Part shown: positions 1 through 64,000 of the stretch, piece by piece | How the letters are laid out: the number at the start of each line of letters is the position of its first letter | Numbering within the stretch: position 1 is the stretch's first letter | Assembly (NCBI GenBank): GCA_025980325.1 | Contig: JAICXQ010000001.1 | Span: 12,232-76,231 of the forward strand | Length of the DNA: 64,000 nucleotides | Reading direction: 5' to 3' | From: Frankiales bacterium | GTDB lineage: Bacteria > Actinomycetota > Actinomycetes > JAFAQI01 | Notes under the pieces: model-generated | What the model was told of the DNA's origin: nothing | Databases searched by the model: none | What the model saw: only the letters and a program-made list of their open reading frames with translations | Made by a program: the position numbers and the translations under genes

Positions 1-653
1 TATTTCCTACGAGCGCGCATTACACCGCGCTCGGCCACCTGCACCGCTGCCAGGACATTGATGGGTCATGCCCGATCTCGTATTCGGGCTCGCCCCTTGC
101 TGTCGACTTCGGCGAGGAGGACAACGAGTCCGTCGCGCTGGTGGTAAGCGCTACTCCGGATACCCGGGCCGCCACCCGTCGCATTCCCGTCATCGGCGGC
201 CGAACGCTGCTAACACTGCGTGGCACCCTCGACGAGGTCATCGCTGCCGGTGAACAGTCCGGCGATGCGTGGCTGCGTGTTGTGCTTGCCGAACCCGCCC
301 GGGCAGGACTTGGCGACCTGGTTCGGGAGAAGTTACCGAACGCGCTCGAGGTCCAGCTCGATGAGGAGCACAAGGTGCGACCCGGTCGAGCCCGGTCCGA
401 CCGGCCCAACCGGGCCGATCGGACACCGCAGGAGCTTTTCGCTGACTATCTCACCGAGTGCAACATCGACGATGCGCGGCTGCCGAAGTTATTCGCCCAG
501 CTGCTCGACGAAGTCACCGCGGCGCCCGACGCACCGGCAGAAGCGATCGTGCCCGTACAGGTGCCGGCGGCGGAGAAATCTGAGGCGCCGAAGCCACGAC
601 GGCGGCGCAAAGCCGACGTCGAATCCCAACCGGTACCGGCTGAGGAGAACTGA
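1..653 (+). CDS. sbcD: Exonuclease SbcD (Mre11-like), C-terminal part; the gene starts upstream of the window
   Basis: Frame 3 is open from the window edge to 653. The conserved phosphoesterase motif YTALGHLH is present (SbcD/Mre11 motif 'YVALGHIH'). The TGA stop overlaps the ATG of the next gene (ATGA at 651-655). Confidence 0.7.
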   Translation, partial: FPTSAHYTALGHLHRCQDIDGSCPISYSGSPLAVDFGEEDNESVALVVSATPDTRAATRRIPVIGGRTLLTLRGTLDEVIAAGEQSGDAWLRVVLAEPARAGLGDLVREKLPNALEVQLDEEHKVRPGRARSDRPNRADRTPQELFADYLTECNIDDARLPKLFAQLLDEVTAAPDAPAEAIVPVQVPAAEKSEAPKPRRRRKADVESQPVPAEEN

Positions 654-3091
654 TGCGGCCGCTTCGCCTGATGCTCGAGGGATTCGGTAGCTACCGAGAG
701 CCGACCGATATCGACTTTAACGATGTGAACTTCTTCGCCCTCGTGGGTCCGACGGGGTCCGGGAAGAGCACCGTAATCGATGGATTGTGCTTCGCCCTGT
801 ACGGCACCGTGCCCCGTTGGGGCAAGGAGAACGTCGTGAAATACGCGCTCGCCCCCTCGGCGAATTCGTGCCGAGTTTGCCTCGTGTTCGAAGTCGGTGG
901 TGCGCGCTACGCCGCAGCGCGGTTGCTCACTCGCGACGGCAAAGGCGTTGTGCATACGAAGGAAGCCCGGCTAGATCGCATTGACACGGCCGTGCCGGCC
1001 GCCGGTGATTTGACGGCCGTACTTGAAGCCAGCGTCGAACAATTGGCGGAGGGCGACCAGGTGACTTCTGCCGTTCGGACTCTGCTGGGTTTGAGCTATG
1101 AGCACTTCACGCAGTGCGTGCTCCTGCCGCAAGGGAAGTTTGCTGAGTTCCTACAGGCCAGTCCCGGTGACCGTCAGAACCTGCTCGTTCAGCTGCTCGC
1201 GTTCGGGGTTTACGAGCAGATCGGCCAGCTTGCCCGGCAACGCGCCCAGCTCGCCGAGAACAACCGCAAGCTTCTCGCGAATCAACGCGATGAACTTGCC
1301 GATGCGACCGCCGAAGCCGAAGATCTCGTCCGGGCGCGGGTCGACGAGATCACCGAACTGGCGGGAACGGTTGAGACGCAGCTGGCGGGTCTTGACGCCG
1401 CTCGCGTAAAGGCGCTAGACGCCGCGACCTCGGCGGGCGCCAACCGCACAGCAAGCACGCAACTTGGCGGCGTTCGCATTCCGAAAGGCGTTTCTGACCT
1501 GGCTGTCCGTATAAAGGGCGCCGACGAACAGTTGGTAGCTACACGAGCTCGGCGGGACACGGCGGAAACTGTTGAGGAGGAAGCTCGACTGGCTCGGGTC
1601 GAGCTGGGGGACGTCGAGCGATACCAGCGATGGCAAGCGGCGTACGCCGGGCGCGCCGAGGCGGAGCAGACGCTGGGAGTCCAGCAGGAGACGGTCGAGC
1701 ATCTCCGTGGCGCTGAAGACCGGCTTCGGGAGAACGTCACTGCAGCCGAGGCAGCAGTCATCGACACGGAAACCGCGTTAGCTGCCGCTCAGACCGCACA
1801 CGCAGCTGCCGCAGTCGCGGCAACGCTGAACGTCGGGGACGACTGCCCCGTGTGCGAGCAGAAGGTGATCACTCTTCCGCATCGCGAACCTCCCACCGAT
1901 CTGAAGATGGCAGCGGCGGCCGTGACTGCGGAGAAGGCCGAGCTGAAGAAGGCCAATACTGCAGCGCAGCACGCCGCTGTGAAGGTGGCGGCAGCTCAGA
2001 CCGCGGTCGACGTGACAAGTGCTGCTCTTGCCGCACATCTTGCAGCTCTAGATGGCGCGCCGTCGAGAGCGGATATAGACGTGGCGTTGGCCGCAATCGC
2101 GGCAGCCGATGCGGCGTTGTTGGCGGCTGGTGAGGACGCCCGCCGCGCTCGCTCGGCCGTGTCCGCAGCTGAGACCGCGCGCTCGAAGCTCGATCGCGCC
2201 GAGCAAGACTCTCGTGTCGAGCTCAACGCCGCCCGGGATGCTCTCGCTGCTCTCAGACCGCCGGCGCTTGCCGGCACCAATCTGGCCAATGACTGGGACG
2301 TCCTGCTCACATGGGCGGCTGAGGAACGCAGCCGCCGCGAAGCGGCGCAGCCTGAGCTCGATGGAATCGCGACCGCGGCAGGGAGGGAGGTCGCCGGGAT
2401 CGAAGACGTCGTCATCGACCTACTCGCCGAGCATGGCATCAACGACGTTGCGGACGTCGCTGCAGCTCCTGTTGCGTTGGCGACGTTACGAGCGCGTGCC
2501 GAAGCCGACCTCGCGAGCGTCAAGGCGAGCCGGGCGCGGGCGGCGCAGTTGGACCGCCGCATCACCGCGGCTGCGGACGAAGCCACAGTTGCGCGCATGG
2601 TGGGCGATCTGCTCAAGGCCTCCCAGTTCGAGCGGTGGCTGTGCGGTGAGGCGCTCGACTCACTTGTTACCGAAGCGTCGGCCACGCTGATGGAATTGTC
2701 CGGCGGACAGTACGAGCTCGACCGCACCGACCGCAACGAGTTCGTCGTCATCGACTACAACGATGCGGGCACGCAGCGTCCAGTCCACACGCTCTCGGGC
2801 GGCGAAACTTTCCAGGCGTCGCTCGCGCTTGCCCTCGCGTTGTCCCGGCAGGTTGTTGGACTCTCGGCTGGGATGAGAGACCTCGATTCGATGTTCCTCG
2901 ACGAGGGGTTCGGGACCCTCGACGAAACCACACTCGACACCGTAGCCAGCACCCTCGAGCGCCTGGCTGCGGACAAGGACAGAATGGTTGGCGTCATCAC
3001 ACATGTGCCCGCGCTCGCTGAACGCGTACCGGTGCAGTTCGTGGTCAGTCGCGACGGAACTTCCTCGCACGTGCGCAGGGTCCAGGTGTGA
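653..3091 (+). CDS. sbcC: SbcC/Rad50-like SMC-type ATPase (812 aa)
   Basis: N-terminal Walker A GPTGSGKST; central Ala/Glu/Arg-rich coiled coil with a CPVC zinc-hook motif (about nt 1845); C-terminal ABC signature LSGGETFQASLALALA and Walker B MFLDEGFGTLD. Translationally coupled to both neighbours. Confidence 0.85.
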   Translation: MRPLRLMLEGFGSYREPTDIDFNDVNFFALVGPTGSGKSTVIDGLCFALYGTVPRWGKENVVKYALAPSANSCRVCLVFEVGGARYAAARLLTRDGKGVVHTKEARLDRIDTAVPAAGDLTAVLEASVEQLAEGDQVTSAVRTLLGLSYEHFTQCVLLPQGKFAEFLQASPGDRQNLLVQLLAFGVYEQIGQLARQRAQLAENNRKLLANQRDELADATAEAEDLVRARVDEITELAGTVETQLAGLDAARVKALDAATSAGANRTASTQLGGVRIPKGVSDLAVRIKGADEQLVATRARRDTAETVEEEARLARVELGDVERYQRWQAAYAGRAEAEQTLGVQQETVEHLRGAEDRLRENVTAAEAAVIDTETALAAAQTAHAAAAVAATLNVGDDCPVCEQKVITLPHREPPTDLKMAAAAVTAEKAELKKANTAAQHAAVKVAAAQTAVDVTSAALAAHLAALDGAPSRADIDVALAAIAAADAALLAAGEDARRARSAVSAAETARSKLDRAEQDSRVELNAARDALAALRPPALAGTNLANDWDVLLTWAAEERSRREAAQPELDGIATAAGREVAGIEDVVIDLLAEHGINDVADVAAAPVALATLRARAEADLASVKASRARAAQLDRRITAAADEATVARMVGDLLKASQFERWLCGEALDSLVTEASATLMELSGGQYELDRTDRNEFVVIDYNDAGTQRPVHTLSGGETFQASLALALALSRQVVGLSAGMRDLDSMFLDEGFGTLDETTLDTVASTLERLAADKDRMVGVITHVPALAERVPVQFVVSRDGTSSHVRRVQV

Positions 3092-4056
3092 CGGCCCAGG
3101 CGGCGCCGCCTAGCGGATTCTCCGTAGACCCGTGGGACCCGGGGTACGGCCTGGCGTTCAGCAGTGACCTCGATGGCGGTGCGTTGGAGGAATCGAGCGC
3201 GCAGCTCAACCTCGCGGTGGAAATGCCGGCAGACGCGTGGGCTCCCGTCGATCCTGACCCGACCGTCGCGGTGCCGGACACGATCCTGTTCCTCGACGGC
3301 GTGCGCCGCATCGACGCTCGGGTCTGGGTCTACGGGAGTGACCCGCAGCCGGCGCCCGGCATCGCAGCGTCTTTCGCGGCGGGACTCGTCTGCTGCGACG
3401 GCGCGGCTCGCATTGTGGACGTTAGGGTCGGCCGCGGCCTCTTCACCGCCGCATCCGTGGCCGACATCGTTACCCGACAGGCGACTTATCCCGTTCGCGC
3501 CGCAACCGGAGGCAGTCTTGACGAGTTGTCGCTAGCCCTACAGCAGCGGCTTGCCGAGGCAGAAGTTGGGCTCGCGCTCGACTTTCGCGCTACCCACGCC
3601 ATCGGTGACGACCTGCTCGTCGTAGACGGTCCGTTACGCGGACGGACGCACCTGCCTCGCACAGTCGGCTACGTCAAGACTCACCACACTGCCTACCTAC
3701 CTGCGACACAAGCGGCAGTAGTAGCCGAGCTCGCGCCCGGTCAGCGGACCCCAGTGTTTTCAATGGGCACATCCTGGATCCGAAATTCTTGGTATCTGAG
3801 ACTGCCCGGCGCATCGGGTGCCCCGTGGTCCGGGGTCGTCCGCGTCGAGTGTTCTGCCGACCTCTCGCCAGTCGAGGCGGTACGGCTCGCTGCGGTCACC
3901 GCCACTGTCCTGCCGCCGCTAGCCAGCGCACCGCACAAGGACCCACGCGCGCCGCAGAACCTCGTGCCGATTGGCGGACTCGAGCGTGAGTTGCGGCATC
4001 GGCTGGGTGACACGCGACTGCTTTATCGAGCGTTGCGAGCCGCGGCAGCAGGCTAG
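3088..4056 (+). CDS. NurA-like (RNase H-fold) nuclease-domain protein, putative (322 aa)
   Basis: The GTG start overlaps the sbcC stop (GTGA at 3088-3091). Contains the motifs ILFLDGVRRID and LLVVDGPLRG, reminiscent of the paired DG(S)/DGsL acidic motifs of NurA 5'-3' nucleases. The ORF is protein-like, but the function is inferred from motifs only. Confidence 0.45.
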   Translation: MTAQAAPPSGFSVDPWDPGYGLAFSSDLDGGALEESSAQLNLAVEMPADAWAPVDPDPTVAVPDTILFLDGVRRIDARVWVYGSDPQPAPGIAASFAAGLVCCDGAARIVDVRVGRGLFTAASVADIVTRQATYPVRAATGGSLDELSLALQQRLAEAEVGLALDFRATHAIGDDLLVVDGPLRGRTHLPRTVGYVKTHHTAYLPATQAAVVAELAPGQRTPVFSMGTSWIRNSWYLRLPGASGAPWSGVVRVECSADLSPVEAVRLAAVTATVLPPLASAPHKDPRAPQNLVPIGGLERELRHRLGDTRLLYRALRAAAAG

Positions 4057-4117
4057 TGCCCCCGCGGAGCTCGGCACGCGGCGTGACAATCCCCGCCGGC
4101 GCGCGAGGCAAGGAATT

Positions 4118-7100
4118 GTGGACCGCACTGCGCCTTCGGCTCCGCTTCCGCCCCAGATGGGGGACGTCGCGAGCAAATTGTCAGTGGTGCGGCCGATACT
4201 CGCGTGCATGTTGACCGGCAATCAGCCACGGCCGCGGTGGACTCGGCTGGATGCCGCGCTGGCGCCGTTCGACGCGCTCTCGGTCGAGGTCTTGGCGCGG
4301 GCCGCGCTCGACTCGCCGTCGGCATCGCACTGGGCTGCCGCAACGGGCCTCGTGTGGGCGCGAGCGCTGGCACGGTCACCGCGCGGCATAGTCGTCGCCT
4401 CCGCTGAGGATCTGCCGAAGCTGGTCGGCGCGGGGGTAGCTGCATGGCCGGAAGCGCGCAACATGTCTGACTGGTGGCCTTCGGATCCCCGACTGGTCGT
4501 GAGTGCGCGAGTGCGGAACGGTCGGGTCAGGCTTCACCCCGGTCGGGTTGTTGAACCCCTGCGATTAGTACGTCGGTTGGAAAGAATCGCCTTTGCAACC
4601 GATGACGCGGTCTACGCGCGTCACGGGTTTCGGACCTCAGACCTGGTAGAGGTGGGGCTGCGCCTCGCGGATCTGCAAGTGACGGGGCTTGCGCCCGCGT
4701 GGTCACAAACGGCGCTACCCGAGCCGCCCTTGTTACGTATCCCGCGAGCGTCACCCTTCGACGTAGCGGAGCAGGTGCGCGCAATCCCGCCTTCGGTCAC
4801 AAGTGAGGAGATCACGGCTGCCGCGCGGTTGCGGGAGCGCGACCTCGTCGCCGATGCCTCGGCACTATGCACGGACCCGACGGCCGCCGGGGCTGCGTGT
4901 GAGTGGGCGACAACGGCGGTCCGTCAAGCGCATCAACCCGGCTGTTTAGCTGTCACCACCGATGCTGGCTTGGTGCCGGTTCCGGCGTCGCTAGTGCTGG
5001 AAGCGCTTGGAATAGCAACGGGCCGCCTGGCTATCGAGGCGGCGGGCGAGCCGTGGGTGCGTGAAAGATGGGCATACGCCAGCACGGCGGACCTCTGGGA
5101 AGTGCTCGGCTTGCCGTTCGTGGATGACGAGACTCCCATCCCAGTCGGCGGGATGCTGCGGATCGCGGAACGGCATCTCGCGAGCATCGACGTGGTCGCC
5201 GAACTTGCACCCGCCTCTGTACAGCCGGCTGCGGAGAACGCCGTTCATCGAGCGGCGTCGCGTGCAACCACGGAAGTGGCCGACGCAACAGGTGTTGCGG
5301 CGGACATGTCCGCCGACATGCTTCGGCTTGTGCTGATCGACGCGGCCGGTCGACTAGAACGGCTGAGTGGGGGAGCGGTCGTCGCAGTCACAGCCGACGA
5401 ATTCACACGAGTCTTGTCGGAGGCTGCAGACGGCCCAAACGGTCAAGATGAAGCGTGGGACTTCCTCCTTGATCTGCAGCGCGTTCCGCGAACCGTCGAG
5501 CTACATCCACCGGATCTCGTAGATGCGTGGCGGCATTGGCGTGAACATGGGTGGCTAGTCCCTCCCGAGCTAGACGTAGACGCCGTACCTGATGCCGCGG
5601 TCATGTTCGCCTGGCTCGCGCACGACCCGTCGTGGCCCGCGGCTGCGCAATGGGATGCGACCGAGCGAATCCTTGATGCAGCAAGACTGCCGCCGAAGGT
5701 CGCCTTCTGGGCACGGGATCTCGACGATCGTGGCGTTGTGACATTGTGGGCTCCGCCCGCGATGACAGGCGGCCGGCCGACTTGTTACGCGCTGCATCCG
5801 GACGGGCTCGTCATCGGTGCGACTGGTGATCTGCCCGGTGCTGGAATCCCCGACGGTGCCGGAGCTCTTCCGATCGTCGTCGCCACAGCTCTGCGCGATG
5901 CGCTGTTCGCCCGTCCTGCAGCGGTCGCAGCACTGAATCTTGACCCTTTGACACCGAAGCGAGTCCTGGTGGGCGTCGACCTCGACGAAGGTGACGGCAT
6001 CGCAGTCGCGACCGCGGACGGGCTGCCCCCACTGATCCTTCTCGGGCCGATGCTGCTCGCTGCAACGGCAGCCGATCCCATGGCGATGCACCATACGCTC
6101 GGTGCCGCGCTCTCAACTGCCCTGCGCCTCGGCTGCGGAGACGTCGATATGGACGCATTTTCTGCAGCGTGGAACGCCGGCCCCGTTGCGCTGGTAGCGG
6201 GAGTGCGCGCGGGCCCCGTCGACCGGTCTCCGCGGCGAGAGTTGCCACGCACGCGCGCCGCGCGGATGCGGGCGCACCAGGCGCATGCAGCCGCAGTGCG
6301 TGCCGCCGGTGGGGACGTGCCACCGGGTGAGCTGACGGGCGACGAGGCCGCCGAAATATGTCAGCGTCTGCTGATCCCTGCTGCAGACCGAGCACTACGG
6401 GACGCAATCGCTAGGTTCGATCGCGATCTGCTCCTCCGCGCAGCGGCGACATGGGCCGATGAGGCACACGCTCACCGTGCGCAGTTGCGAGACAGGCTCG
6501 ATCTAGCGCTTGCTGCGCCTTGGCGTGACGAGGTGCTAGCCGACCCGAGCGACTACGAGGACGACCCGGACCAAACAAGGCCGTTGCATGTGCTTATTGA
6601 AACCGCAATCGCGGCGAATCCGGCTCCCGAATCCGCGGGTATCGCTCCAGATCGCATTGACCTGGCTCGACTTGCCGAACAGGCGCGACTTGTCGCGTGG
6701 GTCGGCGCAGCATCAGACGGGTACCGCCGTGGTCTCAACACGCTAACTGTCACGGTGGGACCAGGTGCCCTCACCGGCGTGTCCATGCCGGCATCGGACC
6801 CAAGCATCGAGGCAACCGTTGATATGGCTGCATACGTTGCCGCTTCTAATGTCGATGCGCTCGCCGCTGCGGCCGATGAAGCTCGCCTGCAGGATCCGGA
6901 CGAGGTTGAGCGACTCCTCGCGGAGGCGGACGGAACTGAACGGCCTTTCGAGCGGTTCACCGACTTGCCGGACCTGCCTGGGTCGCTACGAAGTCTTGAC
7001 CAAACGATGCGAGTCACTCTCGGCGCTGGGTTCGGCGCCATCTCGGCAGTTCTTCGGACCTGTATCGATATGGCGCCGCCACCGATCGGCGTGCTATCAG

Positions 7101-7876
7101 AGCCCATTCCCGTCGCAACACTTCGCGACGACATCGCGGGGTGGTCAAGACTGCCGCCGGAGGAAATCACGGCCGCGATTCGACTACTCACTGTCGACAG
7201 CGACCTCGCTCGTGGCGATCGCACCGGTGCGTGGGAGGTCGAACGGCGCGACGCGAGGCTCAATGCACGGCCCCTCATTGCTGTCACCGGCGGGCTGCTC
7301 GTCCTGCCGCACCTGTGCACGACCGCTCGCGACATCTTCCTCGGCCGACTTGCTGACGGCCGACTTCCCTGGCCCGTCCGTGACGAACGTCTGCGGCTCG
7401 CGGTCGACGCGTTTCGCCGCCATGTCACCGCGCAGCTCGAGCGCACGGTCGGCGAGAAACTCTCTGAGCTCGGCTTGCCGCATGTGATGAACGTCAAGGA
7501 GAACCGAGCCGCTGCTCTTGGGATCCCCAATCTGCCCGGCGAGATCGACGCACTCGCCGTCGAGGCCGCCTCGGAAACGCTTTGGGTGATCGAGGTCAAG
7601 CATGCCCGTCGTGCCGTGAGCGCGAGCGAGATCCGCGAACGGGTGAGGAAATTCATCGAGCCAAACGGTTACATAGACGTACTGCTCCGCAAGACAGCTG
7701 TCATCGCTCCGCATGCCTCAGCGGCTGCCGCACTGGCCGGCGCCATCGAAGAGCGACCTTGGCGGGTCGTTCCGCTCATGGTCACCGCAGCCGTCGAGCC
7801 CGCTGCGTTCGCGTCGTCGCGGCGCGTGCAATTCGCGACACCGAGAACATTGGCGGTCGCGCTGCAAGCGACCTGA
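4118..7876 (+). CDS. Large Ala-rich hypothetical protein (about 1250 aa) with a C-terminal PD-(D/E)xK nuclease-like motif
   Basis: The long ORF (3971-7876) overlaps the previous gene. The likely start is GTG 4118 (aagga RBS) or ATG 4157. No Walker A/P-loop was found. The C-terminus carries GEIDALAVEAASETLWVIEVKH (D..E.K, restriction-endonuclease-like core). Same strand, 62 nt after the NurA-like gene. Confidence 0.55.
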   Translation: MDRTAPSAPLPPQMGDVASKLSVVRPILACMLTGNQPRPRWTRLDAALAPFDALSVEVLARAALDSPSASHWAAATGLVWARALARSPRGIVVASAEDLPKLVGAGVAAWPEARNMSDWWPSDPRLVVSARVRNGRVRLHPGRVVEPLRLVRRLERIAFATDDAVYARHGFRTSDLVEVGLRLADLQVTGLAPAWSQTALPEPPLLRIPRASPFDVAEQVRAIPPSVTSEEITAAARLRERDLVADASALCTDPTAAGAACEWATTAVRQAHQPGCLAVTTDAGLVPVPASLVLEALGIATGRLAIEAAGEPWVRERWAYASTADLWEVLGLPFVDDETPIPVGGMLRIAERHLASIDVVAELAPASVQPAAENAVHRAASRATTEVADATGVAADMSADMLRLVLIDAAGRLERLSGGAVVAVTADEFTRVLSEAADGPNGQDEAWDFLLDLQRVPRTVELHPPDLVDAWRHWREHGWLVPPELDVDAVPDAAVMFAWLAHDPSWPAAAQWDATERILDAARLPPKVAFWARDLDDRGVVTLWAPPAMTGGRPTCYALHPDGLVIGATGDLPGAGIPDGAGALPIVVATALRDALFARPAAVAALNLDPLTPKRVLVGVDLDEGDGIAVATADGLPPLILLGPMLLAATAADPMAMHHTLGAALSTALRLGCGDVDMDAFSAAWNAGPVALVAGVRAGPVDRSPRRELPRTRAARMRAHQAHAAAVRAAGGDVPPGELTGDEAAEICQRLLIPAADRALRDAIARFDRDLLLRAAATWADEAHAHRAQLRDRLDLALAAPWRDEVLADPSDYEDDPDQTRPLHVLIETAIAANPAPESAGIAPDRIDLARLAEQARLVAWVGAASDGYRRGLNTLTVTVGPGALTGVSMPASDPSIEATVDMAAYVAASNVDALAAAADEARLQDPDEVERLLAEADGTERPFERFTDLPDLPGSLRSLDQTMRVTLGAGFGAISAVLRTCIDMAPPPIGVLSEPIPVATLRDDIAGWSRLPPEEITAAIRLLTVDSDLARGDRTGAWEVERRDARLNARPLIAVTGGLLVLPHLCTTARDIFLGRLADGRLPWPVRDERLRLAVDAFRRHVTAQLERTVGEKLSELGLPHVMNVKENRAAALGIPNLPGEIDALAVEAASETLWVIEVKHARRAVSASEIRERVRKFIEPNGYIDVLLRKTAVIAPHASAAAALAGAIEERPWRVVPLMVTAAVEPAAFASSRRVQFATPRTLAVALQAT

Positions 7877-8177
7877 CAGGCGAAGGAGCACTTGGAATGA
7901 CGGCGCGCCGCTAGATGCATCCAGAGAAGTCCTCGGCGGAATCAGCAGTCGCCTTCGCCGTTGACGATTCAACGTCGCGCCTAGTCGAATGCTGCCTAGC
8001 CCAACGTTCGCGGGACGGGGAGCGTTAGCTGAGTCCGGCCGCAGAGGACCCATGAATGTGCCCCGCGGTGGGGGCCTGGCTGGCTGGCGAGACAATCCGC
8101 CGGTTGGTGCAGTCTCTCGGGCAGAACCCAGGCGAACCCGCTCGACCTCCGGCGCGGGCGGCGATTGGATCGCGTCT

Positions 8178-9058
8178 ATGGACATGACGTTCGCTGCGTA
8201 TCTCGCTGAGGCTCCGACTCACGAAGGTGGTGAAGTGGTCCCTGACCAAGTGCACTGGTTGCGGTATGTAGAGGCCGTGCTCGAGGTCATCGACGAATAC
8301 GTCAGGGACACCGGAGTGTCAGAGCACCACGCCCGACTGCAGTTTGCGGAATTCTTCGTCGGTGAGTTTCTCGGCGACGCGTGGATCCAGAGGCATTTCC
8401 GCTCATATGCCGGCTCGACCGCCAAGGACCACACGCTCTTCAAGTATCGCCTATGGCACTTGGCCGCCTGCTCTTCACGCTCCAGAGCTACCCATGGTTT
8501 GAGCAACTCCTCGACAATCTATCCAATCGCAGTCTCCCGGGGGCTCAGTTCGAGGCTGAGGTGGTGCACCTGCTCATGCACTCGCCCATTCGGGCGAATC
8601 TTCGTGCACCGACGGGCACTAAGGGTCAAGATTATGACATCGACTTGGGCGCCGAACCGTTGCTCATCGCGGTTGAAGTCAAGGCGAAGCAGGACTCGAC
8701 CCCCTTCTCTGTCTCGACGGTGCAGTCGACGTTGAGGACGGCGCGCAAGCAGCTACCTCCGCATGGTCGAGGGCTCGTGTTTCTGCGTGTGCCCTCCAGC
8801 TGGCTTGAGGACTCCTCCTACCGAGAGGAGATTGAGCCGATCCTTACGAACTGGTTACGGAACACGAGTCGCGTTCAAGCCGTCATCTTTGTTTGGGATG
8901 AAATGACGGTGACCTCCGAGGCGAAGCATCATTATGAGCCGCGACAACGGATCGTTCGCGCGAACTCGGTCGATTCCGATGTCAGTCAGTTGCTTGACTT
9001 GCTCGATGCGGTTTGGGCGAGCAACTTTGATCTCGTGGCTCCTGCATCCGCTCTATGA
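8178..9058 (+). pseudogene. PD-(D/E)xK (restriction-endonuclease-like) protein gene interrupted by a -1 frameshift near 8445-8465 (or a sequencing error)
   Basis: Frame 0 is protein-like from MDMTFAAYLAEAPTHEGG to FKYRLWHLAA, then degenerates. Frame 2 becomes protein-like from ALGRLLFTLQSYPWFEQLL and contains QDYDIDLGAEPLLIAVEVKAK (D..E.K). Local GC is lower than the flanks. Confidence 0.4.
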
Positions 9059-9422
9059 CCGCCCTACGCCCAACCAGATCGATGTCACGGGCTTGCGGTG
9101 GTTAGCGCGCGAGGTCGAGCAGCGCTGTGCCGGGCGAACGGACCCCACGCGTCACAACGACGGCTAGGCGATCAAGCTGTGCAATCAAATCGCAGCCCCC
9201 GACTCTGTGCGGATGGATTGCCCATCGTCCGATGGCGCCAAGGAGGTGAAGTAGAGAGGCCGAGGACCCACGATGTCGGCGCGGAAGTGGCGATACCGGG
9301 GTGTTGGGCCGCGCTATTTTGCGGGGCCGCCCCTCCGGCCTCAAGGGCGCTCGCTTCGCTCGCGTCGCTGCGCGACCGCCTTCGGCGGCCCTTGACCCCG
9401 GAGCCTCTGCGGCCCCTACCGG

Positions 9423-10631
9423 TCAGGGAGTGCGGGCCGGGGCGAGCCCCTGCCCGCAGGACGCGCGGCCCGCGACGTGTAAGTCAATGGAAAGTGTCCC
9501 GGTCTGCCATGCGATCGCGCCGGGCGAGCCGTTTCTACTGTGCGACCGCCCCGGCATAAGGTTGTCGAGGACAGCCGCAGTTTCCTGCAGGTGCTCCGGA
9601 AACAGGTGGCCGTAGGTGTCCATCGTCTCGACGATGGACTTGTGGCCGAGCCGGGCCTGGATGACCTTTGGGTGGAGCCCGGCGGCGATTAGGGACGACG
9701 CGTAGGTGTGCCGCAGCGCGTGCATGCCGTACTCCTGCGGGAGGCCGGCGCGGCGTAGTGCGGGTTTCCAGACAGAGTCGTTGAACGACCCGCGGCGCCA
9801 GACTTCGCCGCGCGGGTTGGTGAACAGCAGGCCGTCCTCGCCAGTGCCGTACCGCTCGATGTGTGCGGCGAGGGCGTCGACGACGAACTTCGGCAACGGC
9901 AGCAATCGGCGCGACGACGGGGTCTTGAGCCGGTCGCTGATGACAGGAACCCCGCCGCCCATCGGTGTCTTGGCCTGCGCCTCGACCCACAGCTCGCGGC
10001 GCAGGAAGTTGACCGCTCGCAGCCGCACTCCGAGCAGCTCGCCCTGGCGCATGCCGGTGCCGACGCCGAGCGCAAGGATCGCGTAGTGGTCCGGCCGGGC
10101 CTCGAGCAGCAAGGACCCGACCTGCTCCGGCGTGAGGATCGACAGCTTCGACGGCGGGATTGCAGGCAGGTTGATCTTGAAGCACGGCGTCGTCGTGAGC
10201 AGCCGGTCATACACCGCCGAGCGCAGCATCATCGCGAGCAGCGCGTAGATGTGCCGGACCGTGCGCGGCGCGAGTCCCTTGCCGACGAGCGTGCCGACGA
10301 ACGCGTTGATGTCCGTGCGCCGCAGCGACGACATCGCGCGGCCGCCGAGGTGGGGGAGGACCTGGCACTTCAAGTAGGTGTTGTAGCCGGCGAGGGTGGA
10401 CGGCTCGACCCGCAGCGACGCGAGCCACGCCGGTGCGTACTCGGCGATGGTTATCCGCGCGTCGCCGCGGAACACGTACGTGCCGTCGATCGCGGCGACC
10501 TGCGCGCGGGCGAGCGCCTGCTCGGCGAGCTTCAGAGTGGAGAACCGCTTGCGGACCATCCGGCCCTCGACGCGGTAGGTGATCTCGTAGGAGAAGCCGC
10601 GCCCGTGGGTGATCTTGCGGGGTCGAGCCAT
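9423..10631 (-). CDS. int: Tyrosine recombinase/phage-type integrase (402 aa)
   Basis: N-terminal SAM-like domain with the catalytic domain carrying the R..HxxR..Y residues (HALRHTYAS, LGHKS, MDTYGHLF). Lies in the lower-GC islet. Confidence 0.9.
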   Translation of the reverse strand: MARPRKITHGRGFSYEITYRVEGRMVRKRFSTLKLAEQALARAQVAAIDGTYVFRGDARITIAEYAPAWLASLRVEPSTLAGYNTYLKCQVLPHLGGRAMSSLRRTDINAFVGTLVGKGLAPRTVRHIYALLAMMLRSAVYDRLLTTTPCFKINLPAIPPSKLSILTPEQVGSLLLEARPDHYAILALGVGTGMRQGELLGVRLRAVNFLRRELWVEAQAKTPMGGGVPVISDRLKTPSSRRLLPLPKFVVDALAAHIERYGTGEDGLLFTNPRGEVWRRGSFNDSVWKPALRRAGLPQEYGMHALRHTYASSLIAAGLHPKVIQARLGHKSIVETMDTYGHLFPEHLQETAAVLDNLMPGRSHSRNGSPGAIAWQTGTLSIDLHVAGRASCGQGLAPARTP

Positions 10632-10645
10632 GACGCCTCCGGGTG

Positions 10646-10671
10646 TGACATCGGTGTGACACCGGATGTCA
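10646..10671. promoter_or_regulatory. Imperfect 26-bp palindrome (tgacatcggtgtgacaccggatgtca) 15 nt upstream of the integrase start; candidate operator or arm-type site
   Basis: Seen directly in the sequence. It also contains the direct repeat gtgtgaca twice. Confidence 0.3.
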
Positions 10672-11241
10672 GCTGGTCCCGGAAAGTACCTCTGACCTGC
10701 GGCAACTCCCGCCGCCCGAAGCCGGCATAACGCCCCGGCTTACAGGCCGACTCGTCCGCCGCCTCGCTTTGGTCCGCACACACTTGCGCGGTTCCGCCGC
10801 TCCGGACCCCACCTCGGCAAAGCGGGGCGGATCTGACATGCGTGGGTGGTCCGGAAGGATTAGCTCGATCTCTCACGAGTCGCAGTGTTCTGATCACGTT
10901 CGGTTCGTCTCATGCGATAGCTCGGCGATCTTCTCCGATATGCCGCAGTTGTATGAGCGGAACAGATCAGATCTTCAATAGCTAGGGACTAGCTCCATCG
11001 GGCCATTTCTTTGCCGCGTATCTGTTGGCGGTTCCAAAGGTCTAGTCAAGGGGTGTTGCTGGTCGTACCTTCAGTCCGCTGGGCCGAGAGATTAACGCTG
11101 GTAGCCACTTTTTCGCGGCAAACCGGGTCGACCCAGGTCGTACGCCGGGGGGCGTAGCACGCAAGACGGACGATGCCCGGATGCGTGTCGAGTGCGTAGT
11201 GAAGCGGCGGTCGACACCGCACGAGCGGCTCGGCGGGACCG

Positions 11242-14200
11242 ATGGTCTTCAGGGGGGATGTTCTCGTGATCCGGTCGAGGAAACCGCATTCACGTACAGT
11301 CGCGAATCGCGCCGTCGCACAGGCGATCGGCAAGACTCTTTTGGCCTTCACCGTCGGCGTGTCGGCGACGGTCGTGTCGGCACCGCTCGCCGCCGCGTCC
11401 ATCCCGACCACGGTCCCGCAACTGCAGCCGGTCGACGGCGAATCGCTGGCGGACACGAATAGCGGCGCGGATGCTATCGCTGCATCCGCCACGTCGTCCG
11501 GGTTGACCGAACGGCCGGACACGTGGATGCAGACGAGTCGCACCTTCACCGCCGCAAATGGAATTAACACGACGGTGATCGGTCTCACTCCGCTCAACTA
11601 CCAGGACGCGGGCGCCACGTGGCAGCCGATCGACGACGAGCTCACTGCGGACACGACGACGGGCTATGCGTGGCGTAACACCGCCGACGCCTACAGCGTC
11701 GAGTTCCCGGCGAACCTTCTGTCCGGGCCGATAAGGGTCAGCAACAACGGCGGTTGGGTCGCGTTCCAGATCGCCGGTGCGACCGGCGCAGGTGTGGTGA
11801 GCGGCAACACAATCACGTATGCGAACGCGCTGCCGGGTGTGTCACTGACTTACGCGGCGACTCCGCTCGGGTTGAAGGAGACGATGACGCTGGCGGACGC
11901 GTCGGCCTTGTCCGCGTTTACCGTCGTCGTGACCAGCAGCGACGGGCTGACGACCGCGACCCAGGTCGACGGGAGCACCGGCTTCGTCAACGCGACCGGC
12001 GATCTGATCGCGTCACTCGCGAAGCCGTGGATCACCGACGCGAACCAGGACATGAGCGGCCTCGACGACGCACTCTCGTCGTCGTTGACGCCGGACGGGA
12101 CGAACGCGTGGCTGGACGCGCTCACGGTGTCCGCGACCTGGTTGACCGCACCGAGCCGCTCGTGGCCGGTCACCATCGACCCCACGCTGAAGACCGAGCA
12201 GGACTTCTCGACCGACTGCCTGATGTTCTCCGGTCACCCGACGAGTGGTGTGTGCGCTCAGAATCCGGCCGGCGTGGGTTACCACGCCGACGATTCGCTC
12301 ATCCGCCGCGACGTCATGGAGTTCTCGGTGTCGTCGATCCCGTCCTCCGCCACGGTCACGGACTCGGAGCTCGAGCTCGACGAGGGGCTCACCGCCTATG
12401 GCCCGGTCGAGCTCCAGATCTACCGGAACGATCAGAGCTTCAGTGCGGTGAACGCCACCTGGGACGACGCCGATGCGCATACGGGAACGGCCTGGATCTC
12501 GACCGGGCGTGGCGGCGACCCGGTCGGCAGCGCTTTGATATCGACTCCGTTCGGGTGCGACCCCACCGGCCCGAGTTGCGCCGGCGTGAAGACGTTCAAC
12601 ATCGCCGGCGCGACCCAGAACTGGGTGAACGGGACGTGGGCGAATACCGGCATCCTCTTGCGCGAACAGGTCGAGACCAATGACGGCGTCGTGCAGTTCA
12701 ACGGCAGCAATTCCCCGACCGGCCCGCCGAACATCGTGGTGACGTGGGATCGCAACCCTGACCAGCCGACCCTCGTATCGCCCGCCTCGGGTGCGACCGG
12801 CCTGTCGCCGAGCCCATCGCTGCAGGCGAACGTCACCGACCCGGATGGCGGCGACCTGTACGCGAGGTTCTTCGTCCGCACGCACGGATCGAGCACCTGG
12901 GACATTGCGAACGGCGTCATCATGCCGGCACCGAACGCCGACGACTCGAACGGCGTGGCCTCCGGCGCGACCGTGACGTACTCGCCGTCCCTCTCGCCCG
13001 GCGTGACCTACGACTGGACCGCACAGACGTGGGACGGGACGCTGTTCTCGACGACACCGACGGCGCAGTCGTTCACGGTCGCGCCGCTGCCGCCGCAGCC
13101 GACCGTGTCGAGCTCGACTCATCCGAGCCCCGGCACCTGGTACACCGCTCGTAACGCGACGTTGAACTGGAGCGCGGGCAGCGGGATGACGGGATACTCC
13201 TACGTTCTCGATCAGCCCGGGTCCGGATCGACCACGTGTCCGAGCACGACACCGGATACGACATCGGAAGGCACCGCGACCACTGTTTCGTACGCGAACC
13301 TCGCCGACGGCATCTACTGCTTCCATGTGCGCGCCCAGAACATCTCCGGTTGGGGGCCGGCGTCCAACACCTTCGAGATCGACATCGACGGCACGACACC
13401 GGGCGCGCCGAGCGCAGTGACCTCGACCCCGGCACCGAACAGCAACGGATGGATCACCTCCGGCAACTTCACAATGAACTGGTCCGTGCCGACGCAGACG
13501 CAGGTCTCGGGGATCGCCGGCTACTCGTACGTCCTCGACCAGCCGGCGATCGGCAACACCTGCCCGCCGACGATTCCCGACACGACATCGGAAGGCGCCG
13601 CCGCGTCCGTGAGCTACACGGGCAAGGCAGACGGTGCGTGGTGCTTCCACGTCCGCGCCGAGAGCGGCGCCGGGCTGTGGGGCCCGGCGGCGCACTACAC
13701 GGTCAGCATCGACGCAACGCCGCTCACGGCACCGCAAAACCTCACCTCGAACCCGGCGCCGAACGCGACCGGATGGCTGACGATGAACAGCCCCACCATG
13801 ACCTGGTCGGCTCCGGCCAGCACCTCGGGGGTCACCGGTTACTCGTACGGCCCGCTCGATCATCCCGCGTCCGGTTCGACCACCTGTCCGACCACGGCTC
13901 CCGATACGACATCGGAGGGCACGGCCACCAGCGTTTCGTACAGCAATCTCGCCGACGGCATCTCGTGCTTCCACGTCCGCGCAGAGAACGCGGCAGGTGT
14001 CTGGGGTGACACCGCGCACTACACGTTGCGCATCGACAGCGTCGCCCCGACATCGCCGGCGAACCTGACGACGACTCCGTCCGCGGACGGGCTGTCCCAC
14101 GCGACCCGCACCATCGCCGCATCGTGGAGCGCGGGAACCGATGCCACGTCCGGCGTGGCCGGTTACTACTACACGTTCGACAACGTCGCGACCCGTCCCG

Positions 14201-17200
14201 CCAACACGCCGTTGTCTGCGGACACGTTCACGGCGACGACGACGGCGACGCTGTCGAACTCGACGGACGGTGTGTGGTACGTCCATGTGCGCACGATCGA
14301 CGCGGCCGGCAACCTCAGCGGTTACGCCAACTACGGCCCGGTGATTCTCAACAACGTCAGTCCGATCATCAACAAGACGCTCAACACAGCGGCGGCGAAC
14401 GGCTACTACGGGCGCGGCCAGTACCTCCAATACACGGTGACGGTGACCAACCCGTCGACCCTTGCGCCGTCGACGATCACTGGCTTCAGCGACACTCTCC
14501 AGCCGGGTCAGCTCCTGATCGGCACGGACATCCTGCTCAGCCGCTCCGACGACGGAAGTACCGCGGCGCGCCACTGCCTGCGGATCACCGGATCCGAGCA
14601 GTGCACGATCAGCACCGATGGGACGACGATCACGCTGCCGAACTTCACCCTTCCGGCCGGCGTCTCGCTGCAGCTCGTCTACACCACGCTCGCGACCGGG
14701 GTGGAGAACGGCTGCATGATCACGTCGAACACCGCGACCGCAGCCGATGCCGCGGGCAGCGCGACCACGAACCCGGTTTCCGCCACCATCTGTGACACCG
14801 GTCTCGGAATCGAGCCCTGGTGGAGCTATGTCTCGACCGCGGTCGGGCCTCAGTCGACCGCGCAGGTCAACGTCGCCAACGGCAACCTCGTCGTGCAGGC
14901 GACCGACTCCACCCCGATCAACGCGCACGGTCGCCTCGGTTACGTGATCCGCCGTACGTACAACAGCCAGGACACGACCGCGCTCACGCTGCCCGGAAGC
15001 CTCGGCGCGGGCTGGCAACTCAACGTCGGCGCGACCGACGATCTCGCCGGCGCCGGCGTGACGCCGACGAGCCTGTCGGTCCCGACCGCCAACAGCGTCG
15101 CGGCACCGCTGGGGATCACACTTATCGACCGTGACGGCACCAGGCACGTCTTCACCTACCGCAGCGCGAGCGTCGCGATCACGTCGCCGGTCGACGTGAC
15201 CTCACTCGCCGGCGGATCGCCGATCCATCAACTCGTGCCGGTGAACCCGCTGCTGCGTCCGTCGAGCCTGAGCGGGTCGGCAGCCTTCGCCCACGTGTGC
15301 GTCGACGCGACCTACCAAGCACCTGCGGGCGTACACCTCGCATTGTGGCGTTACGTCGGCACCAACGGCAGCACCTGCTCCGCTGCGCTCAATGATTCGA
15401 ACGCGCGGATCCTCGGCTTCACGACGATGCGCCCGGACCGGCTGCGCTCCGAGTTCGACGCCGCCGGTCACCTGCTCGACCTCGTCGACGGTTCCGGCGT
15501 CGACCTCCGCTACGCGTACGGCACGACCGGCGAGCTCAGGTCGATCAGCGAAGCACGTGACTGCACCGGCGCGGTCGGCACCGCGACGTGTCGTGGCGTC
15601 GTCGTCACGTACTCGAGCGACCAGACGAACGCGTGCCCCATTCCGGCCGGCGCGGCGAGCAGCGAGTGCGTCATCGATCCGGCCGGCCGTCGCACGATTT
15701 ACGCGTTCGACAACGCCGTTCCGAAGCATCTGGTCGAGGTCGACAACCCGGACGACAACCCGTCCGGCACCCGGGACCGCTTCCAGTACGCCTATCAGGG
15801 TTTCGGGGCGAGCTGTGGCGCCGCCGCGGCCGGTCAGCTGTGCACCGTCGTCGAACCGCGCTTTGACCCGAAGACCGGTGCTGTGATCAGCACGACGTTC
15901 GGATACACCGCGCAGAGCCCGCTCGGCCTGCCACGCGTCACGTCCATCACCGACCGCCGCCATGTGATGACGACGCTGGCCTACACCGGCGCGCCGTCGA
16001 CCGCTACGACCGTGGACGACAACGGTGAACGGACGAGTTACCTGTCGATCGACTCCAGCGGCCGGGTCGGCGAGGTCGACCAGGGGGCCACCACCGCGAG
16101 CCCGCTGAGCATCACCCGCTACACCTGGGACACCGCAGCCAATCCCTGCACGTACGTCTCCGGCACGGTGCAAGGCACACACACGGCGTGGGCCAGGCCG
16201 GACAACAACCTGTGCCGGGTGACGAGAGCGCACATCAGCGGGGCGTCGGACGAAACCACGTCGTTCGCCTATACCCCGGAAGGGATGCTGCTCACGTCCC
16301 GGCAGGTCATGTCGTCCGGGCCGGACCTCTACCGCACCTACGCTTACGCGACGCAGTATGTCCGCAACGGAAGCGCCACGATCACCGCGACGGACTCGGT
16401 GTCCGGCAGCGGCGACGTCGCCGTCGGCAACCGGTCGAGCGCCATCGGCGACGGTGGCTCGGTGGCCGGCGACTCCTCGGTCGTCTATGCACTGACCGAC
16501 CTCGTCGCAAGCTTGTCACCGCGCGGCAACGTTGCCGGTGCGACGGTTGCCAACTTCCGCACGGATTACACGGTCGCGGACAGCACTGCTGCCGAACCCG
16601 ACGTGAACCCCGGCGGCAACGCCTGCACGGCACGCAACAGCGGCTCGGTCTGCACCGTGTCCGCGCCGTACTCCGGATCCTCCAAGAGCATCACGCAGTA
16701 CGACTACGACAGCTTCGGGCAGAAGGTCAGCGCGACAGTTCCCAAGCTCTCCTACGAAACCCCGCCGAGCGGGCAGACCTACCAGTACACCTACACCTAC
16801 TACGCCGACAGCTCGACCGACCACGAGACGCACAAGACCAGCATGGGCGGATGGCTGGAAGCCGTCACCGACCCGGCCGGCCACTACGTGTTCTTCACCT
16901 ATGACGCGGCCGGCGATCGCACCCGCACGTGGGACCGCAACGCAACCACGGCGAGCGGCGATTCGCTTTCGGCGATGGAGGCGGCGGTCGCGACCGGTTC
17001 CGGGCCGGTCGGCGCTTCGGTGACCTTGTACGCAAACCCGTTCAACTCGATGCCGTGGCGCTACCTGCTCCTCACCGAGGAACCCGTCGGCCCGCTCACG
17101 ACCTATGCGGTCGATGTCGACGGCAACGTGACGGCAATTACGACGAACGCGGGCCACACGACGACACAGACGTTCGACGAAGCGGGCAACCTGCTCACTC

Positions 17201-20200
17201 GTACGACGCCGGCGGAGCCGGGACACCCGACGACGAACACCTACGATGCGTTCGGGAACCTCGCCACGACCACGAGCCCGAACAACGTCGTCACTGCGTA
17301 CCGCTACGACGCACTCAACCGTCGGGTGACGACGTACACCGACCGGGGTAGCGCAAGCAGCGGCACGTCCAACCCGGGCGGCGGCTGCTTCGTGACCGAC
17401 ACCGGTGCGAACGCGGTCCCCGAGTACGCGGTGAACGAGGTCGTCTGCGCCGCTCGTGCGAGCTACGACGAGTTCGGCAACATGGTCTCGAGCACCGACG
17501 GCGCGAACCACACCACGACGTACACGTACGACACCGCGAACCGTCGGGTCGACACGTTGACGCCGCGGACCGACACAGTCAGCTACACCACGCGCACGCT
17601 CTACGACGCCGACGGCGACGCGATCGACACGTGCCCGCCACGCCAGTTCACCGACGGCGGGGCGTCGACGTGCTCCGACACCAGCCCCGGCGTCTACAGC
17701 ACCCATCGAAGCTTCAGTGAAGCGGACCGGTTGCTGACGACGACGACATATCGCGCGCGGCCGACCTCCGTGCACGGCGACCCGGCGAACACGCCGGCAA
17801 CGAGCACCGACACCACGACGTACACGTACGACGCCGACGGCAACCGGACCAGCGTCGCCGACCCCAACAATCATGTGACGACGGACGTGTACGACTTCCT
17901 CGACCGCAAGACCAGCGAGCTGACGCCGCGGACGAGTGGAGTCAACAAGCGCACGGTGTACACGTACGACGCGAACGGCAACGTGCTCAGCACGACCGCG
18001 TCGGGCCTCGCGCCGGTGAACGTCGGGGGCACCCCGCTCAATGTCGGCAGCCCGTACTCCGCGTCGAACCCCTATCCGCTGCCGGCCGACGTGACGACCT
18101 ACAGCTCGATCACACTGACCGGCGGCGCCTGGATCACCGTGCCGGCGAACAGCGCGCCGGCCGCGATCAGCATCACCGTCTCGTCGACCCTGTCGATCTG
18201 CAGCACCTGCGGCATCACTCTCGACGGTGACGGCTGGGCCGGCGGCACCCCGGCGGCAAGCGCCCTGACAACGGACGGATTCACGGTGAGCGGGAGTGGC
18301 AGCGGGCCCGGCGCCGGCGCGGGCGGTACCAGCGCGGCGACGGCCGGCGGTGGCGGCGGAGGCGCCGGCTACTCGGCGGCGGGGACCGACGGCTTCGGTG
18401 GCGGCAGCCCCCTCGGCGGCGCGGGTGGCAACGCCGGCTCGCCGTACGGCGACGCGACCATCGGCGGTGAGACGTCCACTCAAGCCGGCTCGGGCGGCGG
18501 CGCGGGCGGCACGATCGAGCCGTCGACGCTCGGAGGCGTGGGTGGTGCCGGCGGCGGCATCCTGCACGTGACGGCGAACCAGATCATCCTCGACGGTTCG
18601 ATAACGGCACGCGGCGCGAACGGTGCGGACGGCCAGGTCGTCCAAGGCGCGCTCGGTGCGGGTGGCGGCGGTGGCGGCTCGGGTGGCGCGATCTGGCTGA
18701 GCGCCCCGCAGATCATCACCGACTCCGGCTCGATCGGTCACGTCGACGTCAGCGGCGGTGCCGGTGGCAGCGGCACTCCGGGTGGCACTGACGGCTCGGG
18801 CGGCGCGGGTGCGCCGGGTCGGGTCCGGTTCGACACCGACGAGCTCAGCAGCAGCATCGTGACGACCGCCGGGTCGACGCAACGGACGACGTTCGGGCGG
18901 ACCACCGCGTACAGCTACGACTTCGACAACCGGCTCGTCGACACTGTGATCGGCGCGTCGTCGCCGAACGCGGCGGCCGACGGTCCGACCGGCAGCGACG
19001 GCGGGTCCAACGTGCGCACCCGACTCGTCTACGACGACGAGGGGAACGTCGTGGGCCGCTTCGACCCGCGTGCCTTTGCGGCGTCGGTGACGAGCCCGGA
19101 CGTGCGGTACGAGTCGGTTGCGGTCTACGACGCCGACCATCGGCTGACCGACGTCTACCAGCCGTACAGCGACTCGAGTGGCGCGTCCGATCCGAACGGT
19201 GCCCCGTCGCAGTGTCCGGACGCGGCCAGTCTCGGGATCAGCGCCTATCAAGGCCTGACCGGTGTGCACGTCTGTCGTCTGCACTACGGGTACGACCACG
19301 ACGGCAACCGCACACTGACGCAGCTGCCGACGTACGACAGCAGCGACACGACCCGGGTGTACACGGCTGCTTACACTCCGGACGACCTGCTCGCGTCGAC
19401 GAGTGTGCCGGACCCGTCGGTGACGAGTCATGCGGCTGCACTCCGTGCGGAGGCATACACCTATGACGGTGCCGGCCGCCGCCTGACCGACCAGGAGTTG
19501 CCGGACACCGGTGGCCCGACGACCACGACGACGTACACCGCTGACGGCTTGGTCGCCACGGTGACGCCGCCGACGGGCGGCGCGAGCCATCTGACGACGT
19601 ACGGGTACGACCCGAACGGCGCGCAGGTGAGTGTGACGATGCAACAGGACGCGTCGACCACCCGGACGAGCTTCACCGACTACAACAGCGACGGCAGCGT
19701 CTATGCGAACGTCGACCCGGCCGGAAATACGACGAGCTACACCTATGACGCGGCGGGCAACCAGATCGCGGTCTATGGCCCGTCGGCGAATGCCGGCGAT
19801 GCGACCAACCCGAACCACCTGCCGACGGTGTATTCGTACTTCGACGACAACTTGCTCGCGACGACCTCGACGCCGACGGTGTCCAGTGGTGCGACTCGCC
19901 GCCTGACGACGTACGGCTACAACCTGGGCGGCGACAAGACCAGCGTCGACGTCGACTACACCAACGCGAGCGGGACAGTGACGACCGACGGTGCTCCGCA
20001 GCGTTTCGGGTACTACCCGGACGGGCGGATTGAGTCGTCAACCGGCCGCAGCGGCGGGTCGCAGGCGTTCAGCTACGACGCGGCCGGGCACCCGTTGTCG
20101 AGCAGCGACACGGCGAACGGCGACACGGTCACGACCGCCGCGACGTATTACCTGGACAACGCCATCCGCACGGTGAGCGAGTCGGGGACTGTGGTTCCGA

Positions 20201-22401
20201 CGTCGTCGACGACGTACAGCTACGACGCGGCCGGCTCGGTCGATCTGCGGCAAAGCCAGGTGGGGACATCGACGACCTCGACGTCGTTTGCGTACACGGA
20301 CAACGAGCAATTGGCGAATGTGGCCGGCGGTGTGACCGGCACGACGATCACGCTTGTGTATGACTCGCAGGGTCGGCCAACGACGACGAACTACGCGTCG
20401 GGTGTGGCGTTGACGCGGACATGGAACGCCGACGACACACTCGCGAGCCAATCGTTGGCGACCAACGGCAATTCGAGCAACTGGGCGTACGCGTATGACG
20501 GGATGTCCCGCGTGACGGCGGCGGACAACACCTCCGGCGCGACGAGCACGGATTGCACCGCTGCGACTCTGCCGAACGGTTTGCAGTGCTTCACCTACGA
20601 CGCGGCCGGCCGGTTGCATTCGTTTGCCGACAGCCAGGCGAGCCGGACGGCGACTTACGACGCGGACGGAAACCGGTTGAGCTATGGCGACGCGGCGCAC
20701 CCGTCGGTCGCGCCGGTGGTGACGGCGAACTACAACCCGGACGACTCGATTCACGACCAGAAGGTCGGGTCGGGGACGGACAACGTGTATGTGTACGCGC
20801 TGCCGTTCGGTGGGGTGACATCGGACGGGTGCAGCACGTATGCGTACGACGGGTTCGGCCGGCTCTCGTCGGTGACCGGTTCCGGCGGGAGCGGCTGTAC
20901 GTCGAACGTGTCGTACACCTATGACGCCCTGGATCGGCAGGTGCAACGCAACGAGACCGGCTCGAACGCGGTCCGTGGTGGCGTGACGAACCTGGCGTAT
21001 GACGGATTGGCCATGACGTTGACGAGCGAGTCGCTGCCGTCGAGTGGCGGGCTGACGCGTTACACGTTGGACGGCGCGGGTGCGGCGTGGGCGGTGACGA
21101 ACAGCTCGACGAACGGGCAGACGCAGTACCTCGCCGACGACGGGCAGGGCAACGTGACTAACCCAGTCACGGCCAGCAGCGGCAACCTCGCGTGCGGGTT
21201 CCGCTACGACCCGTGGGGCAGCGCGCTGACGACGAGCCTCAGCGTCACACCCACGTGCACGTCGGGCAACACGCCGACCGACCTGCAGTACCGCGGCGAG
21301 GCAAAGGATCCGACGACCGGCACTTACCAGCTTGGGTCCCGCACCTACGACCCGGCGAAGACCGGCTTCCTCAATCCAGACAGTTACCGCAATGCGCCGT
21401 CGTCGGGCGACCTCAGCATCGGCACCGATCCGCTCACCCGCGACAGCTACAACTACGTCAACGGCGACCCGATCAACCTGATCGATCCGAGCGGCCACAT
21501 GAACGAAGCGGAGGGTGGCGGCGGCTGCGGGAATCTGCGGATGCGGACGTGTCGCTTGGTGGAGCAGTACAACTACTACCTGGTTGAGAAGGAGCTGATC
21601 CGCCAGCACGATGCGTACTACGCGGCGGTCGGGGAGCGTAAGCAGTGCGTTGAGCATCGCTGCGGCGGGGTCAACGACCCGAGTGCCGCGGCTGCGTACT
21701 CGAAGTCGATGCTGGAGATCCTCAACGGTGCTGCTTATCAGGGCGATATCAACAGTCCGTGGGTCAAGACCCTCGATCCGCTAGTCCAGTCGTTCTGGCA
21801 GCAAGCCAAACCCAGCTTCGAAGGCGTCGTTACCGAGGACGACACGGTTCAAGGGATCATCGACACCATCGCCACGCTCGGCATCGCCGCACCCGAAGAA
21901 GCCGCCGTCAGCGCCGGCGAGACCGCAGCTAAAGAGGTCACTGAGCAAGCGGTGAAGGCCGCCGCGCGAGTAACCGTCGATGACGCCGCCCCACAAGCAG
22001 CGCGAGACGCCGTAAGCATGGAAGAGGACCTGGTTGCCTCCGGTCGTAGCTTCGGGCCCGGCGCTGCCCACGTTGATGACCCGGCGTTCTCCCCGGCCTT
22101 CTACCGAGGAGCGCCGCCCGGCGAGAATCCAAGCTTCACTCTGAAGCCGGGCGAGTATCGAGTCACTGGGGCCAGCCAAGTTCGAGGGTTGTCTGTCTTC
22201 AACAACCCCGAAGCCGTCGCGTCAAGGGGTATGGTCCCGTTTGAGGTCGACCAGTCGACCGTCTCTGATGCTCTGAGCATCGAGCAGCGCGGCGGCAACC
22301 TGGAGCACTTCGAGATCGTGCCGGCCGGGGGCGCATTTCCGCCGCAGAACGAGTTCCAATCACTACTCGATGAGATCGAAGTGTTCGGTGGAGGTGAATG
22401 A
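11242..22401 (+). CDS. rhs: Giant Rhs/YD-repeat polymorphic toxin (3719 aa) with signal peptide, four Ig/Fn3-like repeats, YD repeats, a Gly-rich insert and a C-terminal toxin domain
   Basis: N-terminal signal peptide (alternative GTG start at 11266 with a GGGGGG RBS). Many YxYDxxGN(R/L) repeats (YTYDANGNV, YTYDADGNR, YSYDFDNRL and others). Core end motif DPLTRDSYNYVNGDPINLIDPSGH at about aa 3395, followed by about 310 aa of C-terminal domain. Confidence 0.9.
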   Translation: MVFRGDVLVIRSRKPHSRTVANRAVAQAIGKTLLAFTVGVSATVVSAPLAAASIPTTVPQLQPVDGESLADTNSGADAIAASATSSGLTERPDTWMQTSRTFTAANGINTTVIGLTPLNYQDAGATWQPIDDELTADTTTGYAWRNTADAYSVEFPANLLSGPIRVSNNGGWVAFQIAGATGAGVVSGNTITYANALPGVSLTYAATPLGLKETMTLADASALSAFTVVVTSSDGLTTATQVDGSTGFVNATGDLIASLAKPWITDANQDMSGLDDALSSSLTPDGTNAWLDALTVSATWLTAPSRSWPVTIDPTLKTEQDFSTDCLMFSGHPTSGVCAQNPAGVGYHADDSLIRRDVMEFSVSSIPSSATVTDSELELDEGLTAYGPVELQIYRNDQSFSAVNATWDDADAHTGTAWISTGRGGDPVGSALISTPFGCDPTGPSCAGVKTFNIAGATQNWVNGTWANTGILLREQVETNDGVVQFNGSNSPTGPPNIVVTWDRNPDQPTLVSPASGATGLSPSPSLQANVTDPDGGDLYARFFVRTHGSSTWDIANGVIMPAPNADDSNGVASGATVTYSPSLSPGVTYDWTAQTWDGTLFSTTPTAQSFTVAPLPPQPTVSSSTHPSPGTWYTARNATLNWSAGSGMTGYSYVLDQPGSGSTTCPSTTPDTTSEGTATTVSYANLADGIYCFHVRAQNISGWGPASNTFEIDIDGTTPGAPSAVTSTPAPNSNGWITSGNFTMNWSVPTQTQVSGIAGYSYVLDQPAIGNTCPPTIPDTTSEGAAASVSYTGKADGAWCFHVRAESGAGLWGPAAHYTVSIDATPLTAPQNLTSNPAPNATGWLTMNSPTMTWSAPASTSGVTGYSYGPLDHPASGSTTCPTTAPDTTSEGTATSVSYSNLADGISCFHVRAENAAGVWGDTAHYTLRIDSVAPTSPANLTTTPSADGLSHATRTIAASWSAGTDATSGVAGYYYTFDNVATRPANTPLSADTFTATTTATLSNSTDGVWYVHVRTIDAAGNLSGYANYGPVILNNVSPIINKTLNTAAANGYYGRGQYLQYTVTVTNPSTLAPSTITGFSDTLQPGQLLIGTDILLSRSDDGSTAARHCLRITGSEQCTISTDGTTITLPNFTLPAGVSLQLVYTTLATGVENGCMITSNTATAADAAGSATTNPVSATICDTGLGIEPWWSYVSTAVGPQSTAQVNVANGNLVVQATDSTPINAHGRLGYVIRRTYNSQDTTALTLPGSLGAGWQLNVGATDDLAGAGVTPTSLSVPTANSVAAPLGITLIDRDGTRHVFTYRSASVAITSPVDVTSLAGGSPIHQLVPVNPLLRPSSLSGSAAFAHVCVDATYQAPAGVHLALWRYVGTNGSTCSAALNDSNARILGFTTMRPDRLRSEFDAAGHLLDLVDGSGVDLRYAYGTTGELRSISEARDCTGAVGTATCRGVVVTYSSDQTNACPIPAGAASSECVIDPAGRRTIYAFDNAVPKHLVEVDNPDDNPSGTRDRFQYAYQGFGASCGAAAAGQLCTVVEPRFDPKTGAVISTTFGYTAQSPLGLPRVTSITDRRHVMTTLAYTGAPSTATTVDDNGERTSYLSIDSSGRVGEVDQGATTASPLSITRYTWDTAANPCTYVSGTVQGTHTAWARPDNNLCRVTRAHISGASDETTSFAYTPEGMLLTSRQVMSSGPDLYRTYAYATQYVRNGSATITATDSVSGSGDVAVGNRSSAIGDGGSVAGDSSVVYALTDLVASLSPRGNVAGATVANFRTDYTVADSTAAEPDVNPGGNACTARNSGSVCTVSAPYSGSSKSITQYDYDSFGQKVSATVPKLSYETPPSGQTYQYTYTYYADSSTDHETHKTSMGGWLEAVTDPAGHYVFFTYDAAGDRTRTWDRNATTASGDSLSAMEAAVATGSGPVGASVTLYANPFNSMPWRYLLLTEEPVGPLTTYAVDVDGNVTAITTNAGHTTTQTFDEAGNLLTRTTPAEPGHPTTNTYDAFGNLATTTSPNNVVTAYRYDALNRRVTTYTDRGSASSGTSNPGGGCFVTDTGANAVPEYAVNEVVCAARASYDEFGNMVSSTDGANHTTTYTYDTANRRVDTLTPRTDTVSYTTRTLYDADGDAIDTCPPRQFTDGGASTCSDTSPGVYSTHRSFSEADRLLTTTTYRARPTSVHGDPANTPATSTDTTTYTYDADGNRTSVADPNNHVTTDVYDFLDRKTSELTPRTSGVNKRTVYTYDANGNVLSTTASGLAPVNVGGTPLNVGSPYSASNPYPLPADVTTYSSITLTGGAWITVPANSAPAAISITVSSTLSICSTCGITLDGDGWAGGTPAASALTTDGFTVSGSGSGPGAGAGGTSAATAGGGGGGAGYSAAGTDGFGGGSPLGGAGGNAGSPYGDATIGGETSTQAGSGGGAGGTIEPSTLGGVGGAGGGILHVTANQIILDGSITARGANGADGQVVQGALGAGGGGGGSGGAIWLSAPQIITDSGSIGHVDVSGGAGGSGTPGGTDGSGGAGAPGRVRFDTDELSSSIVTTAGSTQRTTFGRTTAYSYDFDNRLVDTVIGASSPNAAADGPTGSDGGSNVRTRLVYDDEGNVVGRFDPRAFAASVTSPDVRYESVAVYDADHRLTDVYQPYSDSSGASDPNGAPSQCPDAASLGISAYQGLTGVHVCRLHYGYDHDGNRTLTQLPTYDSSDTTRVYTAAYTPDDLLASTSVPDPSVTSHAAALRAEAYTYDGAGRRLTDQELPDTGGPTTTTTYTADGLVATVTPPTGGASHLTTYGYDPNGAQVSVTMQQDASTTRTSFTDYNSDGSVYANVDPAGNTTSYTYDAAGNQIAVYGPSANAGDATNPNHLPTVYSYFDDNLLATTSTPTVSSGATRRLTTYGYNLGGDKTSVDVDYTNASGTVTTDGAPQRFGYYPDGRIESSTGRSGGSQAFSYDAAGHPLSSSDTANGDTVTTAATYYLDNAIRTVSESGTVVPTSSTTYSYDAAGSVDLRQSQVGTSTTSTSFAYTDNEQLANVAGGVTGTTITLVYDSQGRPTTTNYASGVALTRTWNADDTLASQSLATNGNSSNWAYAYDGMSRVTAADNTSGATSTDCTAATLPNGLQCFTYDAAGRLHSFADSQASRTATYDADGNRLSYGDAAHPSVAPVVTANYNPDDSIHDQKVGSGTDNVYVYALPFGGVTSDGCSTYAYDGFGRLSSVTGSGGSGCTSNVSYTYDALDRQVQRNETGSNAVRGGVTNLAYDGLAMTLTSESLPSSGGLTRYTLDGAGAAWAVTNSSTNGQTQYLADDGQGNVTNPVTASSGNLACGFRYDPWGSALTTSLSVTPTCTSGNTPTDLQYRGEAKDPTTGTYQLGSRTYDPAKTGFLNPDSYRNAPSSGDLSIGTDPLTRDSYNYVNGDPINLIDPSGHMNEAEGGGGCGNLRMRTCRLVEQYNYYLVEKELIRQHDAYYAAVGERKQCVEHRCGGVNDPSAAAAYSKSMLEILNGAAYQGDINSPWVKTLDPLVQSFWQQAKPSFEGVVTEDDTVQGIIDTIATLGIAAPEEAAVSAGETAAKEVTEQAVKAAARVTVDDAAPQAARDAVSMEEDLVASGRSFGPGAAHVDDPAFSPAFYRGAPPGENPSFTLKPGEYRVTGASQVRGLSVFNNPEAVASRGMVPFEVDQSTVSDALSIEQRGGNLEHFEIVPAGGAFPPQNEFQSLLDEIEVFGGGE
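13090..14360 (+). repeat. Four in-frame tandem repeats of about 285 nt (95 aa) encoding Ig/Fn3-like modules within the Rhs N-terminal region
   Basis: Repeating consensus G(Y)SYVLDQPxSGSTTCPxTxPDTTSEGTAxSVSYxNLADGxxCFHVRAxNxAGxWGxxAHYTxxID, seen four times. Confidence 0.6.
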
Positions 22402-22727
22402 TGGTCGGCGAGACGGTCTATGTGACTGCTAAAGCTGTCCGATGGGTCAGCGATGACCCCGTCCCGGGCATCGTTGAGGTCCAGGTCGTAGATGGGCACG
22501 GCAAGGCTTGGTCCTTTATAGACAAGGCACCGATGTTCGAGGAGGGCAACAAACTCACTCGTACGACCGCGTATCCCACGGAGATCGAGTTGGCGTGCAC
22601 CGTCGTCGGATCCAACAGCGACGGGATCGTTGTCTCGACCGCAAGGCCCTGGGGGATCGAAACAATCGATGGGGTGTCTCAGTTTACGTTGGCCCCCGCG
22701 CAAGTTCATGGTCGAGCCGCTATGTGA
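22398..22727 (+). CDS. Putative cognate immunity protein for the Rhs C-terminal toxin (109 aa)
   Basis: Its start overlaps the rhs stop (ATGATGG at 22398-22403). It is small and has no detectable motifs. The position is typical for Rhs immunity genes. Confidence 0.5.
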   Translation: MMVGETVYVTAKAVRWVSDDPVPGIVEVQVVDGHGKAWSFIDKAPMFEEGNKLTRTTAYPTEIELACTVVGSNSDGIVVSTARPWGIETIDGVSQFTLAPAQVHGRAAM

Positions 22728-23619
22728 ATCCCTGACGCGGTGATCGATCGCCAGGCGTCTTGCCGCGTACTCACGGCGTCCCGCCTCGGGTTCCGCGGAC
22801 GGCCGGTGACGACGAACTACCGGACCGGCGTCACACTGGACCCTGATGTGGAAACAGGGAGGTCCATTTCATCGAAGGCTTGAAGGGAACACTTGCACTT
22901 CGAAATGACTGAGCCGAATTCTTAGCAGCGCGGGACCAAGTTCTGCGCGGTGCGCCGATCTTCAAGGGCGGCAACGTTAACAGCCTGCCGCCCGAGCAGT
23001 CGCAATTCGTTACATTCGAGAGTCCGGACGGACGCGGAAGCGCCAATTGAGGCGATAATGCGGGGGCCTGGTTCAGTTGCACGGCTGGTGCGCACCCGAG
23101 GCCCGGCTACGACGGGAGTGACGTTCGCTTCCGTGTAGCCATGGCACGAGGTCGCGACATGACACTGCGTACACGCTTGCGGTATTCCGGGTGCCTACGC
23201 GAGCGGGATGGCGTCCTACGATCGGACCGGAACCGGTCGCGCCAGCTCGCTCTTGTGATCGACGCTCACCGGTTCGAGCAATTTTGGCGTACGCCTACGA
23301 CGGCGTGTTCAGCGCAACGGTGGCGGAGAACACCTCGGGTCGCGACGAGTGCGGATTACCCGTCCGGCGGGCCCGCCGGACGGGTTGGAATGCTTCAGCT
23401 AGGACGCGGTGGGACGAGTGCACACGTTTACCAGCGGTGGGCGCCCTGGACGGTGTCGTATGACGCGGAGCGGAACTGGTTGCTCTCGACCAAGTGAGCT
23501 AACTTACGCACCAACCGGCAACGAGCACGGCGCCCATCCGCCTCAACTCGGGCGAGTCTTAGGCCCACTCGGGTGCAGAGGAAGCGGCGTTGCAGTCAGG
23601 AGTCGTACGTCCAATACCT

Positions 23620-24107
23620 TGATGCCTTCGACCAACTGCGAGCGGTGGGAAGAATTAGTGCCTCCTAACCATGAAGCCCCCCGCATCGAAATGATCGATG
23701 GTCTTGACGCGACCCGACGTCTCGAAGAGTGGTATTTCGGTATAGGCGGGTTCTCGCCCGAACGCGCTGTGGAGTTCATCCGTGAGGAGGCGGCGCTGTG
23801 CGGTGTAGGTGAGATTCGCGTCACACGTCGAGGAGCATGGTGGGTGATCGATTCGGAGGAAGATTGGCTTCCACGAGCCAATGACGGACTAGATGCGTTC
23901 CACGCTCTACTCCGTTACCCGGAAGGCGGCGTCAACGGTGCGCGAACCGAAGCGCTGCTAACCGCGTTTGCGACGGTACTTATCACCGCCAAGCGTGACA
24001 GGTCATGGGTCATCGTCGAATCTCGGGATCGTGCATGCCGCTGGATTCGTCGTCACGGTGACGAAATGTCGATGCATGCGCGAACCATCGCATTCGCCAC
24101 GATCTAG
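23620..24107 (+). CDS. Hypothetical small protein in a low-GC spacer; possible orphan immunity protein
   Basis: Protein-like segment MIDGLDATRRLEEWYFGIGGFSPERAVEFIREEAALCG... within ORF 23409-24107. The start is uncertain (ATG about 23620, GTG about 23659 with a ggaag RBS, or ATG about 23691). Confidence 0.3.
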
Positions 24108-24450
24108 CGCTAGCTGTCCTGACCAAGGACGTTGCTGGCCGTGGTCATGCGGCGGGCCGGGTGATCTCGAGGCGGGCCGAGCACCTCGAAGGACGGTCCG
24201 CATTGACCTTGTGGACGCTCTCGAATCCAACCCCAACACTAACGGCCCGAAATGAATGAGCGTAGTTAGCAGAGGCCCCGGCGATGACGGTTCTAGGACT
24301 GGCTCAACGACCTCACGATACGCGACCTGATTGTTGCGCGCGAACCGCGATTTGGCCCCTTAGGAGCGTTCTGATCTTCGTCGTTCGGATGCCGAGTTTA
24401 TGTACTCTGATCCAAGGAGCCACCGACCAGGCTTGCCCTGAACGTGATGA

Positions 24451-24549
24451 GTGAGTCGCTGCAACATCGGTACCGACCCACTGACCCGCGACACCTATAA
24501 CTACGTCAACGGCGACTCGATTAACCTCACCGATCGCAGCGGGCACGCG
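24451..24549 (+). pseudogene. Orphan Rhs core-end fragment (displaced C-terminal tip)
   Basis: Encodes IGTDPLTRDTYNYVNGDSINLTDRSGH, about 81% nt identity to 21418-21500 of the main rhs. The frame degenerates immediately after SGH, and the downstream protein-like frame is shifted by +1. Confidence 0.6.
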
Positions 24550-24550
24550 G

Positions 24551-25321
24551 GTCGACGTGCATCTCAGACGGATGTTGACAGCATGTGCGCCGGCTACTCG
24601 GGCGCTGGCCCAAAGGCACACCTTGAAGCGCGTCGCGGCCATCGTCGACGAAATCACAGACGTTCTCGTATACGGGCCACAAGTCGAGCGGCTCCTGAAA
24701 GGAAAGTCACGTCGTCCTGCTGATAAGGCGAAACTAAGTGCCATCGGTTACTGCATGTGTCTTCCCGCAGATTTTTGGACCCCTAATTGGTCGTGGCAGA
24801 TGCGGCTGGCGTACCTCGACGACCCGAACCAACTCACCGACGAGAACATCCTCTTCGCGGCCGGCGAGCGAGACGCGGTGGACCCGCATGCCGTCGCGCA
24901 CGTGCTCGAAACCGGGTTCTTGGCTCTTGCGGCCGTCGCGGCGGACGATCCAGAAGAAGGCGCGACGACGGTCGACCCATTCACTGACGACGCCAAGCTA
25001 GTCGACGCCGATCTTGCTGCCGCCGAACGCCACCTGGCGATGATTCCTGACGCGCTCCAGTACGGTCCGAACAAGGCGATGCTTGTCAGCATCCGGTCTA
25101 CAAATGCGGCCGACGATGCCTTGTCGGCTGCGCAGCGCACCTTCCTCGATCACGAGTTGCTTGAGGCCGCATTGGTGCGTGGCGGACTATCACAAGAGGA
25201 GGCGCACCAAGCTGTCGTAACCGTCTTTCCGCACGGCTCGAACTATTCTCCCGATGTGATCCGTCAGTTCTCTACGTACTTCAGCGATACGTACTTCAAG
25301 TACTGGGGGATGACTAGATGA
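24551..25321 (+). CDS. Candidate orphan toxin domain (about 255 aa) downstream of the orphan Rhs tip
   Basis: Protein-like ORF (MHLRRMLTACAP...VAAIVDEITDVLVYGPQVERLL...). The frame is open back to 24485 without an ATG, consistent with a former fusion to the Rhs tip. Confidence 0.4.
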   Translation, partial: VDVHLRRMLTACAPATRALAQRHTLKRVAAIVDEITDVLVYGPQVERLLKGKSRRPADKAKLSAIGYCMCLPADFWTPNWSWQMRLAYLDDPNQLTDENILFAAGERDAVDPHAVAHVLETGFLALAAVAADDPEEGATTVDPFTDDAKLVDADLAAAERHLAMIPDALQYGPNKAMLVSIRSTNAADDALSAAQRTFLDHELLEAALVRGGLSQEEAHQAVVTVFPHGSNYSPDVIRQFSTYFSDTYFKYWGMTR

Positions 25322-25857
25322 CAGGCAAGCTGTCCATCGGAGCCTGGGCGGTCGGATGGTCTAACGAGATCGGGCCCTTTCGGGTCGAATCGAGCGCCGA
25401 GCCTCTAGAGTACGTCTGCGCGGCAAGCACTCATGTTGAGGCGGATTCTGCGTCTGTCGCGATCGAGCTTGTACATCGAATCTCGGGCATGCGGCCGCAC
25501 GCATTGCTTGCCGCAACGTACCAGCCGAGCCAAGACGGCCGCCTGGTCGTTCGGGTCGTTCGGGGAGTCGAATTCGATCCTGCAAAAGCGATAGTCACGA
25601 GCCCTCTCGGGCTGAAACTCGCAACCGCCTTGCCGCCGAATCTGGGCGAGGCAGCGGCTGCGGCGTTTCGGTCGGATGAATCCACCGACCTCAACGTGGG
25701 TGGCGTGGTGAATATCGTTGGCGGAGGCATCGATCACGACTCATCGCCGATGGTATTCATGCGATGTGGCGAGATTCTATGCCGTTTTCTCATGGCGGTC
25801 GCCGTGCGACAGAACCCGCGTGTCGCGATTCAATCCCTTGTAAAGTCTTGGGCGTAA
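25318..25857 (+). CDS. Putative immunity protein for the orphan toxin (179 aa)
   Basis: ATGA start/stop overlap with the preceding ORF at 25318-25321. Confidence 0.4.
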   Translation: MTGKLSIGAWAVGWSNEIGPFRVESSAEPLEYVCAASTHVEADSASVAIELVHRISGMRPHALLAATYQPSQDGRLVVRVVRGVEFDPAKAIVTSPLGLKLATALPPNLGEAAAAAFRSDESTDLNVGGVVNIVGGGIDHDSSPMVFMRCGEILCRFLMAVAVRQNPRVAIQSLVKSWA

Positions 25858-26400
25858 CGCAGGTTGATCGGGTCCCCTTGACGTGTCCACCAGGTGCGCG
25901 CTGGTCAACGGCTATTCCCGATCAGTGAGAAGGCGCGGCATGACCAAGCACGATTCATTGTCCGGCTCACACGGCGACGAGATCTTGAGTGCGTGGCGAT
26001 CGGCCGTTGAGAGATTAGCTAGCGATGGCATGGATGACGGGTTCTGCGACTGGCTCAACGACCTGACGTACGGGACCAGATTGCCAGACAGGAAATGTAG
26101 TTCACCGCCAAGGTGCGTTTGCAACTCCGGCGGCTGGACGTCCTGTTCGGCGAATTGACGAACGAGGTTTCCACATCTGTTGATCCTCTTAATGAGAGTC
26201 CGCGTTGGTGGTGGTTCCGTGTCCCGAGAGGGATGACAGCTGACTTCCGCGAAGAGATCAGAACCAGAGGTATATCTGAGATACCAAAAAAGCCCGGATG
26301 ATCGGTAGAGGCCTCTACAACCATGCTGCGATGGCCCGCAGTGGTTGTCGAGATCGGGGACGAGCTAATTCGACCGATAGCGTCGACGTAAAGTTTAGTC

Positions 26401-26751
26401 GTGGCTCACATCGCGTGTCTCTGTGGCCATCAGATCGACATCGGCCACCTTCCGTCGCCGAATGTTTACCACGGGGTGAGCGACTCGTGGTTTAACTTGG
26501 TCACGAATCGACTCGACAGAGCAGACAACTTGTCAAAGGACGATTTCCTCGATGCGCTTGCCTTCGACCTGTTTGGTTCCCGAGGCAAGAGGGCCTTCAG
26601 GCTGTATCCGTGCCGTCAGTGTGGTCGCGTAACAGTCGAAGCGCATGGATTTCGAATCTCTCTCCGAGCGGAGAAGGGCGACGTGCTCGGGTGGATACAC
26701 GACATGGACCTGGACGTGGCGGAGTTTCGCGAGGCCGAGGAAGGCGGCTGA
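26401..26751 (+). CDS. Small Cys-containing hypothetical protein (116 aa; CLCGH ... CRQCG, zinc-ribbon-like)
   Basis: The ORF has lower GC than the flanks. Two CxxC-like pairs are present. Confidence 0.3.
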   Translation: MAHIACLCGHQIDIGHLPSPNVYHGVSDSWFNLVTNRLDRADNLSKDDFLDALAFDLFGSRGKRAFRLYPCRQCGRVTVEAHGFRISLRAEKGDVLGWIHDMDLDVAEFREAEEGG

Positions 26752-27118
26752 GATCAAAGTGGATGCCTGGGATTGGCGCCTGCAGGTCCAAACGACTACG
26801 GAGACAAGCCGCGTGACCAGGCCGACATCCCCCAGCTGTCATTTGGGGCCGGCATGACGGCGAGTGACATGAGTCTCTTTGGAGAACATTCGGCTTACCG
26901 GCGGACTCCGTCCGCGGCCTTGCTCGGATCCGCGCTCACGGAGCGTTTCCGGCGCGGCTGACCGGCCACTTTCGGGTCCCCTTCCCGATCGAACCCGGCC
27001 AGCGCTGGTCGTCGGGCGCCACGGAATCGGGCGGGAAACTTCGGTCCGGACGCTGAAGGCGCCGTCACGCAAACCCGCGAGGCTCGCCGCTGACGCCCTC
27101 AGCACGACAGGAGCAGGG

Positions 27119-28489
27119 ATGACGATCGACATCGAACACTGGCGGCAGCGGCTGGCCCTGCTCGCCGACAAGCACGGCGTCCCCGGCGCCTCGCTGGCCA
27201 TCCTCAACGACGGCGACGTCGCGGACGCGGCGTACGGCGTCCTGAACCTAAGAACCCGCACCAACACAACGACGGACTCGCTGTTCCAGATCGGCTCGAT
27301 CACCAAAGTCTGGACCGCAACGCTCGTCATGCAACTCGTCGACGACGGACTGCTCGATCTCGACGCACCGCTCGTCACGTACCTCCCGAAATTCAGAGTC
27401 GAAGATCCCGACGTCACAACAAGCGTCACCACCCGGCACCTGCTCGCGCACACCAGCGGTATCGACGGCGACCTGTTTCTCGACACCGGCCGCGGCGACG
27501 ATTGCATCGAGCGTCACGTCGACGCCTGCGCGACACTCGGCCAGAACCATCCACTCGGCGCCACGATGTCCTACTGCAACGCCGGCTACACGATGCTCGG
27601 CCGGCTCATCGAAGTCTTGCGCGGCGCTACCTGGGACGACGTGCTAAGGGAGCGGCTGCTCACGCCACTTCGCGCACGCACCGCCGGCACCCTGCCGGAA
27701 GAAGCCTTGCTGCACAGCGCCGCCGTCGGCCACATCACCCCGCCCGGCAAGGAAATCACCGTTGCTCCGCGATGGGGCATCTTCCGCTCCGCCGGCCCGG
27801 CCGGCCTCATCCACGCCACCGCCCGCGATGTGCTGACCTTCGCGCAACTGCACCTCGACGACGGTGCAACACGAGACGGCACGAGAGTGCTCTCGAAACA
27901 GAGCGCGCAACGAATGCGCGAGCCACAGGTCGCCGTGCCGGACACCTACACTCTCGGCTCGCATTGGGGCCTCGGCTGGATCCTGATCAATTGGAGCGGC
28001 CAAGACGTGTACGGCCACGACGGCAACACCATCGGCCAGAGCGCCTACTTGCGCATCGTCCCGGACAAGGGCGTCGCCGTCTGCCTGCTTACCAACGGCG
28101 GGCATGCAGCCGACCTGTTCCGCGACCTGTTCAACGAAGTGTTAGGCGAGCTCGCCGGCGTCCTACTCCCACCACGCCTCGAACCACCGGCGCAGCCACC
28201 CGACGTCGACCTCAACGCGTACGCCGGCCGCTACGCGCGGCAGAGCTTCGAGATCACGTTCGAGACCGCCGGCGACCATCTCCTCGCGCAGCCGAAGACG
28301 AGCGGCGAGCTGGCGGCAGCAATCAGCGCCGAACCACTGCCGCCGTACGAGGTCTATCCCGTGCAGGAAGACGTCTTCGTCGGCCGCAACGAGGACGGCG
28401 CGTCGTGGACGCCGTTCGTGTTCTTCACCCTCGACGGCGGCGCGCGTTACCTGCACATGGGTGCCCGCGCGACCCCAAAGGTCGGCTGA
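27119..28489 (+). CDS. Beta-lactamase-family serine hydrolase (class C beta-lactamase/D-aminopeptidase-like)
   Basis: SxxK motif SITK near the N-terminus; about 455 aa; the AGGAGCAGGG RBS precedes ATG 27119. Confidence 0.8.
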   Translation: MTIDIEHWRQRLALLADKHGVPGASLAILNDGDVADAAYGVLNLRTRTNTTTDSLFQIGSITKVWTATLVMQLVDDGLLDLDAPLVTYLPKFRVEDPDVTTSVTTRHLLAHTSGIDGDLFLDTGRGDDCIERHVDACATLGQNHPLGATMSYCNAGYTMLGRLIEVLRGATWDDVLRERLLTPLRARTAGTLPEEALLHSAAVGHITPPGKEITVAPRWGIFRSAGPAGLIHATARDVLTFAQLHLDDGATRDGTRVLSKQSAQRMREPQVAVPDTYTLGSHWGLGWILINWSGQDVYGHDGNTIGQSAYLRIVPDKGVAVCLLTNGGHAADLFRDLFNEVLGELAGVLLPPRLEPPAQPPDVDLNAYAGRYARQSFEITFETAGDHLLAQPKTSGELAAAISAEPLPPYEVYPVQEDVFVGRNEDGASWTPFVFFTLDGGARYLHMGARATPKVG

Positions 28490-28501
28490 AAGAAACGGAG
28501 C

Positions 28502-30097
28502 TCACAGCGACGGGATCTGGAACGAGTTCCCGACGTACTTCGTGCACGTGCAGCTGTTGTCCCACTTGAAGTTCCAGCCGACCTGTACACCGTCGTGGCG
28601 GCTCGGCCCGTAGTACTCCTGCAGGAAACCCACGGACGGGTAGTTCAGCCCTGTGTTCTGCAGCGCCGCCGTGACCGTGTTGCGGGTGATCGACGGTCCG
28701 GCGTGCTCGACTCCCCACTTGAGCAGATACAGCGTGTCGCAATACCCGATCGCGATTCCAGCCGCGTTGGGCTGGCTGGCGAGCGACTGACCTGTCCGCT
28801 TGTCGATCATGTCGAGGCACGCCTTCATCCGCGGCGGCTCATACTTTGCCGCGTTCGACGGGGTCAGGTCGATGTCGGGGCTCCACCCGAATCCGACCGC
28901 GCCGTTGAGCTGTGACGCGTCGACGTCTCCGCCCGACTCGACCGTCTGAGTACCGGATCCGGACTCCAGCCCGTAGCGCGGGTGATACTGCTGGCCCTGG
29001 GCGGCCCGGCTGAAGAAGATGAGCAGGATCCCGTTCGCATCCAACAGGATCACGTGGTTCACACCGTCCTGGCGGAACTTCAGCTCGGCGTTGCCGACCG
29101 CGCTGACGACGCCCTGCTCGTCGGACGTGCTGTTGGGCCACGCCACCTTGATGACGTCGCCGGGATCCACCGGATGGCCCTGCGCGTTCAACCCGGCGAG
29201 CAGCCGGTTGAGCGGGCGGTTCCACTCCGGCTTGTCGTAGGTGAGCACGCCGATCTTCGTCGTCGCCGCCGGCGACGCCTGGCCGAGGTTCGCGTCCCAG
29301 CCGCTGTAGTAACCCATCGTCGCGAGGCTGCGGGGGAGTTGCTGGAACAGCCGGTCGGTCGTCAGCGTGCCGGCCTCGAAGTAGTACGGGAACTGCTGCA
29401 GCACGCCCTGATCCGGATAGAGGATCGTGCCGGAGTTGAAGTTCATCGCGCCGGCGTTTTCCATGCACGCGAGGAAGTTGTCGGTGAGTCCCTTGTCCAT
29501 TGCCGCGAAGACGTGGTTGTCCTGCGTATAGGTCGCGCACGCCTGCTGATCCATGTCCGAGTACGTGTCCGACGACGCGGCGTTGAGCGCGTGCCAGACC
29601 GGCACCAGCGTGCGCCCCGCGACCCCGCCGTGGGCGTTGATGTCGTCGACGACCGCCTTGGCGTCGGCCTGCGGATCTCCTTGCGAGATGCCGGTCGCGC
29701 CAATGGCCGCGTTCGCGGCGTCACCGTTGGTCTCGTAAGTGATGCCGACGTAGATCTTGGTGGGTGTGACGCCGACGCCTTCCGGAACGCCGTTGACGAG
29801 ATGCGTCCCCGGCGGCTGTCCCGCCGGCACGCCCGCACTACCGGTCGGCGTGAAGCCGCCCGGACCGGTGCCGGGCACCGACCCGGGCGCGGTCCCGCCC
29901 GGCCCGACGCCGGGCGCGCCGCCGTTCGGGCCGGTGGTCGGGACGCTGAGTCCCTGACTGTTGTTGGCAGATCCCTGCGGCGCACCGTTCGCGCCCAGGC
30001 CTTGCACGGTCGAGCCGCATCCGGCGAGCAGTACGACGGCGGCGACCGCGAGCAGCGGTCCTCGTGCGTGCGGTGGTTTCATCCGGCTCGGCCTCAT
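28502..30097 (-). CDS. Lipoprotein, type I periplasmic solute-binding protein (LivJ/amide-binding-like) of an ABC transporter
   Basis: Signal peptide with an LLAGCGS lipobox, a Gly/Pro-rich linker, then a roughly 400-aa periplasmic-binding-protein-like domain. Confidence 0.7.
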   Translation of the reverse strand: MRPSRMKPPHARGPLLAVAAVVLLAGCGSTVQGLGANGAPQGSANNSQGLSVPTTGPNGGAPGVGPGGTAPGSVPGTGPGGFTPTGSAGVPAGQPPGTHLVNGVPEGVGVTPTKIYVGITYETNGDAANAAIGATGISQGDPQADAKAVVDDINAHGGVAGRTLVPVWHALNAASSDTYSDMDQQACATYTQDNHVFAAMDKGLTDNFLACMENAGAMNFNSGTILYPDQGVLQQFPYYFEAGTLTTDRLFQQLPRSLATMGYYSGWDANLGQASPAATTKIGVLTYDKPEWNRPLNRLLAGLNAQGHPVDPGDVIKVAWPNSTSDEQGVVSAVGNAELKFRQDGVNHVILLDANGILLIFFSRAAQGQQYHPRYGLESGSGTQTVESGGDVDASQLNGAVGFGWSPDIDLTPSNAAKYEPPRMKACLDMIDKRTGQSLASQPNAAGIAIGYCDTLYLLKWGVEHAGPSITRNTVTAALQNTGLNYPSVGFLQEYYGPSRHDGVQVGWNFKWDNSCTCTKYVGNSFQIPSL

Positions 30098-30103
30098 TCC
30101 GGG

Positions 30104-31507
30104 TTACGCCTCGACCAGCGAGTCCGCGACTCTCGACGCCAGCCGACCTCCGAGATGTACCCCGGCCACGTGCCCGGATGCGTCGCGAGTGAAGTAACCG
30201 CGCATCCCCTGCGCGGGACCGTCCGGCACGACGTACGGGTCGCCGTCGCCGGCGATGATCGCGAGCGGGATCGGCGGCTGCTCGTCGGGAACGTCCTCGC
30301 CCTGCTCGCGCAGGACCGCCGCCATCGCCGGCTTGATCGTGACCTTGGCCGACAGGCGGCCGCCCTCGACGGTGATGTCGACCGTCGCGGCGATCGTCTC
30401 GAAGCTGCCGGCGTACTGCGCCAACGCGTCCTCGCCGAGCGAGAGCTGTTCCGGCTCGACACCGACGACGCCGAGGAAGTGTTCGAGCGCCCACTTCTCC
30501 AGCTGGTCGTTGAGCTGGTGGCCGTTCGGGCCGCAGTTCGTCATCGAGATGTAGGCGAACCCGCGTTCCGGCACCATCGTGAAGTTCGAGTACTGGCCGT
30601 TCGTCGTGCCGCCATGCCCGACGAGCCGTACGCCGGCGACGTCCTTCAGCAGCCAGCTGATCCCGACGTAGTCGCCGAGGGCACTGCCCTGCATCGACAT
30701 CGTCGGCTGCTTCATCAGGTCGAGCAGCTCCGTCGACAGCAGCCGGGTGCCGTCCGGCGCGGTGCCGTCGCCCAAGTGGAACTTCGCCCACGCGATCTGG
30801 TCGCGTGCGTTCGCCGACATCCCGCCCGCGGGTGCGTTGCCGCGCGGCAGCGCCCACGGCCTGGCGATGGTGATGCTGCCGTCGTCCTCGTCGCGGCGGT
30901 GCCCGACGGCGAAGCGGCGGGTCATGATCTCGTTCGGGAAGAAGAACGTGTGGTCCATCCCGAGCGGCTCGAGCAGCAGGTCGCGGATCGCTTTCTCGTA
31001 TGTCGTTCCTTGGATCCGCGCGATGATGTGGCCGGCCACGGACAGCGACGCGTTGTTGTACGACACGGTCGCGCCGAGCGGGGTGACCTGTTGCAGCCGC
31101 GCCATCTGCGCGACGTACTTCTCGAGCGCGTCGTCACCGTTGCCGGTGTCGTCCATCATGTCGCCTTCCCAACCAGCGGTGTGGTTGAGCAGCTGCAGCA
31201 CGGTGACCTTCGCGGCGACGTCCTCGTCGCGCAGCGTGAACTCCGGCAGGTACGTGCGCACCGGCTCGTCGAGGGCGAGCTTGCCCTGATCCACGAGTCG
31301 CATGACGGCGGTCGCGGTGTACGTCTTGCCCGTCGAGCCGAACTGGAACAACGTCGTCTCGTCGACCGGCAACGGGTTCTCGACGCTGGTGACGCCGTGG
31401 AACGCGTAGTGCTCCTCGCCGTCGACGAGGACACCGACCGAGACGCCGGGGACGTCGAGCTCGGTGGCGAGCTCGGTGAGTTTGCGTTGCAGCTCTTCGG
31501 TGCTCAT
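30104..31507 (-). CDS. Beta-lactamase-family serine hydrolase (second copy)
   Basis: SxxK motif STGK at about aa 58; about 467 aa. Lies 7 nt upstream of the solute-binding-protein gene on the same strand. Confidence 0.85.
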   Translation of the reverse strand: MSTEELQRKLTELATELDVPGVSVGVLVDGEEHYAFHGVTSVENPLPVDETTLFQFGSTGKTYTATAVMRLVDQGKLALDEPVRTYLPEFTLRDEDVAAKVTVLQLLNHTAGWEGDMMDDTGNGDDALEKYVAQMARLQQVTPLGATVSYNNASLSVAGHIIARIQGTTYEKAIRDLLLEPLGMDHTFFFPNEIMTRRFAVGHRRDEDDGSITIARPWALPRGNAPAGGMSANARDQIAWAKFHLGDGTAPDGTRLLSTELLDLMKQPTMSMQGSALGDYVGISWLLKDVAGVRLVGHGGTTNGQYSNFTMVPERGFAYISMTNCGPNGHQLNDQLEKWALEHFLGVVGVEPEQLSLGEDALAQYAGSFETIAATVDITVEGGRLSAKVTIKPAMAAVLREQGEDVPDEQPPIPLAIIAGDGDPYVVPDGPAQGMRGYFTRDASGHVAGVHLGGRLASRVADSLVEA

Positions 31508-31519
31508 CGGTCTGTCCTC

Positions 31520-33121
31520 TCAGGCGCCGCGGCGCAGCCGCCGGCCGGGTCGTTCGGATGTGACTTCGTTGTCGCGTACGACGACCCTGCCGTTGACGAC
31601 GACATGCCGCATGCCGGCCGCGTACCGGTGCGGGTTCTCGTACGTCGCCCGGTCGATGACCTCGTCCGGGTCGAAGACCGCGATGTCGGCGAACCGGCCG
31701 GGCTCCAGCTGGCCGCGATCGACGAGGCCGAAGTTGTCGGCGGGCAGGCTCGTCATCCGCCGTACGGCGTCGGGCAGCGGGACGAGACCCTCGTCGCGGC
31801 AGTAGTGGCCGAGGAATCTGGCGAACGTGCCGTAGGTGCGCGGGTGCGTCGCGGCGTCGGTGAACGGCGGCTCGGCCGGATGCGCCTCCGCATCCGAGCC
31901 GATCGACACCCACGGCTGGGACAGGCCGAGCCGGACGTTGTCCTCGTCCATCAGGAAGTAGAGCGCGCCCTGGCCGGGATCGCGTGCGACCAGTTCGAGC
32001 AACGCATCCGCGGGGTCGAGGTCGAGCTCGGCGGCGACCTCGTCGAGCCGCTTGCCGGCCGCGCGCGTGCCGTCGGCGAGGTCGGTGACGAACATGATCC
32101 CGTGGCCAAAGCCGGCGCCGTAGAAGAGGTTCTCGAACTCGTCCGACGGCTCGCGCATCGCCGCTGCCATCTGGATGCGTAGCTGCGGATCGCGGAGTCG
32201 CTCGACCAGCGCGGCCGGCCCGCCGACGTGGAACTGCGGCGGGATGGACGCCGCCAGCGCAGTCCCGCCGGCGGTGTACGGGTACATGTTCGCGGCGACC
32301 GGCTGCCCCGCCGCACGCGCTTGATCGATGCGCTCGATCGCGAGCTTCATCTTCGGCCAGTTGTCCTGCCCCGCCGCCTTGAGATGCCAGACCTCGGTAC
32401 GGCACGCCGCCTCGATGCCGATCGTCAGCAGTTCTTCGAGGCACTCGAGGAACTGGTCGCCCTCGCTGCGCATGTGCGAGATGTACGTGCCGCCATGACG
32501 GCCGACGACGGTCGAGAGCGCGATCAGCTCGTCGGTCCGGGCGAACCGGCCGGGTGGGTAGATCAGCGCGGTGCCGATGCCGAGCGCGCCGTCGGCCATC
32601 TCCTCGTCGACGAGCGCGCGCAACCGGTCGAGCTCGGCTCGTTCGAGTGGCCGGTCGTCGAAGCCGGCGCCGATGACGCGCAGGTTCACGCCGCCGATGA
32701 AGCTGGCCACGTTCGGCGCGACGCCGAGCCGTTCGAGATGGTCGAGACCCTCCGACAGCCGGTCGAACTCGACCTGCGCGCTCTCGCCGAGCCCGGCCCA
32801 CGGCCGCATCGCCTCGGTCAGCCGGCCGTCGGACGGGCCGAGCGAGAACGACTCGCCGAACACCTCCGTGGTGACGCCCTGAATGAGCTCGGAGGCGCCG
32901 CTGCCGTCTCGTTGCAGGCTTCCCCACGCGTGACTCAGCACGTTGACGAAGCCCGGCGCGACGACCAGGCCGGTGGCGTCGAGCTCGACCGCATCGACCG
33001 TGCCCTCGATCGCGCCGACGGTGACGATGCGGTCGCCGTCGACCGCGACGTCTGCTTGCCGCGCCGGCACCCCCGTGCCGTCGACGACCGTGCCGCCGCG
33101 GATGACGAGGGTGGCGGGCAT
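31520..33121 (-). CDS. Amidohydrolase family, N-acyl-D-amino-acid deacylase (D-aminoacylase)-like
   Basis: N-terminus IRGGTVVDGTG...VVAPGFVN is typical of D-aminoacylase/amidohydrolase-3 enzymes; 533 aa. Confidence 0.7.
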   Translation of the reverse strand: MPATLVIRGGTVVDGTGVPARQADVAVDGDRIVTVGAIEGTVDAVELDATGLVVAPGFVNVLSHAWGSLQRDGSGASELIQGVTTEVFGESFSLGPSDGRLTEAMRPWAGLGESAQVEFDRLSEGLDHLERLGVAPNVASFIGGVNLRVIGAGFDDRPLERAELDRLRALVDEEMADGALGIGTALIYPPGRFARTDELIALSTVVGRHGGTYISHMRSEGDQFLECLEELLTIGIEAACRTEVWHLKAAGQDNWPKMKLAIERIDQARAAGQPVAANMYPYTAGGTALAASIPPQFHVGGPAALVERLRDPQLRIQMAAAMREPSDEFENLFYGAGFGHGIMFVTDLADGTRAAGKRLDEVAAELDLDPADALLELVARDPGQGALYFLMDEDNVRLGLSQPWVSIGSDAEAHPAEPPFTDAATHPRTYGTFARFLGHYCRDEGLVPLPDAVRRMTSLPADNFGLVDRGQLEPGRFADIAVFDPDEVIDRATYENPHRYAAGMRHVVVNGRVVVRDNEVTSERPGRRLRRGA

Positions 33122-33233
33122 GCCGCCAGTCTCCGTTCAGTCCGCCCCGCGCGGCATGGTGCAGGCGGCACAACGCCGGGCCGCCGGATTGTGGTCGCCG
33201 ACATCGCCGGTCGGATACTGCGTTACGCCCGCC

Positions 33234-33575
33234 TCAGCGCCGGCGCGCGAGCGTCGCGCGCCCGTTGCGGATGTCCTCGCTGAGGGCGATGGCATCGCGG
33301 ACGAGCGTCTCGACCGCGTCGCGATGCTCGGCATCCCAGCGGCGGCCGAGGTGGATGCTCCACCCGCCGACGGCCATGCCGATCACGGCGAGACCGAGCA
33401 GCCCGCCCGAGACGAACCACGGCAGCTGCAACGGCACGTACGGCGTGCCCGCCGCGCCATGCCAGCCGACGCCGAGCATGACGAACCCGCCGGCCGCGAG
33501 CGCGACGAGGACCACGACGGCCTGGACGCCCGCGTCCCGCAACGCGATCCGCAACGCGCGAAGACGCCGTCTCAT
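33234..33575 (-). CDS. Small membrane protein (paralog B)
   Basis: Two TM helices (GGFVMLGVGWHG...LLGLAVIGMAVGGW). Its ATG overlaps the stop of paralog A (ATGA). Confidence 0.4.
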   Translation of the reverse strand: MRRRLRALRIALRDAGVQAVVVLVALAAGGFVMLGVGWHGAAGTPYVPLQLPWFVSGGLLGLAVIGMAVGGWSIHLGRRWDAEHRDAVETLVRDAIALSEDIRNGRATLARRR

Positions 33576-33940
33576 CGCAAGGTCCGCCGCAACTCGCCCA
33601 ACGCCTCGGACAGCGCCTCCGTCTGCCGGGCCCGCGCCGCCGCGTCCTGCCGCCGCGCGCTGACGTTGACGATCACGAGGCCCGTCATCACGAGGCCGAG
33701 GCCGGGCAAGCCGGCGGAGAGCAGGTACGGCATCTGCTGCCAGACCTCGGTGAGCCCGGCCACCTTCGCCCACCCGATGCCCATGAGCGTGAAGCCGATC
33801 GCCGCGACGGCGACGCCGATCAGCGTCGGCAGCAGCGAGGCGGGGTCGGTGAGCATCCGCCACCGCCCGCGGCGCCCGCCGTCGTCGATCCCGAGGGTGT
33901 CGTTCTCGCGCGGCTCCGACATGAGGCTGGCGTTCGTCAT
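33572..33940 (-). CDS. Small membrane protein (paralog A)
   Basis: Similar two-TM layout (GFTLMGIGWAKVAG...GLGLVMTGLVIV). Its start overlaps the M20 peptidase stop. Confidence 0.45.
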   Translation of the reverse strand: MTNASLMSEPRENDTLGIDDGGRRGRWRMLTDPASLLPTLIGVAVAAIGFTLMGIGWAKVAGLTEVWQQMPYLLSAGLPGLGLVMTGLVIVNVSARRQDAAARARQTEALSEALGELRRTLR

Positions 33941-35040
33941 GGGGTGTCCTCCAGCAGATCACGTACGAGAGCAGCGACGAGCGCGGCGCGTTGCGCCATC
34001 GCGGAGATCGAGGCCCATTCACCTTCCGCGTGCGCGTTGCCGCCGACCGCGCCGAGCCCGTCGAGCGTCGGTACGCCGAGGCCGCCGGTGATGTTGCCGT
34101 CCGACCCGCCGCCGACCGCGACGCCGGCGAGCTCATCGAGCCTGGCGCCGGCGGCGAGCCGTTGCGCGCGGGCGAAAAGCTCGGCCGACATCGACCGCTC
34201 GAGTGGCTGCCGAGACGATCGGGTCACCAGCTTCAACGACGCACCGGGCAGCTGCGGCGACAGCGATTCGAGCGCCTGCTCGACCCGTTGCATCTCGGCG
34301 ACCGTCTCGGCCCGTACGTCGATCGCGACGCTCGCGTTCGCCGGAACGGTGTTGACCGTCGTACCGCTCGTGACGACGGTCGGCGTGACGGTGGTGCCGG
34401 CATCGGCGCGGCCAAGGCCGGCCGCGGCGAGGATGACGTGCGCGGCCTCGACCGACGCGTTGATGCCGTTGTGCGGCTCGAGGCCGGCGTGCGCCGCGCG
34501 GCCGAGTACGTCGATCCGGAACATGCCGACGCCCTTGCGCGCGATCTTCAGCGCGCCGTCTGCGCTCGGTTCGAGGACGAGCACCGCGTTCGCGTCGCGG
34601 CAGGTGTCCTCGATCAGCGCCTGCCCGTTCGTCGAGCCGATCTCTTCGTCACTGGTGACGACGATCGCGATCCCGTCACGGTCGGTCAGCGACTGCACCG
34701 CGGCGAACAACTGCACGAGGCCGGCCTTCATGTCGAACACGCCCGGGCCGGTCATCGTGTCGCCGTCGACGGCGAACGGCCACCGGGCAAGAGTGCCGAT
34801 CGGCCACACGGTGTCGAGGTGCCCGAGCAGCACGACGCGCGGCGAGCCCGCCTTGCCGAACTGCCAGAGCAGGTGCGCGCGCCCGTCGATGTCGACCCGT
34901 TCGGCGGGCAGCGCCAGCCGGTGTTGCCCGACCTCGGCGACGACGTCGGCACAGCGGGTGACCGCGGCGAGGTCGTCCGACGGCGACTCGCACGCGACGA
35001 TCGCGGCGACGTCGTCGAGCAGCCCGCCCGCCGACGTCAT
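33937..35040 (-). CDS. M20-family metallopeptidase (carboxypeptidase G2/ArgE-like)
   Basis: Motifs LLGHLDTVWP and GVFDMKAG with a dimerisation-domain-like middle; 368 aa. Confidence 0.8.
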   Translation of the reverse strand: MTSAGGLLDDVAAIVACESPSDDLAAVTRCADVVAEVGQHRLALPAERVDIDGRAHLLWQFGKAGSPRVVLLGHLDTVWPIGTLARWPFAVDGDTMTGPGVFDMKAGLVQLFAAVQSLTDRDGIAIVVTSDEEIGSTNGQALIEDTCRDANAVLVLEPSADGALKIARKGVGMFRIDVLGRAAHAGLEPHNGINASVEAAHVILAAAGLGRADAGTTVTPTVVTSGTTVNTVPANASVAIDVRAETVAEMQRVEQALESLSPQLPGASLKLVTRSSRQPLERSMSAELFARAQRLAAGARLDELAGVAVGGGSDGNITGGLGVPTLDGLGAVGGNAHAEGEWASISAMAQRAALVAALVRDLLEDTP

Positions 35041-36035
35041 GACGACGCCTTTCGCGGAGTCGCGTCGCGGGTGAACAGCCGGGCGAAGAAGACGACCCCG
35101 GCGAGCAGCGCGAGCGGTGCGAGGAACGCGGCCGGGTTCTGGATCGGACCCGCGAACGCGACCGGTCGCTGCGCAAGCGGTGCTGCCGCCGGCGACTGCG
35201 GCGCGACGACCGGTGCGGGCACCGGCGCCGGCGACGCGGATGCCGGCAATGGCACCGGCGGTACGGTCACCGGCGCAGGTTGTGGCGGGACGAAAATCGG
35301 TGCGCCGCCCGGTATTCCGAAACCGGCGTCCGGTGCGGGCGCGCGGTAGCTGATCGTCGACGTCACGGGCTTCGCGCCGGACTGCTTGCGACCCTCGATC
35401 GTGACGTGCCACGCGTCGGTCTGGCCGACCTCGCTCTGGTTCGGCACGAGGGCGATGCCGAGCTGCTGCTTGCCGGCGTTCCATGCCTGCAGGAACGTCG
35501 TGAGGTCGAGGGTGAACGCGGCGCTCTTCGCGTCGTACACCGGCTTCGCCGACGTGGTGCAGTCGGTCGCCGGGGGCTTCGTCGGCGAACCTTGAGTGCC
35601 GTCGCTGAACGGTGCGGTGACCAGGCAGGCGAGGATCTTCGTGCTTGCCACCGACAACGAGCCGTCGGTGTTCGCGGTGTCGACGTGCAGCGTCATCGTT
35701 CCGCTCAGCAGGGTGGCGCCGAAGGGCAGCCGGCTCAGGTCGGGTTGCAGGTAGCTGCGCGCGGTCTCCTGGCCGCTCGCGACGCCGACGTGCAGGCTGC
35801 CGGCGGGGTACGGCGAGGTCGGGACCTGTTGCGGCGGGCAACCGAGTGGGGTCGAGCACACGTCGATCGGGGCCGACGCGTACCACGCCTCGGCGATGTC
35901 GCCGACGGTCGCCGACGGGTCGGCGGCGTGCGCGGAGCCGACGAGCAGCCCACCGAGCGGTACGGCGACGGCGACGGCCAGCAGCGCAGCGCGTTGCCCG
36001 CTACGCCGCCTGCTCACGCCCGCTGGTTTCGCCAT
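35037..36035 (-). CDS. Secreted Pro-rich protein with a C-terminal hydrophobic anchor
   Basis: Signal peptide MAKPAGVSRRRSGQRAALLAVAVAVPLGGLLVGSAHA, a Pro-rich C-terminal region, then a TM segment plus basic tail. Confidence 0.55.
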   Translation of the reverse strand: MAKPAGVSRRRSGQRAALLAVAVAVPLGGLLVGSAHAADPSATVGDIAEAWYASAPIDVCSTPLGCPPQQVPTSPYPAGSLHVGVASGQETARSYLQPDLSRLPFGATLLSGTMTLHVDTANTDGSLSVASTKILACLVTAPFSDGTQGSPTKPPATDCTTSAKPVYDAKSAAFTLDLTTFLQAWNAGKQQLGIALVPNQSEVGQTDAWHVTIEGRKQSGAKPVTSTISYRAPAPDAGFGIPGGAPIFVPPQPAPVTVPPVPLPASASPAPVPAPVVAPQSPAAAPLAQRPVAFAGPIQNPAAFLAPLALLAGVVFFARLFTRDATPRKASS

Positions 36036-36183
36036 CTGCCCGGGTGGTCCTGCCCTTCGCTCGGGTGCGTCCAGCATCGCGCGCTCATGATCACGCGGCA
36101 TCGTCGGCCGGTACCAACCGGCGGCGCACGCCTCGTGGCAGCGGATGAGGTTTCCGTCCGCCCGCCGGCACTAGTGTCGCGTC

Positions 36184-37290
36184 GTGAAGCTGACGGCCGT
36201 CGAGCTGCGGCGTATCTCGCTCCCCTTGGTCGCACCGTTCCGTACGTCGTTCGGCACCGAGACGACGAAGGACGCGCTGCTCGTCCGGGCCGTCACTCCG
36301 GACGGCGAGGGGTGGGGCGAGTGCGTCGCGATGGGCGCACCGCTCTACTCGTCCGAGTACATCGACGCGGCGGAGGATGTCGTCCGCCGGTTCCTGCTGC
36401 CGCGGCTGTTCGCGGCGGGCGACGTGACGGCCGGTCAGGTCGCGCACCTGCTCGCGCCGATCAAAGGCCATCCGATGGCGAAGGCGGCCCTGGAGATGGC
36501 GCTGCTCGACGCCGAGTTGCGCGCCGCCGGGCAGTCACTCGCGACATTCTTCGGTGCGGTGCGCGACCGCGTTCCGTCCGGTGTGTCGGTCGGGATCATG
36601 GACACGATCGCGCAGCTGCTCGACGTCGTCGGCGGCTACCTCGCGGAGGGCTACGTCCGGATCAAGCTGAAGATCGAGCCGGGCTGGGACGTCGAGCCGG
36701 TCCGCGCGGTGCGGGAGCGGTTCGGCGACGAGTTGCTGTTGCAGGTCGACGCGAACACCGCGTACACCCTCGGTGACGCTCGCCGGCTGGCCGAGCTCGA
36801 TCCGTTCGGCTTGTTGCTGATCGAGCAGCCGTTGGCCGAGGACGACCTGCGCGGGCACGCCGAGCTCGCGAAGCGCATCGCGACTCCGGTGTGTCTCGAC
36901 GAGTCGGTGACGTCGGCGCGGGCGGCGGCGGACGCGATCGCGCTCGGCGCCTGCCAGATCATCAACGTGAAGCCCGGACGGGTCGGCGGCTACCTGGAGG
37001 CGCGCAGGATCGCCGCCGTCGCCGCGGCCAACGGGGTGCCGGTGTGGTGCGGCGGGATGCTCGAGACCGGCATCGGCCGCGGCGCGAACGCCGCGCTGGC
37101 GGCCGGCCCGGAGTTCACGCTGCCGGGTGACGTGTCGGCCTCCGGGCGGTTCTATGCGCGCGACATCACCGAGCCGTTCGTCCTCGACGACGGGCACATC
37201 CGGGTGCCGACCGGGCCCGGCATCGGGGTGGACGTTCTCGCCGACGTGCTGGCCGACGTGACGACCGCGGTGGAGACGGTCCGGGGTTGA
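36184..37290 (+). CDS. Enolase-superfamily enzyme: o-succinylbenzoate synthase / N-succinyl(acyl)amino acid racemase-like
   Basis: Motifs KIK...D (VRIKLKIEPGWD), VDAN, LIEQP and LDES are typical of OSBS/NSAR members; 368 aa. Confidence 0.85.
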   Translation: MKLTAVELRRISLPLVAPFRTSFGTETTKDALLVRAVTPDGEGWGECVAMGAPLYSSEYIDAAEDVVRRFLLPRLFAAGDVTAGQVAHLLAPIKGHPMAKAALEMALLDAELRAAGQSLATFFGAVRDRVPSGVSVGIMDTIAQLLDVVGGYLAEGYVRIKLKIEPGWDVEPVRAVRERFGDELLLQVDANTAYTLGDARRLAELDPFGLLLIEQPLAEDDLRGHAELAKRIATPVCLDESVTSARAAADAIALGACQIINVKPGRVGGYLEARRIAAVAAANGVPVWCGGMLETGIGRGANAALAAGPEFTLPGDVSASGRFYARDITEPFVLDDGHIRVPTGPGIGVDVLADVLADVTTAVETVRG

Positions 37291-37353
37291 CGCGGCCCAG
37301 CAGGGTGGCCCGGGCTTCGTGATCATGGCGTTGGACGGCAGCGAACGCCATGA

Positions 37354-38400
37354 TCACGCAGGTGCGGCGGCGCTCGTGTTGTCGGCGAGCACGCGCAGCG
37401 CGTTGCGGCCGGTGAGCCTCATCAGGTCGGCGTTTGACCAGCCTCGTTGCGCGAGCTCATCGAGCAATCGCGGGTACGTCGAGACGTCGCCGAGATCCTG
37501 CGGCAGGTCGGGGCAGCCGTCGAAGTCGCCGCCGAGACCGACGTGGTCGACGCCGGCGACCTCGCGGACGTGCTCGACGTGGTCGGCGACCTGCCGCACG
37601 GTCACGACCGGTTTCGGTCCGGCACCACCCCCGTCGTCCCAGGCCCGGTACGCCTCGTCGACGAACTGCGGCACGAACGCCACCATGCACACGCCGCCGT
37701 TGCCGGCGAGCTCGTGCAGGATGTCGTCGGGAACGTTGCGCGGGTGGTCGACCAGCGCGCGGGCACTGGAGTGCGAAAACATCACCGGCTTGCTCGTCGT
37801 CTCCAGCGCCGCTGCCATCGTCGCCGGCGACACGTGCGAGAGGTCGACGATGACGCCCAACTCGTTCATCCGGCGTACGACCTCACGACCGAACTCGCTC
37901 AGCCCGTTCGTGCGCGGCTCGTCGGTGGCGGCGTCGGCCCATGCGGTGTTGTCGTTGTGGGTGAGGGTGAGGTAGCGCACGCCGAGAGCGTGCAACGCCC
38001 AGAGCCCGGACAATGATCCGCCGATGCTGTGCCCGCCCTCGGCGCCGATCAGCGAGGCGATCTTACGGTCGGCCAGCGCCTTCTCGACCTCGTCCGCGTT
38101 GCGGGCGAGCACGAGCCGGTCCGGGTGGCGCGCGACCATCCGGTGCACGAGATGCACCTGCTCGATCGTCGTCCGCAGCGCCTCGTCCTCGGGCCGGTCC
38201 GACGGTACGTAGACCGACCACCACTGCACCCCGACGCCACCGGCCGCCAGCCGCTCCAAGTCGGTGTGGAACTGCGGGAGCGGACCGGTGAGGTCGGTGG
38301 CGTCGAGGTCGGTGCCGGCCAGCCGCATCGCCCAGGGCAGGTCGTTGTGCCCGTCGACGATGGGCGACTCGGCCAGCACCTGGGCTATCCGGTCGGTCAT
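37354..38400 (-). CDS. Membrane dipeptidase (M19, renal-dipeptidase family)
   Basis: N-terminal VDGHNDLPW, plus DLSH and HSSAR motifs; 348 aa. Confidence 0.85.
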   Translation of the reverse strand: MTDRIAQVLAESPIVDGHNDLPWAMRLAGTDLDATDLTGPLPQFHTDLERLAAGGVGVQWWSVYVPSDRPEDEALRTTIEQVHLVHRMVARHPDRLVLARNADEVEKALADRKIASLIGAEGGHSIGGSLSGLWALHALGVRYLTLTHNDNTAWADAATDEPRTNGLSEFGREVVRRMNELGVIVDLSHVSPATMAAALETTSKPVMFSHSSARALVDHPRNVPDDILHELAGNGGVCMVAFVPQFVDEAYRAWDDGGGAGPKPVVTVRQVADHVEHVREVAGVDHVGLGGDFDGCPDLPQDLGDVSTYPRLLDELAQRGWSNADLMRLTGRNALRVLADNTSAAAPA

Positions 38401-38410
38401 GACACCTGTT

Positions 38411-39049
38411 CTATCCGAACAGGAAACAGTTGATGTCGGCCTCGAGCAGGATCACGGTGAAGAACTCCTGCGCGCCGATCGCGGCGTTCTCGTTGTTCTC
38501 CAGGCAGCCCACGTTCGCGCCGCAGTCCTGCGGGATGAACACCGCGTCGACCTCGACGAAGAACGCGACCAGCAGAACCGTGTCGGCCGTGTCGAGGGCG
38601 CACTGCACCGGGCAGCAGATCGCCGCCGCGGAGGTGGGCCGCATCGTCGTGAGCGCATGTGCCACGACGGCCGCGTCGTTGGCCAGCTGGCGTTGCGCGG
38701 TGCCGACCTCGCCGTTCGCGACGAGCGCGTTCCAGCGGCTCGCGGTCTGCCGCGCCGTACCGGACAATCCGGCGACGGACACCGCGGCGAACCGGACCTG
38801 TCGGGTGTCGTTGACGACGGCCGCGGCAGAGACGCCCTCGGTTGCGGTGCCGCTGACCTGCGCGGCCGACGCGATCCGCTGCATGACGATGCCGTGATCG
38901 ACGGTCGCCGCCGCCTTCATCACGTCGGCCGTGTGCACGACGGCCTGGCGGTCGGTCGTGTCTGCGGTCGTCCCCGTGCTCGCGGCGGCGGTGGCCGTCG
39001 ATGCGCCGACGACGGCGGCAACGACGAGTAGCCCGATATTGCGGTGCAT
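38411..39049 (-). CDS. Hypothetical secreted protein
   Basis: N-terminal signal-peptide-like segment; Ala/Thr-rich; no known motif. Confidence 0.4.
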   Translation of the reverse strand: MHRNIGLLVVAAVVGASTATAAASTGTTADTTDRQAVVHTADVMKAAATVDHGIVMQRIASAAQVSGTATEGVSAAAVVNDTRQVRFAAVSVAGLSGTARQTASRWNALVANGEVGTAQRQLANDAAVVAHALTTMRPTSAAAICCPVQCALDTADTVLLVAFFVEVDAVFIPQDCGANVGCLENNENAAIGAQEFFTVILLEADINCFLFG

Positions 39050-39147
39050 GATGTCTCCTGTCCTGCGACGGCGTTGGCTTCGGCGCGCGGGACGTTATCG
39101 ACGGTCGCGACAAGCAGTCTTTGTCGGGCCGGAACAATCCGTACCGG

Positions 39148-42100
39148 TCACTTGTCGATCCGGACAAGAGGCGACGTGACGTCCGCGTCGTCCAGCGCGG
39201 CCCGGATCCGCCGGGCGAGCTCCGGCCCGACGCCGGGCACGCGTTGCAGGTCGTCGACGCTCGCCTGGTGCAGCGCGCCGTTGCCGCCGAACGTCGCCAC
39301 CAACGTGCGCGCTTTGGTCTTGCCGAGCCCGCGGACGCCGCGCAGCAGGTTCTCGATGTCGGTCCCCGCGTTCGCCGTCACTTGCACGCCGGAACGTCCG
39401 ATCGCGTCGACGCTGCCGCCGAGGTACGCGTCGACGACGGCGGGGTCGCGGCGGACGACGTCCGGTGTCCCTTCGGCGATGACGACGCCGTCGGCCATCG
39501 CGATGATGCGATCCGAGATGCCCATCACGAGTGGGATGTCGTGCTCGATGACGACGAGCGTGAGGTCGAGTTGCCGCTTGAGATCGACGAGCAGCTGACC
39601 GAGCGCTTCGCTCTCCCGTTGCGCGATCCCCGACGACGGTTCGTCGAGCAGCAGGCAGACGGGATCGAGCGCGACAAGGCAGGCGATCTCGGCGATGCGC
39701 CGGGTGCCCGTCGACAGCTCCTGGATCTGCTTGTCGCGGTACGCATCGAGACCGAGGACGGAGATGAGGTCGTCGGCGCGGCGTGCCTTCGCCCGCTCGC
39801 CGACGGTGACGCCCAGTGTCGAGGCGAGGAAGCGCGTCGGCCGTACCCGCTCCGACGCGAGCATCACGGTCTCGCGGACCGTCATCGTCGGGAACAGCGC
39901 CGCGTCCTGGAACGACCGGATCAGACCCAGCTTCGCGCGATCCTCGGGCCCGAGCGCCGACACGTCGCGACGGTCGAACATGACCCGGCCGGTGTCGGCC
40001 CGGGTGAAGCCGCCGAGCAACTCGAACGTCGTCGTCTTGCCGGCTCCGTTCGGTCCGATCAGGCCGACGGTCTCACCTGCGCGGACCCGAAGCGAGACGT
40101 CGTGCACGGCGACGACGCCGCCGAAGCGCTTGCTGAGGTGACGGGCTTCGAGCAGCGTCGTACCGAGCGCCGGCCGCCGTTGCGCCGGTTCGCCGGCGCG
40201 ATCGCGGGCACGTAGGTCCACGAGCGACACCTGCGCCGTAGCGCCGGTTTCGGGCTCGGCCGCGAGCGGTTCGGCCGGATCGAAGTCGACGCCGTGGCGC
40301 CGGGCCAAGGCACGGATCACGCGCAACCGCAACGGATCGATCGCCTGGACGAGACCGCCCGGCCACATGAGGATCACGATGAGCACGCCCGCGTTCGACG
40401 CGAACAACCCGATGTTGCCGATGTCGAGCTGCGGCAGCCCGAGGATCCAGACCGCGCCGATCACCGGCCCGATCAGCACCGACACGCCGCCGAGCACGGT
40501 CATCACGACGACCTCGATGCTGGCGGTCGGCGGGAAGGTCGAGACGTCGATGCTCGACAGCGAGTGCCCGACCGTGGCGCCGCCGATGCCCGCGATGAAT
40601 CCCGCGAGCAGGTACCCCTGCATCTTGACGACGCTCGCCCGGATCGTGAACGCGCGGGCGTTGTCCTCGTTGTCGCGGATGGCGACGAGCAGCCGCCCGA
40701 ACCCGCTGCGCCGTACGTTGAGCGCCAGCAGCAGCGAGAGCACGAACAGCGCGAGCGCGAAGTAGTAGTAACTGTGGCCCGTGTCGAGCGGGCCGCCGAA
40801 CGGCCATCCGGTCGGCCGGCCCGGGTTGCGGCCGCTGCCGAGCATCCACGACTGGCTGAGCAGCCATGCCGACGTCGCGAGCGCGAAGCCGAGCGTGGTG
40901 ACCGTCAGCATCAGCCCGCGGATGCGCAGCGCGGGCAGCCCGATGACGACGGACACGACGCCGGCGCCGAGACCGGCGTAGAGCAACGCGAGCGGGAACT
41001 CGCCGATCCGGCTCGACACCTTGTACGAGATGACCGCGCCGATCGCCGCCACCGCGAACTGGCCCAGCGTCAGTTGCCCGCCGAGCCCGGTGAGGACGCC
41101 GATCGACAGCCCGACGATCGCGAACCCGATCCAGCCCGTGAACGTCACCGCCAGGCTGTTCGTGATGAACAGCGGCAGCAGCGCGAGGAACGCCAGCGCC
41201 GAAACGGCGAGGGCCGGCGCGAGCGCGCGCACCGCGCGCAGTTGCTGCACCTGGCGCGGTAGCGGTCGCAGTGCTTGTACGGCGGCCCAACTTCCCTTCT
41301 CCTCGTCCCGGCCGCTTCGCTGGCGTTGCACCAACAGTGCGCAGAGGATCACGGCGAATAGCGCGACCTCGACGAGGCCGGGCGAGCGCGGATAGTTCCA
41401 CAGCAGGACGTGCTCGACGATCCCCAGTGCGACGCCGCCGGCGAGCGCGACCGGCAGGTTCTGCATCCGGCCGATCACGGCCGCGGCCATCGCGCGCAGC
41501 AACAACTCCGGACCGAAGCTGTCGCCGGTGACATAGCCGGCGGTGGGTGCGGTGAGCATCGCCGTGAACGCCGACAGCGCGCCGGCGATCGCCCACGCGA
41601 ACGACGACATCCGGCTGGCGAAGATGCCGGACATGCGCGCCGCTTCGGGGTTCGCCGCGGCGGCGCGGATCGCGAGGCCGAAGCGGCTGCGCTTGAAGAA
41701 GACCGCGAGGCCGAGGACGACGAGCGGCGAGAGGATGAGCATGCCGGAGTACGCCGGCGTCACCCGCAACGCGCCGACGGTGAACACCGGCAGCCCGGCA
41801 GGCTGCGGGTAGGTCGAACCGGCGGTGGACTGCGGGTTGATCAGCACCGCGAACACGACGAGCACCTGACCCACGCCGAGGCTCGCGACGACGCTCATGA
41901 GCCGCGGTGCCGATCGGAGCCGCCGTACGACGCCGGTCTCGGCCGCGGCGCCGGTTGTTGCTGCAACGAAGAGCGCCAGGACGAACGCGATCCAGTACGG
42001 GATGTGCCACCTGACCGCGGCGAGGCCGAAGAACGCCGCACCGAACGCGCCGATCTGCCCGTGCGCGAAGTTGATGATGCGGTTCGTCCGGTAGATGAGG

Positions 42101-42320
42101 ACGAGGCCGACCGCGAGCAGCCCGTACGTGAGCCCGACGATCGTGCCGAGCACGACGACCGGCAACGGTGTCGACGCGTGGATGACACCCTGCGCATCGA
42201 GCACGGCGGTGGCGAGCTTCGCCGCGACGACGGCCGCGACGAACAGGGCCAGCTGCACGACGATGCGCCGCGGCGGCAACCAAGCGCGGCTGCGGAATGA
42301 GTCGGCGACGGCGGTCATCC
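39148..42320 (-). CDS. Fused ABC transporter protein: LivH-like permease + LivM-like permease + LivG-like ATPase + C-terminal helix-hairpin-helix tail (about 1057 aa)
   Basis: A single uninterrupted frame runs through two permease domains (IINFAHGQIGAFGA...; LTLGQFAVAAIGAVISY...), the ATPase (GLIGPNGAGKTT, LSTGTRR, LLLDEPSSG) and the tail LLRGVRGLGKTKARTLVATFGGNGALHQASVDDLQRVPGVGPELARRI. The start ATG overlaps the upstream gene stop (ATGA). Confidence 0.65.
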
Positions 42321-44504
42321 GGCCGCAGCAGCACCGTGGAGGAAGACGGCACGGAGCAGGTCGTCGCGTTCGAGCAGCTGCGCGGCCGGACCGTCGAAGC
42401 GCATCTCGCCCTTCTCCATGAAGTACGCATGCTCGACGAGGTTGAGCGCGATGTTCACGGACTGCTCGACCAGCACGACCGCGGTGCCGTCGTCGTTGAT
42501 GCGGCGCACCATGTCGAGCAACTGACCGACGATCACCGGTGCCAGGCCGAGTGAGAGCTCGTCGATGAGCAGCAGCCGCGGCCGCAGCATGAGCGCCTTG
42601 GACAAGCCGAGCATCTGCTGCTCGCCGCCCGACAGCGTGGCCGCCGTCGAGTTGCGCCGTTCGGCGAGACGAGGGAACGCGTCGAAGCAGGTGTCGATCG
42701 CCCGCTCCACCGCGCGCCGGTTGCCGGCCATCGAGTAGCCGTAGCTGCGCAGGTTTTCGACGACCGTCATCGGGCCGAAGACGGCGCGCCCGCCCGGCAC
42801 CTGCGTGATGCCGAGGCGCAGCCGGCGTTCCGCGTCGAGGTAGGTGATCTCCTGCCCGCGATAGCGGATGGTGCCGCGAGTGGGCAGGCCGATGCCGGAG
42901 ATCACTTTCAGCAGCGTCGACTTGCCGGCGCCGTTCACGCCGAGCAGCGCCACCATCTCGCCGTCGTCGACGGTGAAGTCGACGCCGAAGAGCACCTGCA
43001 ACTGCCCGTACGAGAAGTCGATCGAGCGGGTGGCGAGCATCGGCAGCGGGCGGCCGGCGGAACGCAACCGCCTGATCTCCTCGTCCTCGAGCACCTCGTC
43101 GATCATCCGATCGAGGTCGCGATCGATCAGCTTGCCGGCACTGCCGATGATCGCAGCGCCGATGACGCCCGGGATCGCGATCGAGATCATCGTGCCGACG
43201 ACGCCGAACTGCGCCTGCACGCTGCCGAGCAGCAGCGCCCCGATGACACCACCGACCGCCTGGAAGATCGCGGCGAGCGCCTGCGCGTGTGGTCGCGCGT
43301 TCGCCGGCACGATCGAGAGCAGGCACACGTAGAGCAACGGCGTCAGCAGGCCGATGGCCGCGCCGGCGACGCCGAAGCAGGCGATCATCGGCCAGAACCA
43401 CGGCATCGCGCCGCCGACCGCGATGAGCACCACACCGAAGCCGAGCAGGACACCGCACCCGCGCATCACGAATCGCGGTGACGCGCGGAACTGCTTCTCG
43501 CCGCGACCGCCGTACCCGAGCAGGGCGACGACGCTGCAGCCGGAATAGAAGGCGAAGAATACGCCGCGGCCGCCGGCACCGAGGTTCCAGCGCTGGTCGA
43601 GGAAGAACGAGATGAACACGTTGAGCGGCACGATGAGCAGGCCGAGGACCGCGACGCCCGCCATCAGCCGGCGGTTCGTAGGGATGAGCATGATCCGCCG
43701 GCAGATCTCCCAGAATCCCAGCGCGACCTCGTCGCTCCTGAGTACGTCGGCCGGTTCGCCGTGGACCTCGCGGACACTCGCGCGCAGCCGCTCGGTGTCC
43801 CACTTGCCGAAGCCGGGATCGCGCAGGCCGATCGCGAACAACGTGATGACGACCGAGGTCGCGCCCATGACGAGGAACACGCCGCGCCAGGTGAAGCCGA
43901 GCACGCCGGCGAGCAAGGCGACGAACAGCGGCGACGCGAACAGGCCGAACGAGCCGATCGCGTTGTACGCCGACACCGCACGGACTCGCGTCTCCGGGTG
44001 ATAGCTGTCCATCACGAGCGGTGTGTGCAGCGCGAGCACCGATCCGGTGGTGAGGCCGTCGAGCATGAGGATGCCCAACAGACCGAGCAGCGACGTGACG
44101 AAGCCGGTGAACAACGTGATGAAGCTCCACCCGATCCCGGTGACGATGCAGAGCATCGCGCGCCGGGCCCGTCGTTGCGACAGCCACGCGACCGGCAACG
44201 GGGCGATCCCGATCGCGATCCGGTGCAACGAGAACGACGCGCCGATGACGGCGATCGAGATGCCCAACGCCCGGCTGATGTCGGGCGCGAGGACGGTGAA
44301 TGCGTAGACCTGGAACGAGTCCGTCATGTAGAGCAGGCCGAGCGCGATGAGCGGGTAGTACGACAGCCCGTAGCGACGGACCAGCTGGTGGAACGACGCC
44401 GTCCGCTCGTCACCGATCACGCCGAGCGTCGCGCGCGCCTGCTCCCGCAACGCGTCGCGCGTCTGCTCGATGTCCCGGATGGCCTCCCGGTCGGCGACGC
44501 TCAT
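42315..44504 (-). CDS. MFS-transporter domain fused to a LivF-type ABC ATPase (about 729 aa)
   Basis: About 12 TM helices after MSVADREAIRDIEQTR, then a C-terminal ATPase (GVNGAGKST, LSGGEQQMLGL, LLLIDELSLG). The long ORF extension upstream of Met122 is an R-rich artefact. Confidence 0.65.
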   Translation of the reverse strand: MSVADREAIRDIEQTRDALREQARATLGVIGDERTASFHQLVRRYGLSYYPLIALGLLYMTDSFQVYAFTVLAPDISRALGISIAVIGASFSLHRIAIGIAPLPVAWLSQRRARRAMLCIVTGIGWSFITLFTGFVTSLLGLLGILMLDGLTTGSVLALHTPLVMDSYHPETRVRAVSAYNAIGSFGLFASPLFVALLAGVLGFTWRGVFLVMGATSVVITLFAIGLRDPGFGKWDTERLRASVREVHGEPADVLRSDEVALGFWEICRRIMLIPTNRRLMAGVAVLGLLIVPLNVFISFFLDQRWNLGAGGRGVFFAFYSGCSVVALLGYGGRGEKQFRASPRFVMRGCGVLLGFGVVLIAVGGAMPWFWPMIACFGVAGAAIGLLTPLLYVCLLSIVPANARPHAQALAAIFQAVGGVIGALLLGSVQAQFGVVGTMISIAIPGVIGAAIIGSAGKLIDRDLDRMIDEVLEDEEIRRLRSAGRPLPMLATRSIDFSYGQLQVLFGVDFTVDDGEMVALLGVNGAGKSTLLKVISGIGLPTRGTIRYRGQEITYLDAERRLRLGITQVPGGRAVFGPMTVVENLRSYGYSMAGNRRAVERAIDTCFDAFPRLAERRNSTAATLSGGEQQMLGLSKALMLRPRLLLIDELSLGLAPVIVGQLLDMVRRINDDGTAVVLVEQSVNIALNLVEHAYFMEKGEMRFDGPAAQLLERDDLLRAVFLHGAAAAG

Positions 44505-45082
44505 CCGCCGATCCTCGGCAGTCGCAGGTCGAGCTCCCACGCGCTCTCGCCGATCCGGTGGCCGGCGGTGTCGAGCAGCACGACGATGAACGTGTGCAGC
44601 TGCACGCTGTCCTTGCTGCCGGGCAGGTTCGGGATGCGGTCGAGCGTCACGCTGTCGCTGGTCGTCGGGAAGACGAGTTGACCTTGCAGGTAGGCGATCG
44701 TGGGGCAGGCCGCGTCGCCGCGCTCGAACGGGTCGGCCTTGCAGATCGCCTTCATCGTCTGCCCCGGCTGGATCGGCGACCGGTCGACGAACAGCGCGAA
44801 GTAGCCGGCGTCGCGGCGTGGCGCGGCCGACCCGGCAGCCGCGACCGTGAAGCCGTGCATGCGCCACCGGATCGTGAGCGGCAGCTGCACCTTCGATCGG
44901 TCTTTCGGCGTGACGAAGTGCAGCCGGTCGTCCACGCGGAAGTTCAGGTCCTGCAGGTGCCCGAGGCCGCAGCCGGCGGTCAGCGTGAGCGCGGCGGTCG
45001 CGGCGGCGACGCTCCGTGCCGCGCGCGCGAGCCGCACCTGCGCCTCCTTGCCGGTCCGACCGGTCGCCTGCCTGGGCTTCAT
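44501..45082 (-). CDS. Lipoprotein (about 193 aa), first gene of the ABC operon
   Basis: Lipobox LTLTAGCG after MKPRQATGRTGKEAQVRLARAARSVAAATAA. Its stop overlaps the start of the MFS::LivF gene (ATGA). Confidence 0.55.
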   Translation of the reverse strand: MKPRQATGRTGKEAQVRLARAARSVAAATAALTLTAGCGLGHLQDLNFRVDDRLHFVTPKDRSKVQLPLTIRWRMHGFTVAAAGSAAPRRDAGYFALFVDRSPIQPGQTMKAICKADPFERGDAACPTIAYLQGQLVFPTTSDSVTLDRIPNLPGSKDSVQLHTFIVVLLDTAGHRIGESAWELDLRLPRIGG

Positions 45083-45170
45083 CGTCTGCCGCGGCGGCGT
45101 ACGGCGTCGTCGTCCGCGGTCACCAACTGCCGGCCCGATCGCTGTGCGCGTGGCACAGCGATCATCGTCT

Positions 45171-46811
45171 CTACGGCGCATCGAGAAAGCGCAGCTGCAG
45201 CTCGGCGACCAGCCGCTCGTCGGGGTCGTCGAGGTCGAGCCCGAACAGGTCGGTGATCCGGCGCAGCCGGTAGCGGAACGTGTTGGGGTGCACGTTGACC
45301 TCGGCGGCTGCGGCGGCCATGTCGCCGTACGCGTCGAAGTACGCGCGCAGGGTCTGCACCCACGACGTGCCCTTGGCCGCGTCCTGCTCCGCGAGCGCGG
45401 CCACTCGGCCGATCGCGAGTTCGGGGTGCGCGGCCGCGACCGCGCGCAGCCGGTACAGGATGACCGGCGCCCGCACCGCGTCGATCGTGCCGACGTCCAT
45501 GCCGGTGCGTGCGGCGAGCACTTCGAGTACTTCGTCCGCCTCTCGGCGCGAGGCCGCCACGCCGTCGAGCCCGGCGACCCGGCTGCCGACTCCCGCCCGC
45601 ACGTCCAGCCGCAGCGCCTGCCGCGCGCGGTCCACGACCGCGGTCGCCAACCCGACCGCGGCATCGACGTCGCGAGCGCTGTCACCGGGCACCAGCGCGT
45701 AGACGCGGCCGCGGTCGACGGCGCACAGCGACGTACGGCGGTAGGACTCGCAGTAGACCGCGACGAGATCGGCGAGCCGTTGTGCCGCCACGACGGCGGT
45801 CGCGTCGCCGGCGTCGCCGGCGTCAAACCCGATCACGACCACCGGATGGTCGACGTCGACGCCGAGCAGGTCGCGCGCGACGTCGCCCTGCTCGGTGCCC
45901 TGGAGCAGGCCGACCAGAGCGGTGGATCGGCGCGCCCGGTCGACGTCGGTCGCCGCGCGGTGCCGTAACAGGTGCAGCGCGGCGATGTCGGCGGCGTCGC
46001 GCAGCGCCCGGACCGCGTCGTCGCCGAGCGGCTGATCGCCTTCGATGACCCACATGCTGCCGAGCAGTTCCCCGCCGGCGCGGACCGCGACCGCGATCCG
46101 CGGGAGGTACTCCGTGTCGGCCGCGGTGAAGTCGGCGATCCGCACGACCTCGTCGGTGTGCCACAGGCGGCGGAACACGCCGGCGTCGTGCAGCCGCTGG
46201 ATCCAGTCGGCGGGGACCTCGCGGCCGAGGATCGTCTCTTGCCGCGCGGGGTCGATCGCATGGCCGAGGTTGGAGTAGGCGAGCACCCGGTTGGACGGGT
46301 CCTCGATCGTCGTCGCCCCGCCGACGGCCGCGGCGATGGCGTCGGCCAGCGCGAACAGGTCGCCGAGCGGCGCCTCGGTGACCGCCGCCGTCACCGCCGG
46401 CACCGTCCGCGCCGCGGTCAGCAGCAGGGTGTAGAGCTGGCCCCACGACAACGCGCGCGGGGCCACGAGCAGCGCGACGTTGCTGTCGGCGGCGGCGTCG
46501 CGAACGCTCTCGTCGAGCGGGCCGGCGTGCTTGATGACCGCGGCCGCGGCGCCGGTCTCGGCCAGCCGGCGCAGCAGATCCACCCGCGCGAGGTCGGAGT
46601 CGACGCCGACGGCGAGGACCACGCTGTTCGGGCCGGCCTCCAACGGCTCGGCCGGGTCGAGCACCACCGGATCCCCGGATTCGATGTCGAGGCCGCGCGG
46701 CGCCGCCGCGATGTCGAGCACCGCCGGATGCAAGCGCTCGATCAGCAGCCGCAGCGTCGGTCGCGCGGACTCCTCGACGGGCGGCGGCGTCGTACTGGCC
46801 ACGCCGAGCAT
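45171..46811 (-). CDS. PucR/CdaR-family transcriptional regulator
   Basis: C-terminal HTH VNVHPNTFRYRLRRITDLFGLDL (PucR_C-like), with GAF-like middle domains. The start is uncertain (46811 or 46853). Confidence 0.7.
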   Translation of the reverse strand: MLGVASTTPPPVEESARPTLRLLIERLHPAVLDIAAAPRGLDIESGDPVVLDPAEPLEAGPNSVVLAVGVDSDLARVDLLRRLAETGAAAAVIKHAGPLDESVRDAAADSNVALLVAPRALSWGQLYTLLLTAARTVPAVTAAVTEAPLGDLFALADAIAAAVGGATTIEDPSNRVLAYSNLGHAIDPARQETILGREVPADWIQRLHDAGVFRRLWHTDEVVRIADFTAADTEYLPRIAVAVRAGGELLGSMWVIEGDQPLGDDAVRALRDAADIAALHLLRHRAATDVDRARRSTALVGLLQGTEQGDVARDLLGVDVDHPVVVIGFDAGDAGDATAVVAAQRLADLVAVYCESYRRTSLCAVDRGRVYALVPGDSARDVDAAVGLATAVVDRARQALRLDVRAGVGSRVAGLDGVAASRREADEVLEVLAARTGMDVGTIDAVRAPVILYRLRAVAAAHPELAIGRVAALAEQDAAKGTSWVQTLRAYFDAYGDMAAAAAEVNVHPNTFRYRLRRITDLFGLDLDDPDERLVAELQLRFLDAP

Positions 46812-46863
46812 CGTCGCGGACCCTGCCTTGCGCGGCGAAGGCAACCCGGTCATACTCCGAATG

Positions 46864-47295
46864 GAATCTATACGGAGTACGAACGGAGCACCGGTGGAGA
46901 CCGAGAAGGTGTGCGTCAACCTCCCGGCGGCCGAGCTCGGCAAGATCGACGTGCTGGTCGCCGAGGGTCTCTACGCCAGCCGCACCGACGTCATCCGCAG
47001 CGGGATCCGCCTGGTCCTCGACGCGCACCCGGATTCGGTGGCGCGGGTCATGCCGGGCTCGCGCGTCGGCTACCAGCTGCTGATGAAGTCCGAGCTCGAC
47101 GCGGCCCGCCGGACGAATACGCGCCTGACGTTGTTCGTCATCGGCGTCCTGCGAATCCAGGGCAGCGTCACGCCGGAGCTTGCCGACCAGACGATCGAGC
47201 GGATCCGCATCTTCGGCGCCGTCCGGGGCCCGGACGACGTGCTTCGCCGCCTCGACGACCGGATCATCCGCGGCGGCGCCAACCTGGAGCGATGA
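46864..47295 (+). CDS. Ribbon-helix-helix (CopG/Arc-like) regulator, putative
   Basis: VNLPAAELGKIDVLVAEGLYASRTDVIRSGIRLVL near the N-terminus. Directly upstream of the ABC-2 exporter genes. The start is uncertain. Confidence 0.45.
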   Translation, partial: ESIRSTNGAPVETEKVCVNLPAAELGKIDVLVAEGLYASRTDVIRSGIRLVLDAHPDSVARVMPGSRVGYQLLMKSELDAARRTNTRLTLFVIGVLRIQGSVTPELADQTIERIRIFGAVRGPDDVLRRLDDRIIRGGANLER

Positions 47296-47296
47296 G

Positions 47297-48223
47297 ATGC
47301 CGATGCTGGCGATCGATCACGTGACGAAGACCTACCGCGGTGGCGTCCTCGCCAACGACGACATCACCCTCGACGCGGCCGCCGGCGAGGTGTTCGGCCT
47401 GCTCGGCCCGAACGGCGCCGGCAAGACGACGCTCGTGAGCCAGGTGCTCGCGCTGCTCATGCCCGACTCGGGAACCATCACGATCGACGGCATCGACGTC
47501 GTACGGCGGGCGGACGAGGCGCGGCGGCTGTGCAGCTTCCAGCCGCAGGCGGCTGCGCCGGTCGAGGGTCTGACCGCTCGGCAGGCCGTCGAGATCGTGG
47601 GTTGCGTACGCGGCGGCCGCCGCGACGCCGTACGCCGCCGGGCCGCCGAGCTGCTCGACGCGCTCGATCTCGGCGAGGTCGCCGACCGGACCGTGCGGAT
47701 GTCCGGCGGCATGGCCCGGCTGACCGGCTTCTGCATGGCCGCGGTCGTACCCGGCCGGGTCGTCGTGCTCGACGAGCCGACCAACGACGTCGATCCGATG
47801 CGCCGCCGGGCGTTGTGGCAACAGATCCGCCGGCTCGCCGACGACGGGGCCGCGGTGCTGCTCGTCACGCACAACGTGCTGGAGGCCGAGCGGTGCGTGG
47901 ACCGGCTCGCCATCGTCGCCGGCGGGCGGGTCCGGGCGATCGGCGCGCCGGGCACGCTGAAGGCGGAGCTCGCGGCACCGTTACGGCTGGAGTGCACGCT
48001 CGATCCGGATCGGCCGGCGCCCGACCTGCCGGCGTCGGCGACGTTGATGGCGACGACGGGCCGGCGGCTGCTCGCCCAAGTGCAGCTCGCCGACGTGGGT
48101 CATGCGGTGACGTGGGCGCAGCGCGCGCAAGACCTGGGCGTCATCACCGAGTTCAGCGTTGCCGCCGCGTCGCTCGAGGACGTCTACGCCAACTGGGTGC
48201 AGGCCGAAGTGGCGTCCGCATGA
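47297..48223 (+). CDS. ABC transporter ATP-binding protein (ABC-2/DrrA-like)
   Basis: Motifs GLLGPNGAGKTT, MSGGMARL and VVVLDEPTNDVD. Confidence 0.85.
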   Translation: MPMLAIDHVTKTYRGGVLANDDITLDAAAGEVFGLLGPNGAGKTTLVSQVLALLMPDSGTITIDGIDVVRRADEARRLCSFQPQAAAPVEGLTARQAVEIVGCVRGGRRDAVRRRAAELLDALDLGEVADRTVRMSGGMARLTGFCMAAVVPGRVVVLDEPTNDVDPMRRRALWQQIRRLADDGAAVLLVTHNVLEAERCVDRLAIVAGGRVRAIGAPGTLKAELAAPLRLECTLDPDRPAPDLPASATLMATTGRRLLAQVQLADVGHAVTWAQRAQDLGVITEFSVAAASLEDVYANWVQAEVASA

Positions 48224-48960
48224 GCGGCCAAGGCTGGTGTGCCTGCGTGCTGTTGTTCCGCTGGCAGATGCTGCGCAACCGCCAGCTGTTCGTACTGCTC
48301 GTGACGATCCAGATCGCGCTGGGCGTCGGCGTGATCTACGGGTTCAGCTATCTGGTGCCGCACGTCGACGCCGAGGTCGCGTTGTTCTTCGCTACCGGCG
48401 CGCCGACGCTCACGTTGATCCTCATGGGGCTCACGCTCGTGCCGCAGGAAACCGCGCTGGCACGGGTCAACGGCCGCTACGACTACGTGTCCGCGCTTCC
48501 GGTGCCGCGGCTCGCGCCGATGGTCGCCGACGTCTCGTACTGGCTGCTCGTGCAACTGCCGGGCACGTTGGTGACGCTGCTGCTCGCGGCCTGGCGGTTT
48601 CATTTGCATTTCCACGTCGACGGTCTCGTGATCCCGGCCATCGTGCTCGTCTCGTTGACCGCGGCGGCGGTCGGCTACGGCGTCGCGCTGACATTCCCGC
48701 CGACGGCGACGACGCAGGTCACGCAATTCCTGTCGATCGCGTTGCTCCTGTTCTCGCCGATCGAGTTCCCGCTCAGCCGGCTGCCGGAGTGGCTGCAGGA
48801 CGTGCACCGCGTGTTGCCGGTGACGTATATGGCCGACGTCATTCGCGGTGGCCTCACCGGTCACTACGGCGTGAGCAAGTCGCTCGCGTTCGCGGTGCTC
48901 GGGGCTTACTGCGTCGCCGGCCTGGCGCTGTCGGCTCGGGCCGCGAACCGGCGCGGCTGA
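48220..48960 (+). CDS. ABC-2 family transporter permease
   Basis: Six predicted TM segments. ATGA overlap with the ATPase gene. Confidence 0.7.
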   Translation: MSGQGWCACVLLFRWQMLRNRQLFVLLVTIQIALGVGVIYGFSYLVPHVDAEVALFFATGAPTLTLILMGLTLVPQETALARVNGRYDYVSALPVPRLAPMVADVSYWLLVQLPGTLVTLLLAAWRFHLHFHVDGLVIPAIVLVSLTAAAVGYGVALTFPPTATTQVTQFLSIALLLFSPIEFPLSRLPEWLQDVHRVLPVTYMADVIRGGLTGHYGVSKSLAFAVLGAYCVAGLALSARAANRRG

Positions 48961-48972
48961 GGCCTCGCCGAT

Positions 48973-49869
48973 TCAGGCCGGTGGCCGGCCGACGACGTAC
49001 CAGCCGTCGTGGTCGACGCCGATGACTTCGAGGCCGTCGGCGAACGCGGCGACGAGCACCTCGCGCAACGCGAGCCGCCATTCGCGGGCGAGCGCGGGAT
49101 CGCGACGGCGGAGCTCGACGACGTCGACTGGGACCTGGACGAGCCGGACATCGGCCGCGCCGACCTGCACCTCGGGACCTCCGGCCGCATCGCGCCGCAG
49201 CGTCTCGACCGCTCCGCCGGCGCGGGCCGCACGAAGATCGGCCGTGGTGAACACACCGGCAGCGGCCGCGGTGGCTCGCGACGACGTCGTGCGCCACGTG
49301 ACGAGGCACCGATCGGTTTCGTCGCCGGTGTTGATGCCGTCGTCCATCGGCCCGTAGAAGTCGACGTAGTAGTGCGTGAGTGAAGCGCCGAGCTTGACCA
49401 CGTTGAAGTAGCAGTTGCGCGCGACGAGCGGATCGAACGTCCAGGTCACCCGGTCGAGGTTGTGCGCCATCGCCCAGGACCGTTGATGTTGCTTGAGCCG
49501 GTAGCCGACGCCGTGTCCCTGCCAGCCGGGCAATACTCCCATGATGTGGCTGTGCAGCAGCGGCGCATGCCCGTCGTCGCCGCGGAACCCGATCGCCGCG
49601 CCGACCGCGTGGCCGTCCCGGCGCGCCAGCGCGACGTAGTTGCCGGAGTGCGCGAACGCCCAGGCCAGCTCGGGCGGCAATGGCTCGCCGCCGTCCGCGC
49701 GCGACCACACCTGCGCGAGGACGTCGACCGCGGCGCGCGCGTCCTGCTCGGACCGGGCGAGGTCGATCGTGACGGCCGGGTCACCGAGGTTGGGCGCGGC
49801 GACGCCGGCGTTCGGTCGGGACGCGTCGGTCTGCGTCATGGCTTCGAAGGTACGAAGGACCGGAGCCAT
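48973..49869 (-). CDS. GNAT-family N-acetyltransferase-like protein
   Basis: Acetyl-CoA binding-like motif QGHGVGYRLK and the usual GNAT core spacing. Confidence 0.5.
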   Translation of the reverse strand: MAPVLRTFEAMTQTDASRPNAGVAAPNLGDPAVTIDLARSEQDARAAVDVLAQVWSRADGGEPLPPELAWAFAHSGNYVALARRDGHAVGAAIGFRGDDGHAPLLHSHIMGVLPGWQGHGVGYRLKQHQRSWAMAHNLDRVTWTFDPLVARNCYFNVVKLGASLTHYYVDFYGPMDDGINTGDETDRCLVTWRTTSSRATAAAAGVFTTADLRAARAGGAVETLRRDAAGGPEVQVGAADVRLVQVPVDVVELRRRDPALAREWRLALREVLVAAFADGLEVIGVDHDGWYVVGRPPA

Positions 49870-50180
49870 TCGGCGACGTTGAATCGCACGAGAGGCGCGG
49901 GGTCGGCTCGTTCACCCGCACGAAGCGCGATCGGGCTCGCGCGGCGCCGGCACCGATCTGTTCGGGAGCGGCGACGTGAGGCGCATCGGCGCTGATGCGG
50001 ATGACGCTGATGCGGATGATGCCGATGGACCCTGGCGGGTGCGGTGGGCGCGGTTGCACCTGTCTCTGGACCCCCAACCACTACGAGGCTTAACGTCAAG
50101 CCGCCAGCGGGTTGGGTCCGGACAACATGTACCCGGTCGTCCTCACGCATAGAGTGACCAGCCAGGACAGTGAGCGCGGG

Positions 50181-50570
50181 CTAGGGGCAGGTGGTCGCGC
50201 CCGCCGGCTGCAATGTCTCGTCGTCCACAATGCGGAGCACTCGGGTCTGGGCTTCGGCCGAGTCGACCCCCGCCGGCTTCGGCTCCGCCGTGTAGATCAG
50301 CCACAAGCGGCGCGACCCGTGCGGCAACGCGACCTTCGCGGCGATCGGCAGCACCGCCGTGACCGCGTCAACTCGCAACACCTTGGCGCCGGACACAAGC
50401 CGTAGCGCGGCGATCGCCTCGTCCGTCGAGTGCCGCATCGCGGCTCGCTCCAGCGTGCGGTCGACGTGCACCCAGCCGCAGGCCGGCACCGGCGGCAAGG
50501 TCGCGTGGGTCACCGACGACGTACACGCGGTCGCGGCCGCGCAGACACAGGCGCAAACCCCGCTACGCAC
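50181..50570 (-). CDS. Hypothetical protein (low confidence; may start internally about 50438)
   Basis: Only the C-terminal roughly 85 aa look protein-like. Confidence 0.2.
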   Translation of the reverse strand: MRSGVCACVCAAATACTSSVTHATLPPVPACGWVHVDRTLERAAMRHSTDEAIAALRLVSGAKVLRVDAVTAVLPIAAKVALPHGSRRLWLIYTAEPKPAGVDSAEAQTRVLRIVDDETLQPAGATTCP

Positions 50571-50701
50571 ACATAAAGGATAGCGGGTATCTCTACGTGA
50601 CCCGCAGTAGGATGACGATCACGCTGACCACCGTCACGACGGTCCAGCCCGCGACCATGAGCCCGTTGCCGACCTTCGACCACCGCTTCACGACCACGAA
50701 A

Positions 50702-51331
50702 TCACGGCCGGCGCCGGAAGACCGCGAGCCACGCGTCGACCGAGTCGGCCTGCGGCACCGGATTGATCTCGAACGTCGCCGGCTCGATCCGCTCCACCGA
50801 CCACCCGTCCGCGAACGACGCGCGCAACTCCGCTTCGGTCACCCGCCGCGGCCCCCATTCGCCCGGCTGCCGCTCGCTGAAGCACATGAGGTACAGCACC
50901 GCACCCGGCCGCGCGACACCGGTGAGCACCTCGACGTAACGCGCCCGCCCGGCGTCGTCGAACGAGTGGAACACACCACTGTCCAGCACCGTGTCGAAGG
51001 CCGCCGCCGGCAGCGACATCGTCAGCAGGTCACCCGAGTCGAACCGCGCGTCCAAACCGCGCGAGACCGCCTTCGCCCGTGCTCGCTCGATCGCGGTCGG
51101 CGACAGATCCACGCCGTACGCCGTCACGCCGCGGGCAGCCGCGAGCAACGTGTGCTCGCCGGTGCCACAGCCGGCGTCGAGCAACGACCCGGACAGCAAC
51201 CCGGCCTCGGCAAGCTCGGCAAAGGCGGCCTGGGGGCGGCCGATGTCCCACGGTGGCGGCGCATCCTTGCGGTACGCGTCGTCCCATTCACCGGGCGATT
51301 CGATGGGCGTCGTCATCTCGCCGCCCATCAT
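50702..51331 (-). CDS. Class I SAM-dependent methyltransferase
   Basis: Motif I LLDAGCGTGEHT and motif post-I VDLS; 209 aa. Confidence 0.85.
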   Translation of the reverse strand: MMGGEMTTPIESPGEWDDAYRKDAPPPWDIGRPQAAFAELAEAGLLSGSLLDAGCGTGEHTLLAAARGVTAYGVDLSPTAIERARAKAVSRGLDARFDSGDLLTMSLPAAAFDTVLDSGVFHSFDDAGRARYVEVLTGVARPGAVLYLMCFSERQPGEWGPRRVTEAELRASFADGWSVERIEPATFEINPVPQADSVDAWLAVFRRRP

Positions 51332-51338
51332 GCCGCAT

Positions 51339-52664
51339 CTACAGCGGCAGGTACTTGTACGCGCAGTTCGCGAGCAGCCCCCGGACCGCCGCCGTGCAGA
51401 CGTGGTAGCGGCCGCGGCCGAGGTGGAAGCTCATCGTCCGGCTCTTCAGGTACGTCTTCACGAGCGTGTGCCAGCCGGTCGACGTCAGCACCTGCAGTCG
51501 CATCAGCTGCCCGCGCACCGGCGCGAACGACGCGGTCAGCCGCCAGCCGCCGGTCGTCGCTCGGGCGACGGCTATGCCGATCGCGGTCTTGACCAGCATC
51601 GTCTTCGCCGGGCTCGACGACGCGGCCAGCGCGGACGTGCCCGGGAACACCAGCCACCACGTCGTCGCGACCGTCGGGCGCACGACGACGTGCACCGCGC
51701 CGTACGAGTCGGTCAGCATCGACGTACAGGATCCGGTGCTCTGCAATGCGGTGCGATGGCACAGGAACACGCCGGCGCCGGCCACCGCGGTGCCGGTGAC
51801 GGGATCGGAGAGATGGCCGGTCACGGCGCCCGAGTACCCGGCGAGGACCGTCGTGGTCGTCGCGATCGCCGTCGCGGACGGATCTTGCGAACCGGTCGGG
51901 GGAGTCGACGTGCCCGGTGGCATGGTCGCGGCCGACGTGTGCGCCACGACCGTCGCCCACGACAGCACGAACGCGGGGTACGTACCCGAGCCGGCGACGA
52001 AGATCTGCGCGATCGACGTCCACTGCGACTGCGCGGCGCTGGCTGTTCCGGTGATCAGTTCCTCGCCGCCGTACGACGACAGGATGTTGTGCCGGTGGCC
52101 CCAGCAGCCGGCCGCGCCGGGACCGGTGCAGTCCATGTTGAAGCTGCCGTTGGTGCCCCAGCCGTCGGCGTACATCCAGTCGTAGTCGGCCGCGAGCGCG
52201 TTCAGGTCGCCGGCCCAGTTGCTGCCCCAGCGGTTCGCGTTGAACGAGCCGATCGTCCACGACGAGAGCGTGGGATCGGCATCGTTGTTCGCAGCGGTCT
52301 GCGCCGAGCTGTCGAGAGTCGAGACCATGCCCGCCGCCGGTTGCAGCCCGCGGTCGACGCGCTCGAGGTTGGAGACGACGAAGGTCTGTTGCGCCGGTGT
52401 CATCGTGGCGAAGTCAGGCGGCAGTTGCATCGGCCCGACGCCTTCGAGCGAGCGGGCATGGTCGATCGCGGCGAGCACTGCGGACGTGCACGTCGCGGAC
52501 GTCGCGCCGTCGCTCGTGCACGTCGGCCAGTAGTCGGGTGACGGGTTCACGTTCGTCGCGGGATCGGAGATCATCGCCGACGCCGGAATTGCCAACGTGA
52601 CGGACAATCCCGACACCATCGCTGCGACGGCGACGGCAACCGCGCTGAACCGACGCCTGCTCAC
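51339..52664 (-). CDS. Secreted hypothetical protein (441 aa)
   Basis: Signal peptide MSRRRFSAVAVAVAAMVSGLSVTLAIPASA; Thr/Ser/Ala-rich; possible CAP-like HRHNILS segment. Confidence 0.55.
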   Translation of the reverse strand: MSRRRFSAVAVAVAAMVSGLSVTLAIPASAMISDPATNVNPSPDYWPTCTSDGATSATCTSAVLAAIDHARSLEGVGPMQLPPDFATMTPAQQTFVVSNLERVDRGLQPAAGMVSTLDSSAQTAANNDADPTLSSWTIGSFNANRWGSNWAGDLNALAADYDWMYADGWGTNGSFNMDCTGPGAAGCWGHRHNILSSYGGEELITGTASAAQSQWTSIAQIFVAGSGTYPAFVLSWATVVAHTSAATMPPGTSTPPTGSQDPSATAIATTTTVLAGYSGAVTGHLSDPVTGTAVAGAGVFLCHRTALQSTGSCTSMLTDSYGAVHVVVRPTVATTWWLVFPGTSALAASSSPAKTMLVKTAIGIAVARATTGGWRLTASFAPVRGQLMRLQVLTSTGWHTLVKTYLKSRTMSFHLGRGRYHVCTAAVRGLLANCAYKYLPL

Positions 52665-52766
52665 CCGGAAGTTGTCGGCGTGCGAAGCAGTCGGCTCAAC
52701 TCGGCCATTCGTGCGATTCGGTCAGGGCAGACTGGGTGGGTGGAAACGCGTCGGTTCGCCGGTCTC

Positions 52767-53318
52767 ATGCCGGTCCGCGCCGTCGCGAGCCTCGTCGTCC
52801 TCGCGGCGCTGACGGCCGGATGCAGCCGGCCGGTGCACCGGCCGCAAGCACAGCCGACGCCCACCGTGACCGTGGTCAAGCCCGCGCCGACCAAGACGAT
52901 CATCCGCTCCGGCCGGGTCGTCCGCGCCGGTACGACCGTGCCGTTCCAGGCGCAGGCCGGCGTCGCGCTCCGGATCCGTGCGTCGCGCCCGAGCGTGTCG
53001 ACGCACCGGCTGTCGTCGTCGTACGGGTACGCGCCCTCGCACGGCTATTACGTCACGTTCGTGCTGACGCTCGCGAACACCGGCACCAGTTCGGTCGACA
53101 TCGGGCCGGGCGACTTCTTCGTCCGTGTGAGCCGGCAGGGGAAGGTGACGACGCTCATGGGCAATGCGCCGTACTCCGGCGCGTCGGCGCAACTCGACAC
53201 CACGCAACTCGACGCCGGTCAGACGGTCAGCGGACCTCTCACGTTCGACGTACGCAGCTCGCACGGCACGTTGGCGTTCGCGCCGGACGGCTCGGCGGCG
53301 ATCTCCTGGACGTATTAG
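52767..53318 (+). CDS. Lipoprotein, DUF4352-like Ig-fold domain
   Basis: Lipobox LTAGCS; YYVTFVLTLANTGTSSVDIGPGDFFV resembles DUF4352. Confidence 0.55.
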   Translation: MPVRAVASLVVLAALTAGCSRPVHRPQAQPTPTVTVVKPAPTKTIIRSGRVVRAGTTVPFQAQAGVALRIRASRPSVSTHRLSSSYGYAPSHGYYVTFVLTLANTGTSSVDIGPGDFFVRVSRQGKVTTLMGNAPYSGASAQLDTTQLDAGQTVSGPLTFDVRSSHGTLAFAPDGSAAISWTY

Positions 53319-53326
53319 GTCGTCGC

Positions 53327-54154
53327 TTAGAGCGTGACGCTCACTCCGGCCGAACGCGCGATCGCGACCGGGTCCGGCGGGGCGAGCGGCGCGGTCACGA
53401 AGCAACCGGCGGGACGGCCGACGAGACGCAGCCCGGTCCGGTCACCGCTCTGGTACGACGCGGGGGTGTAACTCCCGAGCACGGGATACATGATCTGGCT
53501 GGTCGCGCCGACGTGGTCGAGGCCCACGGAGTGTCCGATTTCGTGCAATAGCAACGATCCCACGGAGGCGCCGGTGGTGAAGCCGGCGCGCAGCGGCACC
53601 CCGATCTTGAGCAGCGCGGCGCCTTCGACGACACGCAGTTGCGAGCGCGAGCTGCCGGTCCAGCTGACCGTGCCGACGCCGGCTTCGCGGCCGCTGAACA
53701 TGTTCGTGCGCGTGCCCGGTACCCAGCCGATGACGAGCTCGGCGTGGGTCGCGGCGCGTTGCTGCGCCGCCTCGAACACCAGCCGGTTGCCGGTGGGGTA
53801 GTGCAAGACGGCGTAACGCGGGACGTAGCTCGTCGTGCCGACGTAGCGGAACCGCAGCCCGCTGTCCGCGCTCACCTGCGCGAGTGCGCGCTGCACGAAC
53901 GTCACCCGGGACAGGTAGCCGCCGGTGTTGACCGCGTACGTGATCGGGTGTGTCGACGTGACGCCGCCGGAAGTGACGCACGGCGTCCAGCGCACGACGA
54001 CCGAACGGCCCGAGTACGGGTCGGTCGCGTGCGTGACGGCGTACGTCGACGTCGCCGCGGCGGCGGGGTGCGCGCCGATTGTTGCGGTCAGCGCGACGGT
54101 GGTGAGCGCCGCGGCGCCGAGGGCAGCAGAGGACAACAGGGACATGGCGGGCAC
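53327..54154 (-). CDS. Secreted zinc metalloprotease (metzincin, HEXXHXXGXXH)
   Basis: Signal peptide plus HEIGHSVGLDH. Confidence 0.8.
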   Translation of the reverse strand: MPAMSLLSSAALGAAALTTVALTATIGAHPAAAATSTYAVTHATDPYSGRSVVVRWTPCVTSGGVTSTHPITYAVNTGGYLSRVTFVQRALAQVSADSGLRFRYVGTTSYVPRYAVLHYPTGNRLVFEAAQQRAATHAELVIGWVPGTRTNMFSGREAGVGTVSWTGSSRSQLRVVEGAALLKIGVPLRAGFTTGASVGSLLLHEIGHSVGLDHVGATSQIMYPVLGSYTPASYQSGDRTGLRLVGRPAGCFVTAPLAPPDPVAIARSAGVSVTL

Positions 54155-54314
54155 AACACGAGCGTCGACCGCAAGGGTTCCCGAATTGCGCCGATTGGCC
54201 GGAAATGCCTCGGAAGGAGTAGATGTCCGCAGTCATTTTTGGCAGGGCGCGCCGGTCGCGTCGGGGGTTTGACGCCGGTCACCGGATCGGGGGTGCTCGG
54301 CGCGCCCTGTCGAC

Positions 54315-56261
54315 CTATTTCAACGATTGCGCCTGAACGCTTGCTGAAGAGAAGGCGATCGGCGCGGCGAGGACGACGTCGGGGATGCCGAACGCGTCGA
54401 CGAGCAACTCGGCGTGCGGGCGCAGTTCGCCGCACAGCGCGTTGACCGTCGCGGTCACCGCCTTCGCCCGCGCCGGCGTCATCCGGCTGTGCTCGAGGAA
54501 CCAGGCCCGGTCTCGCTCCAGGTGGGAGAGCACATGTAGGTCGCAGACGAGGTCGAGCAGGGCCGCGAGATCCGGATCGTCGCAGCGGTCGATCGCCGCG
54601 ACGAACGCCTCAAGCACGAGGCGGTCGACGTGGGCGCGGGCCGCGGTGAGCACGTGGTCCTGCGCGGCGTTGAAGACGGCGAACGCGTCGCCGCCCTCGG
54701 TGATCCCCTTGCGCAGGCGGCGGGCGAGACCGTCGAGGACGTGGCGTTCCCGCCACTCGAACAGCGACAGCTGGTAACCGCGGTCGCGCAGATCGGTGTC
54801 TTCGTCACGACCGGGTACGGCGTCGAGCAGCCGCTGGACGATGTTGCGCGCAGCGGTGCGCTCGATGACCGTCTCCATCACCTGATCGGCGACGAAGCGC
54901 ACCGTGCCGAGCGCGTCGAGGTCGCCGAAGTCCGCCTGGTAGCGGGTGAGCAGCGTCTTCGCGACGAGTTGCAACAGGATCGTGTTGTCGCCTTCGAACG
55001 TCGTGAAGACGTCGGTGTCGGCCTTGAGCTGCGGCAACCGGTTGACCGACAGATAACCGGCACCGCCGCAGGCTTCGCGACACGTCTGAATCGTGTGCGT
55101 CGCGTGCCATGTCGTCGTGGCCTTGATGCCCGCCGCGAGCGTCTCCAGCTTGCGACGGTCGAGCTCGTCGTCCTCGCTGGATTCGCTGTCACCGCCGAAC
55201 ACTTCGTGCGCCTGCGCGATCAGTTCCTCCTGCGCGAAGTGCAATGCGTACGTCGTCGCGAGCGCGGGCAGCAACCGGCGCTGGTGCTGCAGGAAATCGA
55301 GGATGATGACCTCGTCGTCCCTGCCCGGCGCCTTGAACTGGCGGCGGGCGAGCGCGTGCTTGATCGCGATCGTCAGCGCGACCTTCGAGGCGCTCACCGC
55401 GGCGCCGGACACACTGATCCGGCCTTGCACGAGCGTGCCGAGCATCGTAAAGAACCGGCGGCTCTCGTTCTCGATCGGGCTCGTGTACGTGCCGTCCTCG
55501 GCGACGCTGCCGTAGCGGTCGAGCAGCGCGGTGCGCGGCACCCGCACGTGGTTGAACGCGAGCCGGCCGTTGTCGACGCCGTTCAGTCCGGCTTTCGGCC
55601 CGCAGTCCTCGATGCTGACCCCCGGGCACGGCCGCCCGTCCGCGTCGCGGATCGGCACCAGGATCGCGTGCACGCCGTGGCTCGCGCCGTTCGTTCGCAA
55701 CTGCGCGAACACGACGGCCATCTGCCCGTCGCGAGCCGCGTTGCCGATGTAGTCCTTGCGCGCGTCGTCGTCCGGCGTGTGTACGACGAGCTCCTGCGTC
55801 GTCGCGTCGTACGTCGCGGTCGTGCGAAGGGACTGCACGTCCGAGCCGTGACCGGTCTCGGTCATCGCGAAGCAACCGAGCAGGTCGAGCGACATCACGT
55901 CGGGCAAGTAACGCTGGTGGTGTTCGGCCGTGCCGAGGTGCTGGATCGCGCCGCCGAACAGGCCCCACTGCACGCCGCTCTTCACCAGCAGCGACAGGTC
56001 ACCGAGGGCCTGTGTCTCGAACGCGGTGATGCCGGCGCCGGGTTCCTGCTCGCCGCCGACGTCCTTGCCGAACATCAGCCGCGGGCCGCGCGTCGTCGCG
56101 ATCCGCCGCGCCTGTTCCAGGACGCGCGCGCGGTGGTCGTCGATCGAGATGTCGTAGACCGGCGCGAACAGCGGGTCGCGGAGCGTCTCGCGTACTTCGT
56201 CGCGAACCCACGCCCAGCGACCGTCGAGGAAGGTACGGAGCAGTGCCCCCTGATCGGTCAC
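54315..56261 (-). CDS. Acyl-CoA oxidase/dehydrogenase family protein (648 aa)
   Basis: Acyl-CoA dehydrogenase N-terminal, middle and C-terminal domains plus an ACOX-like C-terminal extension; TETGHGSDV motif. Confidence 0.85.
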   Translation of the reverse strand: MTDQGALLRTFLDGRWAWVRDEVRETLRDPLFAPVYDISIDDHRARVLEQARRIATTRGPRLMFGKDVGGEQEPGAGITAFETQALGDLSLLVKSGVQWGLFGGAIQHLGTAEHHQRYLPDVMSLDLLGCFAMTETGHGSDVQSLRTTATYDATTQELVVHTPDDDARKDYIGNAARDGQMAVVFAQLRTNGASHGVHAILVPIRDADGRPCPGVSIEDCGPKAGLNGVDNGRLAFNHVRVPRTALLDRYGSVAEDGTYTSPIENESRRFFTMLGTLVQGRISVSGAAVSASKVALTIAIKHALARRQFKAPGRDDEVIILDFLQHQRRLLPALATTYALHFAQEELIAQAHEVFGGDSESSEDDELDRRKLETLAAGIKATTTWHATHTIQTCREACGGAGYLSVNRLPQLKADTDVFTTFEGDNTILLQLVAKTLLTRYQADFGDLDALGTVRFVADQVMETVIERTAARNIVQRLLDAVPGRDEDTDLRDRGYQLSLFEWRERHVLDGLARRLRKGITEGGDAFAVFNAAQDHVLTAARAHVDRLVLEAFVAAIDRCDDPDLAALLDLVCDLHVLSHLERDRAWFLEHSRMTPARAKAVTATVNALCGELRPHAELLVDAFGIPDVVLAAPIAFSSASVQAQSLK

Positions 56262-56374
56262 GCTTCATGGCTACCCATCCGGCGGGCGGCAAACGCGCGG
56301 CGGCCGCGCCGAGCGAACGCGAAAACGCCGCCCGGTCGACAGTGACCGGACGGCGTTTTCGGTGTCGGAGGAGC

Positions 56375-57043
56375 TCAGGCCCCGGGAGTCTGCCCGTTGG
56401 GCGGGGGCATGAGCACGTCCTGCGAGGTCACCGATGAAGCGGTAGCGGGCGCCGGGACCTCGATCGGCGGTACCGCTGGTGAGCCAGAGCGGCTGCCGCG
56501 GCCACCGGTGGACTTGCGCGCCGTCGTCTTGCGCGCGCCGGTCTTACGAGCGGTCGTCTTGCGAGCGCCGGTCTTGCGGGCCGTCGTCTTCTTGGCGGTG
56601 CTCTTGCGCGCAGTCGTCTTGCGTGCAGTGGTCTTGCGCGCGCCGGTCTTGCGCGCAGTCGTCTTCTTCGCGGTGCTCTTGCGCGCGGTGGTCTTCTTTG
56701 CCGCGGACTTGCGGGTGGCCTTCTTCGCCGCAGTCTTACGACCGGTGGTCTTCTTCGCGGTCGTCTTGCGCGCCGTCGTCTTCTTTGCCGTGCTCTTGCG
56801 TGCAGTCGTCTTCTTCGCGGTCGACTTCTTGGCCGCGGTCTTGCGTGCGGTGGTCTTCTTCGCCGCGGTCTTACGGCCTGTCGTCTTCTTGGCGGTCGAC
56901 TTCTTCGCCGTTGTCTTACGCGCTGTCGTCCGCTTCGCGGTCGACTTCCTTGCCGCAGTCTTACGACCTGTTGTCTTCTTGGCGGTCGACTTCTTCGCCG
57001 CGGTCTTGCGCGCAGTGGTCTTCTTCGCCGCTGCAGGTGCCAC
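56375..57043 (-). CDS. Lys/Arg/Ala-rich pentapeptide-repeat protein, histone H1 / HU-tail-like nucleoid-associated protein candidate (222 aa)
   Basis: About 37 tandem [AG][KR][KR][ST][TAG] pentapeptides (AKKTT ARKTA AKKST ...). GTG start at 57043 with a GGGGG RBS 8 nt upstream. Third-position GC bias supports the minus strand. Non-repetitive 45-aa C-terminal tail. Confidence 0.6.
   Translation of the reverse strand: MAPAAAKKTTARKTAAKKSTAKKTTGRKTAARKSTAKRTTARKTTAKKSTAKKTTGRKTAAKKTTARKTAAKKSTAKKTTARKSTAKKTTARKTTAKKTTGRKTAAKKATRKSAAKKTTARKSTAKKTTARKTGARKTTARKTTARKSTAKKTTARKTGARKTTARKTGARKTTARKSTGGRGSRSGSPAVPPIEVPAPATASSVTSQDVLMPPPNGQTPGA
56480..57030 (-). repeat. Coding tandem repeat array (15-nt unit, about 36 copies) underlying the Lys-rich protein
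   Basis: Repeated GTCTT(G/C)CG(C/T)GC(A/G)GTC-type units are visible on the + strand. Confidence 0.8.
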
Positions 57044-57348
57044 GTTGTGCCCCCTAGCCTCTCTAGGATCGGGACGTTGCTGAGCACAACTGTGACACCA
57101 CCTGCACACGCATTTCCACCATCGCGACGAGTTTGATTGCGCGTGTCGCGCGCGCACACGTTGCGCGTCGCGACGCCGTTCACGTTGTCGATGGCGCGCG
57201 CGTGCGCGAAAAGTCGTTGTCTGGCAAGGGTAATTCAGCATCGACGTGCGCGTGTGATGACAACGCAAGCAATGTAGGTGTCGTCGTTACGACGCGAAAA
57301 AAAATTTTGCCGAAAGTGCTCGAGGGCGTTGCAAAACGCGGTCGAACG

Positions 57349-58275
57349 CTATCCGCCGACCTTCGGCAACGGTCCCGGCGTACTGCTCGACGACGGTGAC
57401 GACGACGGACTCGGTGACGACGAATGCGTCGGAGTCGGCGACGGATTCGCGCTCTTCGTCGGCGACGGCGATGGTTTCGGCGACGACGTCGAGGTCGATG
57501 TCGGTGCGACCGCGGCCGGCTTCGGCGATGCGATCGCCGGAGTGACGACAGTGGTCGTGTGATCGCGCAGCGCGCTGATCAGCGTCCGGGTCGCGGCGAG
57601 AACGGCTTGCGCACCGGGCGGCTGCTTGCTCAAGAGCAACGCGCGTTCGGCCTGCAGCAGTTGCTCGATCGCATTCGCCTGCGATGGATCGCCGTTGCTC
57701 GTCTTGATGAGAGCGACGATCTGCTGGTGCAACTTGTCGGCGGCGGCGATGACCTGTTGCGCACTCGGATCATTGCTGTTGACGACCGACTCGAACTGGC
57801 TCAGTGCGTTGTTGTCCTGCACGATCGCGGACGTGCCGTGGTGCCCCGTCGCGGTCGACGTGCCGGGCACCGGCAGCACGCCGGCTGCCGCCGCGGCCGC
57901 CATCGTGAGCGCGCCCACCAACGGGATCGCCGGCAGCGCGACCGCAATCCGACGGCGGGTCGCCGACCGGGGCCGGGCCGGCATGGGCACGACGTTGGTC
58001 ACCGGCTCGCGGTGCGCGGCCTGCTCGAGCTCGCGCAGCCGGTCGTCCGCGACGCGGAAGAACCGGGCGAGCTCGGCCCGATCGGCGTCGAGGATGTCGG
58101 CGGCGATGTCGGTCGCGCCGGCCTCGACCGCGCCGGCCGCCGTCGAGAGGTCGGTGACGAAGGTCAGCCGAAGATCCCGAACCTCGCCGAGCAGCGCGTC
58201 GAGCGCCTCGTTGCCACTGGCCGAGGCGGCCGGGACGGCGTCTGCGCGCCGTGTCCACCGCCAGTGCCCGGGCAT
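57349..58275 (-). CDS. Membrane-anchored hypothetical protein with a Ser/Pro/Thr-rich C-terminus
   Basis: Single TM segment IAVALPAIPLVGALTMAAAAAAGVL with a PS-rich tail; the start is uncertain. Confidence 0.45.
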   Translation of the reverse strand: MPGHWRWTRRADAVPAASASGNEALDALLGEVRDLRLTFVTDLSTAAGAVEAGATDIAADILDADRAELARFFRVADDRLRELEQAAHREPVTNVVPMPARPRSATRRRIAVALPAIPLVGALTMAAAAAAGVLPVPGTSTATGHHGTSAIVQDNNALSQFESVVNSNDPSAQQVIAAADKLHQQIVALIKTSNGDPSQANAIEQLLQAERALLLSKQPPGAQAVLAATRTLISALRDHTTTVVTPAIASPKPAAVAPTSTSTSSPKPSPSPTKSANPSPTPTHSSSPSPSSSPSSSSTPGPLPKVGG

Positions 58276-58493
58276 CGAGGGCTCCTTTCCGTCTCGAAGG
58301 CTGGGTTCGCCGCCGCGCAGGCTTCTCCTGCCATCCGGTCGGGCGACTTTCGGCCACTCCGACGGCTGTCGCGAGCGCACCTCCGCTGCGGAGGTGGCTC
58401 AGGAGCGCCGCCCGCGGCCGAAATCGCCACTTCCGCCACGATTGTGTGCTGGCGGGAGCAATTCCGCCATACCCCGGCTGCCACCATGTCCCC

Positions 58494-59150
58494 GTGACGA
58501 CCCTCGGCTTCCTCGGCGGTACCGGCGACCAGGGCCGTGGCCTCGCCCGGCGCTTCGCGCTCGCCGGCCACCCCGTCCTGCTCGGCTCGCGCAGCCCCGA
58601 GCGCGCCCGGGCCGCCGCCGACGCGCTGCAGGCCGATCTGCAGGCGGGCGCGAGCGTCGGCGGCGCCGGCAACGCCGAGGTCGCCGAGCGCTGCGAGATC
58701 GCCGTCGTCGCGGTCCCGTACGACGGCCACGCGGCGCTGCTGGCCGATCTCGCCGGGCCGCTGCGGGGCAAGATCGTCGTCGACTGCGTCAACCCGCTCG
58801 GCTTCGACGGCAAGGGCGCGTACCCGCTCGAGGTCCCGGAGGGCAGCGCGGCCGAGCAGGCGGCGGCGTTGCTGCCGGAGAGCACGGTCGTCGCGGCCTT
58901 CCACCACATCTCCGCCGTGCTCCTGCTCGATCCCGCCGTCGCGACCGTCGACACCGACGTACTGGTCCTCGGCGACGACCGCGCGGCGACCGACCTCGTG
59001 CAGGAACTGGTCGGCGCGATCGCCGGCATGCGCGGCGTCTACGCCGGCCGGCTGCGCAACGCCCGCCAGGTCGAGGCGCTCACCGCGAACCTCATCTCGA
59101 TCAACCGGCGGTACAAGGCGCATGCCGGGATCCGTGTCACCGACGTCTGA
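58494..59150 (+). CDS. npdG: NADPH-dependent F420 reductase (NpdG-like) NAD(P)-binding protein
   Basis: N-terminal LGFLGGTGDQGRGLARRFALAGHPVLLGSR Rossmann motif typical of NpdG. Confidence 0.7.
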   Translation: MTTLGFLGGTGDQGRGLARRFALAGHPVLLGSRSPERARAAADALQADLQAGASVGGAGNAEVAERCEIAVVAVPYDGHAALLADLAGPLRGKIVVDCVNPLGFDGKGAYPLEVPEGSAAEQAAALLPESTVVAAFHHISAVLLLDPAVATVDTDVLVLGDDRAATDLVQELVGAIAGMRGVYAGRLRNARQVEALTANLISINRRYKAHAGIRVTDV

Positions 59151-59889
59151 CGACCTCGGTCTTCCGGTCCCGGTCCCGCCGGCCGTCGGCCGGGTCGTGT
59201 CGCTGGTCCCGTCGCTGACCGAGAGCGTGGCCGCGACCGCACCGGGCCTGCTCGTCGGCGCGACCGACTGGTGCACGCATCCCGCCGACCTCGACGTCGC
59301 CCGCGTCGGCGGCACCAAGAACCCGCGCGTCGCCGACGTCCTCGACCTGCGGCCCGACGTCGTCGTCGCGAACGACGAGGAGAACCGCAGCGCCGACCTC
59401 GACGCGTTGCGGGCGGCCGGAGTCGCGGTCTGGGTGACCGCGCCGGCGACGGTCCCGGCCGCGATCGAGTCGCTCGACCGCATGCTGCGCCTCGGCTGCC
59501 GGCTCGATCGCCCGCCGTGGCTGGACGAGGCCGCGCAAACATGGTCGCGCACCGACACGACGACAACCCGAACCGCGCTCGTGCCGATCTGGCGCAAGCC
59601 GTGGATGGCGCTCGGCCGGGACACGTTCGCCGGCGACGTGCTCGCCCGGCTCGGCGTCGCCAACGTGTTGCGCACGAACGCCGAGCGCTACCCGCGGATC
59701 GATCTCGGCGCGTTGCCGCCGTACGACCTCGTGGTGCTGCCCGACGAGCCGTACGCGTTCAGTCCCGACGACGGGCCGGATGCGTTCTCGGGCAAGGAAT
59801 GGCGGTGCGTCAGCGGCCGGCACCTCACGTGGTACGGCCCGTCGCTCGCCGAAGCGCGCGACGTGCTGCACGAGCAGCTCTACTCGTAG
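59122..59889 (+). CDS. Periplasmic-binding-protein class 2 (BtuF/TroA-like) domain protein; no obvious signal peptide
   Basis: [30 protein letters not shown]...LRPDVVVAN pattern. Overlaps the npdG 3' end by 29 nt (alternative GTG start 59133). Confidence 0.5.
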
Positions 59890-60731
59890 GAGTGCTCGGC
59901 CGCCGGGTAGCTGCCGCCGGCCACCTCGTCGGCGTACGCGCGCGCTGCGTCGGCGAGCACGCTGCGCAGGTCGGCGAAGCGCTTGACGAACTTCGGTTTC
60001 GGCCCGTTGTTGAGCCCGGCCATGTCCTGCCAGACCATGACCTGCGCGTCGCAGTCGGGTCCGGCGCCGATGCCGATCGTCGGGATGCGCAGTTCTTTCG
60101 TCACCTGCGCCGCAACCTCGGCCGGCACCATCTCGAGGACGACCGCGAACGCACCGGCCGACTCCAGCGCGAGCGCGTCGGCGAGCAGCCGTTCGGCCGC
60201 GTCGCCGCGGCCCTGCACGCGATAGCCGCCGAGCCCGTGCTCGCTCTGCGGGGTGAAGCCGATGTGCGCCATCACCGGCACGCCGGCCGCGACGATCGCC
60301 TGCACCTGCGCAACGACGGACTGCCCGCCTTCGAGCTTGACCGCGTGCGCGTCGCCTTCCTTCATGAACCGCACCGCGGTGTGCAGCGCCTGCCCGGGCG
60401 ATTCCTGGTACGAGCCGAACGGCAGGTCGGCGACGACGAGTGCGCGCCGGGTCGAGCGGGTGACCGCGCGCACCAGCGGCAGCAACTCGTCGACGGTGAC
60501 CGGCAGCGTGCTGTCGTAGCCGTAGACGTTGTTCGCCGCCGAGTCGCCGACCAGCAGCACCGGGATGCCGATCTCGTCGAACACCGCCGCGGCGTACTGC
60601 TCGTACGCGGTCAGCATCGGCCAGCGTTCGCCGCGTTCCTTCATCGCCTGCAGGTGATGGATGCGGATCCGGCGGATGGCCTCGCCCGGCCGCGGCGATC
60701 CGTACGGCGACAAGCCCTCGGCTTCGGTCAT
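59880..60731 (-). CDS. panB: 3-methyl-2-oxobutanoate hydroxymethyltransferase
   Basis: Full-length similarity pattern, including [18 protein letters not shown] and GGYRVQGRG. Confidence 0.9.
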
Positions 60732-60776
60732 GAGAACGTCTCCCGCCTCGCGGCCCGGTCGGGTCCGCGGACCTCT

Positions 60777-62558
60777 CTAGTGTTGCACCGGATCGCGCCA
60801 GGCGTTCGTGATCGGCAGCCGCCGATCGCGGCCGAAGTTCTTCGGCGAGATCTTCGGGCCGGGCGGGTACTGCCTGCGCTTCCACTCGGCAGCGTCGACC
60901 ATCCGGATCACCTTGGCGACAAGTTCCGCGTCGTAACCGGCCGCGACCAGTTCCTCGTGCCCTTTGTCCTGCTCGACATAGGCGATCAGCACCTCGTCGA
61001 GCAGTTCGTAGGGCGGCAGCCGGTCGGTGTCGACCTGGCCGGGAGCGAGCTCCGCGGACGGCGGCTTGGTGATGATCTGCGCGGGGATCGGCTCGACCTC
61101 TCCGCGTTCAGCAGCGACGCCGTTGCGCCATCTCGCGAGTTCCCAGACGAGCGTCTTCGGCACGTCTTTGATCGGCGCGAAGCCGCCGGCGGTGTCGCCG
61201 TACAGGGTCGAGAAACCGGTGGCGAGCTCGCTCTTGTTGCCGGCGGTGAGCATCAGGTGGCCCTGCAGGTTGGACATCGCCATCCACGCGGTGCCGCGTA
61301 CCCGCGCCTGCAGGTTCTCCTCGGCGATGCCGTGTAGGCCGCCGATGTCGGCGAACGCCTTCTCGTACGCGTCGACGACGCCGCCGATCGGCAGCAGCGT
61401 CCAATGCAAGCCCTGCCGGGTCGCGAGCTCTTCGGCGTCGGCGACGGAATGCTCGGAGGAGTAGCGACTCGGCAGCCCGACGACGTGCACGGCGTCCGCG
61501 CCGAGCGCGTCGGCCGCGATCGTCGCGACGACGGCGGAGTCGATCCCGCCGGACAGGCCGAGCAGCACGGAGCCGAAACCGTTCTTGCGGGTGTAGTCGC
61601 GCACGCCGGTGACCAGCGCGGCCCACGTCTCGGCGAGGTCGTCGAGTCGCGGCGCGATCTCGCCGGGACGGGCGTCGTACGCCGGGCGCGCATCCGAACT
61701 GAGGACGGCGCGGTCGACCCGCATCCGGGTGCCGTCCTCCGCGTCGAGCCAGCCGCCTGTGTCGCTGCGGGCGGCGGGCAGGTCGAGGTCGACGACGAGC
61801 AGCTGCTCGCAGAACTGTGCGGCCCGCGCGAGCACGGCGCCGTCGCGGTCGACCACGATAGAGTCGCCGTCGAAGACGAGCTCGTCCTGGCCGCCGACCA
61901 TGTTCACGTACGCGAGCGTCGCGCCGGCTTCGGCGGCGCGCCGCCGGACCAGCTCGCAGCGCACGTCGTCCTTGTGCCGCTCGTACGGCGATCCGTTGAT
62001 GTTGACCACGAGTCCGACCTCGGCTTGGCGCGCGACGGCGATCGGGCCGCCCGCCTGCCACAAGTCTTCGCAGATCGTCAGCGCGACGTCGACGCCGTGC
62101 AGCCGGACGACCGGCAGCACGTCGCCGGGGACGAAGTACCGGAACTCGTCGAAGACTCCGTAGTTGGGCAGGTGATGCTTCGCGTACGTCGCGACGACGC
62201 GGCCGTCGTAGAGGATCGCGGCGGCGTTCTGCGGCTCGCCGGCCGGCCGGCCCACCCGCTCGGCGGGATCCGGGCAGGCGTCGAGGTAGCCGACGACGAC
62301 CGCGATGTCGCCGTAACCGTCGCCGGCCAGCCGTTCGGCGAGCCGGTGGACGGCGGCCTGCGACGCGCGGACGAACGACCGGCGCAGGACGAGGTCCTCG
62401 GGCGGGTAGCCGGTGAGCGCCATCTCCGGAAACGCGACGAGGTGCGCGCCCTCGGCCGCGGCGTGCGCGGTTTCGCGGACGACGCAATCGGCGTTGCCGG
62501 TCAGATCGCCGACGGTGACGTCGATCTGGGCCAGCGCGACGCGGAGCTGGGGCACCAC
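60777..62558 (-). CDS. nadE: Glutamine-dependent NAD+ synthetase (nitrilase domain + NAD synthetase domain)
   Basis: N-terminal CN-hydrolase domain (VAFPEMALTGYP) and C-terminal SGGIDS PP-loop; 593 aa. Confidence 0.9.
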   Translation of the reverse strand: MVPQLRVALAQIDVTVGDLTGNADCVVRETAHAAAEGAHLVAFPEMALTGYPPEDLVLRRSFVRASQAAVHRLAERLAGDGYGDIAVVVGYLDACPDPAERVGRPAGEPQNAAAILYDGRVVATYAKHHLPNYGVFDEFRYFVPGDVLPVVRLHGVDVALTICEDLWQAGGPIAVARQAEVGLVVNINGSPYERHKDDVRCELVRRRAAEAGATLAYVNMVGGQDELVFDGDSIVVDRDGAVLARAAQFCEQLLVVDLDLPAARSDTGGWLDAEDGTRMRVDRAVLSSDARPAYDARPGEIAPRLDDLAETWAALVTGVRDYTRKNGFGSVLLGLSGGIDSAVVATIAADALGADAVHVVGLPSRYSSEHSVADAEELATRQGLHWTLLPIGGVVDAYEKAFADIGGLHGIAEENLQARVRGTAWMAMSNLQGHLMLTAGNKSELATGFSTLYGDTAGGFAPIKDVPKTLVWELARWRNGVAAERGEVEPIPAQIITKPPSAELAPGQVDTDRLPPYELLDEVLIAYVEQDKGHEELVAAGYDAELVAKVIRMVDAAEWKRRQYPPGPKISPKNFGRDRRLPITNAWRDPVQH

Positions 62559-62660
62559 TCAATTCTGCCCGAACGGTTGATCGGTCATGTCCGATCAAGC
62601 GATGGTCGGTCTTGTCGGACATGGCGCACGCTAGTAGTCGTGGGAGGAGACCCGGTCCTG

Positions 62661-63005
62661 ATGATCGTCGACGACAACGCGGCGGTCAGATCGGCGCTGG
62701 GCGCGTACATGTCTCGCGTCGCCGGCTGGACGACGATCATCGTCGCCGAAAACGGTGCGCACGCGCTCGAACTGGTCGCCGATCGCTGCCCCGACGCGAT
62801 CGTGCTCGACAACTTCATGCCGGTCCGCACCGGCATCGACGTACTGCCCGACCTGCGCCGCGCGTGCCCGCAGGCGCGGATCGTGATGCACACCACCGAC
62901 GACAGCGCGGAGCTGCGCGACCAGGCGTCCGCTCGCGGCGCCGACGCGGTTGTGCACAAAGGGCGGCCGCTCGACGAGCTCGCGCTGCTGCTCGACGCTG
63001 CTTAA
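62661..63005 (+). CDS. Stand-alone response-regulator receiver domain protein (CheY-like)
   Basis: MIVDDNAAVR...DAIVLDNFMP...K; GGGAGGAG RBS 11 nt upstream. Confidence 0.7.
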   Translation: MIVDDNAAVRSALGAYMSRVAGWTTIIVAENGAHALELVADRCPDAIVLDNFMPVRTGIDVLPDLRRACPQARIVMHTTDDSAELRDQASARGADAVVHKGRPLDELALLLDAA

Positions 63006-63040
63006 TCTCGTCGTAACGCGCTCGCCATAAGCTCAGTCGC

Positions 63041-64000
63041 ATGGAGCGGCAGCAGGAGTTCGTCCTGCGCACGATCGAGGAACGCGACATCCGGTTCGTC
63101 CGGTTGTGGTTCACCGACGTCCTCGGCTTCCTGAAGTCGGTCGCGGTCGCGCCGGCCGCGCTGGAAGGCGCGTTCGGCGAGGGCATCGGCTTCGACGGCT
63201 CGGCGATCGAAGGCTTCGCGCGGGTGCACGAGTCGGACATGCTCGCCCGCCCCGATCCGCAGACGTTCCAAGTGTTGCCGTGGCGCGGTGAGGCACCGGG
63301 TACGGCGCGGATGTTCTGCGACATCCTCATGCCGGACGGGTCGCCGTCGTACGCCGATCCGCGGCACGTGTTGCGCCGGGTGATGCAACGCGCGGCCGAC
63401 TTGGGTTTCACGTTCTACGTGCATCCGGAGGTCGAGTTCTTCCTGCTCCGCGGCCGGCCGTCGGCGGAGGAGTTGTTGCCGGAGCCGATCGACGCGGGCG
63501 GGTACTTCGACCAGACGCCGCACGACTTCGGGCACGACTTTCGCCGGCATGCGATCACGATGCTCGAACGCATGGGCATCTCGGTCGAGTTCAGCCATCA
63601 CGAGGTCGCGCCGGGCCAGCAGGAGATCGACCTGCGCTACGCCGACGCGCTCACGACCGCGGACAACCTGATGACGATGCGCCTCGTGGTCAAAGAGGTC
63701 GCGCTGGAGCAAGGGATCTACGCGTCGTTCATGCCGAAGCCGTACACCGCGCAGCCGGGCTCGGCGATGCACACGCACCTGTCGTTGTTCGAAGGCGATC
63801 GCAACGCGTTTCACGACGCGAGCGATCCGTTCTCGCTGTCGAAGGTCGGCCGCGCGTTCGTCGCCGGCCTGTTGCGGCATGCGGCGGAGATGACCGCGGT
63901 CACCAACCAGTGGGTCAACTCGTACAAGCGGTTGTGGGGCGGTGGCGAGGCGCCGGCGTACGTGTGCTGGGGGCACAACAACCGATCCGCGCTGGTGCGG
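63041..64000 (+). CDS. glnA: Glutamine synthetase (GlnA-family), N-terminal about 320 aa; continues past the window end
   Basis: MERQQEFVLRTIEERDIRFVRLWFTDVLG, typical GS beta-grasp plus catalytic-domain motifs. No stop before the window end. Confidence 0.85.
   Translation, partial: MERQQEFVLRTIEERDIRFVRLWFTDVLGFLKSVAVAPAALEGAFGEGIGFDGSAIEGFARVHESDMLARPDPQTFQVLPWRGEAPGTARMFCDILMPDGSPSYADPRHVLRRVMQRAADLGFTFYVHPEVEFFLLRGRPSAEELLPEPIDAGGYFDQTPHDFGHDFRRHAITMLERMGISVEFSHHEVAPGQQEIDLRYADALTTADNLMTMRLVVKEVALEQGIYASFMPKPYTAQPGSAMHTHLSLFEGDRNAFHDASDPFSLSKVGRAFVAGLLRHAAEMTAVTNQWVNSYKRLWGGGEAPAYVCWGHNNRSALVR

Follow-up and report, generated by a model that had tools for sequence, protein, structure and literature searches.

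A conserved sbcD-sbcC-nurA block and an adjoining gene for a divergent Upx-like nuclease in a Frankiales bacterium

Gene content and junctions of the locus

The window, meaning the whole stretch of 64,000 nucleotides that was analysed, opens inside a gene for a nuclease subunit, and its positions 1-7876 hold four open reading frames on the forward strand, followed by variable cargo and an integrase gene. The features are as follows.

1-653, forward strand: 3' end of sbcD, encoding a Mre11-type nuclease subunit whose N-terminal phosphoesterase domain is cut off by the window edge
653-3091, forward strand: sbcC, overlapping the stop codon of sbcD with its own start and encoding a Rad50-type ATPase (812 aa, CPVC zinc hook)
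3088-4056, forward strand: nurA, bacterial-type NurA nuclease of 322 aa; last conserved gene of the operon
4057-4156, no strand: non-coding spacer separating the Upx-like gene from nurA, where synteny with genomes lacking the giant gene stops
4157-7876, forward strand: giant gene for a predicted Upx-like single-protein nuclease of 1239 aa, with large N-terminal and middle domains and a C-terminal PD-(D/E)xK domain
7547-7600, forward strand: predicted PD-(D/E)xK core, with D1131 (7547-7549), E1146 (7592-7594) and K1148 (7598-7600)
7877-9305, no strand: variable cargo of lower GC with a candidate ORF at 8381-9058; no counterpart in the related contig L010
9423-10631, reverse strand: tyrosine integrase closing the variable island, matching Pfam Phage_integrase (E=2e-20) and Phage_int_SAM_3

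The portion of SbcD inside the window is the C-terminal 216 aa, and the translation of 3-653 matches Pfam SbcD_C at E=6.6e-8, its 33.3 bits exceeding the cutoff of 24.4, as well as the NCBIfam SbcD models. The Metallophos domain is visible in the L010 homologue, where the full-length sbcD encodes 428 aa carrying both Metallophos and SbcD_C. SbcC has the length and the zinc hook (CPVC at residue 398) given in the preliminary description, retains the Rad50-type ABC-ATPase motifs (Walker A GPTGSGKS at 32, LSGGE at 714, DEGFG at 750), and scores above the cutoffs of Pfam AAA_23, SMC_N and SbcC_Walker_B. It matches the NCBIfam sbcc model at E=9e-78, yet its 262 bits fall under the curated cutoff of 478.5, which is consistent with a short coiled coil.

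The 322-aa product of the third gene is, as far as its sequence tells, a genuine bacterial NurA. A family profile built from 15 sequences matches the Deinococcus radiodurans NurA (7f6d_H, PDB 7F6D) at E=4.4e-28 over residues 44-320 and Thermotoga maritima TM1739 (1zup) at E=4e-5. Taken alone, the window protein reaches 17.2 bits on Pfam PF09376, below the cutoff of 21; a precomputed match to this model is present in many close homologues. The paired acidic DG motifs that had first pointed to NurA bear scrutiny, as D70 (FLDGVRRID) and D180 (VVDGPLRGR) are invariant in the 15 homologues and pair in the alignment with VVDGKPR and LQDGPVR of the D. radiodurans protein. NurA homologues form more than 6000 clusters, the best 120 listed being 70-100% identical.

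The two junctions within this block had been described as coupling overlaps, and both are real. The sbcC/nurA junction is a GTGA overlap at 3088-3091; the sbcD/sbcC junction had been given as ATGA but is in fact TGATG at 651-655, with the stop at 651-653, the ATG at 653-655, a 1-nt overlap and a preceding GAGGAG. Purifying selection is seen in dN/dS values of 0.17 for sbcC (against L010), 0.08 for nurA and 0.25-0.29 for the giant gene.

Conservation of the operon and the position of herA

The wider occurrence of the block was followed in 80 other actinobacterial genomes. A contiguous herA-sbcD-sbcC-nurA arrangement is found in 61 of these, including Streptosporangiaceae, Pseudonocardiaceae, Nonomuraea, Thermomonospora and others, and nurA adjoins sbcC in every one of the 79 loci having an upstream flank. 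As 9 of the 80 loci have sbcD apart from sbcC and no herA upstream, the four-gene order is common, not universal. Downstream of nurA, no gene family recurs in over 10 of the 80 loci, and the conserved block therefore ends with nurA. Across families and orders, identity is 62-88% for HerA and 56-87% for NurA.

These comparisons speak against the initial description of the locus as a module without HerA. In Oryzihumus, the product of the gene preceding sbcD is HerA, matching 7f6d_B, the D. radiodurans protein, at E=2.3e-144, and in contigs L010-L013, which are 95.8% identical to window positions 1-7854, herA lies immediately upstream of sbcD. Since the window starts inside sbcD and herA is directly upstream in contigs 96% identical to it, the missing HerA is very probably an artefact of the window edge. 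In L010-L012, a deletion of about 37 nt shifts the frame of herA, and this lineage may be losing HerA, unless the shift is an assembly artefact.

The arrangement is also not the non-canonical, undescribed resection variant that had been proposed, as it corresponds to the archaeal herA-mre11-rad50-nurA operon for the end resection of double-strand breaks, NurA and HerA homologues have already been recorded in Actinobacteria (PMC8708640), and linkage of nurA and herA to sbcD and sbcC has so far been noted, among bacteria, for Oceanithermus (PMC5448004). The same four protein families occur in the archaeal operon and, in the relatives of the window, in the same gene order, whereas Mre11 and Rad50 are of archaeal type there and the SbcD and SbcC found here are of bacterial type. 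The E. coli sbcDC genes share the catalytic families, the order of sbcD before sbcC and the translational coupling, and differ in that here nurA downstream and, in relatives, herA upstream extend the pair to a four-gene operon, and in the much shorter coiled coil of the window SbcC (812 aa as against about 1045 aa in E. coli). To our knowledge, herA and nurA of Deinococcus and Thermus are unlinked to sbcCD. No experimental study of the actinobacterial herA-sbcD-sbcC-nurA operon was found in the literature searched.

The activities of the operon can be projected from the studied archaeal and Deinococcus homologues. By this homology, SbcCD (Mre11/Rad50) would recognise and open DNA ends, the hexameric HerA translocase would then feed DNA to a NurA dimer, and NurA would degrade the 5' strand to leave a 3' tail for RecA. 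A different possibility is that herA-sbcD-sbcC-nurA is itself an anti-phage or anti-plasmid system, based on SMC and HerA proteins like Lamassu, Wadjet and HerA-effector systems, and anchors a defence island, the Upx-like gene being one of several defence genes that gather around it. Its surroundings lend this some colour, as L010 carries, upstream of herA and in divergent orientation, a Shango system (SngA E=9e-92, SngB E=2e-179, with a DEAD helicase), NOV_C, HNH-repeat, GmrSD_N and SNF2-helicase genes flank the operon in Oryzihumus, and SbcC matches the PADLOC models mad3 (E=1e-27) and LmuB (E=2e-18). However, the PADLOC matches reflect generic similarity of SMC heads, and defence genes flank the operon in only two sampled lineages. 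Furthermore, high conservation and stable gene order are typical of housekeeping genes rather than of defence genes with fast turnover, and the nearest characterised homologues, the HerA and NurA of D. radiodurans (7F6D; E=2e-144 and 4e-28, respectively), are end-resection enzymes (PMC9960219). A defence function of the operon is thus considered unlikely.

Start, fold and active site of the giant protein

The gene following nurA had been assigned a third start/stop overlap and a product of about 1250 aa. Neither assignment is borne out by comparison with close relatives. Going downstream, position 4157 is the first at which all four relatives share a start codon, ATG in the window and GTG in the others, and in L004, which shows 88% nucleotide identity in the shared region, two separate 1-nt indels lie downstream of the nurA stop and before about position 4125, placing the upstream extension of the open reading frame in another frame that is not conserved as protein. 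An overlap with nurA would require a start at TTG 3971, GTG 3986 or GTG 4007; the starts TTG 3971 and GTG 4118 are rejected because their frame is not conserved in L004. The gene therefore most likely starts at ATG 4157, about 100 nt past nurA and without overlap, giving a product of 1239 aa. Nucleotide similarity to the Mycobacteriales metagenome-assembled genome L014 ends at 4046. Scanning showed no terminator-like site in the gap from nurA to the giant gene and no promoter-like site in 3000-9500, and transcription may read through from nurA into the giant gene.

The general character given to this protein in the preliminary description is confirmed, as it is rich in alanine (18.5%), has no P-loop and carries a C-terminal PD-(D/E)xK core. 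Neither the protein nor 34 members of its family match any Pfam model. A structure search of the kind suggested earlier is more informative. The AlphaFold2 model (pLDDT 87.2, pTM 0.88) has a sole significant Foldseek match in the PDB, 9wuf, 'Cryo-EM structure of Upx' (E=2.5e-23, probability 1.00), with TM scores of 0.56/0.53 over 1297 alignment columns. The family profile matches 9wuf_A at E=1.9e-26 and covers Upx residues 548-1235 only, the apparent likeness of the N-terminal sensor region to that of Upx coming solely from the predicted structure.

The nuclease domain itself appears real from its motif and conservation. The GEID...EVK motif spans residues 1128-1148 counted from ATG 4157, and in an alignment of 34 members the D and K are invariant and the E is at least 90% conserved. 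D1131, E1146 and K1148 align with D1161, E1176 and K1178 of Upx (GDID...ECK in 9wuf), the experimentally defined active site of that single-protein anti-phage PD-(D/E)xK nuclease (PMC13099982; PMC13601566). The two proteins are alike in size (1272 aa for SeUpx, PDB 9WUF), in lacking an NTPase motif and in the three-domain NTD-MD-CTD fold, for which no other structural relatives are known. For SeUpx, N-terminal DxR exonuclease residues have also been described (PMC13099982; PMC13601566). The giant protein differs from it in being Ala-rich and encoded in high-GC DNA. Their identity is 14%, published Upx homologues reaching as low as 16% (PMC13601566). The NCBIfam equivalog NF042954 gives 19 bits against a cutoff of 1900, the PADLOC Upx model is marginal on the giant protein (E=0.005), and 6 of the 34 family members reach E<1e-3 on the Upx HMM. 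Because the curated Upx HMMs are not satisfied, the protein is filed as divergent and 'Upx-like', not as a Upx equivalog.

A word-indexed homology search returned only five relatives, whether queried with one sequence or with the profile of 34 members, and gave the impression that the protein is rare. This is a search artefact, probably due to the Ala-rich composition, since an exhaustive HMM search, with a profile whose alignment was trimmed at the N-terminus, recovered 1474 representative clusters. All named members checked are annotated 'hypothetical protein', and those seen so far belong to Actinomycetota.

Defence is the best reading of the giant protein, and what it does can be sketched from Upx. 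By this analogy, its N-terminal sensor region would bind a phage protein, which for Upx is the ATPase domain of the phage large terminase, and binding would free the C-terminal Mg-dependent PD-(D/E)xK nuclease (D1131/E1146/K1148) to degrade DNA, so that infection would be aborted. Its activity, trigger and anti-phage phenotype are carried over from Upx in this scheme, and the giant protein may respond to another trigger, or act on another substrate, than Upx does.

Neighbourhood of the giant gene and reading of the locus

None of the 80 related actinobacterial loci has the giant gene, and its position beside nurA recurs only in relatives with 88% identity or more (L004 and L010-L013). Homologues at 25-34% identity are found next to a DUF3644 gene and an SNF2 helicase gene, or next to an HTH gene. 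Among more distant members found by profile, one in Micromonospora adjoins Replic_Relax/DUF2637 genes and one in an Acidimicrobiales metagenome-assembled genome adjoins genes for a 1798-aa NACHT protein and AbiEi/AbiEii; the more distant homologues are never beside sbcCD or nurA and stand on their own in mobile or defence settings.

This distribution bears on the proposal that all four genes belong to one module. SbcCD and NurA would there have the giant PD-(D/E)xK protein as their partner in place of HerA, and the module would be either a novel variant of end resection or a defence system descended from SbcCD. The shared strand, the gap after nurA with no terminator-like site, and the persistence of the arrangement in L004 and L010-L013, three of which have a frameshifted herA, all fit such a module. 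Against this, the adjacency is restricted to these close relatives, the junction has indels in its spacer and no overlap, and the full-length structural match is to Upx, which is known to act alone. As a HerA substitute the giant protein is rejected, since a protein with no ATPase motif cannot replace a translocase. The gene-neighbourhood statistics largely refute the four-gene module, and it is regarded as highly improbable. It had been conceded at the outset that the two genes after sbcC might be chance neighbours of sbcDC; the giant gene fits this description, whereas nurA does not. Similarly, the suggestion of a defence module holds in part, as defence is favoured for the giant protein, but not in the form of a module derived from SbcCD.

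On its other side, the giant gene borders a region that changes between relatives. Where the window has its cargo, L010 has a 2.5-kb segment with three different genes. Neither Pfam nor PADLOC gives a match for the ORFs of the window's cargo, which precede the integrase. The integrase region at 9306-10764 is 89% identical to L010, and similarity stops beyond it. The integrase, a GC dip to 0.60 at 8-9 kb, which is modest, and an RHS-repeat toxin are all present, in keeping with the genomic context first described. No tRNA gene was found in 1-24000 and no convincing att-type direct repeats around 3900-11400; as the scans for promoter-like and terminator-like sites given above were negative too, the island boundaries rest only on comparison with relatives. 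By its sequence neighbourhood, the giant gene appears to be a stand-alone, horizontally acquired gene that opens a variable, integrase-bearing island.

Such a setting raises the possibility that, for all its Upx fold, the giant protein serves a non-immune purpose, for example as a maintenance or DNA-processing nuclease of the integrase-bearing mobile element. The adjoining integrase, the conjugative-element genes (Replic_Relax/DUF2637) next to the Micromonospora homologue, and the scores of the giant protein far under the thresholds of Upx-specific HMMs speak for it. However, defence genes commonly ride such elements, the family retains the catalytic triad and the whole of the three-domain architecture, and the homologue beside the NACHT/STAND protein and AbiE matches the reported association of Upx with Avs (PMC13601566). 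A role of this kind is accordingly rated very unlikely.

Taken together, the data very likely reflect two functionally independent units that are neighbours by chance, namely positions 1-4056, the last three genes of the herA-sbcD-sbcC-nurA operon, a DNA-break repair operon inherited vertically, and positions 4157-7876, a separately acquired and highly divergent nuclease of the Upx family. Homology, the full-length fold match, the conserved catalytic residues, the gene-neighbourhood counts and purifying selection are what the analysis shows, and the biochemical activities are deduced from studied homologues. Wider proposals can be built on this reading and are offered as speculation with little weight: the family of about 1500 clusters, mostly unannotated, could be a distinct Upx-like immune lineage missed by defence HMMs, with a trigger that is maybe not terminase; the position of the giant gene right after the operon, with Shango on the opposite flank in a close relative, could be more than chance, the operon locus being a defence hotspot or the operon a processor of DNA ends made by the nuclease; and the herA frameshift could mark SbcCD-NurA functioning without HerA.

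The locus therefore offers no new HerA-less Mre11/Rad50/NurA/giant-nuclease machine, and a false lead is removed. An operon with the full archaeal-type gene set, herA-mre11-rad50-nurA, is widely distributed and highly conserved among Actinomycetota. Its role could be tested, next to the other bacterial pathways of end resection, in carriers that can be cultured, among them Actinophytocola oryzae, Nonomuraea spp. and Oryzihumus leptocrescens. In addition, a family of 'hypothetical' proteins of about 1200 aa with the predicted fold and active site of Upx escapes the NCBIfam and PADLOC Upx models. A profile for this Upx-like family would improve defence annotation in high-GC Gram-positives, and its members would provide divergent test cases for phage sensing by Upx.

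Gene layout and junctions of the operon

Positions 1-7876 are filled by four ORFs, all on one strand according to ORF calling in the window, with a gene for a 322-aa protein placed third among them:

window start, + strand: last 216 codons of sbcD, truncated where the window begins and matched by the Pfam SbcD_C and NCBIfam SbcD models
653-3091, + strand: sbcC, 812 aa, with Walker A, CPVC zinc hook, LSGGE signature and Walker B
4157-7876, + strand: giant gene, encoding a PD-(D/E)xK protein

The preliminary description had the four genes chained by overlapping stop and start codons. The overlap of sbcD and sbcC exists, not as ATGA but as TGATG (sbcD stop/sbcC start, 651-655) preceded by a GAGGAG ribosome-binding site, and the GTGA overlap of sbcC with the 322-aa gene at 3088-3091 is as described. 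The third overlap, into the giant ORF, does not hold. This ORF could be extended upstream as far as a TTG at 3971, but in L004, a relative's contig with 88% DNA identity, two separate 1-nt indels between the nurA stop and about 4125 put the extension in another frame, and it lacks conservation at the protein level. Position 4157 is the earliest at which all four relatives share a start codon (ATG in the window, GTG in the others), so the giant protein has 1239 aa and roughly 100 untranslated nt separate its gene from nurA. The protein contains 18.5% alanine and carries GEID...EVK at residues 1128-1148, and a motif search of the 1239-aa sequence finds no P-loop.

A conserved herA-sbcD-sbcC-nurA operon with a probable repair role

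As a single sequence, the 322-aa protein falls just under the Pfam NurA threshold. A profile of 15 homologues matches Deinococcus radiodurans NurA (7f6d_H) over nearly its full length (E=4.4e-28) as well as the Thermotoga maritima NurA-like TM1739, and the two invariant aspartates of the LDG and VDG motifs align with those of D. radiodurans NurA, bearing out the earlier NurA-like assignment. The family is very large and strongly conserved, with more than 6000 clusters, the best 120 of which are listed at 70-100% identity. The comparisons identify the 322-aa protein as NurA, and its gene is part of a conserved operon of four genes, herA among them.

The operon was described as lacking HerA. In Oryzihumus leptocrescens, a 614-aa gene precedes sbcD, sbcC and nurA, and its product is identified as HerA by a match to the D. 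radiodurans protein (E=2.3e-144). Across 80 loci, taken from one genome per species and searched by tblastn for HerA, SbcD, SbcC, NurA and the giant protein, sbcC and nurA are adjacent in all 79 that have upstream flank, and herA-sbcD-sbcC-nurA is contiguous in 61; a further eight are too short to show this arrangement. Variants without an adjacent herA do exist. Two loci (L019 and L093) have neither sbcD nor herA within 8 kb, and nine have extra DNA separating sbcD from sbcC and no herA upstream. In these nine, all from uncultured Actinomycetota MAGs (L018, L021, L025, L026, L030, L036, L037, L038 and L040), sbcD stands apart from sbcC-nurA, with 0.7-4.3 kb between them taken up by other ORFs that in part run on the opposite strand, and no herA is detectable ahead of sbcD in those with 2-3.6 kb of flank. 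In the relatives' contigs L010-L013, 95.8% identical to window positions 1-7854, herA is directly upstream of sbcD. The absence of HerA is therefore very probably a consequence of the window beginning inside sbcD.

A caveat comes from the closest relatives (L010-L012), in which herA (L010:4271-6243, a place that would fall immediately before window position 1) has a deletion of about 37 nt at '...AQVTV|VDLHNLPDRAQR|FVVG...'. The deletion takes out 'VDLHNLPDRAQR' and shifts the frame, splitting the gene into ORFs of 487 and 172 aa. Both pieces retain 87-92% identity to the Oryzihumus protein, so the gene has either become a pseudogene very recently or been misassembled.

The actinobacterial genes follow the order known from the archaeal herA-mre11-rad50-nurA operon. 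A review mentions that Actinobacteria have NurA/HerA homologues (PMC8708640), Oceanithermus has been noted to carry a bacterial herA/nurA-sbcD-sbcC cluster (PMC5448004), and the Deinococcus HerA-NurA complex has been characterized structurally and biochemically (PMC9960219); no study of the actinobacterial operon was found in the literature searched.

Defence genes also occur next to this operon. In L010, a Shango system (L010:1-4175, minus strand, divergent from herA) lies immediately upstream, comprising SngA (TerB_N/TerB/TerB_C, PADLOC E=9e-92), SngB (E=2e-179) and a DEAD/Helicase_C protein, so that defence genes stand on both flanks. Oryzihumus, from a different order of Actinomycetota, has further defence-like genes by the operon, with a NOV_C-domain protein upstream of herA and an HNH-repeat protein, a GmrSD_N protein and DEAD/SNF2-type helicases downstream of nurA. 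Both flanking arrangements give a defence hotspot, or a defence role of the operon itself, a small probability; the operon's strong conservation speaks for housekeeping repair. The operon is read as a common, conserved repair operon with herA very probably off the window.

A separate gene opening a variable island

The giant gene does not belong to this operon. The tblastn search finds it in none of the 80 loci, its place behind nurA is confined to relatives with DNA identity of at least 88%, and no downstream gene family is common to more than 10 of the loci. Compared with the Mycobacteriales MAG L014, whose NurA is 87% identical, nucleotide similarity stops at 4046, the end of nurA. Homologues at 25-34% identity lie at unrelated sites, adjoining DUF3644 and SNF2 helicase genes or an HTH gene. 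Of the more distant members from the profile search, one adjoins DUF2637 and Replic_Relax genes belonging to a conjugative element in Micromonospora eburnea, and another, in an Acidimicrobiales MAG (L095:11822-19002), sits beside a 1798-aa NACHT (STAND) protein together with AbiEi/AbiEii. The dN/dS values (0.25-0.29, compared with 0.08 for nurA and 0.17 for sbcC) show the giant gene to be under purifying selection.

The giant gene is followed in the window by 1.45 kb of lower-GC cargo (7877-9305), in place of which the 96%-identical L010 carries three other genes on 2.5 kb, and then by a tyrosine integrase, past which similarity to L010 ends; there a 478-aa gene stands in L010 instead. Two further ORFs are seen in this region:

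8381-9058, + strand: candidate 225-aa ORF in a GC dip (0.60), containing 'DYDIDLGAEPLLIAVEVKAK'
11242-22401, + strand: 3719-aa protein with RHS repeats (E=6e-37), DUF6531, Y_Y_Y domains and a variable C-terminal tip

The 'DYDIDLGAEPLLIAVEVKAK' stretch resembles a small PD-(D/E)xK motif, and the 225-aa ORF has no Pfam or PADLOC match. The larger protein is a polymorphic toxin, in line with the earlier description. The giant gene is best read as a defence gene with no relation to the operon, acquired horizontally and standing first in a variable island that bears an integrase. Much of what the preliminary description observed is real, including its NurA and PD-(D/E)xK assignments; the novelty of the proposed four-gene module dissolves into a common repair operon and this unrelated gene.

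A probable divergent Upx-family protein

Pfam finds nothing in the giant protein and 34 family members, and the only library matches of the giant protein are weak ones to Upx (NCBIfam, 19 bits with a cutoff of 1900; PADLOC, E=0.005). A word-indexed homology search returned five clusters, implying a tiny family, and an exhaustive profile (HMM) search of 1.84 billion representatives brought in 1474 proteins at E<1e-3, of which 337 reached E<1e-30; the majority are full length at about 1200 aa. For this alanine-rich protein, the apparent rarity from the word-indexed search alone (5 against 1474 clusters) would have been misleading. Named members that were looked up, from Acidimicrobiales, Micromonospora and Salinispora, are all annotated as hypothetical proteins.

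Alignment of 34 members shows an invariant D and K in D...ExK and an E conserved to at least 90%. [quoted passage not shown] An AlphaFold2 model built from the 34-sequence alignment is confident (pLDDT 87.2, pTM 0.88), and in a Foldseek search of the PDB its single significant match is again 9wuf (E=2.5e-23, probability 1.00, TM 0.56/0.53, 1297 columns, 14% identity), a predicted match spanning the full length. Other structural relatives of Upx are reported to be absent (PMC13099982). On the profile and model comparisons, the giant protein is best described as a very divergent member of the Upx family.

Upx is a single-protein anti-phage system whose defence requires its nuclease. The large terminases of diverse phages activate it through their ATPase domain, which is predicted to be recognized via beta-augmentation in the N-terminal sensor (PMC13601566, PMC13099982). 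Its homologues occur in many phyla with identity down to 16%, and some adjoin Avs STAND proteins (PMC13601566, PMC13099982), an association echoed by the NACHT neighbour in L095. By homology to Upx, the giant protein would work in the same manner, sensing a phage protein and coupling this to its PD-(D/E)xK nuclease.

Follow-up and report, generated by a model that had tools for sequence, protein, structure and literature searches.

A Predicted Bacterial-Type NurA Nuclease Gene Follows sbcC at the End of a Gene Cluster Conserved in Related Actinobacteria

Results

Sequence profiles and a predicted structure indicate that the 322-codon gene downstream of sbcC in the window (the whole 64,000-nucleotide stretch of DNA analyzed here) is a genuine NurA of the bacterial (Deinococcus/Thermotoga) type, a nuclease that processes DNA ends. 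The most likely reading, to which we give a probability of about three in four, is that its product is a catalytically competent NurA that would carry out HerA-driven end resection together with SbcCD. As a bacterial-type NurA that forms the last gene of a cluster conserved in related genomes, the gene is mostly ordinary, and the first-pass annotation, which had called it NurA-like, was correct. Close homologs are already labeled as NurA-domain proteins in databases, and what our analysis adds is the genomic context.

The open reading frame, found from its sequence by the first-pass annotation and confirmed here (Table 1), starts with GTG (3088-3090), the sole in-frame start upstream of the conserved N terminus. 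Its two DG motifs, ILFLDGVRRID (residues 66-76) and LLVVDGPLRG (residues 176-185), contain D70 and D180. Since the pattern [ILVFM]{3}DG occurs only 6 times in the approximately 47,000 residues of the long open frames of the window, and nurA is the only one of these frames with two matches spaced 90-130 residues apart, the pair is unlikely to have arisen by chance. The frame is also a real gene as judged from its homologs, which number more than 6,000 at E ≤ 1e-3 and fall into 1,650 clusters at 50% identity. Around its 3′ end, searches turned up no tRNA, terminator, or promoter pattern.

Table 1. Coordinates of genes, junctions, and codons of interest in the window
Feature	Position	Strand	Basis or remarks
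sbcD 3′ part, Mre11-type nuclease subunit, cut by window left end	3..653	+	Pfam SbcD_C, E 3.5e-8
sbcD/sbcC junction, Shine-Dalgarno-like GAGGAG at 642-647	642..655	+	Read from sequence
sbcC, Rad50-type ATPase, 812 aa	653..3091	+	Pfam AAA_23, SMC_N, SbcC_Walker_B; NCBIfam TIGR00618, E 9e-78
GTGA, nurA GTG (3088-3090) over sbcC stop TGA (3089-3091)	3088..3091	+	Sequence
nurA, predicted bacterial-type NurA nuclease, 322 aa	3088..4056	+	Profile against PDB, AF2 model, Foldseek
N-terminal strand and W-x-P-x-Y-G motif, F11-L22	3118..3153	+	Alignment conservation, model strand
D70 codon, predicted motif I catalytic Asp	3295..3297	+	Invariant in 101 sequences; aligns with 7f6d_H D73 (native DrNurA D53)
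E159 codon, predicted catalytic Glu in helix alpha-1	3562..3564	+	Invariant; aligns with Glu of DrNurA LQDEQKL and TmNurA RSLEIE
D180 codon, predicted motif II catalytic Asp	3625..3627	+	Invariant; aligns with Asp of DrNurA LVLQDGPVR and TmNurA LIVKDGPAA
K197 codon, predicted phosphate-contacting Lys	3676..3678	+	Invariant; aligns with chain K221 (native DrNurA K201)
R287 codon, in invariant KDPRAPQNL	3946..3948	+	Invariant; aligns with chain R329 (native DrNurA R309)

Does the protein belong to the NurA family or merely resemble it? Taken alone, it scores 17.2 bits (E 0.0038) against Pfam NurA (PF09376), below the gathering cut-off of 21 bits, and an NCBIfam scan of the single sequence gave no match. 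This failure of Pfam detection is confined to the single-sequence level: many homologs at least 70% identical to the window protein carry a precomputed PF09376 match, one of them with the UniRef title "NurA domain-containing protein," and a family profile built from 101 sequences (50%-cluster representatives, identity down to 36%) matches D. radiodurans NurA (7f6d_H) over nearly its full length with E 1.1e-52 and T. maritima NurA (1zup_A) with E 4.8e-19. The Pfam check proposed in the first-pass annotation thus falls short for the lone sequence, but the family profile finds the solved NurAs. The same 101-sequence alignment raised the confidence of the AF2 model from pLDDT 55, obtained with 35 close homologs, to 93.4 (pTM 0.91), and the modeled fold is RNase H-like, with the topology of NurA. 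Its top five Foldseek matches are 7f6d_G (E 9e-18, TM 0.70), 1zup_A, 1zup_B, 2ygk_A, and TdpB (8wfd_G), all NurA or NurA-like; the match to 2ygk (E 5e-6) supplies the likeness to Sulfolobus NurA for which the earlier reader had suggested looking. With similarity to Deinococcus, Thermotoga, and Sulfolobus NurA in both profiles and structure, the case in which no such similarity existed does not apply.

That the protein is instead a different RNase H-fold protein or an inactive one, such as an Argonaute/PIWI-like or EndoV-like protein or the relic of a transposase, is extremely improbable. The subthreshold single-sequence Pfam score and the presence of A. fulgidus Argonaute low in the Foldseek list (E 0.17) would be compatible with such an identity, but it is effectively refuted by the profile matches across nearly the full length, a Foldseek ranking whose five best entries are all NurA or NurA-like, and the invariance of every catalytic residue.

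D70, E159, D180, K197, and R287 are each invariant across the 101 sequences. In SsoNurA the equivalents of D70, E159, and D180 are D58, E116, and D133, which form the catalytic Asp-Glu-Asp triad (PMC3326311); D53 belongs to the corresponding triad of DrNurA (PMC9960219). Substitutions at several of these positions abolish nuclease activity, as each of D53A, K201A, and R309A does in DrNurA (PMC9960219) and as mutation of D58 and K202A do in SsoNurA (PMC3326311). The proposal that the two DG aspartates are the acidic residues of NurA motifs I and II is therefore borne out, since neither varies in the family alignment and both line up with the catalytic aspartates of solved NurAs. The accompanying remark that a canonical Ser after DG had been replaced holds insofar as DGV and DGP are indeed present, but these are not deviant for a bacterial NurA, because the two motifs read DGK and DGP in both solved bacterial enzymes (VVDGKPR and LQDGPVR in Deinococcus, FVDGKRR and VKDGPAA in Thermotoga).

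A further conserved segment lies at the N terminus, where residues 10-13 form a strand in the AF2 model and the consensus among relatives is W-x-P-x-[YF]-G. W16 is invariant in one alignment (A3) and nearly invariant in another (A2), and P18 is nearly invariant in both. We infer that F11-L22 is a candidate counterpart of DrNurA residues 1-15, which comprise the dimerization strand, W8, and the pin-like motif. This stays at the level of inference because HMMER left the segment unaligned: a profile made from the first 80 residues and searched against the PDB aligned only the motif I region (7f6d_H).

The genes upstream of nurA encode SbcCD. Residues 213-390 of Oryzihumus SbcD align by tblastn to window positions 3-536 with 75% identity, and SbcC has a Walker A motif (residues 32-39), a CPVC zinc hook (398-401), an LSGG signature (714), and a DEGF Walker B motif (750). 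The sbcD stop codon TGA (651-653) shares one base with the sbcC ATG (653-655), giving TGATG. At the next junction the sbcC stop and the nurA start overlap as NTGA in 54 of the 69 related loci in which the end of sbcC could be placed, which supports coupling of nurA translation to that of sbcC, as read from the gene sequences. The first-pass annotation had taken this overlap to mean that NurA is made stoichiometrically with SbcC; the overlap is real and conserved, but it has no bearing on stoichiometry. Going by its homologs, NurA would physically associate with HerA rather than SbcC, and archaeal complexes contain NurA and HerA in a 2:6 ratio (PMC9960219).

Since the window begins inside sbcD, any herA gene lies beyond it. 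In contigs 95.8% identical to the window, reached through a cluster member 97% identical to its NurA, herA lies directly upstream of sbcD, although its reading frame is shifted there. More broadly, the order herA-sbcD-sbcC-nurA on one strand is present in 67 of the 75 related actinobacterial loci with enough upstream DNA, and junctions that overlap or nearly abut were observed. The cluster recurs in many actinobacterial genera, and relatives occur in at least 598 candidate stretches of a species-representative genome collection; the literature that we searched contained no report of an actinobacterial herA-sbcD-sbcC-nurA cluster. In Oryzihumus the protein encoded upstream of sbcD matches DrHerA (7f6d_B) with E 2.3e-144 and about 50% identity. 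Of the three acidic residues that DrHerA requires for NurA binding, two (E80 and D81) are replaced by Phe and Leu in the Oryzihumus protein.

The most stable link in the cluster is that between sbcC and nurA, which are directly adjacent in all 81 related loci. The herA gene is nonadjacent in 8 of the 75 loci, 7 of which have unrelated genes lying between sbcD and sbcC but an intact sbcC-nurA pair; in L084-86, the closest relatives of the window, herA carries a 37-nt frameshifting deletion. Together with the frequent NTGA overlap, these arrangements would fit a role for NurA as an added 5′-3′ nuclease of the SbcCD complex of this lineage, with no need for HerA. We consider such a role quite improbable, since HerA is the best conserved protein of the cluster (median identity 65%, compared with 59% for NurA, 54% for SbcD, and 49% for SbcC), end resection by DrNurA needs HerA translocation (PMC9960219), and a nonadjacent herA may sit elsewhere in those genomes.

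It is also conceivable, although unlikely, that the four genes serve mainly in defense, with SbcCD and HerA-NurA destroying incoming linear or hairpin DNA rather than repairing the chromosome. The DNA on either side of the cluster varies greatly, even across 16 Nonomuraea species. Genes for TerB, a BrxC-BrxD-like ATPase, and a DEAD helicase lie beside herA in L084-86 and L088; GmrSD_N and NOV_C are among the Oryzihumus neighbors, and other neighbors include HIRAN and SNF2 genes as well as genes for an integrase and an RHS toxin. HerA-family ATPases are part of several anti-phage systems (PDB and NCBIfam matches), and Deinococcus nurA-herA knock-outs are not sensitized to damage (PMC9960219). 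Against a defense role, the TerB trio and HIRAN neighbors are found in few of the approximately 90 loci, and we rejected them as conserved partners; relatives are present in the many candidate stretches noted above; and HerA matches repair-type DrHerA with E 2e-144 and anti-phage HerAs with only E ~1e-3. PADLOC found no match to NurA, and it gave only weak cross-matches of SbcC to mad3 (E 1e-27) and of Oryzihumus HerA to mad8 (E 3e-9), which are consistent with generic ATPase similarity. MADS is called only when MAD6-8 are present, and restriction-modification-like components form part of its operon. Among the genes and proteins scanned, neither MAD6, MAD7, nor such components were detected, and with the mandatory MAD6 and MAD7 unmatched we rejected membership in MADS.

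Discussion

How might a NurA encoded in this setting act? Enzymes of the NurA family have Mn2+-dependent 5′-3′ exonuclease and endonuclease activity. In the reading that we favor, D70, E159, and D180 would bind metal, while K197 and R287 would hold the scissile phosphate. Judged from its D. radiodurans homolog, the protein would dock as a dimer on the hexameric HerA translocase, which would pump duplex DNA into NurA; digestion of the 5′ strand would then leave a 3′ tail for recombination. SbcCD would probably open or clean the DNA end before HerA-NurA resection. Some observations sit less easily with this standard role, namely that herA falls outside the window, that it is frameshifted in the nearest relatives, and that it is nonadjacent in 8 of the 75 loci.

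A more specific possibility, which we put forward tentatively, is that in many Actinomycetota the HerA-NurA motor has become hard-wired to SbcCD through a translationally coupled operon of archaeal order, yielding a bacterial machine of four proteins (Mre11/Rad50/HerA/NurA) in which SbcC might hand off directly to NurA. If so, co-operation of bacterial HerA-NurA with SbcCD would be genetically testable in culturable Nonomuraea, Micromonospora, and Actinomadura. The sbcC-nurA pair persists even in loci in which herA has been displaced or disrupted.

What bacterial NurA-HerA does in the cell is a matter of dispute, and a lineage with culturable hosts offers a place to examine co-operation with SbcCD. 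In D. radiodurans, deletion of nurA-herA increases damage resistance approximately 10-fold (PMC9960219), so that a role in repair cannot be regarded as settled. In the literature that we searched, a link between bacterial HerA/NurA and SbcCD was noted for Oceanithermus only and was stated to be unresolved for Deinococcus (PMC4663267).

Among known systems, D. radiodurans NurA (DR_0836; 7F6D chains G/H), the partner of HerA, resembles the window protein in family, fold, and catalytic residues and shares with it the C-terminal KD.RAPQNL motif and the DGP of motif II, although the two are only ~25% identical. The gene arrangements also differ, since nurA adjoins herA in Deinococcus, whereas in the lineage of the window nurA follows sbcC and herA precedes sbcD. 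The Deinococcus sbcCD genes are located away from nurA-herA. T. maritima TM1739 (1ZUP), which is biochemically uncharacterized, is likewise similar by profile and by structure (Foldseek E 2e-14), and its FVDGKRR, VKDGPAA, and PRLPENILPI motifs align with those of the window protein despite 23% identity. A more distant relative is TdpB of the HerA/NurA-like DNA-sensing complex TdpAB (8WFD). As the fifth-best structural match (E 1e-4), TdpB has a NurA-like fold in common with the window protein, but the likeness is much weaker (TM 0.45, 14% identity), and no sequence-level match between the two was found.

In archaea, SsoNurA (2YGK) has the same active site of Asp-Glu-Asp plus Lys (D58, E116, D133, and K202) and a similar fold, although sequence identity to the window protein is ~10%. 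Archaeal NurA is extended by additional helices at both its N and C termini and is without the bacterial pin-like motif (PMC9960219). The operon of Sulfolobus and Pyrococcus has all four functions in common with the actinobacterial cluster, although the SbcC and SbcD proteins described here score as bacterial SbcCD, not as archaeal Rad50/Mre11. Constantinesco, in 2004, reportedly described the thermophilic-archaeal gene order as herA-mre11-rad50-nurA, which matches that of the actinobacterial cluster. The archaeal genes have been listed in this sequence elsewhere and are essential (PMC4351679). A bacterial parallel is the nurA-hepA(herA)-sbcD-sbcC locus of Oceanithermus profundus, in which a HerA/NurA pair is likewise linked to SbcCD (PMC5448004). 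It differs in that nurA-herA comes first, followed by sbcD and sbcC, and in having been noted for one organism, which belongs to another phylum (Thermales); its authors read the locus as an archaeal-like architecture for double-strand-break repair (PMC5448004).

The ORF downstream of sbcC encodes a bacterial NurA

The nurA ORF is a real gene. Its extent, its two DG motifs and its GTG start within the sbcC stop codon all read from the sequence as the first-pass annotation had described them (table below), and upstream of the conserved N terminus of the protein there is no other in-frame start besides GTG 3088. In the long open frames of the window, [ILVFM]{3}DG is rare, with 6 matches in ~47,000 residues, and the nurA frame is the only long open frame with two matches spaced 90–130 residues apart. 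A homolog search with the product returned >6,000 sequences at E ≤ 1e-3; the best 120 of these are 70–100% identical to it and several of them carry a precomputed PF09376 (NurA) match. The Oryzihumus leptocrescens homolog is labelled "NurA domain-containing protein" in UniRef. When 1.84 billion cluster representatives were searched with a profile, 1,650 clusters matched at E ≤ 1e-3, of which 447 reached E ≤ 1e-30.

Features of the window around nurA
Feature	Position	Strand	Details
sbcD, 3′ part	3-653	+	cut by window edge
sbcC	653-3091	+	Walker A residues 32-39; CPVC zinc hook 398-401; LSGG 714; DEGF 750
GTGA overlap	3088-3091	+	nurA GTG 3088-3090 overlaps TGA 3089-3091 of the preceding 812-aa ORF (sbcC)
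nurA	3088-4056	+	ORF, 322 aa, GTG start
D70 codon	3295-3297	+	within ILFLDGVRRID, NurA residues 66-76 (sequence)
D180 codon	3625-3627	+	within LLVVDGPLRG, NurA residues 176-185 (sequence)
ORF next after nurA	4157-7873	+	~1,239 aa; Pfam no match; PADLOC match negligible
Tyrosine integrase	9423-10631	-	Phage_integrase, E 2e-20
RHS-repeat protein, after integrase	11242-22401	+	3,719 aa; RHS_repeat, DUF6531

The protein had been called NurA-like from the two DG motifs, a proposal that turned on whether HMM or structural similarity to NurA could be found. Both were found, and the assignment stands because solved NurAs are matched by family profiles and head the Foldseek list. For the single window protein, the Pfam NurA model scored 17.2 bits (E 0.0038; cut-off 21 bits), and NCBIfam and PADLOC scans gave no match. 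A profile of 35 close homologs matched D. radiodurans NurA (DrNurA; 7f6d_H) at E 1.5e-29 and 1zup_A, the bacterial NurA TM1739 of T. maritima (TmNurA), at E 1.8e-6; with a diverse profile of 101 sequences these values were 1.1e-52 and 4.8e-19, and nearly the whole protein was covered. The AlphaFold2 model was poor when built from a shallow alignment (pLDDT 55) and excellent when built from the diverse alignment (pLDDT 93.4, pTM 0.91). Foldseek against the PDB placed DrNurA first (E 9e-18, TM 0.70), followed by TmNurA (2e-14), S. solfataricus NurA (2ygk, 5e-6) and the NurA-like protein TdpB (1e-4), with P. furiosus NurA lower in the list and unrelated RNase H-fold proteins only at E > 0.07. The window protein belongs to the bacterial NurA clade, in a family already described, with two relatives solved and one biochemically characterized.

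The active site of NurA is conserved

Conservation was scored in the 101-sequence alignment, in which identity to the window protein falls as low as 36%. Invariant residues include D70, G71, R74, E159, D180, G181, K197, R252, E254, R287, P289 and N291, and D285 and E299 are nearly invariant. A Ser after the DG had been taken as canonical and its replacement read as a departure; DGV and DGP are in fact normal, as motif I reads DGK and motif II DGP in the two bacterial NurAs of known structure. In the profile alignment to 7f6d_H, whose chain numbering we infer to be native + 20 by counting against the published mutant numbers, D70, K197 and R287 correspond to DrNurA D53, K201 and R309 (native numbering), E159 to the Glu of "LQDEQKL" and D180 to the Asp of "LQDGPVR". 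Each of D53A, K201A and R309A abolishes DrNurA nuclease activity (PMC9960219); S. solfataricus NurA relies on D58, E116 and D133 for catalysis, and its K202A mutant is inactive (PMC3326311). Since D70 and D180 align with active site residues of these enzymes, the two Asp residues picked in the first-pass annotation were the right ones; E159, K197 and R287, which it did not list, complete the site. An inactive protein, or an RNase H-fold protein other than NurA, is effectively excluded.

nurA is part of a conserved herA-sbcD-sbcC-nurA cluster

For comparison we took 80 related loci out of a collection of species-representative genomes, almost all of them from Actinomycetota (Streptosporangiaceae, Nonomuraea, Actinomadura, Micromonospora, Dactylosporangium, Pseudonocardiaceae, Frankiaceae and one Acidimicrobiales), and several further contigs found by exact protein look-up. 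Immediately upstream of nurA lies sbcC (81 of 81 scored loci). Where the upstream sequence extends for 5.6 kb or more (75 loci), a fourth gene on the same strand directly precedes sbcD in 67. The product of this gene, for which a Pfam scan gave no match, matches D. radiodurans HerA (DrHerA; 7f6d_B) over nearly its whole length (E 2.3e-144). The conserved unit is therefore herA-sbcD-sbcC-nurA. Because the window begins inside sbcD, herA is invisible there; metagenome contigs that match window 1-7854 at 95.8% identity have it directly upstream of sbcD. One locus labelled as a "Candidatus Melainabacteria" MAG (L026, CAWACW010000012.1) has the full cluster, with a 59% identical NurA; all other loci are actinobacterial, and the label could reflect a binning or labelling error or horizontal transfer.

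In the window, the stop codon of sbcD shares a base with the start codon of sbcC (TGATG), preceded by a Shine-Dalgarno-like GAGGAG. An NTGA overlap joins sbcC to nurA in 54 of the 69 loci for which we could locate the end of sbcC. This overlap had been taken to mean that NurA is probably made stoichiometrically with SbcC, but a start/stop overlap does not imply stoichiometry, and the expected physical partner is HerA. In archaeal complexes, NurA:HerA is 2:6 (as cited in PMC9960219).

The tightest link of the cluster is sbcC-nurA, as this pair is intact in seven loci (L006, L008, L011, L016, L017, L018 and L020, all MAGs of uncultured Actinomycetota or Actinomycetes) in which sbcD is separated from sbcC by 0.7–4.3 kb of unrelated DNA and MFS-transporter and DUF1345 genes, rather than herA, lie upstream of sbcD. 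Among the intervening ORFs scanned are those for a luciferase-like monooxygenase and a DUF899 protein, and one with a weak ZIP-transporter-like match. The stability of the pair, together with the disruption of herA in the closest relatives of the window, suggests a possible partnership of SbcCD and NurA independent of HerA; against this, herA is the best-conserved gene of the cluster (median identity: HerA 65%, NurA 59%, SbcD 54%, SbcC 49%).

The broken herA (L084:4271-6243) occurs in the three metagenome contigs nearest the window, L084–L086, which represent one population since they are identical over this region. Relative to the related locus L087 and Oryzihumus, 37 nt encoding a conserved "VDLHNLPDRAQ" segment are missing near L084:5716, and the frameshift splits HerA into ORFs of 487 and 172 aa; sbcD, sbcC and nurA are intact. 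In DrHerA, D78, E80 and D81 are required for DrNurA binding. Oryzihumus HerA (L001:4502-6343) has D-V-F-L at residues 102-105 where DrHerA has D-V-E-D; as only the first acid is kept, the HerA-NurA interface may be less ionic in this clade.

The cluster lies at the edge of hypervariable DNA

No gene downstream of nurA is conserved across the loci compared. The 1,239-aa ORF has counterparts only in the closest relatives of the window (94% identical in L084), and none of the 80 genome loci contains it; by visual inspection, a candidate PD-(D/E)xK-like "EIDALAVE...VIEVKH" pattern lies at its C terminus. There are no tRNA genes in the whole 64-kb window, and the DNA beyond nurA resembles an island that is variable or mobile. 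Among 16 Nonomuraea loci (within L028-L077), the four-gene core is alignable at the DNA level in all, and hypervariable DNA borders it: species hardly ever have the 4.3 kb before herA (flank 1-4300) in common, and the downstream flank (11000-end) is common to only 8 of 16.

Genes for a TerB_N/TerB/TerB_C protein, a BrxC/BrxD-like ATPase and a DEAD/Helicase_C helicase adjoin herA in two lineages (L084:1-4175, - strand; L088:1-4248, + strand). In one of these the trio is oriented away from herA, in the other it runs in the same direction, and the other ~85 loci lack it. A HIRAN-domain gene directly follows nurA in two lineages (L087:11179-12243, + strand; L088:10997-12163, - strand; products 42% identical), with a SNF2-family helicase gene after it in L087.

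The cluster may have a role in defence, given that its flanks are variable and sometimes defence-like (the TerB/BrxC-BrxD-like/DEAD trio, GmrSD_N, HIRAN/SNF2, integrase and RHS) and that Deinococcus nurA-herA mutants are not damage-sensitive. However, the defence-like neighbours are not recurrent among loci, NurA is without a PADLOC match, and the similarity of HerA to DrHerA far exceeds that to anti-phage HerAs. Matches of SbcC to mad3 and of HerA to mad8, components of the MADS defence system, appear to reflect a general resemblance among ATPases, and none of the proteins scanned matched MAD6 or MAD7, which the system requires.

Discussion

Rather than a defence role or a HerA-independent partnership, we favor a mechanism in which HerA and NurA act together. 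Our data show family membership, fold, residue conservation, synteny and overlaps; the mechanism beyond these we infer. On the model of the homologous Deinococcus complex (PMC9960219), a HerA hexamer would carry a NurA dimer and translocate duplex DNA toward it. The strands would separate at an N-terminal pin of NurA, for which the conserved W16-x-P-x-Y-G segment is a candidate, although an N-terminal profile searched against the PDB gave no alignment to the DrNurA pin. The 5′ strand would then be cut at the D70/E159/D180 metal site, leaving a 3′ tail. The presumed co-transcription and coupled translation of nurA with the SbcCD genes suggest a step before HerA-NurA in which SbcCD acts on ends that are blocked or form hairpins.

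How does this cluster compare with known systems? In Deinococcus, the link of SbcCD to HerA-NurA "remained to be uncovered" (PMC4663267). A bacterial HerA/NurA-SbcCD link has been noted in Oceanithermus profundus, but its gene order differs from that of the actinobacterial cluster (PMC5448004). The full-text literature searched, which gave partial coverage, does not describe the four-gene cluster of actinobacteria; its absence there is not proof of novelty. The modest interest of our findings lies in the conserved, archaeal-like operon context and not in the nurA gene itself: the actinobacterial order, herA-sbcD-sbcC-nurA, is that of the herA-mre11-rad50-nurA operon of thermophilic archaea. 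The genes of the archaeal operon have been listed in this same order (PMC4351679).

Follow-up and report, generated by a model that had tools for sequence, protein, structure and literature searches.

The window analysed here, a stretch of 64,000 nucleotides from a Frankiales bacterium, opens with a module (141..4056) that stands apart from the gene of interest and comprises, all on the forward strand, the C-terminal fragment of SbcD (141-653), SbcC (653-3091) and a NurA homologue (3088-4056) which matches the NurA chain 7f6d_H of the PDB at E=1e-20. SbcC and a NurA-like gene had been announced at this place by a preliminary description made from the letters alone, and both are there. These genes are part of a HerA-SbcD-SbcC-NurA operon, the 5' part of which lies outside the window, HerA being found upstream of SbcD in close relatives. 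At a distance of 62 nt from nurA, and on the same strand, comes the gene that we study, here named Upx-like (4118..7876, +), which encodes 1252 aa plus a stop codon and was characterised through its family homology and the purifying selection that it experiences. No promoter or terminator is predicted between nurA and this gene, so that, with a common direction and such a short gap, co-transcription with sbcC-nurA is possible. The gene sits at the edge of a variable island that carries an integrase and an RHS toxin; no tRNA marking this integrase-bearing island was found.

The open frame extends from 3971 to 7876 (+). Translation from GTG 4118 gives the 1252-aa product, identical to that of the NCBI call on a 113-kb contig, and the start codon is uncertain, as ATG 4157 and ATG 4208 are also in frame: residues 1-52 display a dN/dS of 0.83 and the alignment of homologues begins near residue 34, which makes each of the two ATG codons an alternative start. 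The protein is rich in alanine (18.5%) and remarkably poor in lysine (0.7%, 9 lysines in all), and none of the strings [AG]xxxxGK[ST], GxGK[ST] or GK[ST] is present anywhere in its 1252 residues, in agreement with the initial portrait of a giant Ala-rich protein of some 1250 aa devoid of Walker A motif. A search of the local Pfam library gave no match at all, neither to an ATPase nor to an Mrr, NERD or RecB domain. Purifying selection is established by comparison with an 89%-identical relative (overall dN/dS 0.26), the N-terminal domain being the least constrained part of the protein (0.37) and the C-terminal domain a much more constrained one (0.15).

To what family does such a protein belong? 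Upx, by name an uncharacterised PD-(D/E)xK defence protein, is a single-gene defence system (Gao et al. 2020 Science), the structure and function of which were characterised in 2026 (PMC13099982, PMC13601566), with 9WUF as the cryo-EM structure of SeUpx, from Salmonella enterica NCTC6026 (PMC13099982). Models of the family are available as NCBIfam NF042954, Pfam PF28173 and PADLOC PDLC02221. The NCBIfam and PADLOC models match the protein weakly, in a collinear way, over residues 825-878 (model positions 830-881 of 1240), within the helical part of its C-terminal domain. The NF042954 score of 19.1 bits (E=1.5e-4) is far below the curated equivalog cut-off of 1900 bits and, this being an equivalog model for close relatives of SeUpx, we are dealing with a distant member of the family, not with an equivalog. 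Profiles made from homologues tell much more: with four sequences, the match to 9wuf_A already reaches E=1.2e-6, and with a family profile of 40 sequences it reaches E=5.2e-36, aligning 511-1180 with 549-1241, that is, the middle and C-terminal domains. Identity to SeUpx is 15.7% over 638 columns (hmmalign), close to the 16% shared by two functional homologues, SeUpx and HpUpx (PMC13601566). A bridging homologue, P0004, is recognised both by Pfam PF28173 ('Upx-like') and by NF042954 (E=9e-42), and hhalign relates it to the clade of our protein with a probability of 97.6%; NF042954 is matched by 10 of 40 family members. This establishes family membership. Such kinship is visible only with profiles and exhaustive search and escapes single-sequence searches: phmmer with the single sequence returned nothing useful from the PDB, and a word-indexed search for homologues gave 3-6 matches only, while exhaustive search retrieved 1252 representative clusters at E<=1e-3, of which 285 reach E<=1e-30. 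Most of the proteins retrieved have 1150-1270 aa and align over their whole length. SeUpx itself is represented in the Salmonella records of the plasmid collection by residues 429-1272 only, and its gene was not found in the E. coli genomes searched. A Sinorhizobium copy of Upx is truncated by IS66.

Alignment with SeUpx allows us to divide the protein into four parts. The N-terminal domain, a putative sensor region for a phage protein (4118..5647, +; approximately residues 1-510, with an approximate boundary), corresponds by position to the SeUpx NTD (1-515). It is followed by a middle domain (5648..6199, +; approximately residues 511-694), equivalent to the SeUpx MD (516-714) according to hmmalign, which places SeUpx residues 547 and 714 at 541 and 694, then by the helical part of the C-terminal domain (6200..7420, +; residues 695-1101), equivalent to SeUpx 715-1120, and finally by the PD-(D/E)xK nuclease core (7421..7873, +; residues 1102-1252), delineated by alignment to SeUpx, conservation and an AF2 model. 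Residues 1138-1161 of this core read NLPGEIDALAVEAASETLWVIEVK, and the motif NLPGEIDALAVEAASETLWVIEVKHARR, which begins at residue 1138, spans 7529-7612 of the window. The predicted catalytic residues are E1108 (codon 7439-7441), D1144 (7547-7549), E1159 (7592-7594) and K1161 (7598-7600), all codons having been verified, to which E1142 is to be added. In a diverse set of 40 homologues, all keep D1144 and K1161 and all have an acidic residue at 1159, which is E in 37 and D in 3; E1142 is present in 39 of them and E1108 in 38. When the actual sequence of SeUpx is used in hmmalign, D1144, E1159, K1161 and E1108 fall on D1161, E1176, K1178 and E1125, of which the first three have been validated by mutation. 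In the AF2 model the core displays the order alpha-beta-beta-beta-alpha-beta, D1144 being carried by the second strand and E1159 and K1161 by the third. Judged from this conservation, the motif is beyond chance. The preliminary description had seen a PD-(D/E)xK motif there, and had made the loss of acidic and lysine residues among homologues the observation that would speak against it; the residues are kept. The last 150 aa or so are indeed a genuine, conserved PD-(D/E)xK core, predicted to be a nuclease, in a protein without NTPase domain.

The fold points to the same family. An AF2 model based on a 61-sequence alignment is confident throughout (pLDDT 91.0, pTM 0.90), the N-terminal domain included, with pLDDT mostly above 90; an earlier run with 10 sequences (pLDDT 46.6) was left out of the fold search. 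Foldseek against the PDB retrieves 9wuf as its sole match at E<=0.001 (E=6.4e-24, probability 1.00, TM 0.58/0.58), in an alignment of 1347 columns that covers the full length with an rmsd of 10.8, this TM and this rmsd not proving by themselves that the modelled N-terminal domain superposes on that of 9WUF. Other PD-(D/E)xK structures, FokI, MGME1 and the arenavirus endonuclease, appear at E>1 only. A profile search with the N-terminal 330 aa found no HMMER-detectable similarity to 9WUF. Within the clade this region has its own conserved residues among 40 sequences, D118, D123-x-R125, P141-G142, D162, G170-F171 and D175, and a D-x4-D-x-R motif (D118, D123, R125, with D123-P-R125) is present in 32-37 of 40 members. 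The spacing of D118/D123-P-R125 resembles that of the proposed site D122/D127-x-R129 in SeUpx, although the two N-terminal regions are not alignable by sequence.

We can therefore understand this protein, with high probability, as a divergent member of the Upx family, of an actinobacterial type: by homology, a single-polypeptide anti-phage sensor-nuclease that does without an NTPase, and in which a large N-terminal and middle region would serve for sensing and regulation ahead of the C-terminal PD-(D/E)xK nuclease. Its trigger, its substrate and the resulting defence phenotype we infer by homology with SeUpx, HpUpx and PbUpx, the only proteins for which phage resistance or activation by terminase is known (PMC13099982, PMC13601566). 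If it behaves as these homologues do, the resting protein would be an auto-inhibited monomer, the N-terminal region of which would bind a phage protein made during infection, in the experimentally studied Upx the ATPase domain of the large terminase, gp16 having also been proposed. Binding would license a Mg2+-dependent nuclease (E1108/D1144/E1159/K1161), which would degrade DNA, with single-stranded replication intermediates as the substrates reported in vitro, and the outcome would be aborted infection or cell toxicity. The two studies disagree as to the trigger, gp16 or terminase, and as to the N-terminal domain, a second nuclease or a sensor (PMC13099982, PMC13601566). Most likely the protein acts alone, as SeUpx does when it protects E. 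coli by itself (PMC13099982, PMC13601566), and SbcD, SbcC and NurA next to it belong to an operon of their own, for the processing of DNA ends.

This last point required a survey of the neighbourhood. Loci of the family came from a scan of metagenomes with a degenerate DNA motif, where 67 of 67 loci were true family members, the search of genome contigs yielding one locus. Once the near-identical locus L002 is excluded, an SbcC or NurA homologue was found in the flanks of 0 of the 72 other loci; the upstream flank reaches 1 kb or more in 37 of these and 3 kb or more in 25. Neighbours of family members are unrelated to one another: a 43%-identical homologue adjoins a GASH/DO-GTPase/GAP1 system and two integrases (P0030), another adjoins Mrr (P0002), those of Streptomyces plasmids are monocistronic, and in the window it is nurA that stands 62 nt upstream. 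Conversely, the HerA-SbcD-SbcC-NurA operon of a Streptomyces plasmid is followed by a gene for a helicase-associated-domain protein, without Upx-like ORF, and SbcD-SbcC-NurA in Nonomuraea likewise lacks one. The absence of conserved synteny is thus established, and the SbcCD/NurA neighbourhood of the gene is a lineage-specific local accident, not a new architecture. An unlikely variant is that, in this actinobacterial lineage, the gene was captured into the HerA-SbcD-SbcC-NurA unit and became functionally coupled to it, or that the five-gene block forms, with TerB, BrxC-like and DEAD genes, one composite defence island; that the N-terminal domain of the clade senses a trigger other than terminase is, separately, equally unlikely. 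Were there coupling, the nicks or ends made by the Upx-like protein could, for example, be fed to the resection machine so as to destroy phage DNA, as RecBCD does after restriction; a search of the literature for SbcCD-NurA defence systems found nothing relevant.

Slightly less credible still is the idea of a decaying or repurposed relic of Upx, with an inactive nuclease and perhaps a role in regulation or structure. It could draw on five non-catalytic substitutions in the core, N1104T, D1149E, R1154T, D1162H and R1224A, at sites conserved in 29-36 of 40 homologues, and on the elevated dS of the core (0.74), but E1108, E1142, D1144, E1159 and K1161 are all intact, the frame of 1252 codons is uninterrupted, dN/dS is as low as 0.17 in the core for 0.26 overall, and the model is confident from one end to the other. 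It is very improbable that the (HerA-)SbcD-SbcC-NurA machine has in this protein a fourth subunit or an effector of its own, a new nuclease-tailed partner of SbcCD. This is what had been suggested by a protein 'attached to SbcCD', perhaps constantly co-occurring with sbcC-nurA, and the arrangement invites it: same strand, 62 nt after nurA, no predicted terminator, and an order SbcC-NurA-Upx-like kept in all the close relatives recovered (L002, L075-L081). These relatives, however, are at least 88% identical in DNA and therefore make one lineage only. The survey, with none of 72 loci and with operons devoid of the gene, largely refutes the proposal, and in E. coli the validated Upx proteins act by themselves (PMC13099982, PMC13601566). 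That a generic nuclease of the Mrr, NERD or RecB type would have been fused to an unrelated large domain, with only the PD-(D/E)xK core common to Upx, might be read from a pairwise BLASTP to SeUpx that is significant in the core alone (E=0.002) and from the N-terminal profile that misses 9WUF, and is just as improbable, as profile homology runs from residue ~541 to 1216, well beyond a core of ~150 aa and through the middle and the entire helical C-terminal domain, as Pfam detects no domain of these types, and as the full-length Foldseek alignment is to 9WUF only.

Recognising the protein as a divergent Upx is, above all, of value for annotation. A large clade of actinobacterial proteins of ~1200 aa, 'hypothetical' in RefSeq and without match in the local Pfam library, becomes assignable to the Upx family, with predicted catalytic residues named, and the false lead of a new nuclease architecture attached to SbcCD is removed. 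The clade includes copies on Streptomyces linear plasmids. The sequence range of Upx is extended into high-GC Actinomycetota, at ~16% identity to SeUpx, and such proteins could help to test the generality of terminase sensing.

It remains to place the protein among known systems. The layout that had been thought not to correspond to a described architecture is that of Upx, as the profile match (E=5e-36) and the predicted fold (E=6e-24) both show. The lengths are similar (1252 aa here, 1272 aa in SeUpx), neither protein has an NTPase domain, the middle and C-terminal domains are collinear, the D-x14-E-x-K spacing is identical and the alpha1 glutamate is kept, the overall predicted fold has SeUpx as its only significant match in the PDB, and genes of the family occur singly within islands of defence or mobile elements. 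The differences are those of a remote relative: ~16% identity, a high-GC gene, a protein rich in alanine and arginine and poor in lysine, known here from sequence and model, and a gene that directly follows an SbcD-SbcC-NurA operon. The HerA-Mre11-Rad50-NurA end-resection operon of archaea and bacteria accounts for the adjacent genes of the window, SbcD being Mre11 and SbcC Rad50, with NurA, but the Upx-like protein is homologous to none of its components and does not co-occur with it elsewhere. Antiviral STAND (Avs) proteins such as Avs1-3, finally, gave no sequence match and no structural match in Foldseek against the PDB, and the likeness to them is one of function: they too are large single proteins that sense the phage large terminase and unleash a nuclease effector, terminase triggering having been reported for both Avs and Upx (PMC13601566), yet Avs proteins do so through a STAND NTPase and oligomerisation, whereas the Upx-like protein has neither Walker A motif nor NTPase domain.

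What the preliminary description took for an undescribed architecture, the 1252-amino acid protein encoded at 4118-7876 (+), belongs as a distant member to an established family with experimental characterisation, Upx, known from Gao et al. 2020 (as cited in PMC13601566, reference 17) and from two 2026 papers (PMC13099982, PMC13601566). Among the features that define this family it displays the size, the homologous middle and C-terminal domains, the catalytic triad and the overall fold, and it has no NTPase. A Pfam search of the protein found no domain, and its score against NCBIfam NF042954 (19 bits) lies far below the equivalog cut-off (1900 bits), the match being weak and collinear (E=1.5e-4, residues 825-878 on profile positions 830-881 of 1240), as is that to the PADLOC Upx model (E=0.0045). 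A word-indexed homologue search returned a 90% relative, two homologues at about 26% identity and nothing else; the profile built from these four sequences matches PDB 9wuf_A (E=1.2e-6), from the Salmonella Upx structure solved by cryo-EM (PMC13099982). A homologue, P0004, bridges the gap to the curated models, as it carries Pfam PF28173 'Upx-like', matches NF042954 at E=9e-42 and aligns with the window protein's clade with an hhalign probability of 97.6%. An exhaustive HMM search of 1.84 billion representatives yielded 1252 clusters with E<=1e-3, of which 285 reach E<=1e-30; with few exceptions they measure 1150-1270 residues and align end to end. The 40-sequence family profile reaches E=5.2e-36 against 9wuf_A, with profile positions 511-1180 on chain residues 549-1241, taking in the middle domain and the entire C-terminal domain, while 10 of 40 members match NF042954 individually.

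The preliminary description was accurate as to the length of the open reading frame, its richness in alanine, the absence of Walker A, the C-terminal segment quoted (NLPGEIDALAVEAASETLWVIEVKHARR, starting at residue 1138, window 7529-7612) and the presence of SbcC and NurA upstream. The open frame spans 3971-7876 (+), and a GTG at 4118, with AAGGA just before it, gives the 1252-residue product also recorded by NCBI on a 113-kb contig. Alanine makes up 18.5% of its residues, leucine 11.4%, arginine 9.3% and lysine only 0.7%, and a string search of the whole protein found nothing resembling Walker A, not even GK[ST]. Residues 1-52 (4118-4273) show a dN/dS of 0.83 against the orthologue at L002, the locus of an 89%-identical relative, so that translation may really begin beyond GTG 4118, at ATG 4157 or ATG 4208. 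The first 52 codons are missing in distant homologues; in one relative the gene was called with an extra 22 codons, so that it overlaps the stop of nurA.

The proposed PD-(D/E)xK motif withstood scrutiny across homologues. Using SeUpx (Salmonella enterica Upx) residues 429-1272 from a Salmonella record, with numbering checked against the published D1161, hmmalign places E1125/D1161/E1176/K1178 on window E1108/D1144/E1159/K1161. Among 40 diverse homologues D1144 and K1161 are invariant, E1142 is found in 39 and E1108 in 38, while position 1159 is always acidic (37 E, 3 D); this conservation argues against a fortuitous motif. The refuting condition set by the preliminary description, acidic and lysine residues that vary among homologues, therefore does not apply. 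In SeUpx, E1176A or E1176A/K1178A abolishes both defence and terminase-induced toxicity (PMC13601566, PMC13099982). Five well-conserved, non-catalytic core positions deviate from consensus in the window protein (N1104T, D1149E, R1154T, D1162H, R1224A), and we do not think that they betray inactivation. Identity with SeUpx, 15.7% over 638 aligned columns, is on a par with the 16% that separates SeUpx from HpUpx, both experimentally active (PMC13601566).

AlphaFold performed poorly with a shallow alignment (pLDDT 46.6) and well with 61 family sequences (pLDDT 91.0, pTM 0.90). The modelled C-terminal core runs helix, three strands, helices and fourth strand, with D1144 at the start of strand 2, E1159 and K1161 on strand 3 and E1108 in the long preceding helix. 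Against the PDB, Foldseek retrieved 9wuf as sole match at E<=0.001 (E=6.4e-24, probability 1.00), other PD-(D/E)xK structures having E>1. The alignment (1347 columns, 15% identity) has a TM of 0.58 under either normalisation with an rmsd of 10.8, values that are no proof of a superposition of the modelled N-terminal domain on 9WUF; a profile of the N-terminal 330 residues did not retrieve 9WUF by sequence. The clade has conserved N-terminal residues of its own (D118 in 32/40, D123 and R125 in 37/40, D162 in 38/40, D175 in 36/40), and its D-x4-D-x-R (D118/D123/R125) resembles in spacing the site D122/D127-x-R129 of the SeUpx N-terminal domain, a possible counterpart.

By homology with Upx, we may picture the protein as an autonomous sensor-effector, in which the N-terminal and middle regions would restrain the C-terminal nuclease until a phage protein binds. 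In Upx the trigger is the ATPase domain of the large terminase (PMC13601566) or gp16 (PMC13099982). The Mg2+-dependent PD-(D/E)xK site would then cut DNA, and infection would be stopped or the cell killed; trigger, substrate and phenotype are thus putatively assigned to this clade by homology.

Upstream lie a C-terminal fragment of SbcD (141-653, +), SbcC (653-3091, +; TIGR00618, E=9e-78) and a 322-residue NurA homologue (3088-4056, +; PDB 7f6d_H, E=1e-20), sbcC and nurA overlapping by 4 nt. Attachment to SbcCD, as previously claimed, was not borne out, and as a recurrent system this architecture is not real. A degenerate DNA pattern scan of metagenomes for GE[IV]D-x11-WV-x-E-[VA]-K-D gave 67 loci, all 67 with true family members. 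In a synteny survey of 72 loci, leaving out the near-identical L002 and having an upstream flank of at least 1 kb in 37 and at least 3 kb in 25, no homologue of the window SbcC, SbcD or NurA was found within the flanks present. P0030, the closest independent relative (43% identity), adjoins a GASH/DO-GTPase/GAP1 system and two integrases; P0002, another homologue, adjoins an Mrr gene; P0004 is surrounded by toxin-antitoxin genes. Monocistronic homologues labelled 'hypothetical proteins', about 30-38% identical to the window protein, reside on a plasmid of Streptomyces sp. NBC_01426 (L084, 7986-11762) and on 12 other Streptomyces plasmids. These plasmids are large, and the bare label shows that annotation of the family is deficient in Actinomycetota. 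The SbcC-NurA-Upx order was seen only in genomes that share 88% identity or more with the window, and neither the Streptomyces plasmid locus with the operon nor the Nonomuraea locus with SbcD-SbcC-NurA has a Upx-like frame. A lineage-specific functional coupling of the protein to the HerA-SbcD-SbcC-NurA operon, or a trigger other than terminase, seems very improbable.

The position of the Upx-like gene is better understood as the edge of a variable island, since synteny with L002 stops at 7854, the 3' end of the gene, and the region beyond contains a tyrosine integrase (9423-10631, -) and a probable polymorphic toxin, a 3719-residue RHS-repeat protein (11242-22401, +) with DUF6531 and Y_Y_Y domains. 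Directly downstream, a 248-residue frame (7989-8735, +) matches nothing in Pfam, NCBIfam or PADLOC and is a singleton cluster in a 15-billion-protein collection; L002 has unrelated genes there. The window contains no tRNA gene. At 22000-28000, G+C is 0.60-0.63 (0.65-0.74 elsewhere), with several frames lacking a Pfam match and a beta-lactamase-family protein (26879-28489). Against the L002 orthologue, dN/dS is 0.26 for the whole gene (N-terminal domain 0.37, middle domain 0.27, helical C-terminal domain 0.15, nuclease core 0.17). The dS of the core (7421-7873) is 0.74, about 4-5 times that of the rest of the gene (0.15-0.18), which points to a tract of recombination next to the place where synteny breaks off.

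In close relatives HerA stands just upstream of the window's position, in the order HerA-SbcD-SbcC-NurA; this order recurs on a Streptomyces plasmid, and SbcD-SbcC-NurA in Nonomuraea, HerA matching 7f6d_B (E=3.5e-75 and 1.4e-140). The genes concerned span 141-4056 (+) in the window, 4271-10969 at L076 (a close relative), and 2433-10002 and about 4500-10053 at two further loci, L083 and L082. Plasmids of Nostoc and Sphaerospermopsis carry NurA homologues too. The operon's neighbours in relatives are genes for TerB, a BrxC/BrxD-like ATPase and DEAD helicases, and in view of this company it might be a defence or plasmid-borne module in its own right. In gene content this bacterial HerA-SbcD(Mre11)-SbcC(Rad50)-NurA operon matches the archaeal herA-mre11-rad50-nurA cluster.

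Follow-up and report, generated by a model that had tools for sequence, protein, structure and literature searches.

Gram-positive Rhs toxins that are exported by the Sec pathway have been studied far less than the Rhs effectors of T6SS, and it is an open question how a polypeptide exceeding 300 kDa gets across the thick wall and delivers its tip. One such toxin, Streptococcus suis WapA-CT1 (3,158 aa), has been found experimentally to be Sec-exported, to undergo autocleavage and to be used in competition (PMC12704120). Its domains follow each other in the order Sec signal, N-domain, DNRLRE, DUF6531, Rhs1, Rhs2 and PreT-CT (PMC12704120). In Rhs proteins more generally, a double DPxxx motif at the end of the core, the second copy being the cleavage motif DPxG[LWH], represents the signature of an aspartyl protease (PMC8636562). 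Here we describe a locus within a window of 64,000 nucleotides from a Frankiales bacterium (contig JAICXQ010000001.1, positions 12,232 to 76,231); all coordinates given below are those of this window. The locus probably represents a polymorphic toxin system of the Rhs class and WapA type in a monoderm actinobacterium akin to Frankiaceae. Its kind, the Sec-exported WapA-type Rhs toxin, is already known and its architecture is a variant of it, in which a Gly-rich insert and a Tse2-like tip are the less ordinary parts.

The rhs/wapA-like gene is an unbroken frame of 3719 codons on the forward strand (11242..22401, +) and encodes a protein of 3719 aa. A GTG at 11266 is a plausible alternative in-frame start, with a Shine-Dalgarno-like AGGGGGG before it at 11251-11257. 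Pfam and NCBIfam profile scans of the whole protein returned RHS_repeat (PF05593; E 5.8e-37) in nine stretches, YD_repeat_2x (TIGR01643; E 6.5e-33), DUF6531 at aa 1208-1262 (E 4.9e-7), Rhs_assc_core (TIGR03696; E 6.7e-13) at aa 3322-3419 and DNRLRE_dom (NF033679; E 2.4e-16, 60 bits versus a cutoff of 34) at aa 329-501. An initial annotation, made from the letters and a list of open reading frames, had read this frame as a Rhs/YD polymorphic toxin and had staked that reading on YD and Rhs-core profile matches. The frame is real and both kinds of match were found (E 5.8e-37 and 6.7e-13). Nearly all of the parts listed there are also present, namely a leader-like N-terminus, four Ig-like repeats, a YD shell and a core ending in DPSGH. 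Scans for promoters and terminators gave matches no more frequent than those in shuffled sequence.

By hydropathy and motif, the N-terminus (aa 1-52; 11242..11397, +) looks like a Sec-type signal peptide, as the initial annotation had proposed. Residues 32-50 constitute the sole strongly hydrophobic 19-mer of the whole protein, with the hydropathy maximum (1.84) at aa 33; this h-region is preceded by a basic n-region and followed by an AxA-type site (AAA/S, the slash denoting the cleavage point). When the N-terminal 1,180 aa were used as query, 17 homologues of the N-terminal module were found to carry this module directly behind a signal peptide of their own, in the same place as in the window protein. 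A different possibility is that the hydrophobic segment is a membrane anchor, and that export relies on a specialised system (ESX/T7SS or other) encoded elsewhere in the genome, of which only 64 kb are visible; ESX systems are common in actinobacteria and the n-region, counted from the annotated ATG, is unusually long (~30 aa). This seems highly improbable to us, given that the n-region becomes shorter with the probable GTG start (11266), that the AxA-type site is found just after the h-region, that all homologues have classical signal peptides, and that the Pfam and NCBIfam scans of the whole protein revealed no PAAR, prePAAR, VgrG or VgrG-binding, LXG or WXG100 domain. We retain a putative Sec leader. 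That route is not new, since Sec-exported and wall-associated WapA-type Rhs toxins have already been described (PMC12704120). The initial annotation had gone further and proposed contact-dependent delivery from the cell surface, independent of T6SS and T7SS. The missing T6SS and T7SS targeting modules agree with the latter part, while contact dependence and surface display of the window protein would follow by analogy with its characterised homologues.

Behind the leader lies a conserved N-terminal module (aa 53-505; 11398..12756, +), recognised by NF033679 and homology, with the CBM96-like DNRLRE domain at its end. Residues 88-505 are 27-48% identical to signal-peptide-bearing Rhs proteins of 1500-1900 aa. 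The module is followed by a single Fn3-like beta-sandwich (aa 506-617; 12757..13092, +); it occupies the position of the fn3 domain in L001 and L006, two relatives considered below, and the window copy itself gave no significant match. Next come four tandem Ig-like repeats of ~108 aa each (aa 618-1040; 13093..14361, +), identified by alignment, by profile search (Y_Y_Y, E 3.9e-11; Big_13, E 3e-6) and at the DNA level, where they are 74-83% identical with a period of 324 nt (repeat families D2 and D6); the four Ig/Fn3-like repeats of the initial annotation are thereby borne out. The DUF11-like segment reported there is a weaker call. The corresponding beta-sandwich, here termed ‘DUF11/RrgB-like’ (aa 1041-1170; 14362..14751, +), was assigned from sub-threshold profiles (DUF11, E 0.4; RrgB_K2N_iso_D2, E 0.043), and its counterpart in L006 matches DUF11 with E 0.0026, below the cutoff. 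Taken as a whole, what had been considered an unusual modular N-terminus comprises an N-module that is largely standard for the WapA class, to which an expansion of Ig repeats has been added.

LysM, CWB2, SLH and LPXTG wall anchors were not recognised in the protein, nor was a sortase found nearby. Similarly, the neighbouring ORFs tested, which are the integrase described below, unknown ORFs and genes of the beta-lactamase family, did not include a SrtB or SecF-like partner. One might hence suppose that the toxin, once exported by Sec, is freed into the medium as a diffusible, bacteriocin-like particle and does not act by contact; no wall-anchor domain or sortase signal is recognised that would hold it back, and the CBM96-like N-module could target the surface of the prey instead of the wall of the producer. 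We consider this unlikely, as a long stalk of Ig/Fn3 domains is what one expects of a surface-displayed protein, and those Gram-positive homologues that have been characterised are associated with the wall and work in assays of the contact type (PMC12704120). In the favoured case of a toxin displayed by its producer, the DNRLRE/CBM96-like module and the Fn3/Ig array may space the shell from the producing cell and/or bind envelope glycans.

The DUF6531 plug (aa 1208-1262) together with the first YD half-shell, ‘Rhs1’ (to aa 2257), was delimited by profiles and homology and corresponds to 14752..18012 (+). The second half-shell, ‘Rhs2’ (aa 2546-3321; 18877..21204, +), was defined by its RHS/YD repeats and by homology, being 37-52% identical to the equivalent regions of L001 and L006. 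From DUF6531 to the core end the protein measures ~2,200 aa, and single-shell homologues align to each half. Judged by these alignments, the shell is of double length (Rhs1+Rhs2), as in S. suis WapA. Once outside the cell, the two halves would fold into one large closed shell, one end of it plugged by DUF6531 and the other by the Rhs core, with the C-terminal 300 residues enclosed.

At the Rhs1/Rhs2 junction sits an all-beta insertion domain of 288 aa (aa 2258-2545; 18013..18876, +), delimited by homology and an AF2 model and ending in GAPGRVRFD. The initial annotation had pointed out a Gly-rich insert in the YD shell, and this is real, with a Gly content of 28% across the domain. The insert is a discrete domain: it is homologous from end to end with free-standing secreted Gly-rich proteins (P0170-P0177), is kept in L001 and is cleanly missing from L006. 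It matched no Pfam or NCBIfam family. Its AF2 model (pLDDT 69.5) is all beta and found no significant match in the PDB; the list of weak matches consists mostly of right-handed beta-helix proteins, which is suggestive only. A metagenome scan with the single insert sequence found nothing, and a scan with a two-sequence alignment retrieved L006, which itself does not contain the insert and so represents a negative control. The genomic surroundings of the free-standing Gly-rich genes were inspected in five cases, one of which (L009) had RHS neighbours, an anecdotal count. In a Nitrospirota genome, one gene of this kind has an rhs gene on either side of it.

In the folded protein, the Gly-rich domain would jut out, beta-solenoid-like, from one hairpin at the junction of the half-shells. 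A beta-propeller is inserted in the shell of TcB, and the role proposed here is likened to it. Our tentative and rather doubtful suggestion is that the insert may be a module of the delivery machine, acting as a receptor or envelope binder or as a gate, that was recruited from the free-standing secreted family and defines an undescribed double-shell subclass in Frankia-like actinobacteria. If this were true, target recognition or toxin release would depend on this domain, which has been grafted into the wall of the cocoon.

The shell is followed by the Rhs repeat-associated core, the putative aspartyl-protease plug (aa 3322-3419; 21205..21498, +), assigned by TIGR03696 and by motif. A double DPxxx motif is present at its end, made up of DPLTR (3395) and DPSGH (3415-3419); the latter is the DPxGH terminus named in the initial annotation. 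Autocleavage is predicted after H3419, where the core protease would cut and free the linker together with the toxin domain. The N-terminal cleavage motif is degenerate (AQ/VNVANGNL versus the expected [DE]-P-V/I-x-x-x-x-G).

The initial annotation had placed a toxin of ~310 aa behind the core. This region is divided into a variable pre-toxin linker of ~200 aa and a conserved toxin domain of ~100 aa. The linker (aa 3420-3619; 21499..22098, +) was set by the limit of homology, which in the case of L001 runs only ~55 aa beyond DPxGH. It opens with a conserved MNEAEGGGGCG and contains two pairs of Cys, a stretch of Ala, Gly and Val that is mildly hydrophobic, and a spacer rich in Ala and Glu; no family matches were obtained.

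The toxin domain (aa 3620-3719; 22099..22398, +) was defined by family search, AF2 and Foldseek. It is a member of a family that carries no name and comprises 357 clusters (at 50% identity), and it is located C-terminally, its end lying at most 3 residues from the C-terminus in 90 out of the 94 full-length matches among 150 listed. The family members scanned are Rhs or PT-HINT proteins; a copy on a Streptomyces plasmid, for instance, is carried by a PT-HINT protein. P0106, a candidate for eight tandem copies of the domain, was rejected as a false positive, since inspection revealed cadherin-like repeats with VNDAP motifs. R3622, S3651, Q3682, H3689 and E3691 are conserved in the family, and in four of them (R3622, S3651, H3689 and E3691) there is little or no variation. 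These four may have catalytic roles.

The AF2 model of the tip (pLDDT 85) was compared with the PDB using Foldseek, and the best match was Tse2 (5ako_C; E 0.21, TM 0.46), below threshold. In an alignment-wide scan, no Pfam entry other than PF18648 (ADPRTs_Tse2) recurred in the family; it was seen in 14 of 35 members at E<=1 (best E 1.1e-5). Ten relatives scanned singly against PF18648 reached 25 bits at best (E 3.3e-5), and all remained below its Pfam gathering threshold of 26.6 bits. The window tip gave no match to PF18648 at E<=1, nor did the toxin-family profile find anything among PDB sequences at E<=10. We conclude that the domain appears to be distantly related to Tse2 and other ART-like proteins and is best placed in a sister family, not in PF18648 by the Pfam rule. 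The biochemical mechanism of Tse2 itself has been described as unknown (PMC12133291), and the chemistry of the ~100-aa domain could also inform on that protein.

The start of a 109-aa ORF (22398..22727, +) overlaps the rhs stop codon (ATGA). One homologue of its product, 52% identical (E 2e-41), is encoded immediately behind a PT-HINT toxin that bears this tip, and 45% identity was seen to the product of a second gene so placed. Such homologues (45-52% identity) come after this tip on PT-HINT as well as Rhs fragments. Because it accompanies this toxin domain even where the scaffold is a different one, the 109-aa ORF is likely to be the cognate immunity gene. No Pfam or NCBIfam family was assigned to it, to the orphan ORFs described below or to the neighbouring ORFs.

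This linkage bears on the nature of the target. The double shell of ~2,200 aa is comparable in size to the fused TcB-TcC cocoon, and an anti-eukaryotic toxin, Tc-like or otherwise directed at a host, would be conceivable. Moreover, Tse2 is toxic when expressed inside eukaryotic cells (PMC12133291). Nevertheless, the immunity gene is translationally coupled and co-inherited with the toxin domain, orphan tip and immunity debris is found downstream, and the window ORFs tested include no TcA-like gene; a toxin of this type is very unlikely here, and an interbacterial weapon remains the preferred interpretation.

The relative L001, a 3,277-aa Rhs protein from a Frankiaceae MAG (JAVEEG010000035.1), is 50-70% identical to the window protein from aa ~1040 to ~3475, that is over the DUF11-like segment, both half-shells, the insert, the core and ~55 aa after DPxGH. 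It differs in having only one Fn3 repeat, an N-module that is merely ~30% identical, and other downstream genes. L001 ends in Ntox43 (E 4e-26) as its tip; that of L006, on the shared scaffold, is a third and unrelated one. Since different tips occur on a conserved scaffold, the C-terminal tips of these related loci have been swapped, a comparison that the initial annotation had suggested.

Remnants of such exchanges may be present downstream of the locus. Fragments of an rhs shell pseudogene (23287..23429, +), found by tblastn and as repeat family D3, match aa 3082-3128 and contain an in-frame stop. An orphan Rhs core-end remnant (…NLTDRSGH; 24463..24546, +; repeat family D5) has 84% nucleotide identity to 21414-21498. 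Two further ORFs (24557..25857) were named from position only: a candidate orphan toxin (24557-25321, +), which does not share the reading frame of the core remnant, and, overlapping it by ATGA, a candidate orphan immunity gene (25318-25857, +). No family matches were obtained for either. Recombination at the core end would exchange tips along with their immunity genes and leave orphan debris of this sort behind.

A tyrosine recombinase/integrase gene (9423..10631, -; Phage_integrase, E 2.3e-20, with Phage_int_SAM_3) is oriented divergently from rhs, 610 bp upstream, which confirms the integrase reported beside it. Frankiaceae and Mycobacteriales MAGs are among the 37 members of its 90%-identity cluster. 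The competition island proposed in the initial annotation is backed by this integrase, by a GC dip at 22-27 kb and by the orphan modules. Against it, no island boundaries could be recognised: no tRNA was found, nor were flanking direct repeats >14 nt between 7.8-11.2 kb and 22.4-30.2 kb. An integrase at least 90% identical in the Frankiaceae MAG L005 has no rhs among its called neighbours.

According to the model that we favour, the 3,719-aa precursor would leave the cell unfolded through the Sec translocon by means of its N-terminal signal peptide. Upon contact with a neighbour, the tip would be released and enter the cytoplasm, where the ~100-aa Tse2-like domain of ART fold would arrest growth, probably with NAD+. 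The producer would be protected by the 109-aa immunity protein, whose gene is translationally coupled to that of the toxin. Sec export, autocleavage, encapsulation, contact dependence and ART chemistry are thus ascribed to this system by analogy with the proteins to which it is compared below. The locus adds an actinobacterial example of a double shell; a cleanly bounded insertion in the shell wall, which could be deleted or swapped experimentally; and a compact toxin family of ~100 aa (357 clusters), distantly Tse2-related, with its immunity family.

The closest likeness is to S. suis WapA-CT1 and the Bacillus subtilis WapA type, with which the window protein shares a Sec signal (putative here), an N-domain with DNRLRE, DUF6531, two Rhs half-shells, a DPxGH core and a PreT region with a polymorphic toxin; an immunity gene downstream and truncated or orphan rhs-CT modules nearby are likewise common to them. 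Where S. suis has LysM and B. subtilis CWB2-type wall-binding repeats, Ig/Fn3 domains are found in the window protein. The srtB and secF-like genes that adjoin the S. suis locus do not adjoin the window rhs; they are a streptococcal trait and not one of all WapA proteins. In S. suis WapA, the cut that separates Rhs1 from Rhs2 lies 1,084 aa past the N-terminal cleavage site, and the window insert starts ~1,050 aa past the equivalent motif, VNVANGNL. The window protein differs from S. suis WapA in a Gly-rich insert of 288 aa near this cleavage point, in its tip and in its actinobacterial host.

T6SS Rhs effectors such as Photorhabdus Rhs1 (PMC8636562) resemble it in the YD shell, the N-terminal plug, the aspartyl-protease plug with a double DPxxx motif, the presumably encapsulated toxin and the cognate immunity gene. 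Unlike these, the window protein is devoid of a PAAR, VgrG-binding or chaperone-binding N-terminus, has a putative signal peptide instead, and possesses a shell twice as long with an insert. Pseudomonas aeruginosa Tse2 (5ako, PF18648) is comparable to the tip as a small toxin that acts in the cytoplasm and arrests growth, as the tip would be expected to do, and is likewise paired with a small adjacent immunity protein; however, Tse2 is a free-standing T6SS/Hcp substrate, whereas the window domain occurs as a tip on Rhs and PT-HINT proteins. Apart from the double shell, the insert and the toxin family, the locus is an ordinary polymorphic-toxin cassette.

The rhs gene is uninterrupted over its 3,719 codons (11242..22401, plus strand), and lies in DNA with a G+C content of about 67%. 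A Shine-Dalgarno-like AGGGGGG in the region 11251–11268 is followed, 8 nt on, by an in-frame GTG at 11266; this GTG, 8 codons past the first ATG, is a plausible true start and would give the signal peptide a more canonical n-region. In a profile scan the whole protein matched RHS_repeat (E 5.8e-37), YD_repeat_2x (E 6.5e-33), DNRLRE_dom (aa 329–501, E 2.4e-16), Rhs_assc_core (aa 3322–3419, E 6.7e-13) and DUF6531 (aa 1208–1262, E 4.9e-7). Because of these matches and the double motif at the core end (see below), the Rhs/YD toxin gene proposed in the initial annotation is real, far beyond chance, and its coordinates were given correctly. The protein is a singleton in clustering at 90% identity.

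Residues 1–52 read as a Sec-type signal peptide: a basic n-region leads into TLLAFTVGVSATVVSAPLAAA, and AAA|S follows. The prediction is based on hydropathy and motif, the TLLAFTVGVSATVVSAPLAAA stretch being the sole strongly hydrophobic 19-mer across the protein. The region that follows (aa 53–505), first described as 400 beta-rich residues, does exist but is a conserved N-module with the DNRLRE domain at its end. Residues 88–505 share 27–48% identity with 17 proteins bearing this module directly behind their own signal peptides; these are mostly Rhs proteins of 1,500–1,900 aa, and one is annotated as “DNRLRE domain-containing protein [Solirubrobacterales]”. The alginate-binding module CBM96 is a relative of DNRLRE domains (PMC9971899). 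A single Fn3-like module (aa 506–617) precedes the four anticipated Ig/Fn3-like repeats of about 108 aa each (aa 618–1040; 13093–14361, plus strand), which match Y_Y_Y (E 3.9e-11) and Big_13 (E 3e-6). As DNA, the copies are 74–83% identical with a period of 324 nt (83% for 13207–13341 against 13855–13989, 74% for 13627–13713 against 13951–14037). Because of this likeness at the DNA level, and because two relatives of the protein, L001 and L006, contain one Fn3 module each, the four-repeat stalk looks like a recent lineage-specific amplification. The supposed DUF11-like segment was located at aa 1041–1170, but the DUF11 call is weak (E 0.4; RrgB, E 0.043), and the homologous segment of L006 matches DUF11 at E 0.0026 only.

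The shell (aa 1171–3419) comprises the DUF6531 plug and a YD-repeat part about 2,200 aa long. It is double (Rhs1 and Rhs2), since the single shell of shorter homologues aligns to aa ~1400–2258 and again to aa ~2554–3425. The core terminates, as annotated, in a DPxGH motif (NLIDPSGH|M; DPSGH at aa 3415–3419), and DPLTR occurs earlier, at 3395; together they form the aspartyl-protease signature, a double motif known from Rhs and TcC proteins (PMC8636562).

The Gly-rich insert noticed within the YD shell proved to be a discrete domain (aa 2258–2545, 28% Gly). Neither Pfam nor NCBIfam contains a model of it. It aligns over its whole length, including a terminal GxGR[IV]RxD, with free-standing secreted proteins of 370–500 aa. 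It is kept in the Frankiaceae relative L001 and absent from L006, where one clean gap is bordered by the YD hairpins …TVYTYD-x-x-GN… and …TA[YF]SYDxDNRLVDTV…. An AF2 model of the insert is all-beta (pLDDT 69.5, pTM 0.73); comparison with the PDB returned no significant neighbour, the weak matches being mostly beta-helix proteins. One free-standing homologue, P0172, encoded by a Nitrospirota MAG (JBFLXP010000022.1; L009:1-7551), has an RHS-repeat gene on one side and a DUF6531/YD-shell gene of >1,834 aa on the other. The neighbours of four others (P0173, P0174, P0176, P0177) are unrelated and show no rhs link, so that the location of P0172 can only hint at what the insert may do. The insert may be a functional module by which the cocoon binds a receptor or is gated, a reading of low probability.

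The C-terminal region (aa 3420–3719), initially taken for a toxin of about 310 aa, is indeed the toxin region but not a single domain: a linker precedes the toxin part, a tip of about 100 aa to which conservation elsewhere is limited. The first ~55 aa past the cleavage site (MNEAEGGGGCG…) are also present in L001; the rest of the linker is variable and contains Cys pairs, an Ala/Gly/Val stretch of mild hydrophobicity and a spacer rich in Ala and Glu. A profile from the last 108 aa, searched against 1.84 billion proteins in 50%-identity clusters, identified 357 cluster representatives, 156 of them with E ≤ 1e-10. Among the matches listed, 94 of 150 contain the full-length tip, and in 90 of these 94 the tip stops no more than 3 residues from the protein C-terminus. 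Long members are Rhs proteins, further ones are pretoxin-HINT (PT-HINT) proteins, and one resides on a Streptomyces plasmid. Judged from these sequences, the distribution is that expected for a polymorphic-toxin tip. G38, S40, Q71, G73 and H78 are invariant and R11, G12 and E80 nearly so (domain numbering); in the rhs protein, conserved tip residues are R3622, S3651, Q3682, H3689 and E3691.

The AF2 model of the tip (pLDDT 85) gave Tse2 (5ako_C) as the top PDB match in Foldseek (probability 0.66, E 0.21, TM 0.46). The Pfam family ADPRTs_Tse2 (PF18648) was matched by 14 of 35 tip-family members (best E 1.1e-5); ten members scanned singly covered up to positions 30–127 of its 137, none reaching the cutoff of 26.6 bits. 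The rhs protein's own tip did not match PF18648, and the family profile found nothing among PDB sequences. The Foldseek and Pfam lines are independent and both point toward Tse2, each alone not being significant. Fold model and family profiles make it reasonably probable that the tip family is sister to Tse2, its fold probably being of the ART type. The structure of Tse2 is ART-like (Robb et al. 2016, as cited in PMC6099711), and its mechanism was still termed unknown in a 2025 review (PMC12133291).

An ORF of 109 aa (22398–22727, plus strand) starts within the rhs stop codon (ATGA). Its product is 52% identical (E 2e-41) to that of a 107-aa gene directly 3′ of P0003, a PT-HINT toxin carrying the same tip, and 45% identical to that of the gene 3′ of another tip carrier, P0002; the gene 3′ of P0017, which has a more distant tip, is unrelated and encodes 96 aa. 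That tip and small ORF are inherited together, whatever the delivery scaffold, is the usual hallmark of cognate immunity and makes the 109-aa ORF the candidate gene for it. Swapping of the C-terminal tip among related loci was likewise found. L001, a 3,277-aa Rhs protein of a Frankiaceae MAG, shares 50–70% identity over aa ~1040 to ~3475 (its N-module only ~30%) and ends in Ntox43 (E 4e-26), while L006, a metagenome sequence 37–38% identical over both half-shells, bears a third tip, unlike the other two. Different tips on a conserved scaffold indicate that they are exchangeable.

Further modules follow on the plus strand. Shell fragments with an in-frame stop (23287–23429) and an orphan core end (24463–24546; 84% DNA identity to 21414–21498, motif decayed to DRSGH) are accompanied by ORFs of 254 aa (24557–25321, out of frame with the core remnant) and 179 aa (25318–25857, ATGA-coupled to the former), which from position alone are a candidate orphan toxin/immunity pair. 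The 85-nt core-end repeat (21414–21498 and 24462–24546) could allow tip replacement by recombination, but it and the orphan tip do not share a reading frame. The G+C content falls to 0.585–0.62 across about 22–27 kb; besides the rhs debris, the part at 22728–26800 contains the small ORFs 23409–24107 (232 aa), 24557–25321, 25318–25857 and 26401–26751, which have no family match.

A tyrosine recombinase (9423–10631, minus strand) diverges from rhs 610 bp upstream. Its cluster at 90% identity has 37 members on many contigs, Frankiaceae and Mycobacteriales MAGs among them. Integrases are seldom so conserved, which suggests that it belongs to a widespread mobile element or is a fixed recombinase of the chromosome. 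In another Frankiaceae MAG (L005) an integrase at least 90% identical lies beside a PhdYeFM/PIN toxin-antitoxin pair, with no rhs gene among the called neighbours. The annotated “competition island” has its integrase, but its limits were not found: the window yielded no tRNA, and no direct repeat >14 nt flanks the rhs/integrase region. An integrase-flanked island is plausible.

Upstream of the integrase, four co-oriented plus-strand ORFs (141–7876) encode an SbcD-like C-terminal fragment (141–653), an 812-aa SMC/SbcC-like ATPase (653–3091; PADLOC mad3 E 1.3e-27, LmuB E 2.2e-18), a 322-aa product (3088–4056) and a protein of about 1,240–1,300 aa without family (3971–7876), which scored far below threshold for anti-phage Upx (19 bits, cutoff 1900). 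By sequence, the run may be an uncharacterised defence locus adjoining the integrase. On the other side, the genes at 26879–38400 resemble a locus for using peptides or D-amino acids. Two belong to the PF00144 beta-lactamase family (26879–28489, plus; 30104–31507, minus), and with them are an Amidohydro_3 gene and genes for an M19 membrane dipeptidase and a Peripla_BP_6 binding protein. The cluster is probably a part of the core genome that borders the toxin region. At 40001–44000 the plus-strand AT skew is ~+0.20, equal to the level within rhs; ORF 40073–42430 (minus) has no family match, and ORF 42315–44867 (minus) matches MFS and ABC transporters.

In the best-supported mechanism, deduced from anatomy and characterised homologues, the rhs protein would be exported by Sec and fold extracellularly into a double cocoon enclosing the tip, with an aspartyl-protease cut after H3419. 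The DNRLRE/Ig stalk would provide display or targeting, a Tse2-like growth-arresting domain would be delivered into neighbouring cells, and the 109-aa immunity protein would confer self-protection.

The order of parts is that of Streptococcus suis WapA-CT1 (3,158 aa: Sec signal, unknown N-domain, DNRLRE, LysM, DUF6531, Rhs1, Rhs2, core, PreT-CT), which was shown to be Sec-exported, wall-associated, used in competition and autocleaved at E735|PINLNTGNF, D1819 and H2716 (PMC12704120). The counterpart of the first site, AQ|VNVANGNL at ~aa 1207, lacks the acidic-Pro pair, and cleavage there is therefore uncertain. The Rhs1|Rhs2 cut of WapA lies 1,084 aa past the first site and the insert starts ~1,050 aa past VNVANGNL, which places it near the same junction. 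Whereas known systems have LysM or CWB2 wall-binding repeats, Ig/Fn3 repeats are found here, and no sortase or SecF-like partner, nor T6SS or T7SS genes, occurred among the ORFs tested, which cover part of the window. The kind of system, a Sec-exported WapA-type toxin, is already known; besides the two points just named, it differs in a Gly-rich domain, uncharacterised and inserted into the wall of the shell, which one relative keeps and another lacks, and in a compact unnamed, putatively Tse2-like tip family with its own candidate immunity family.
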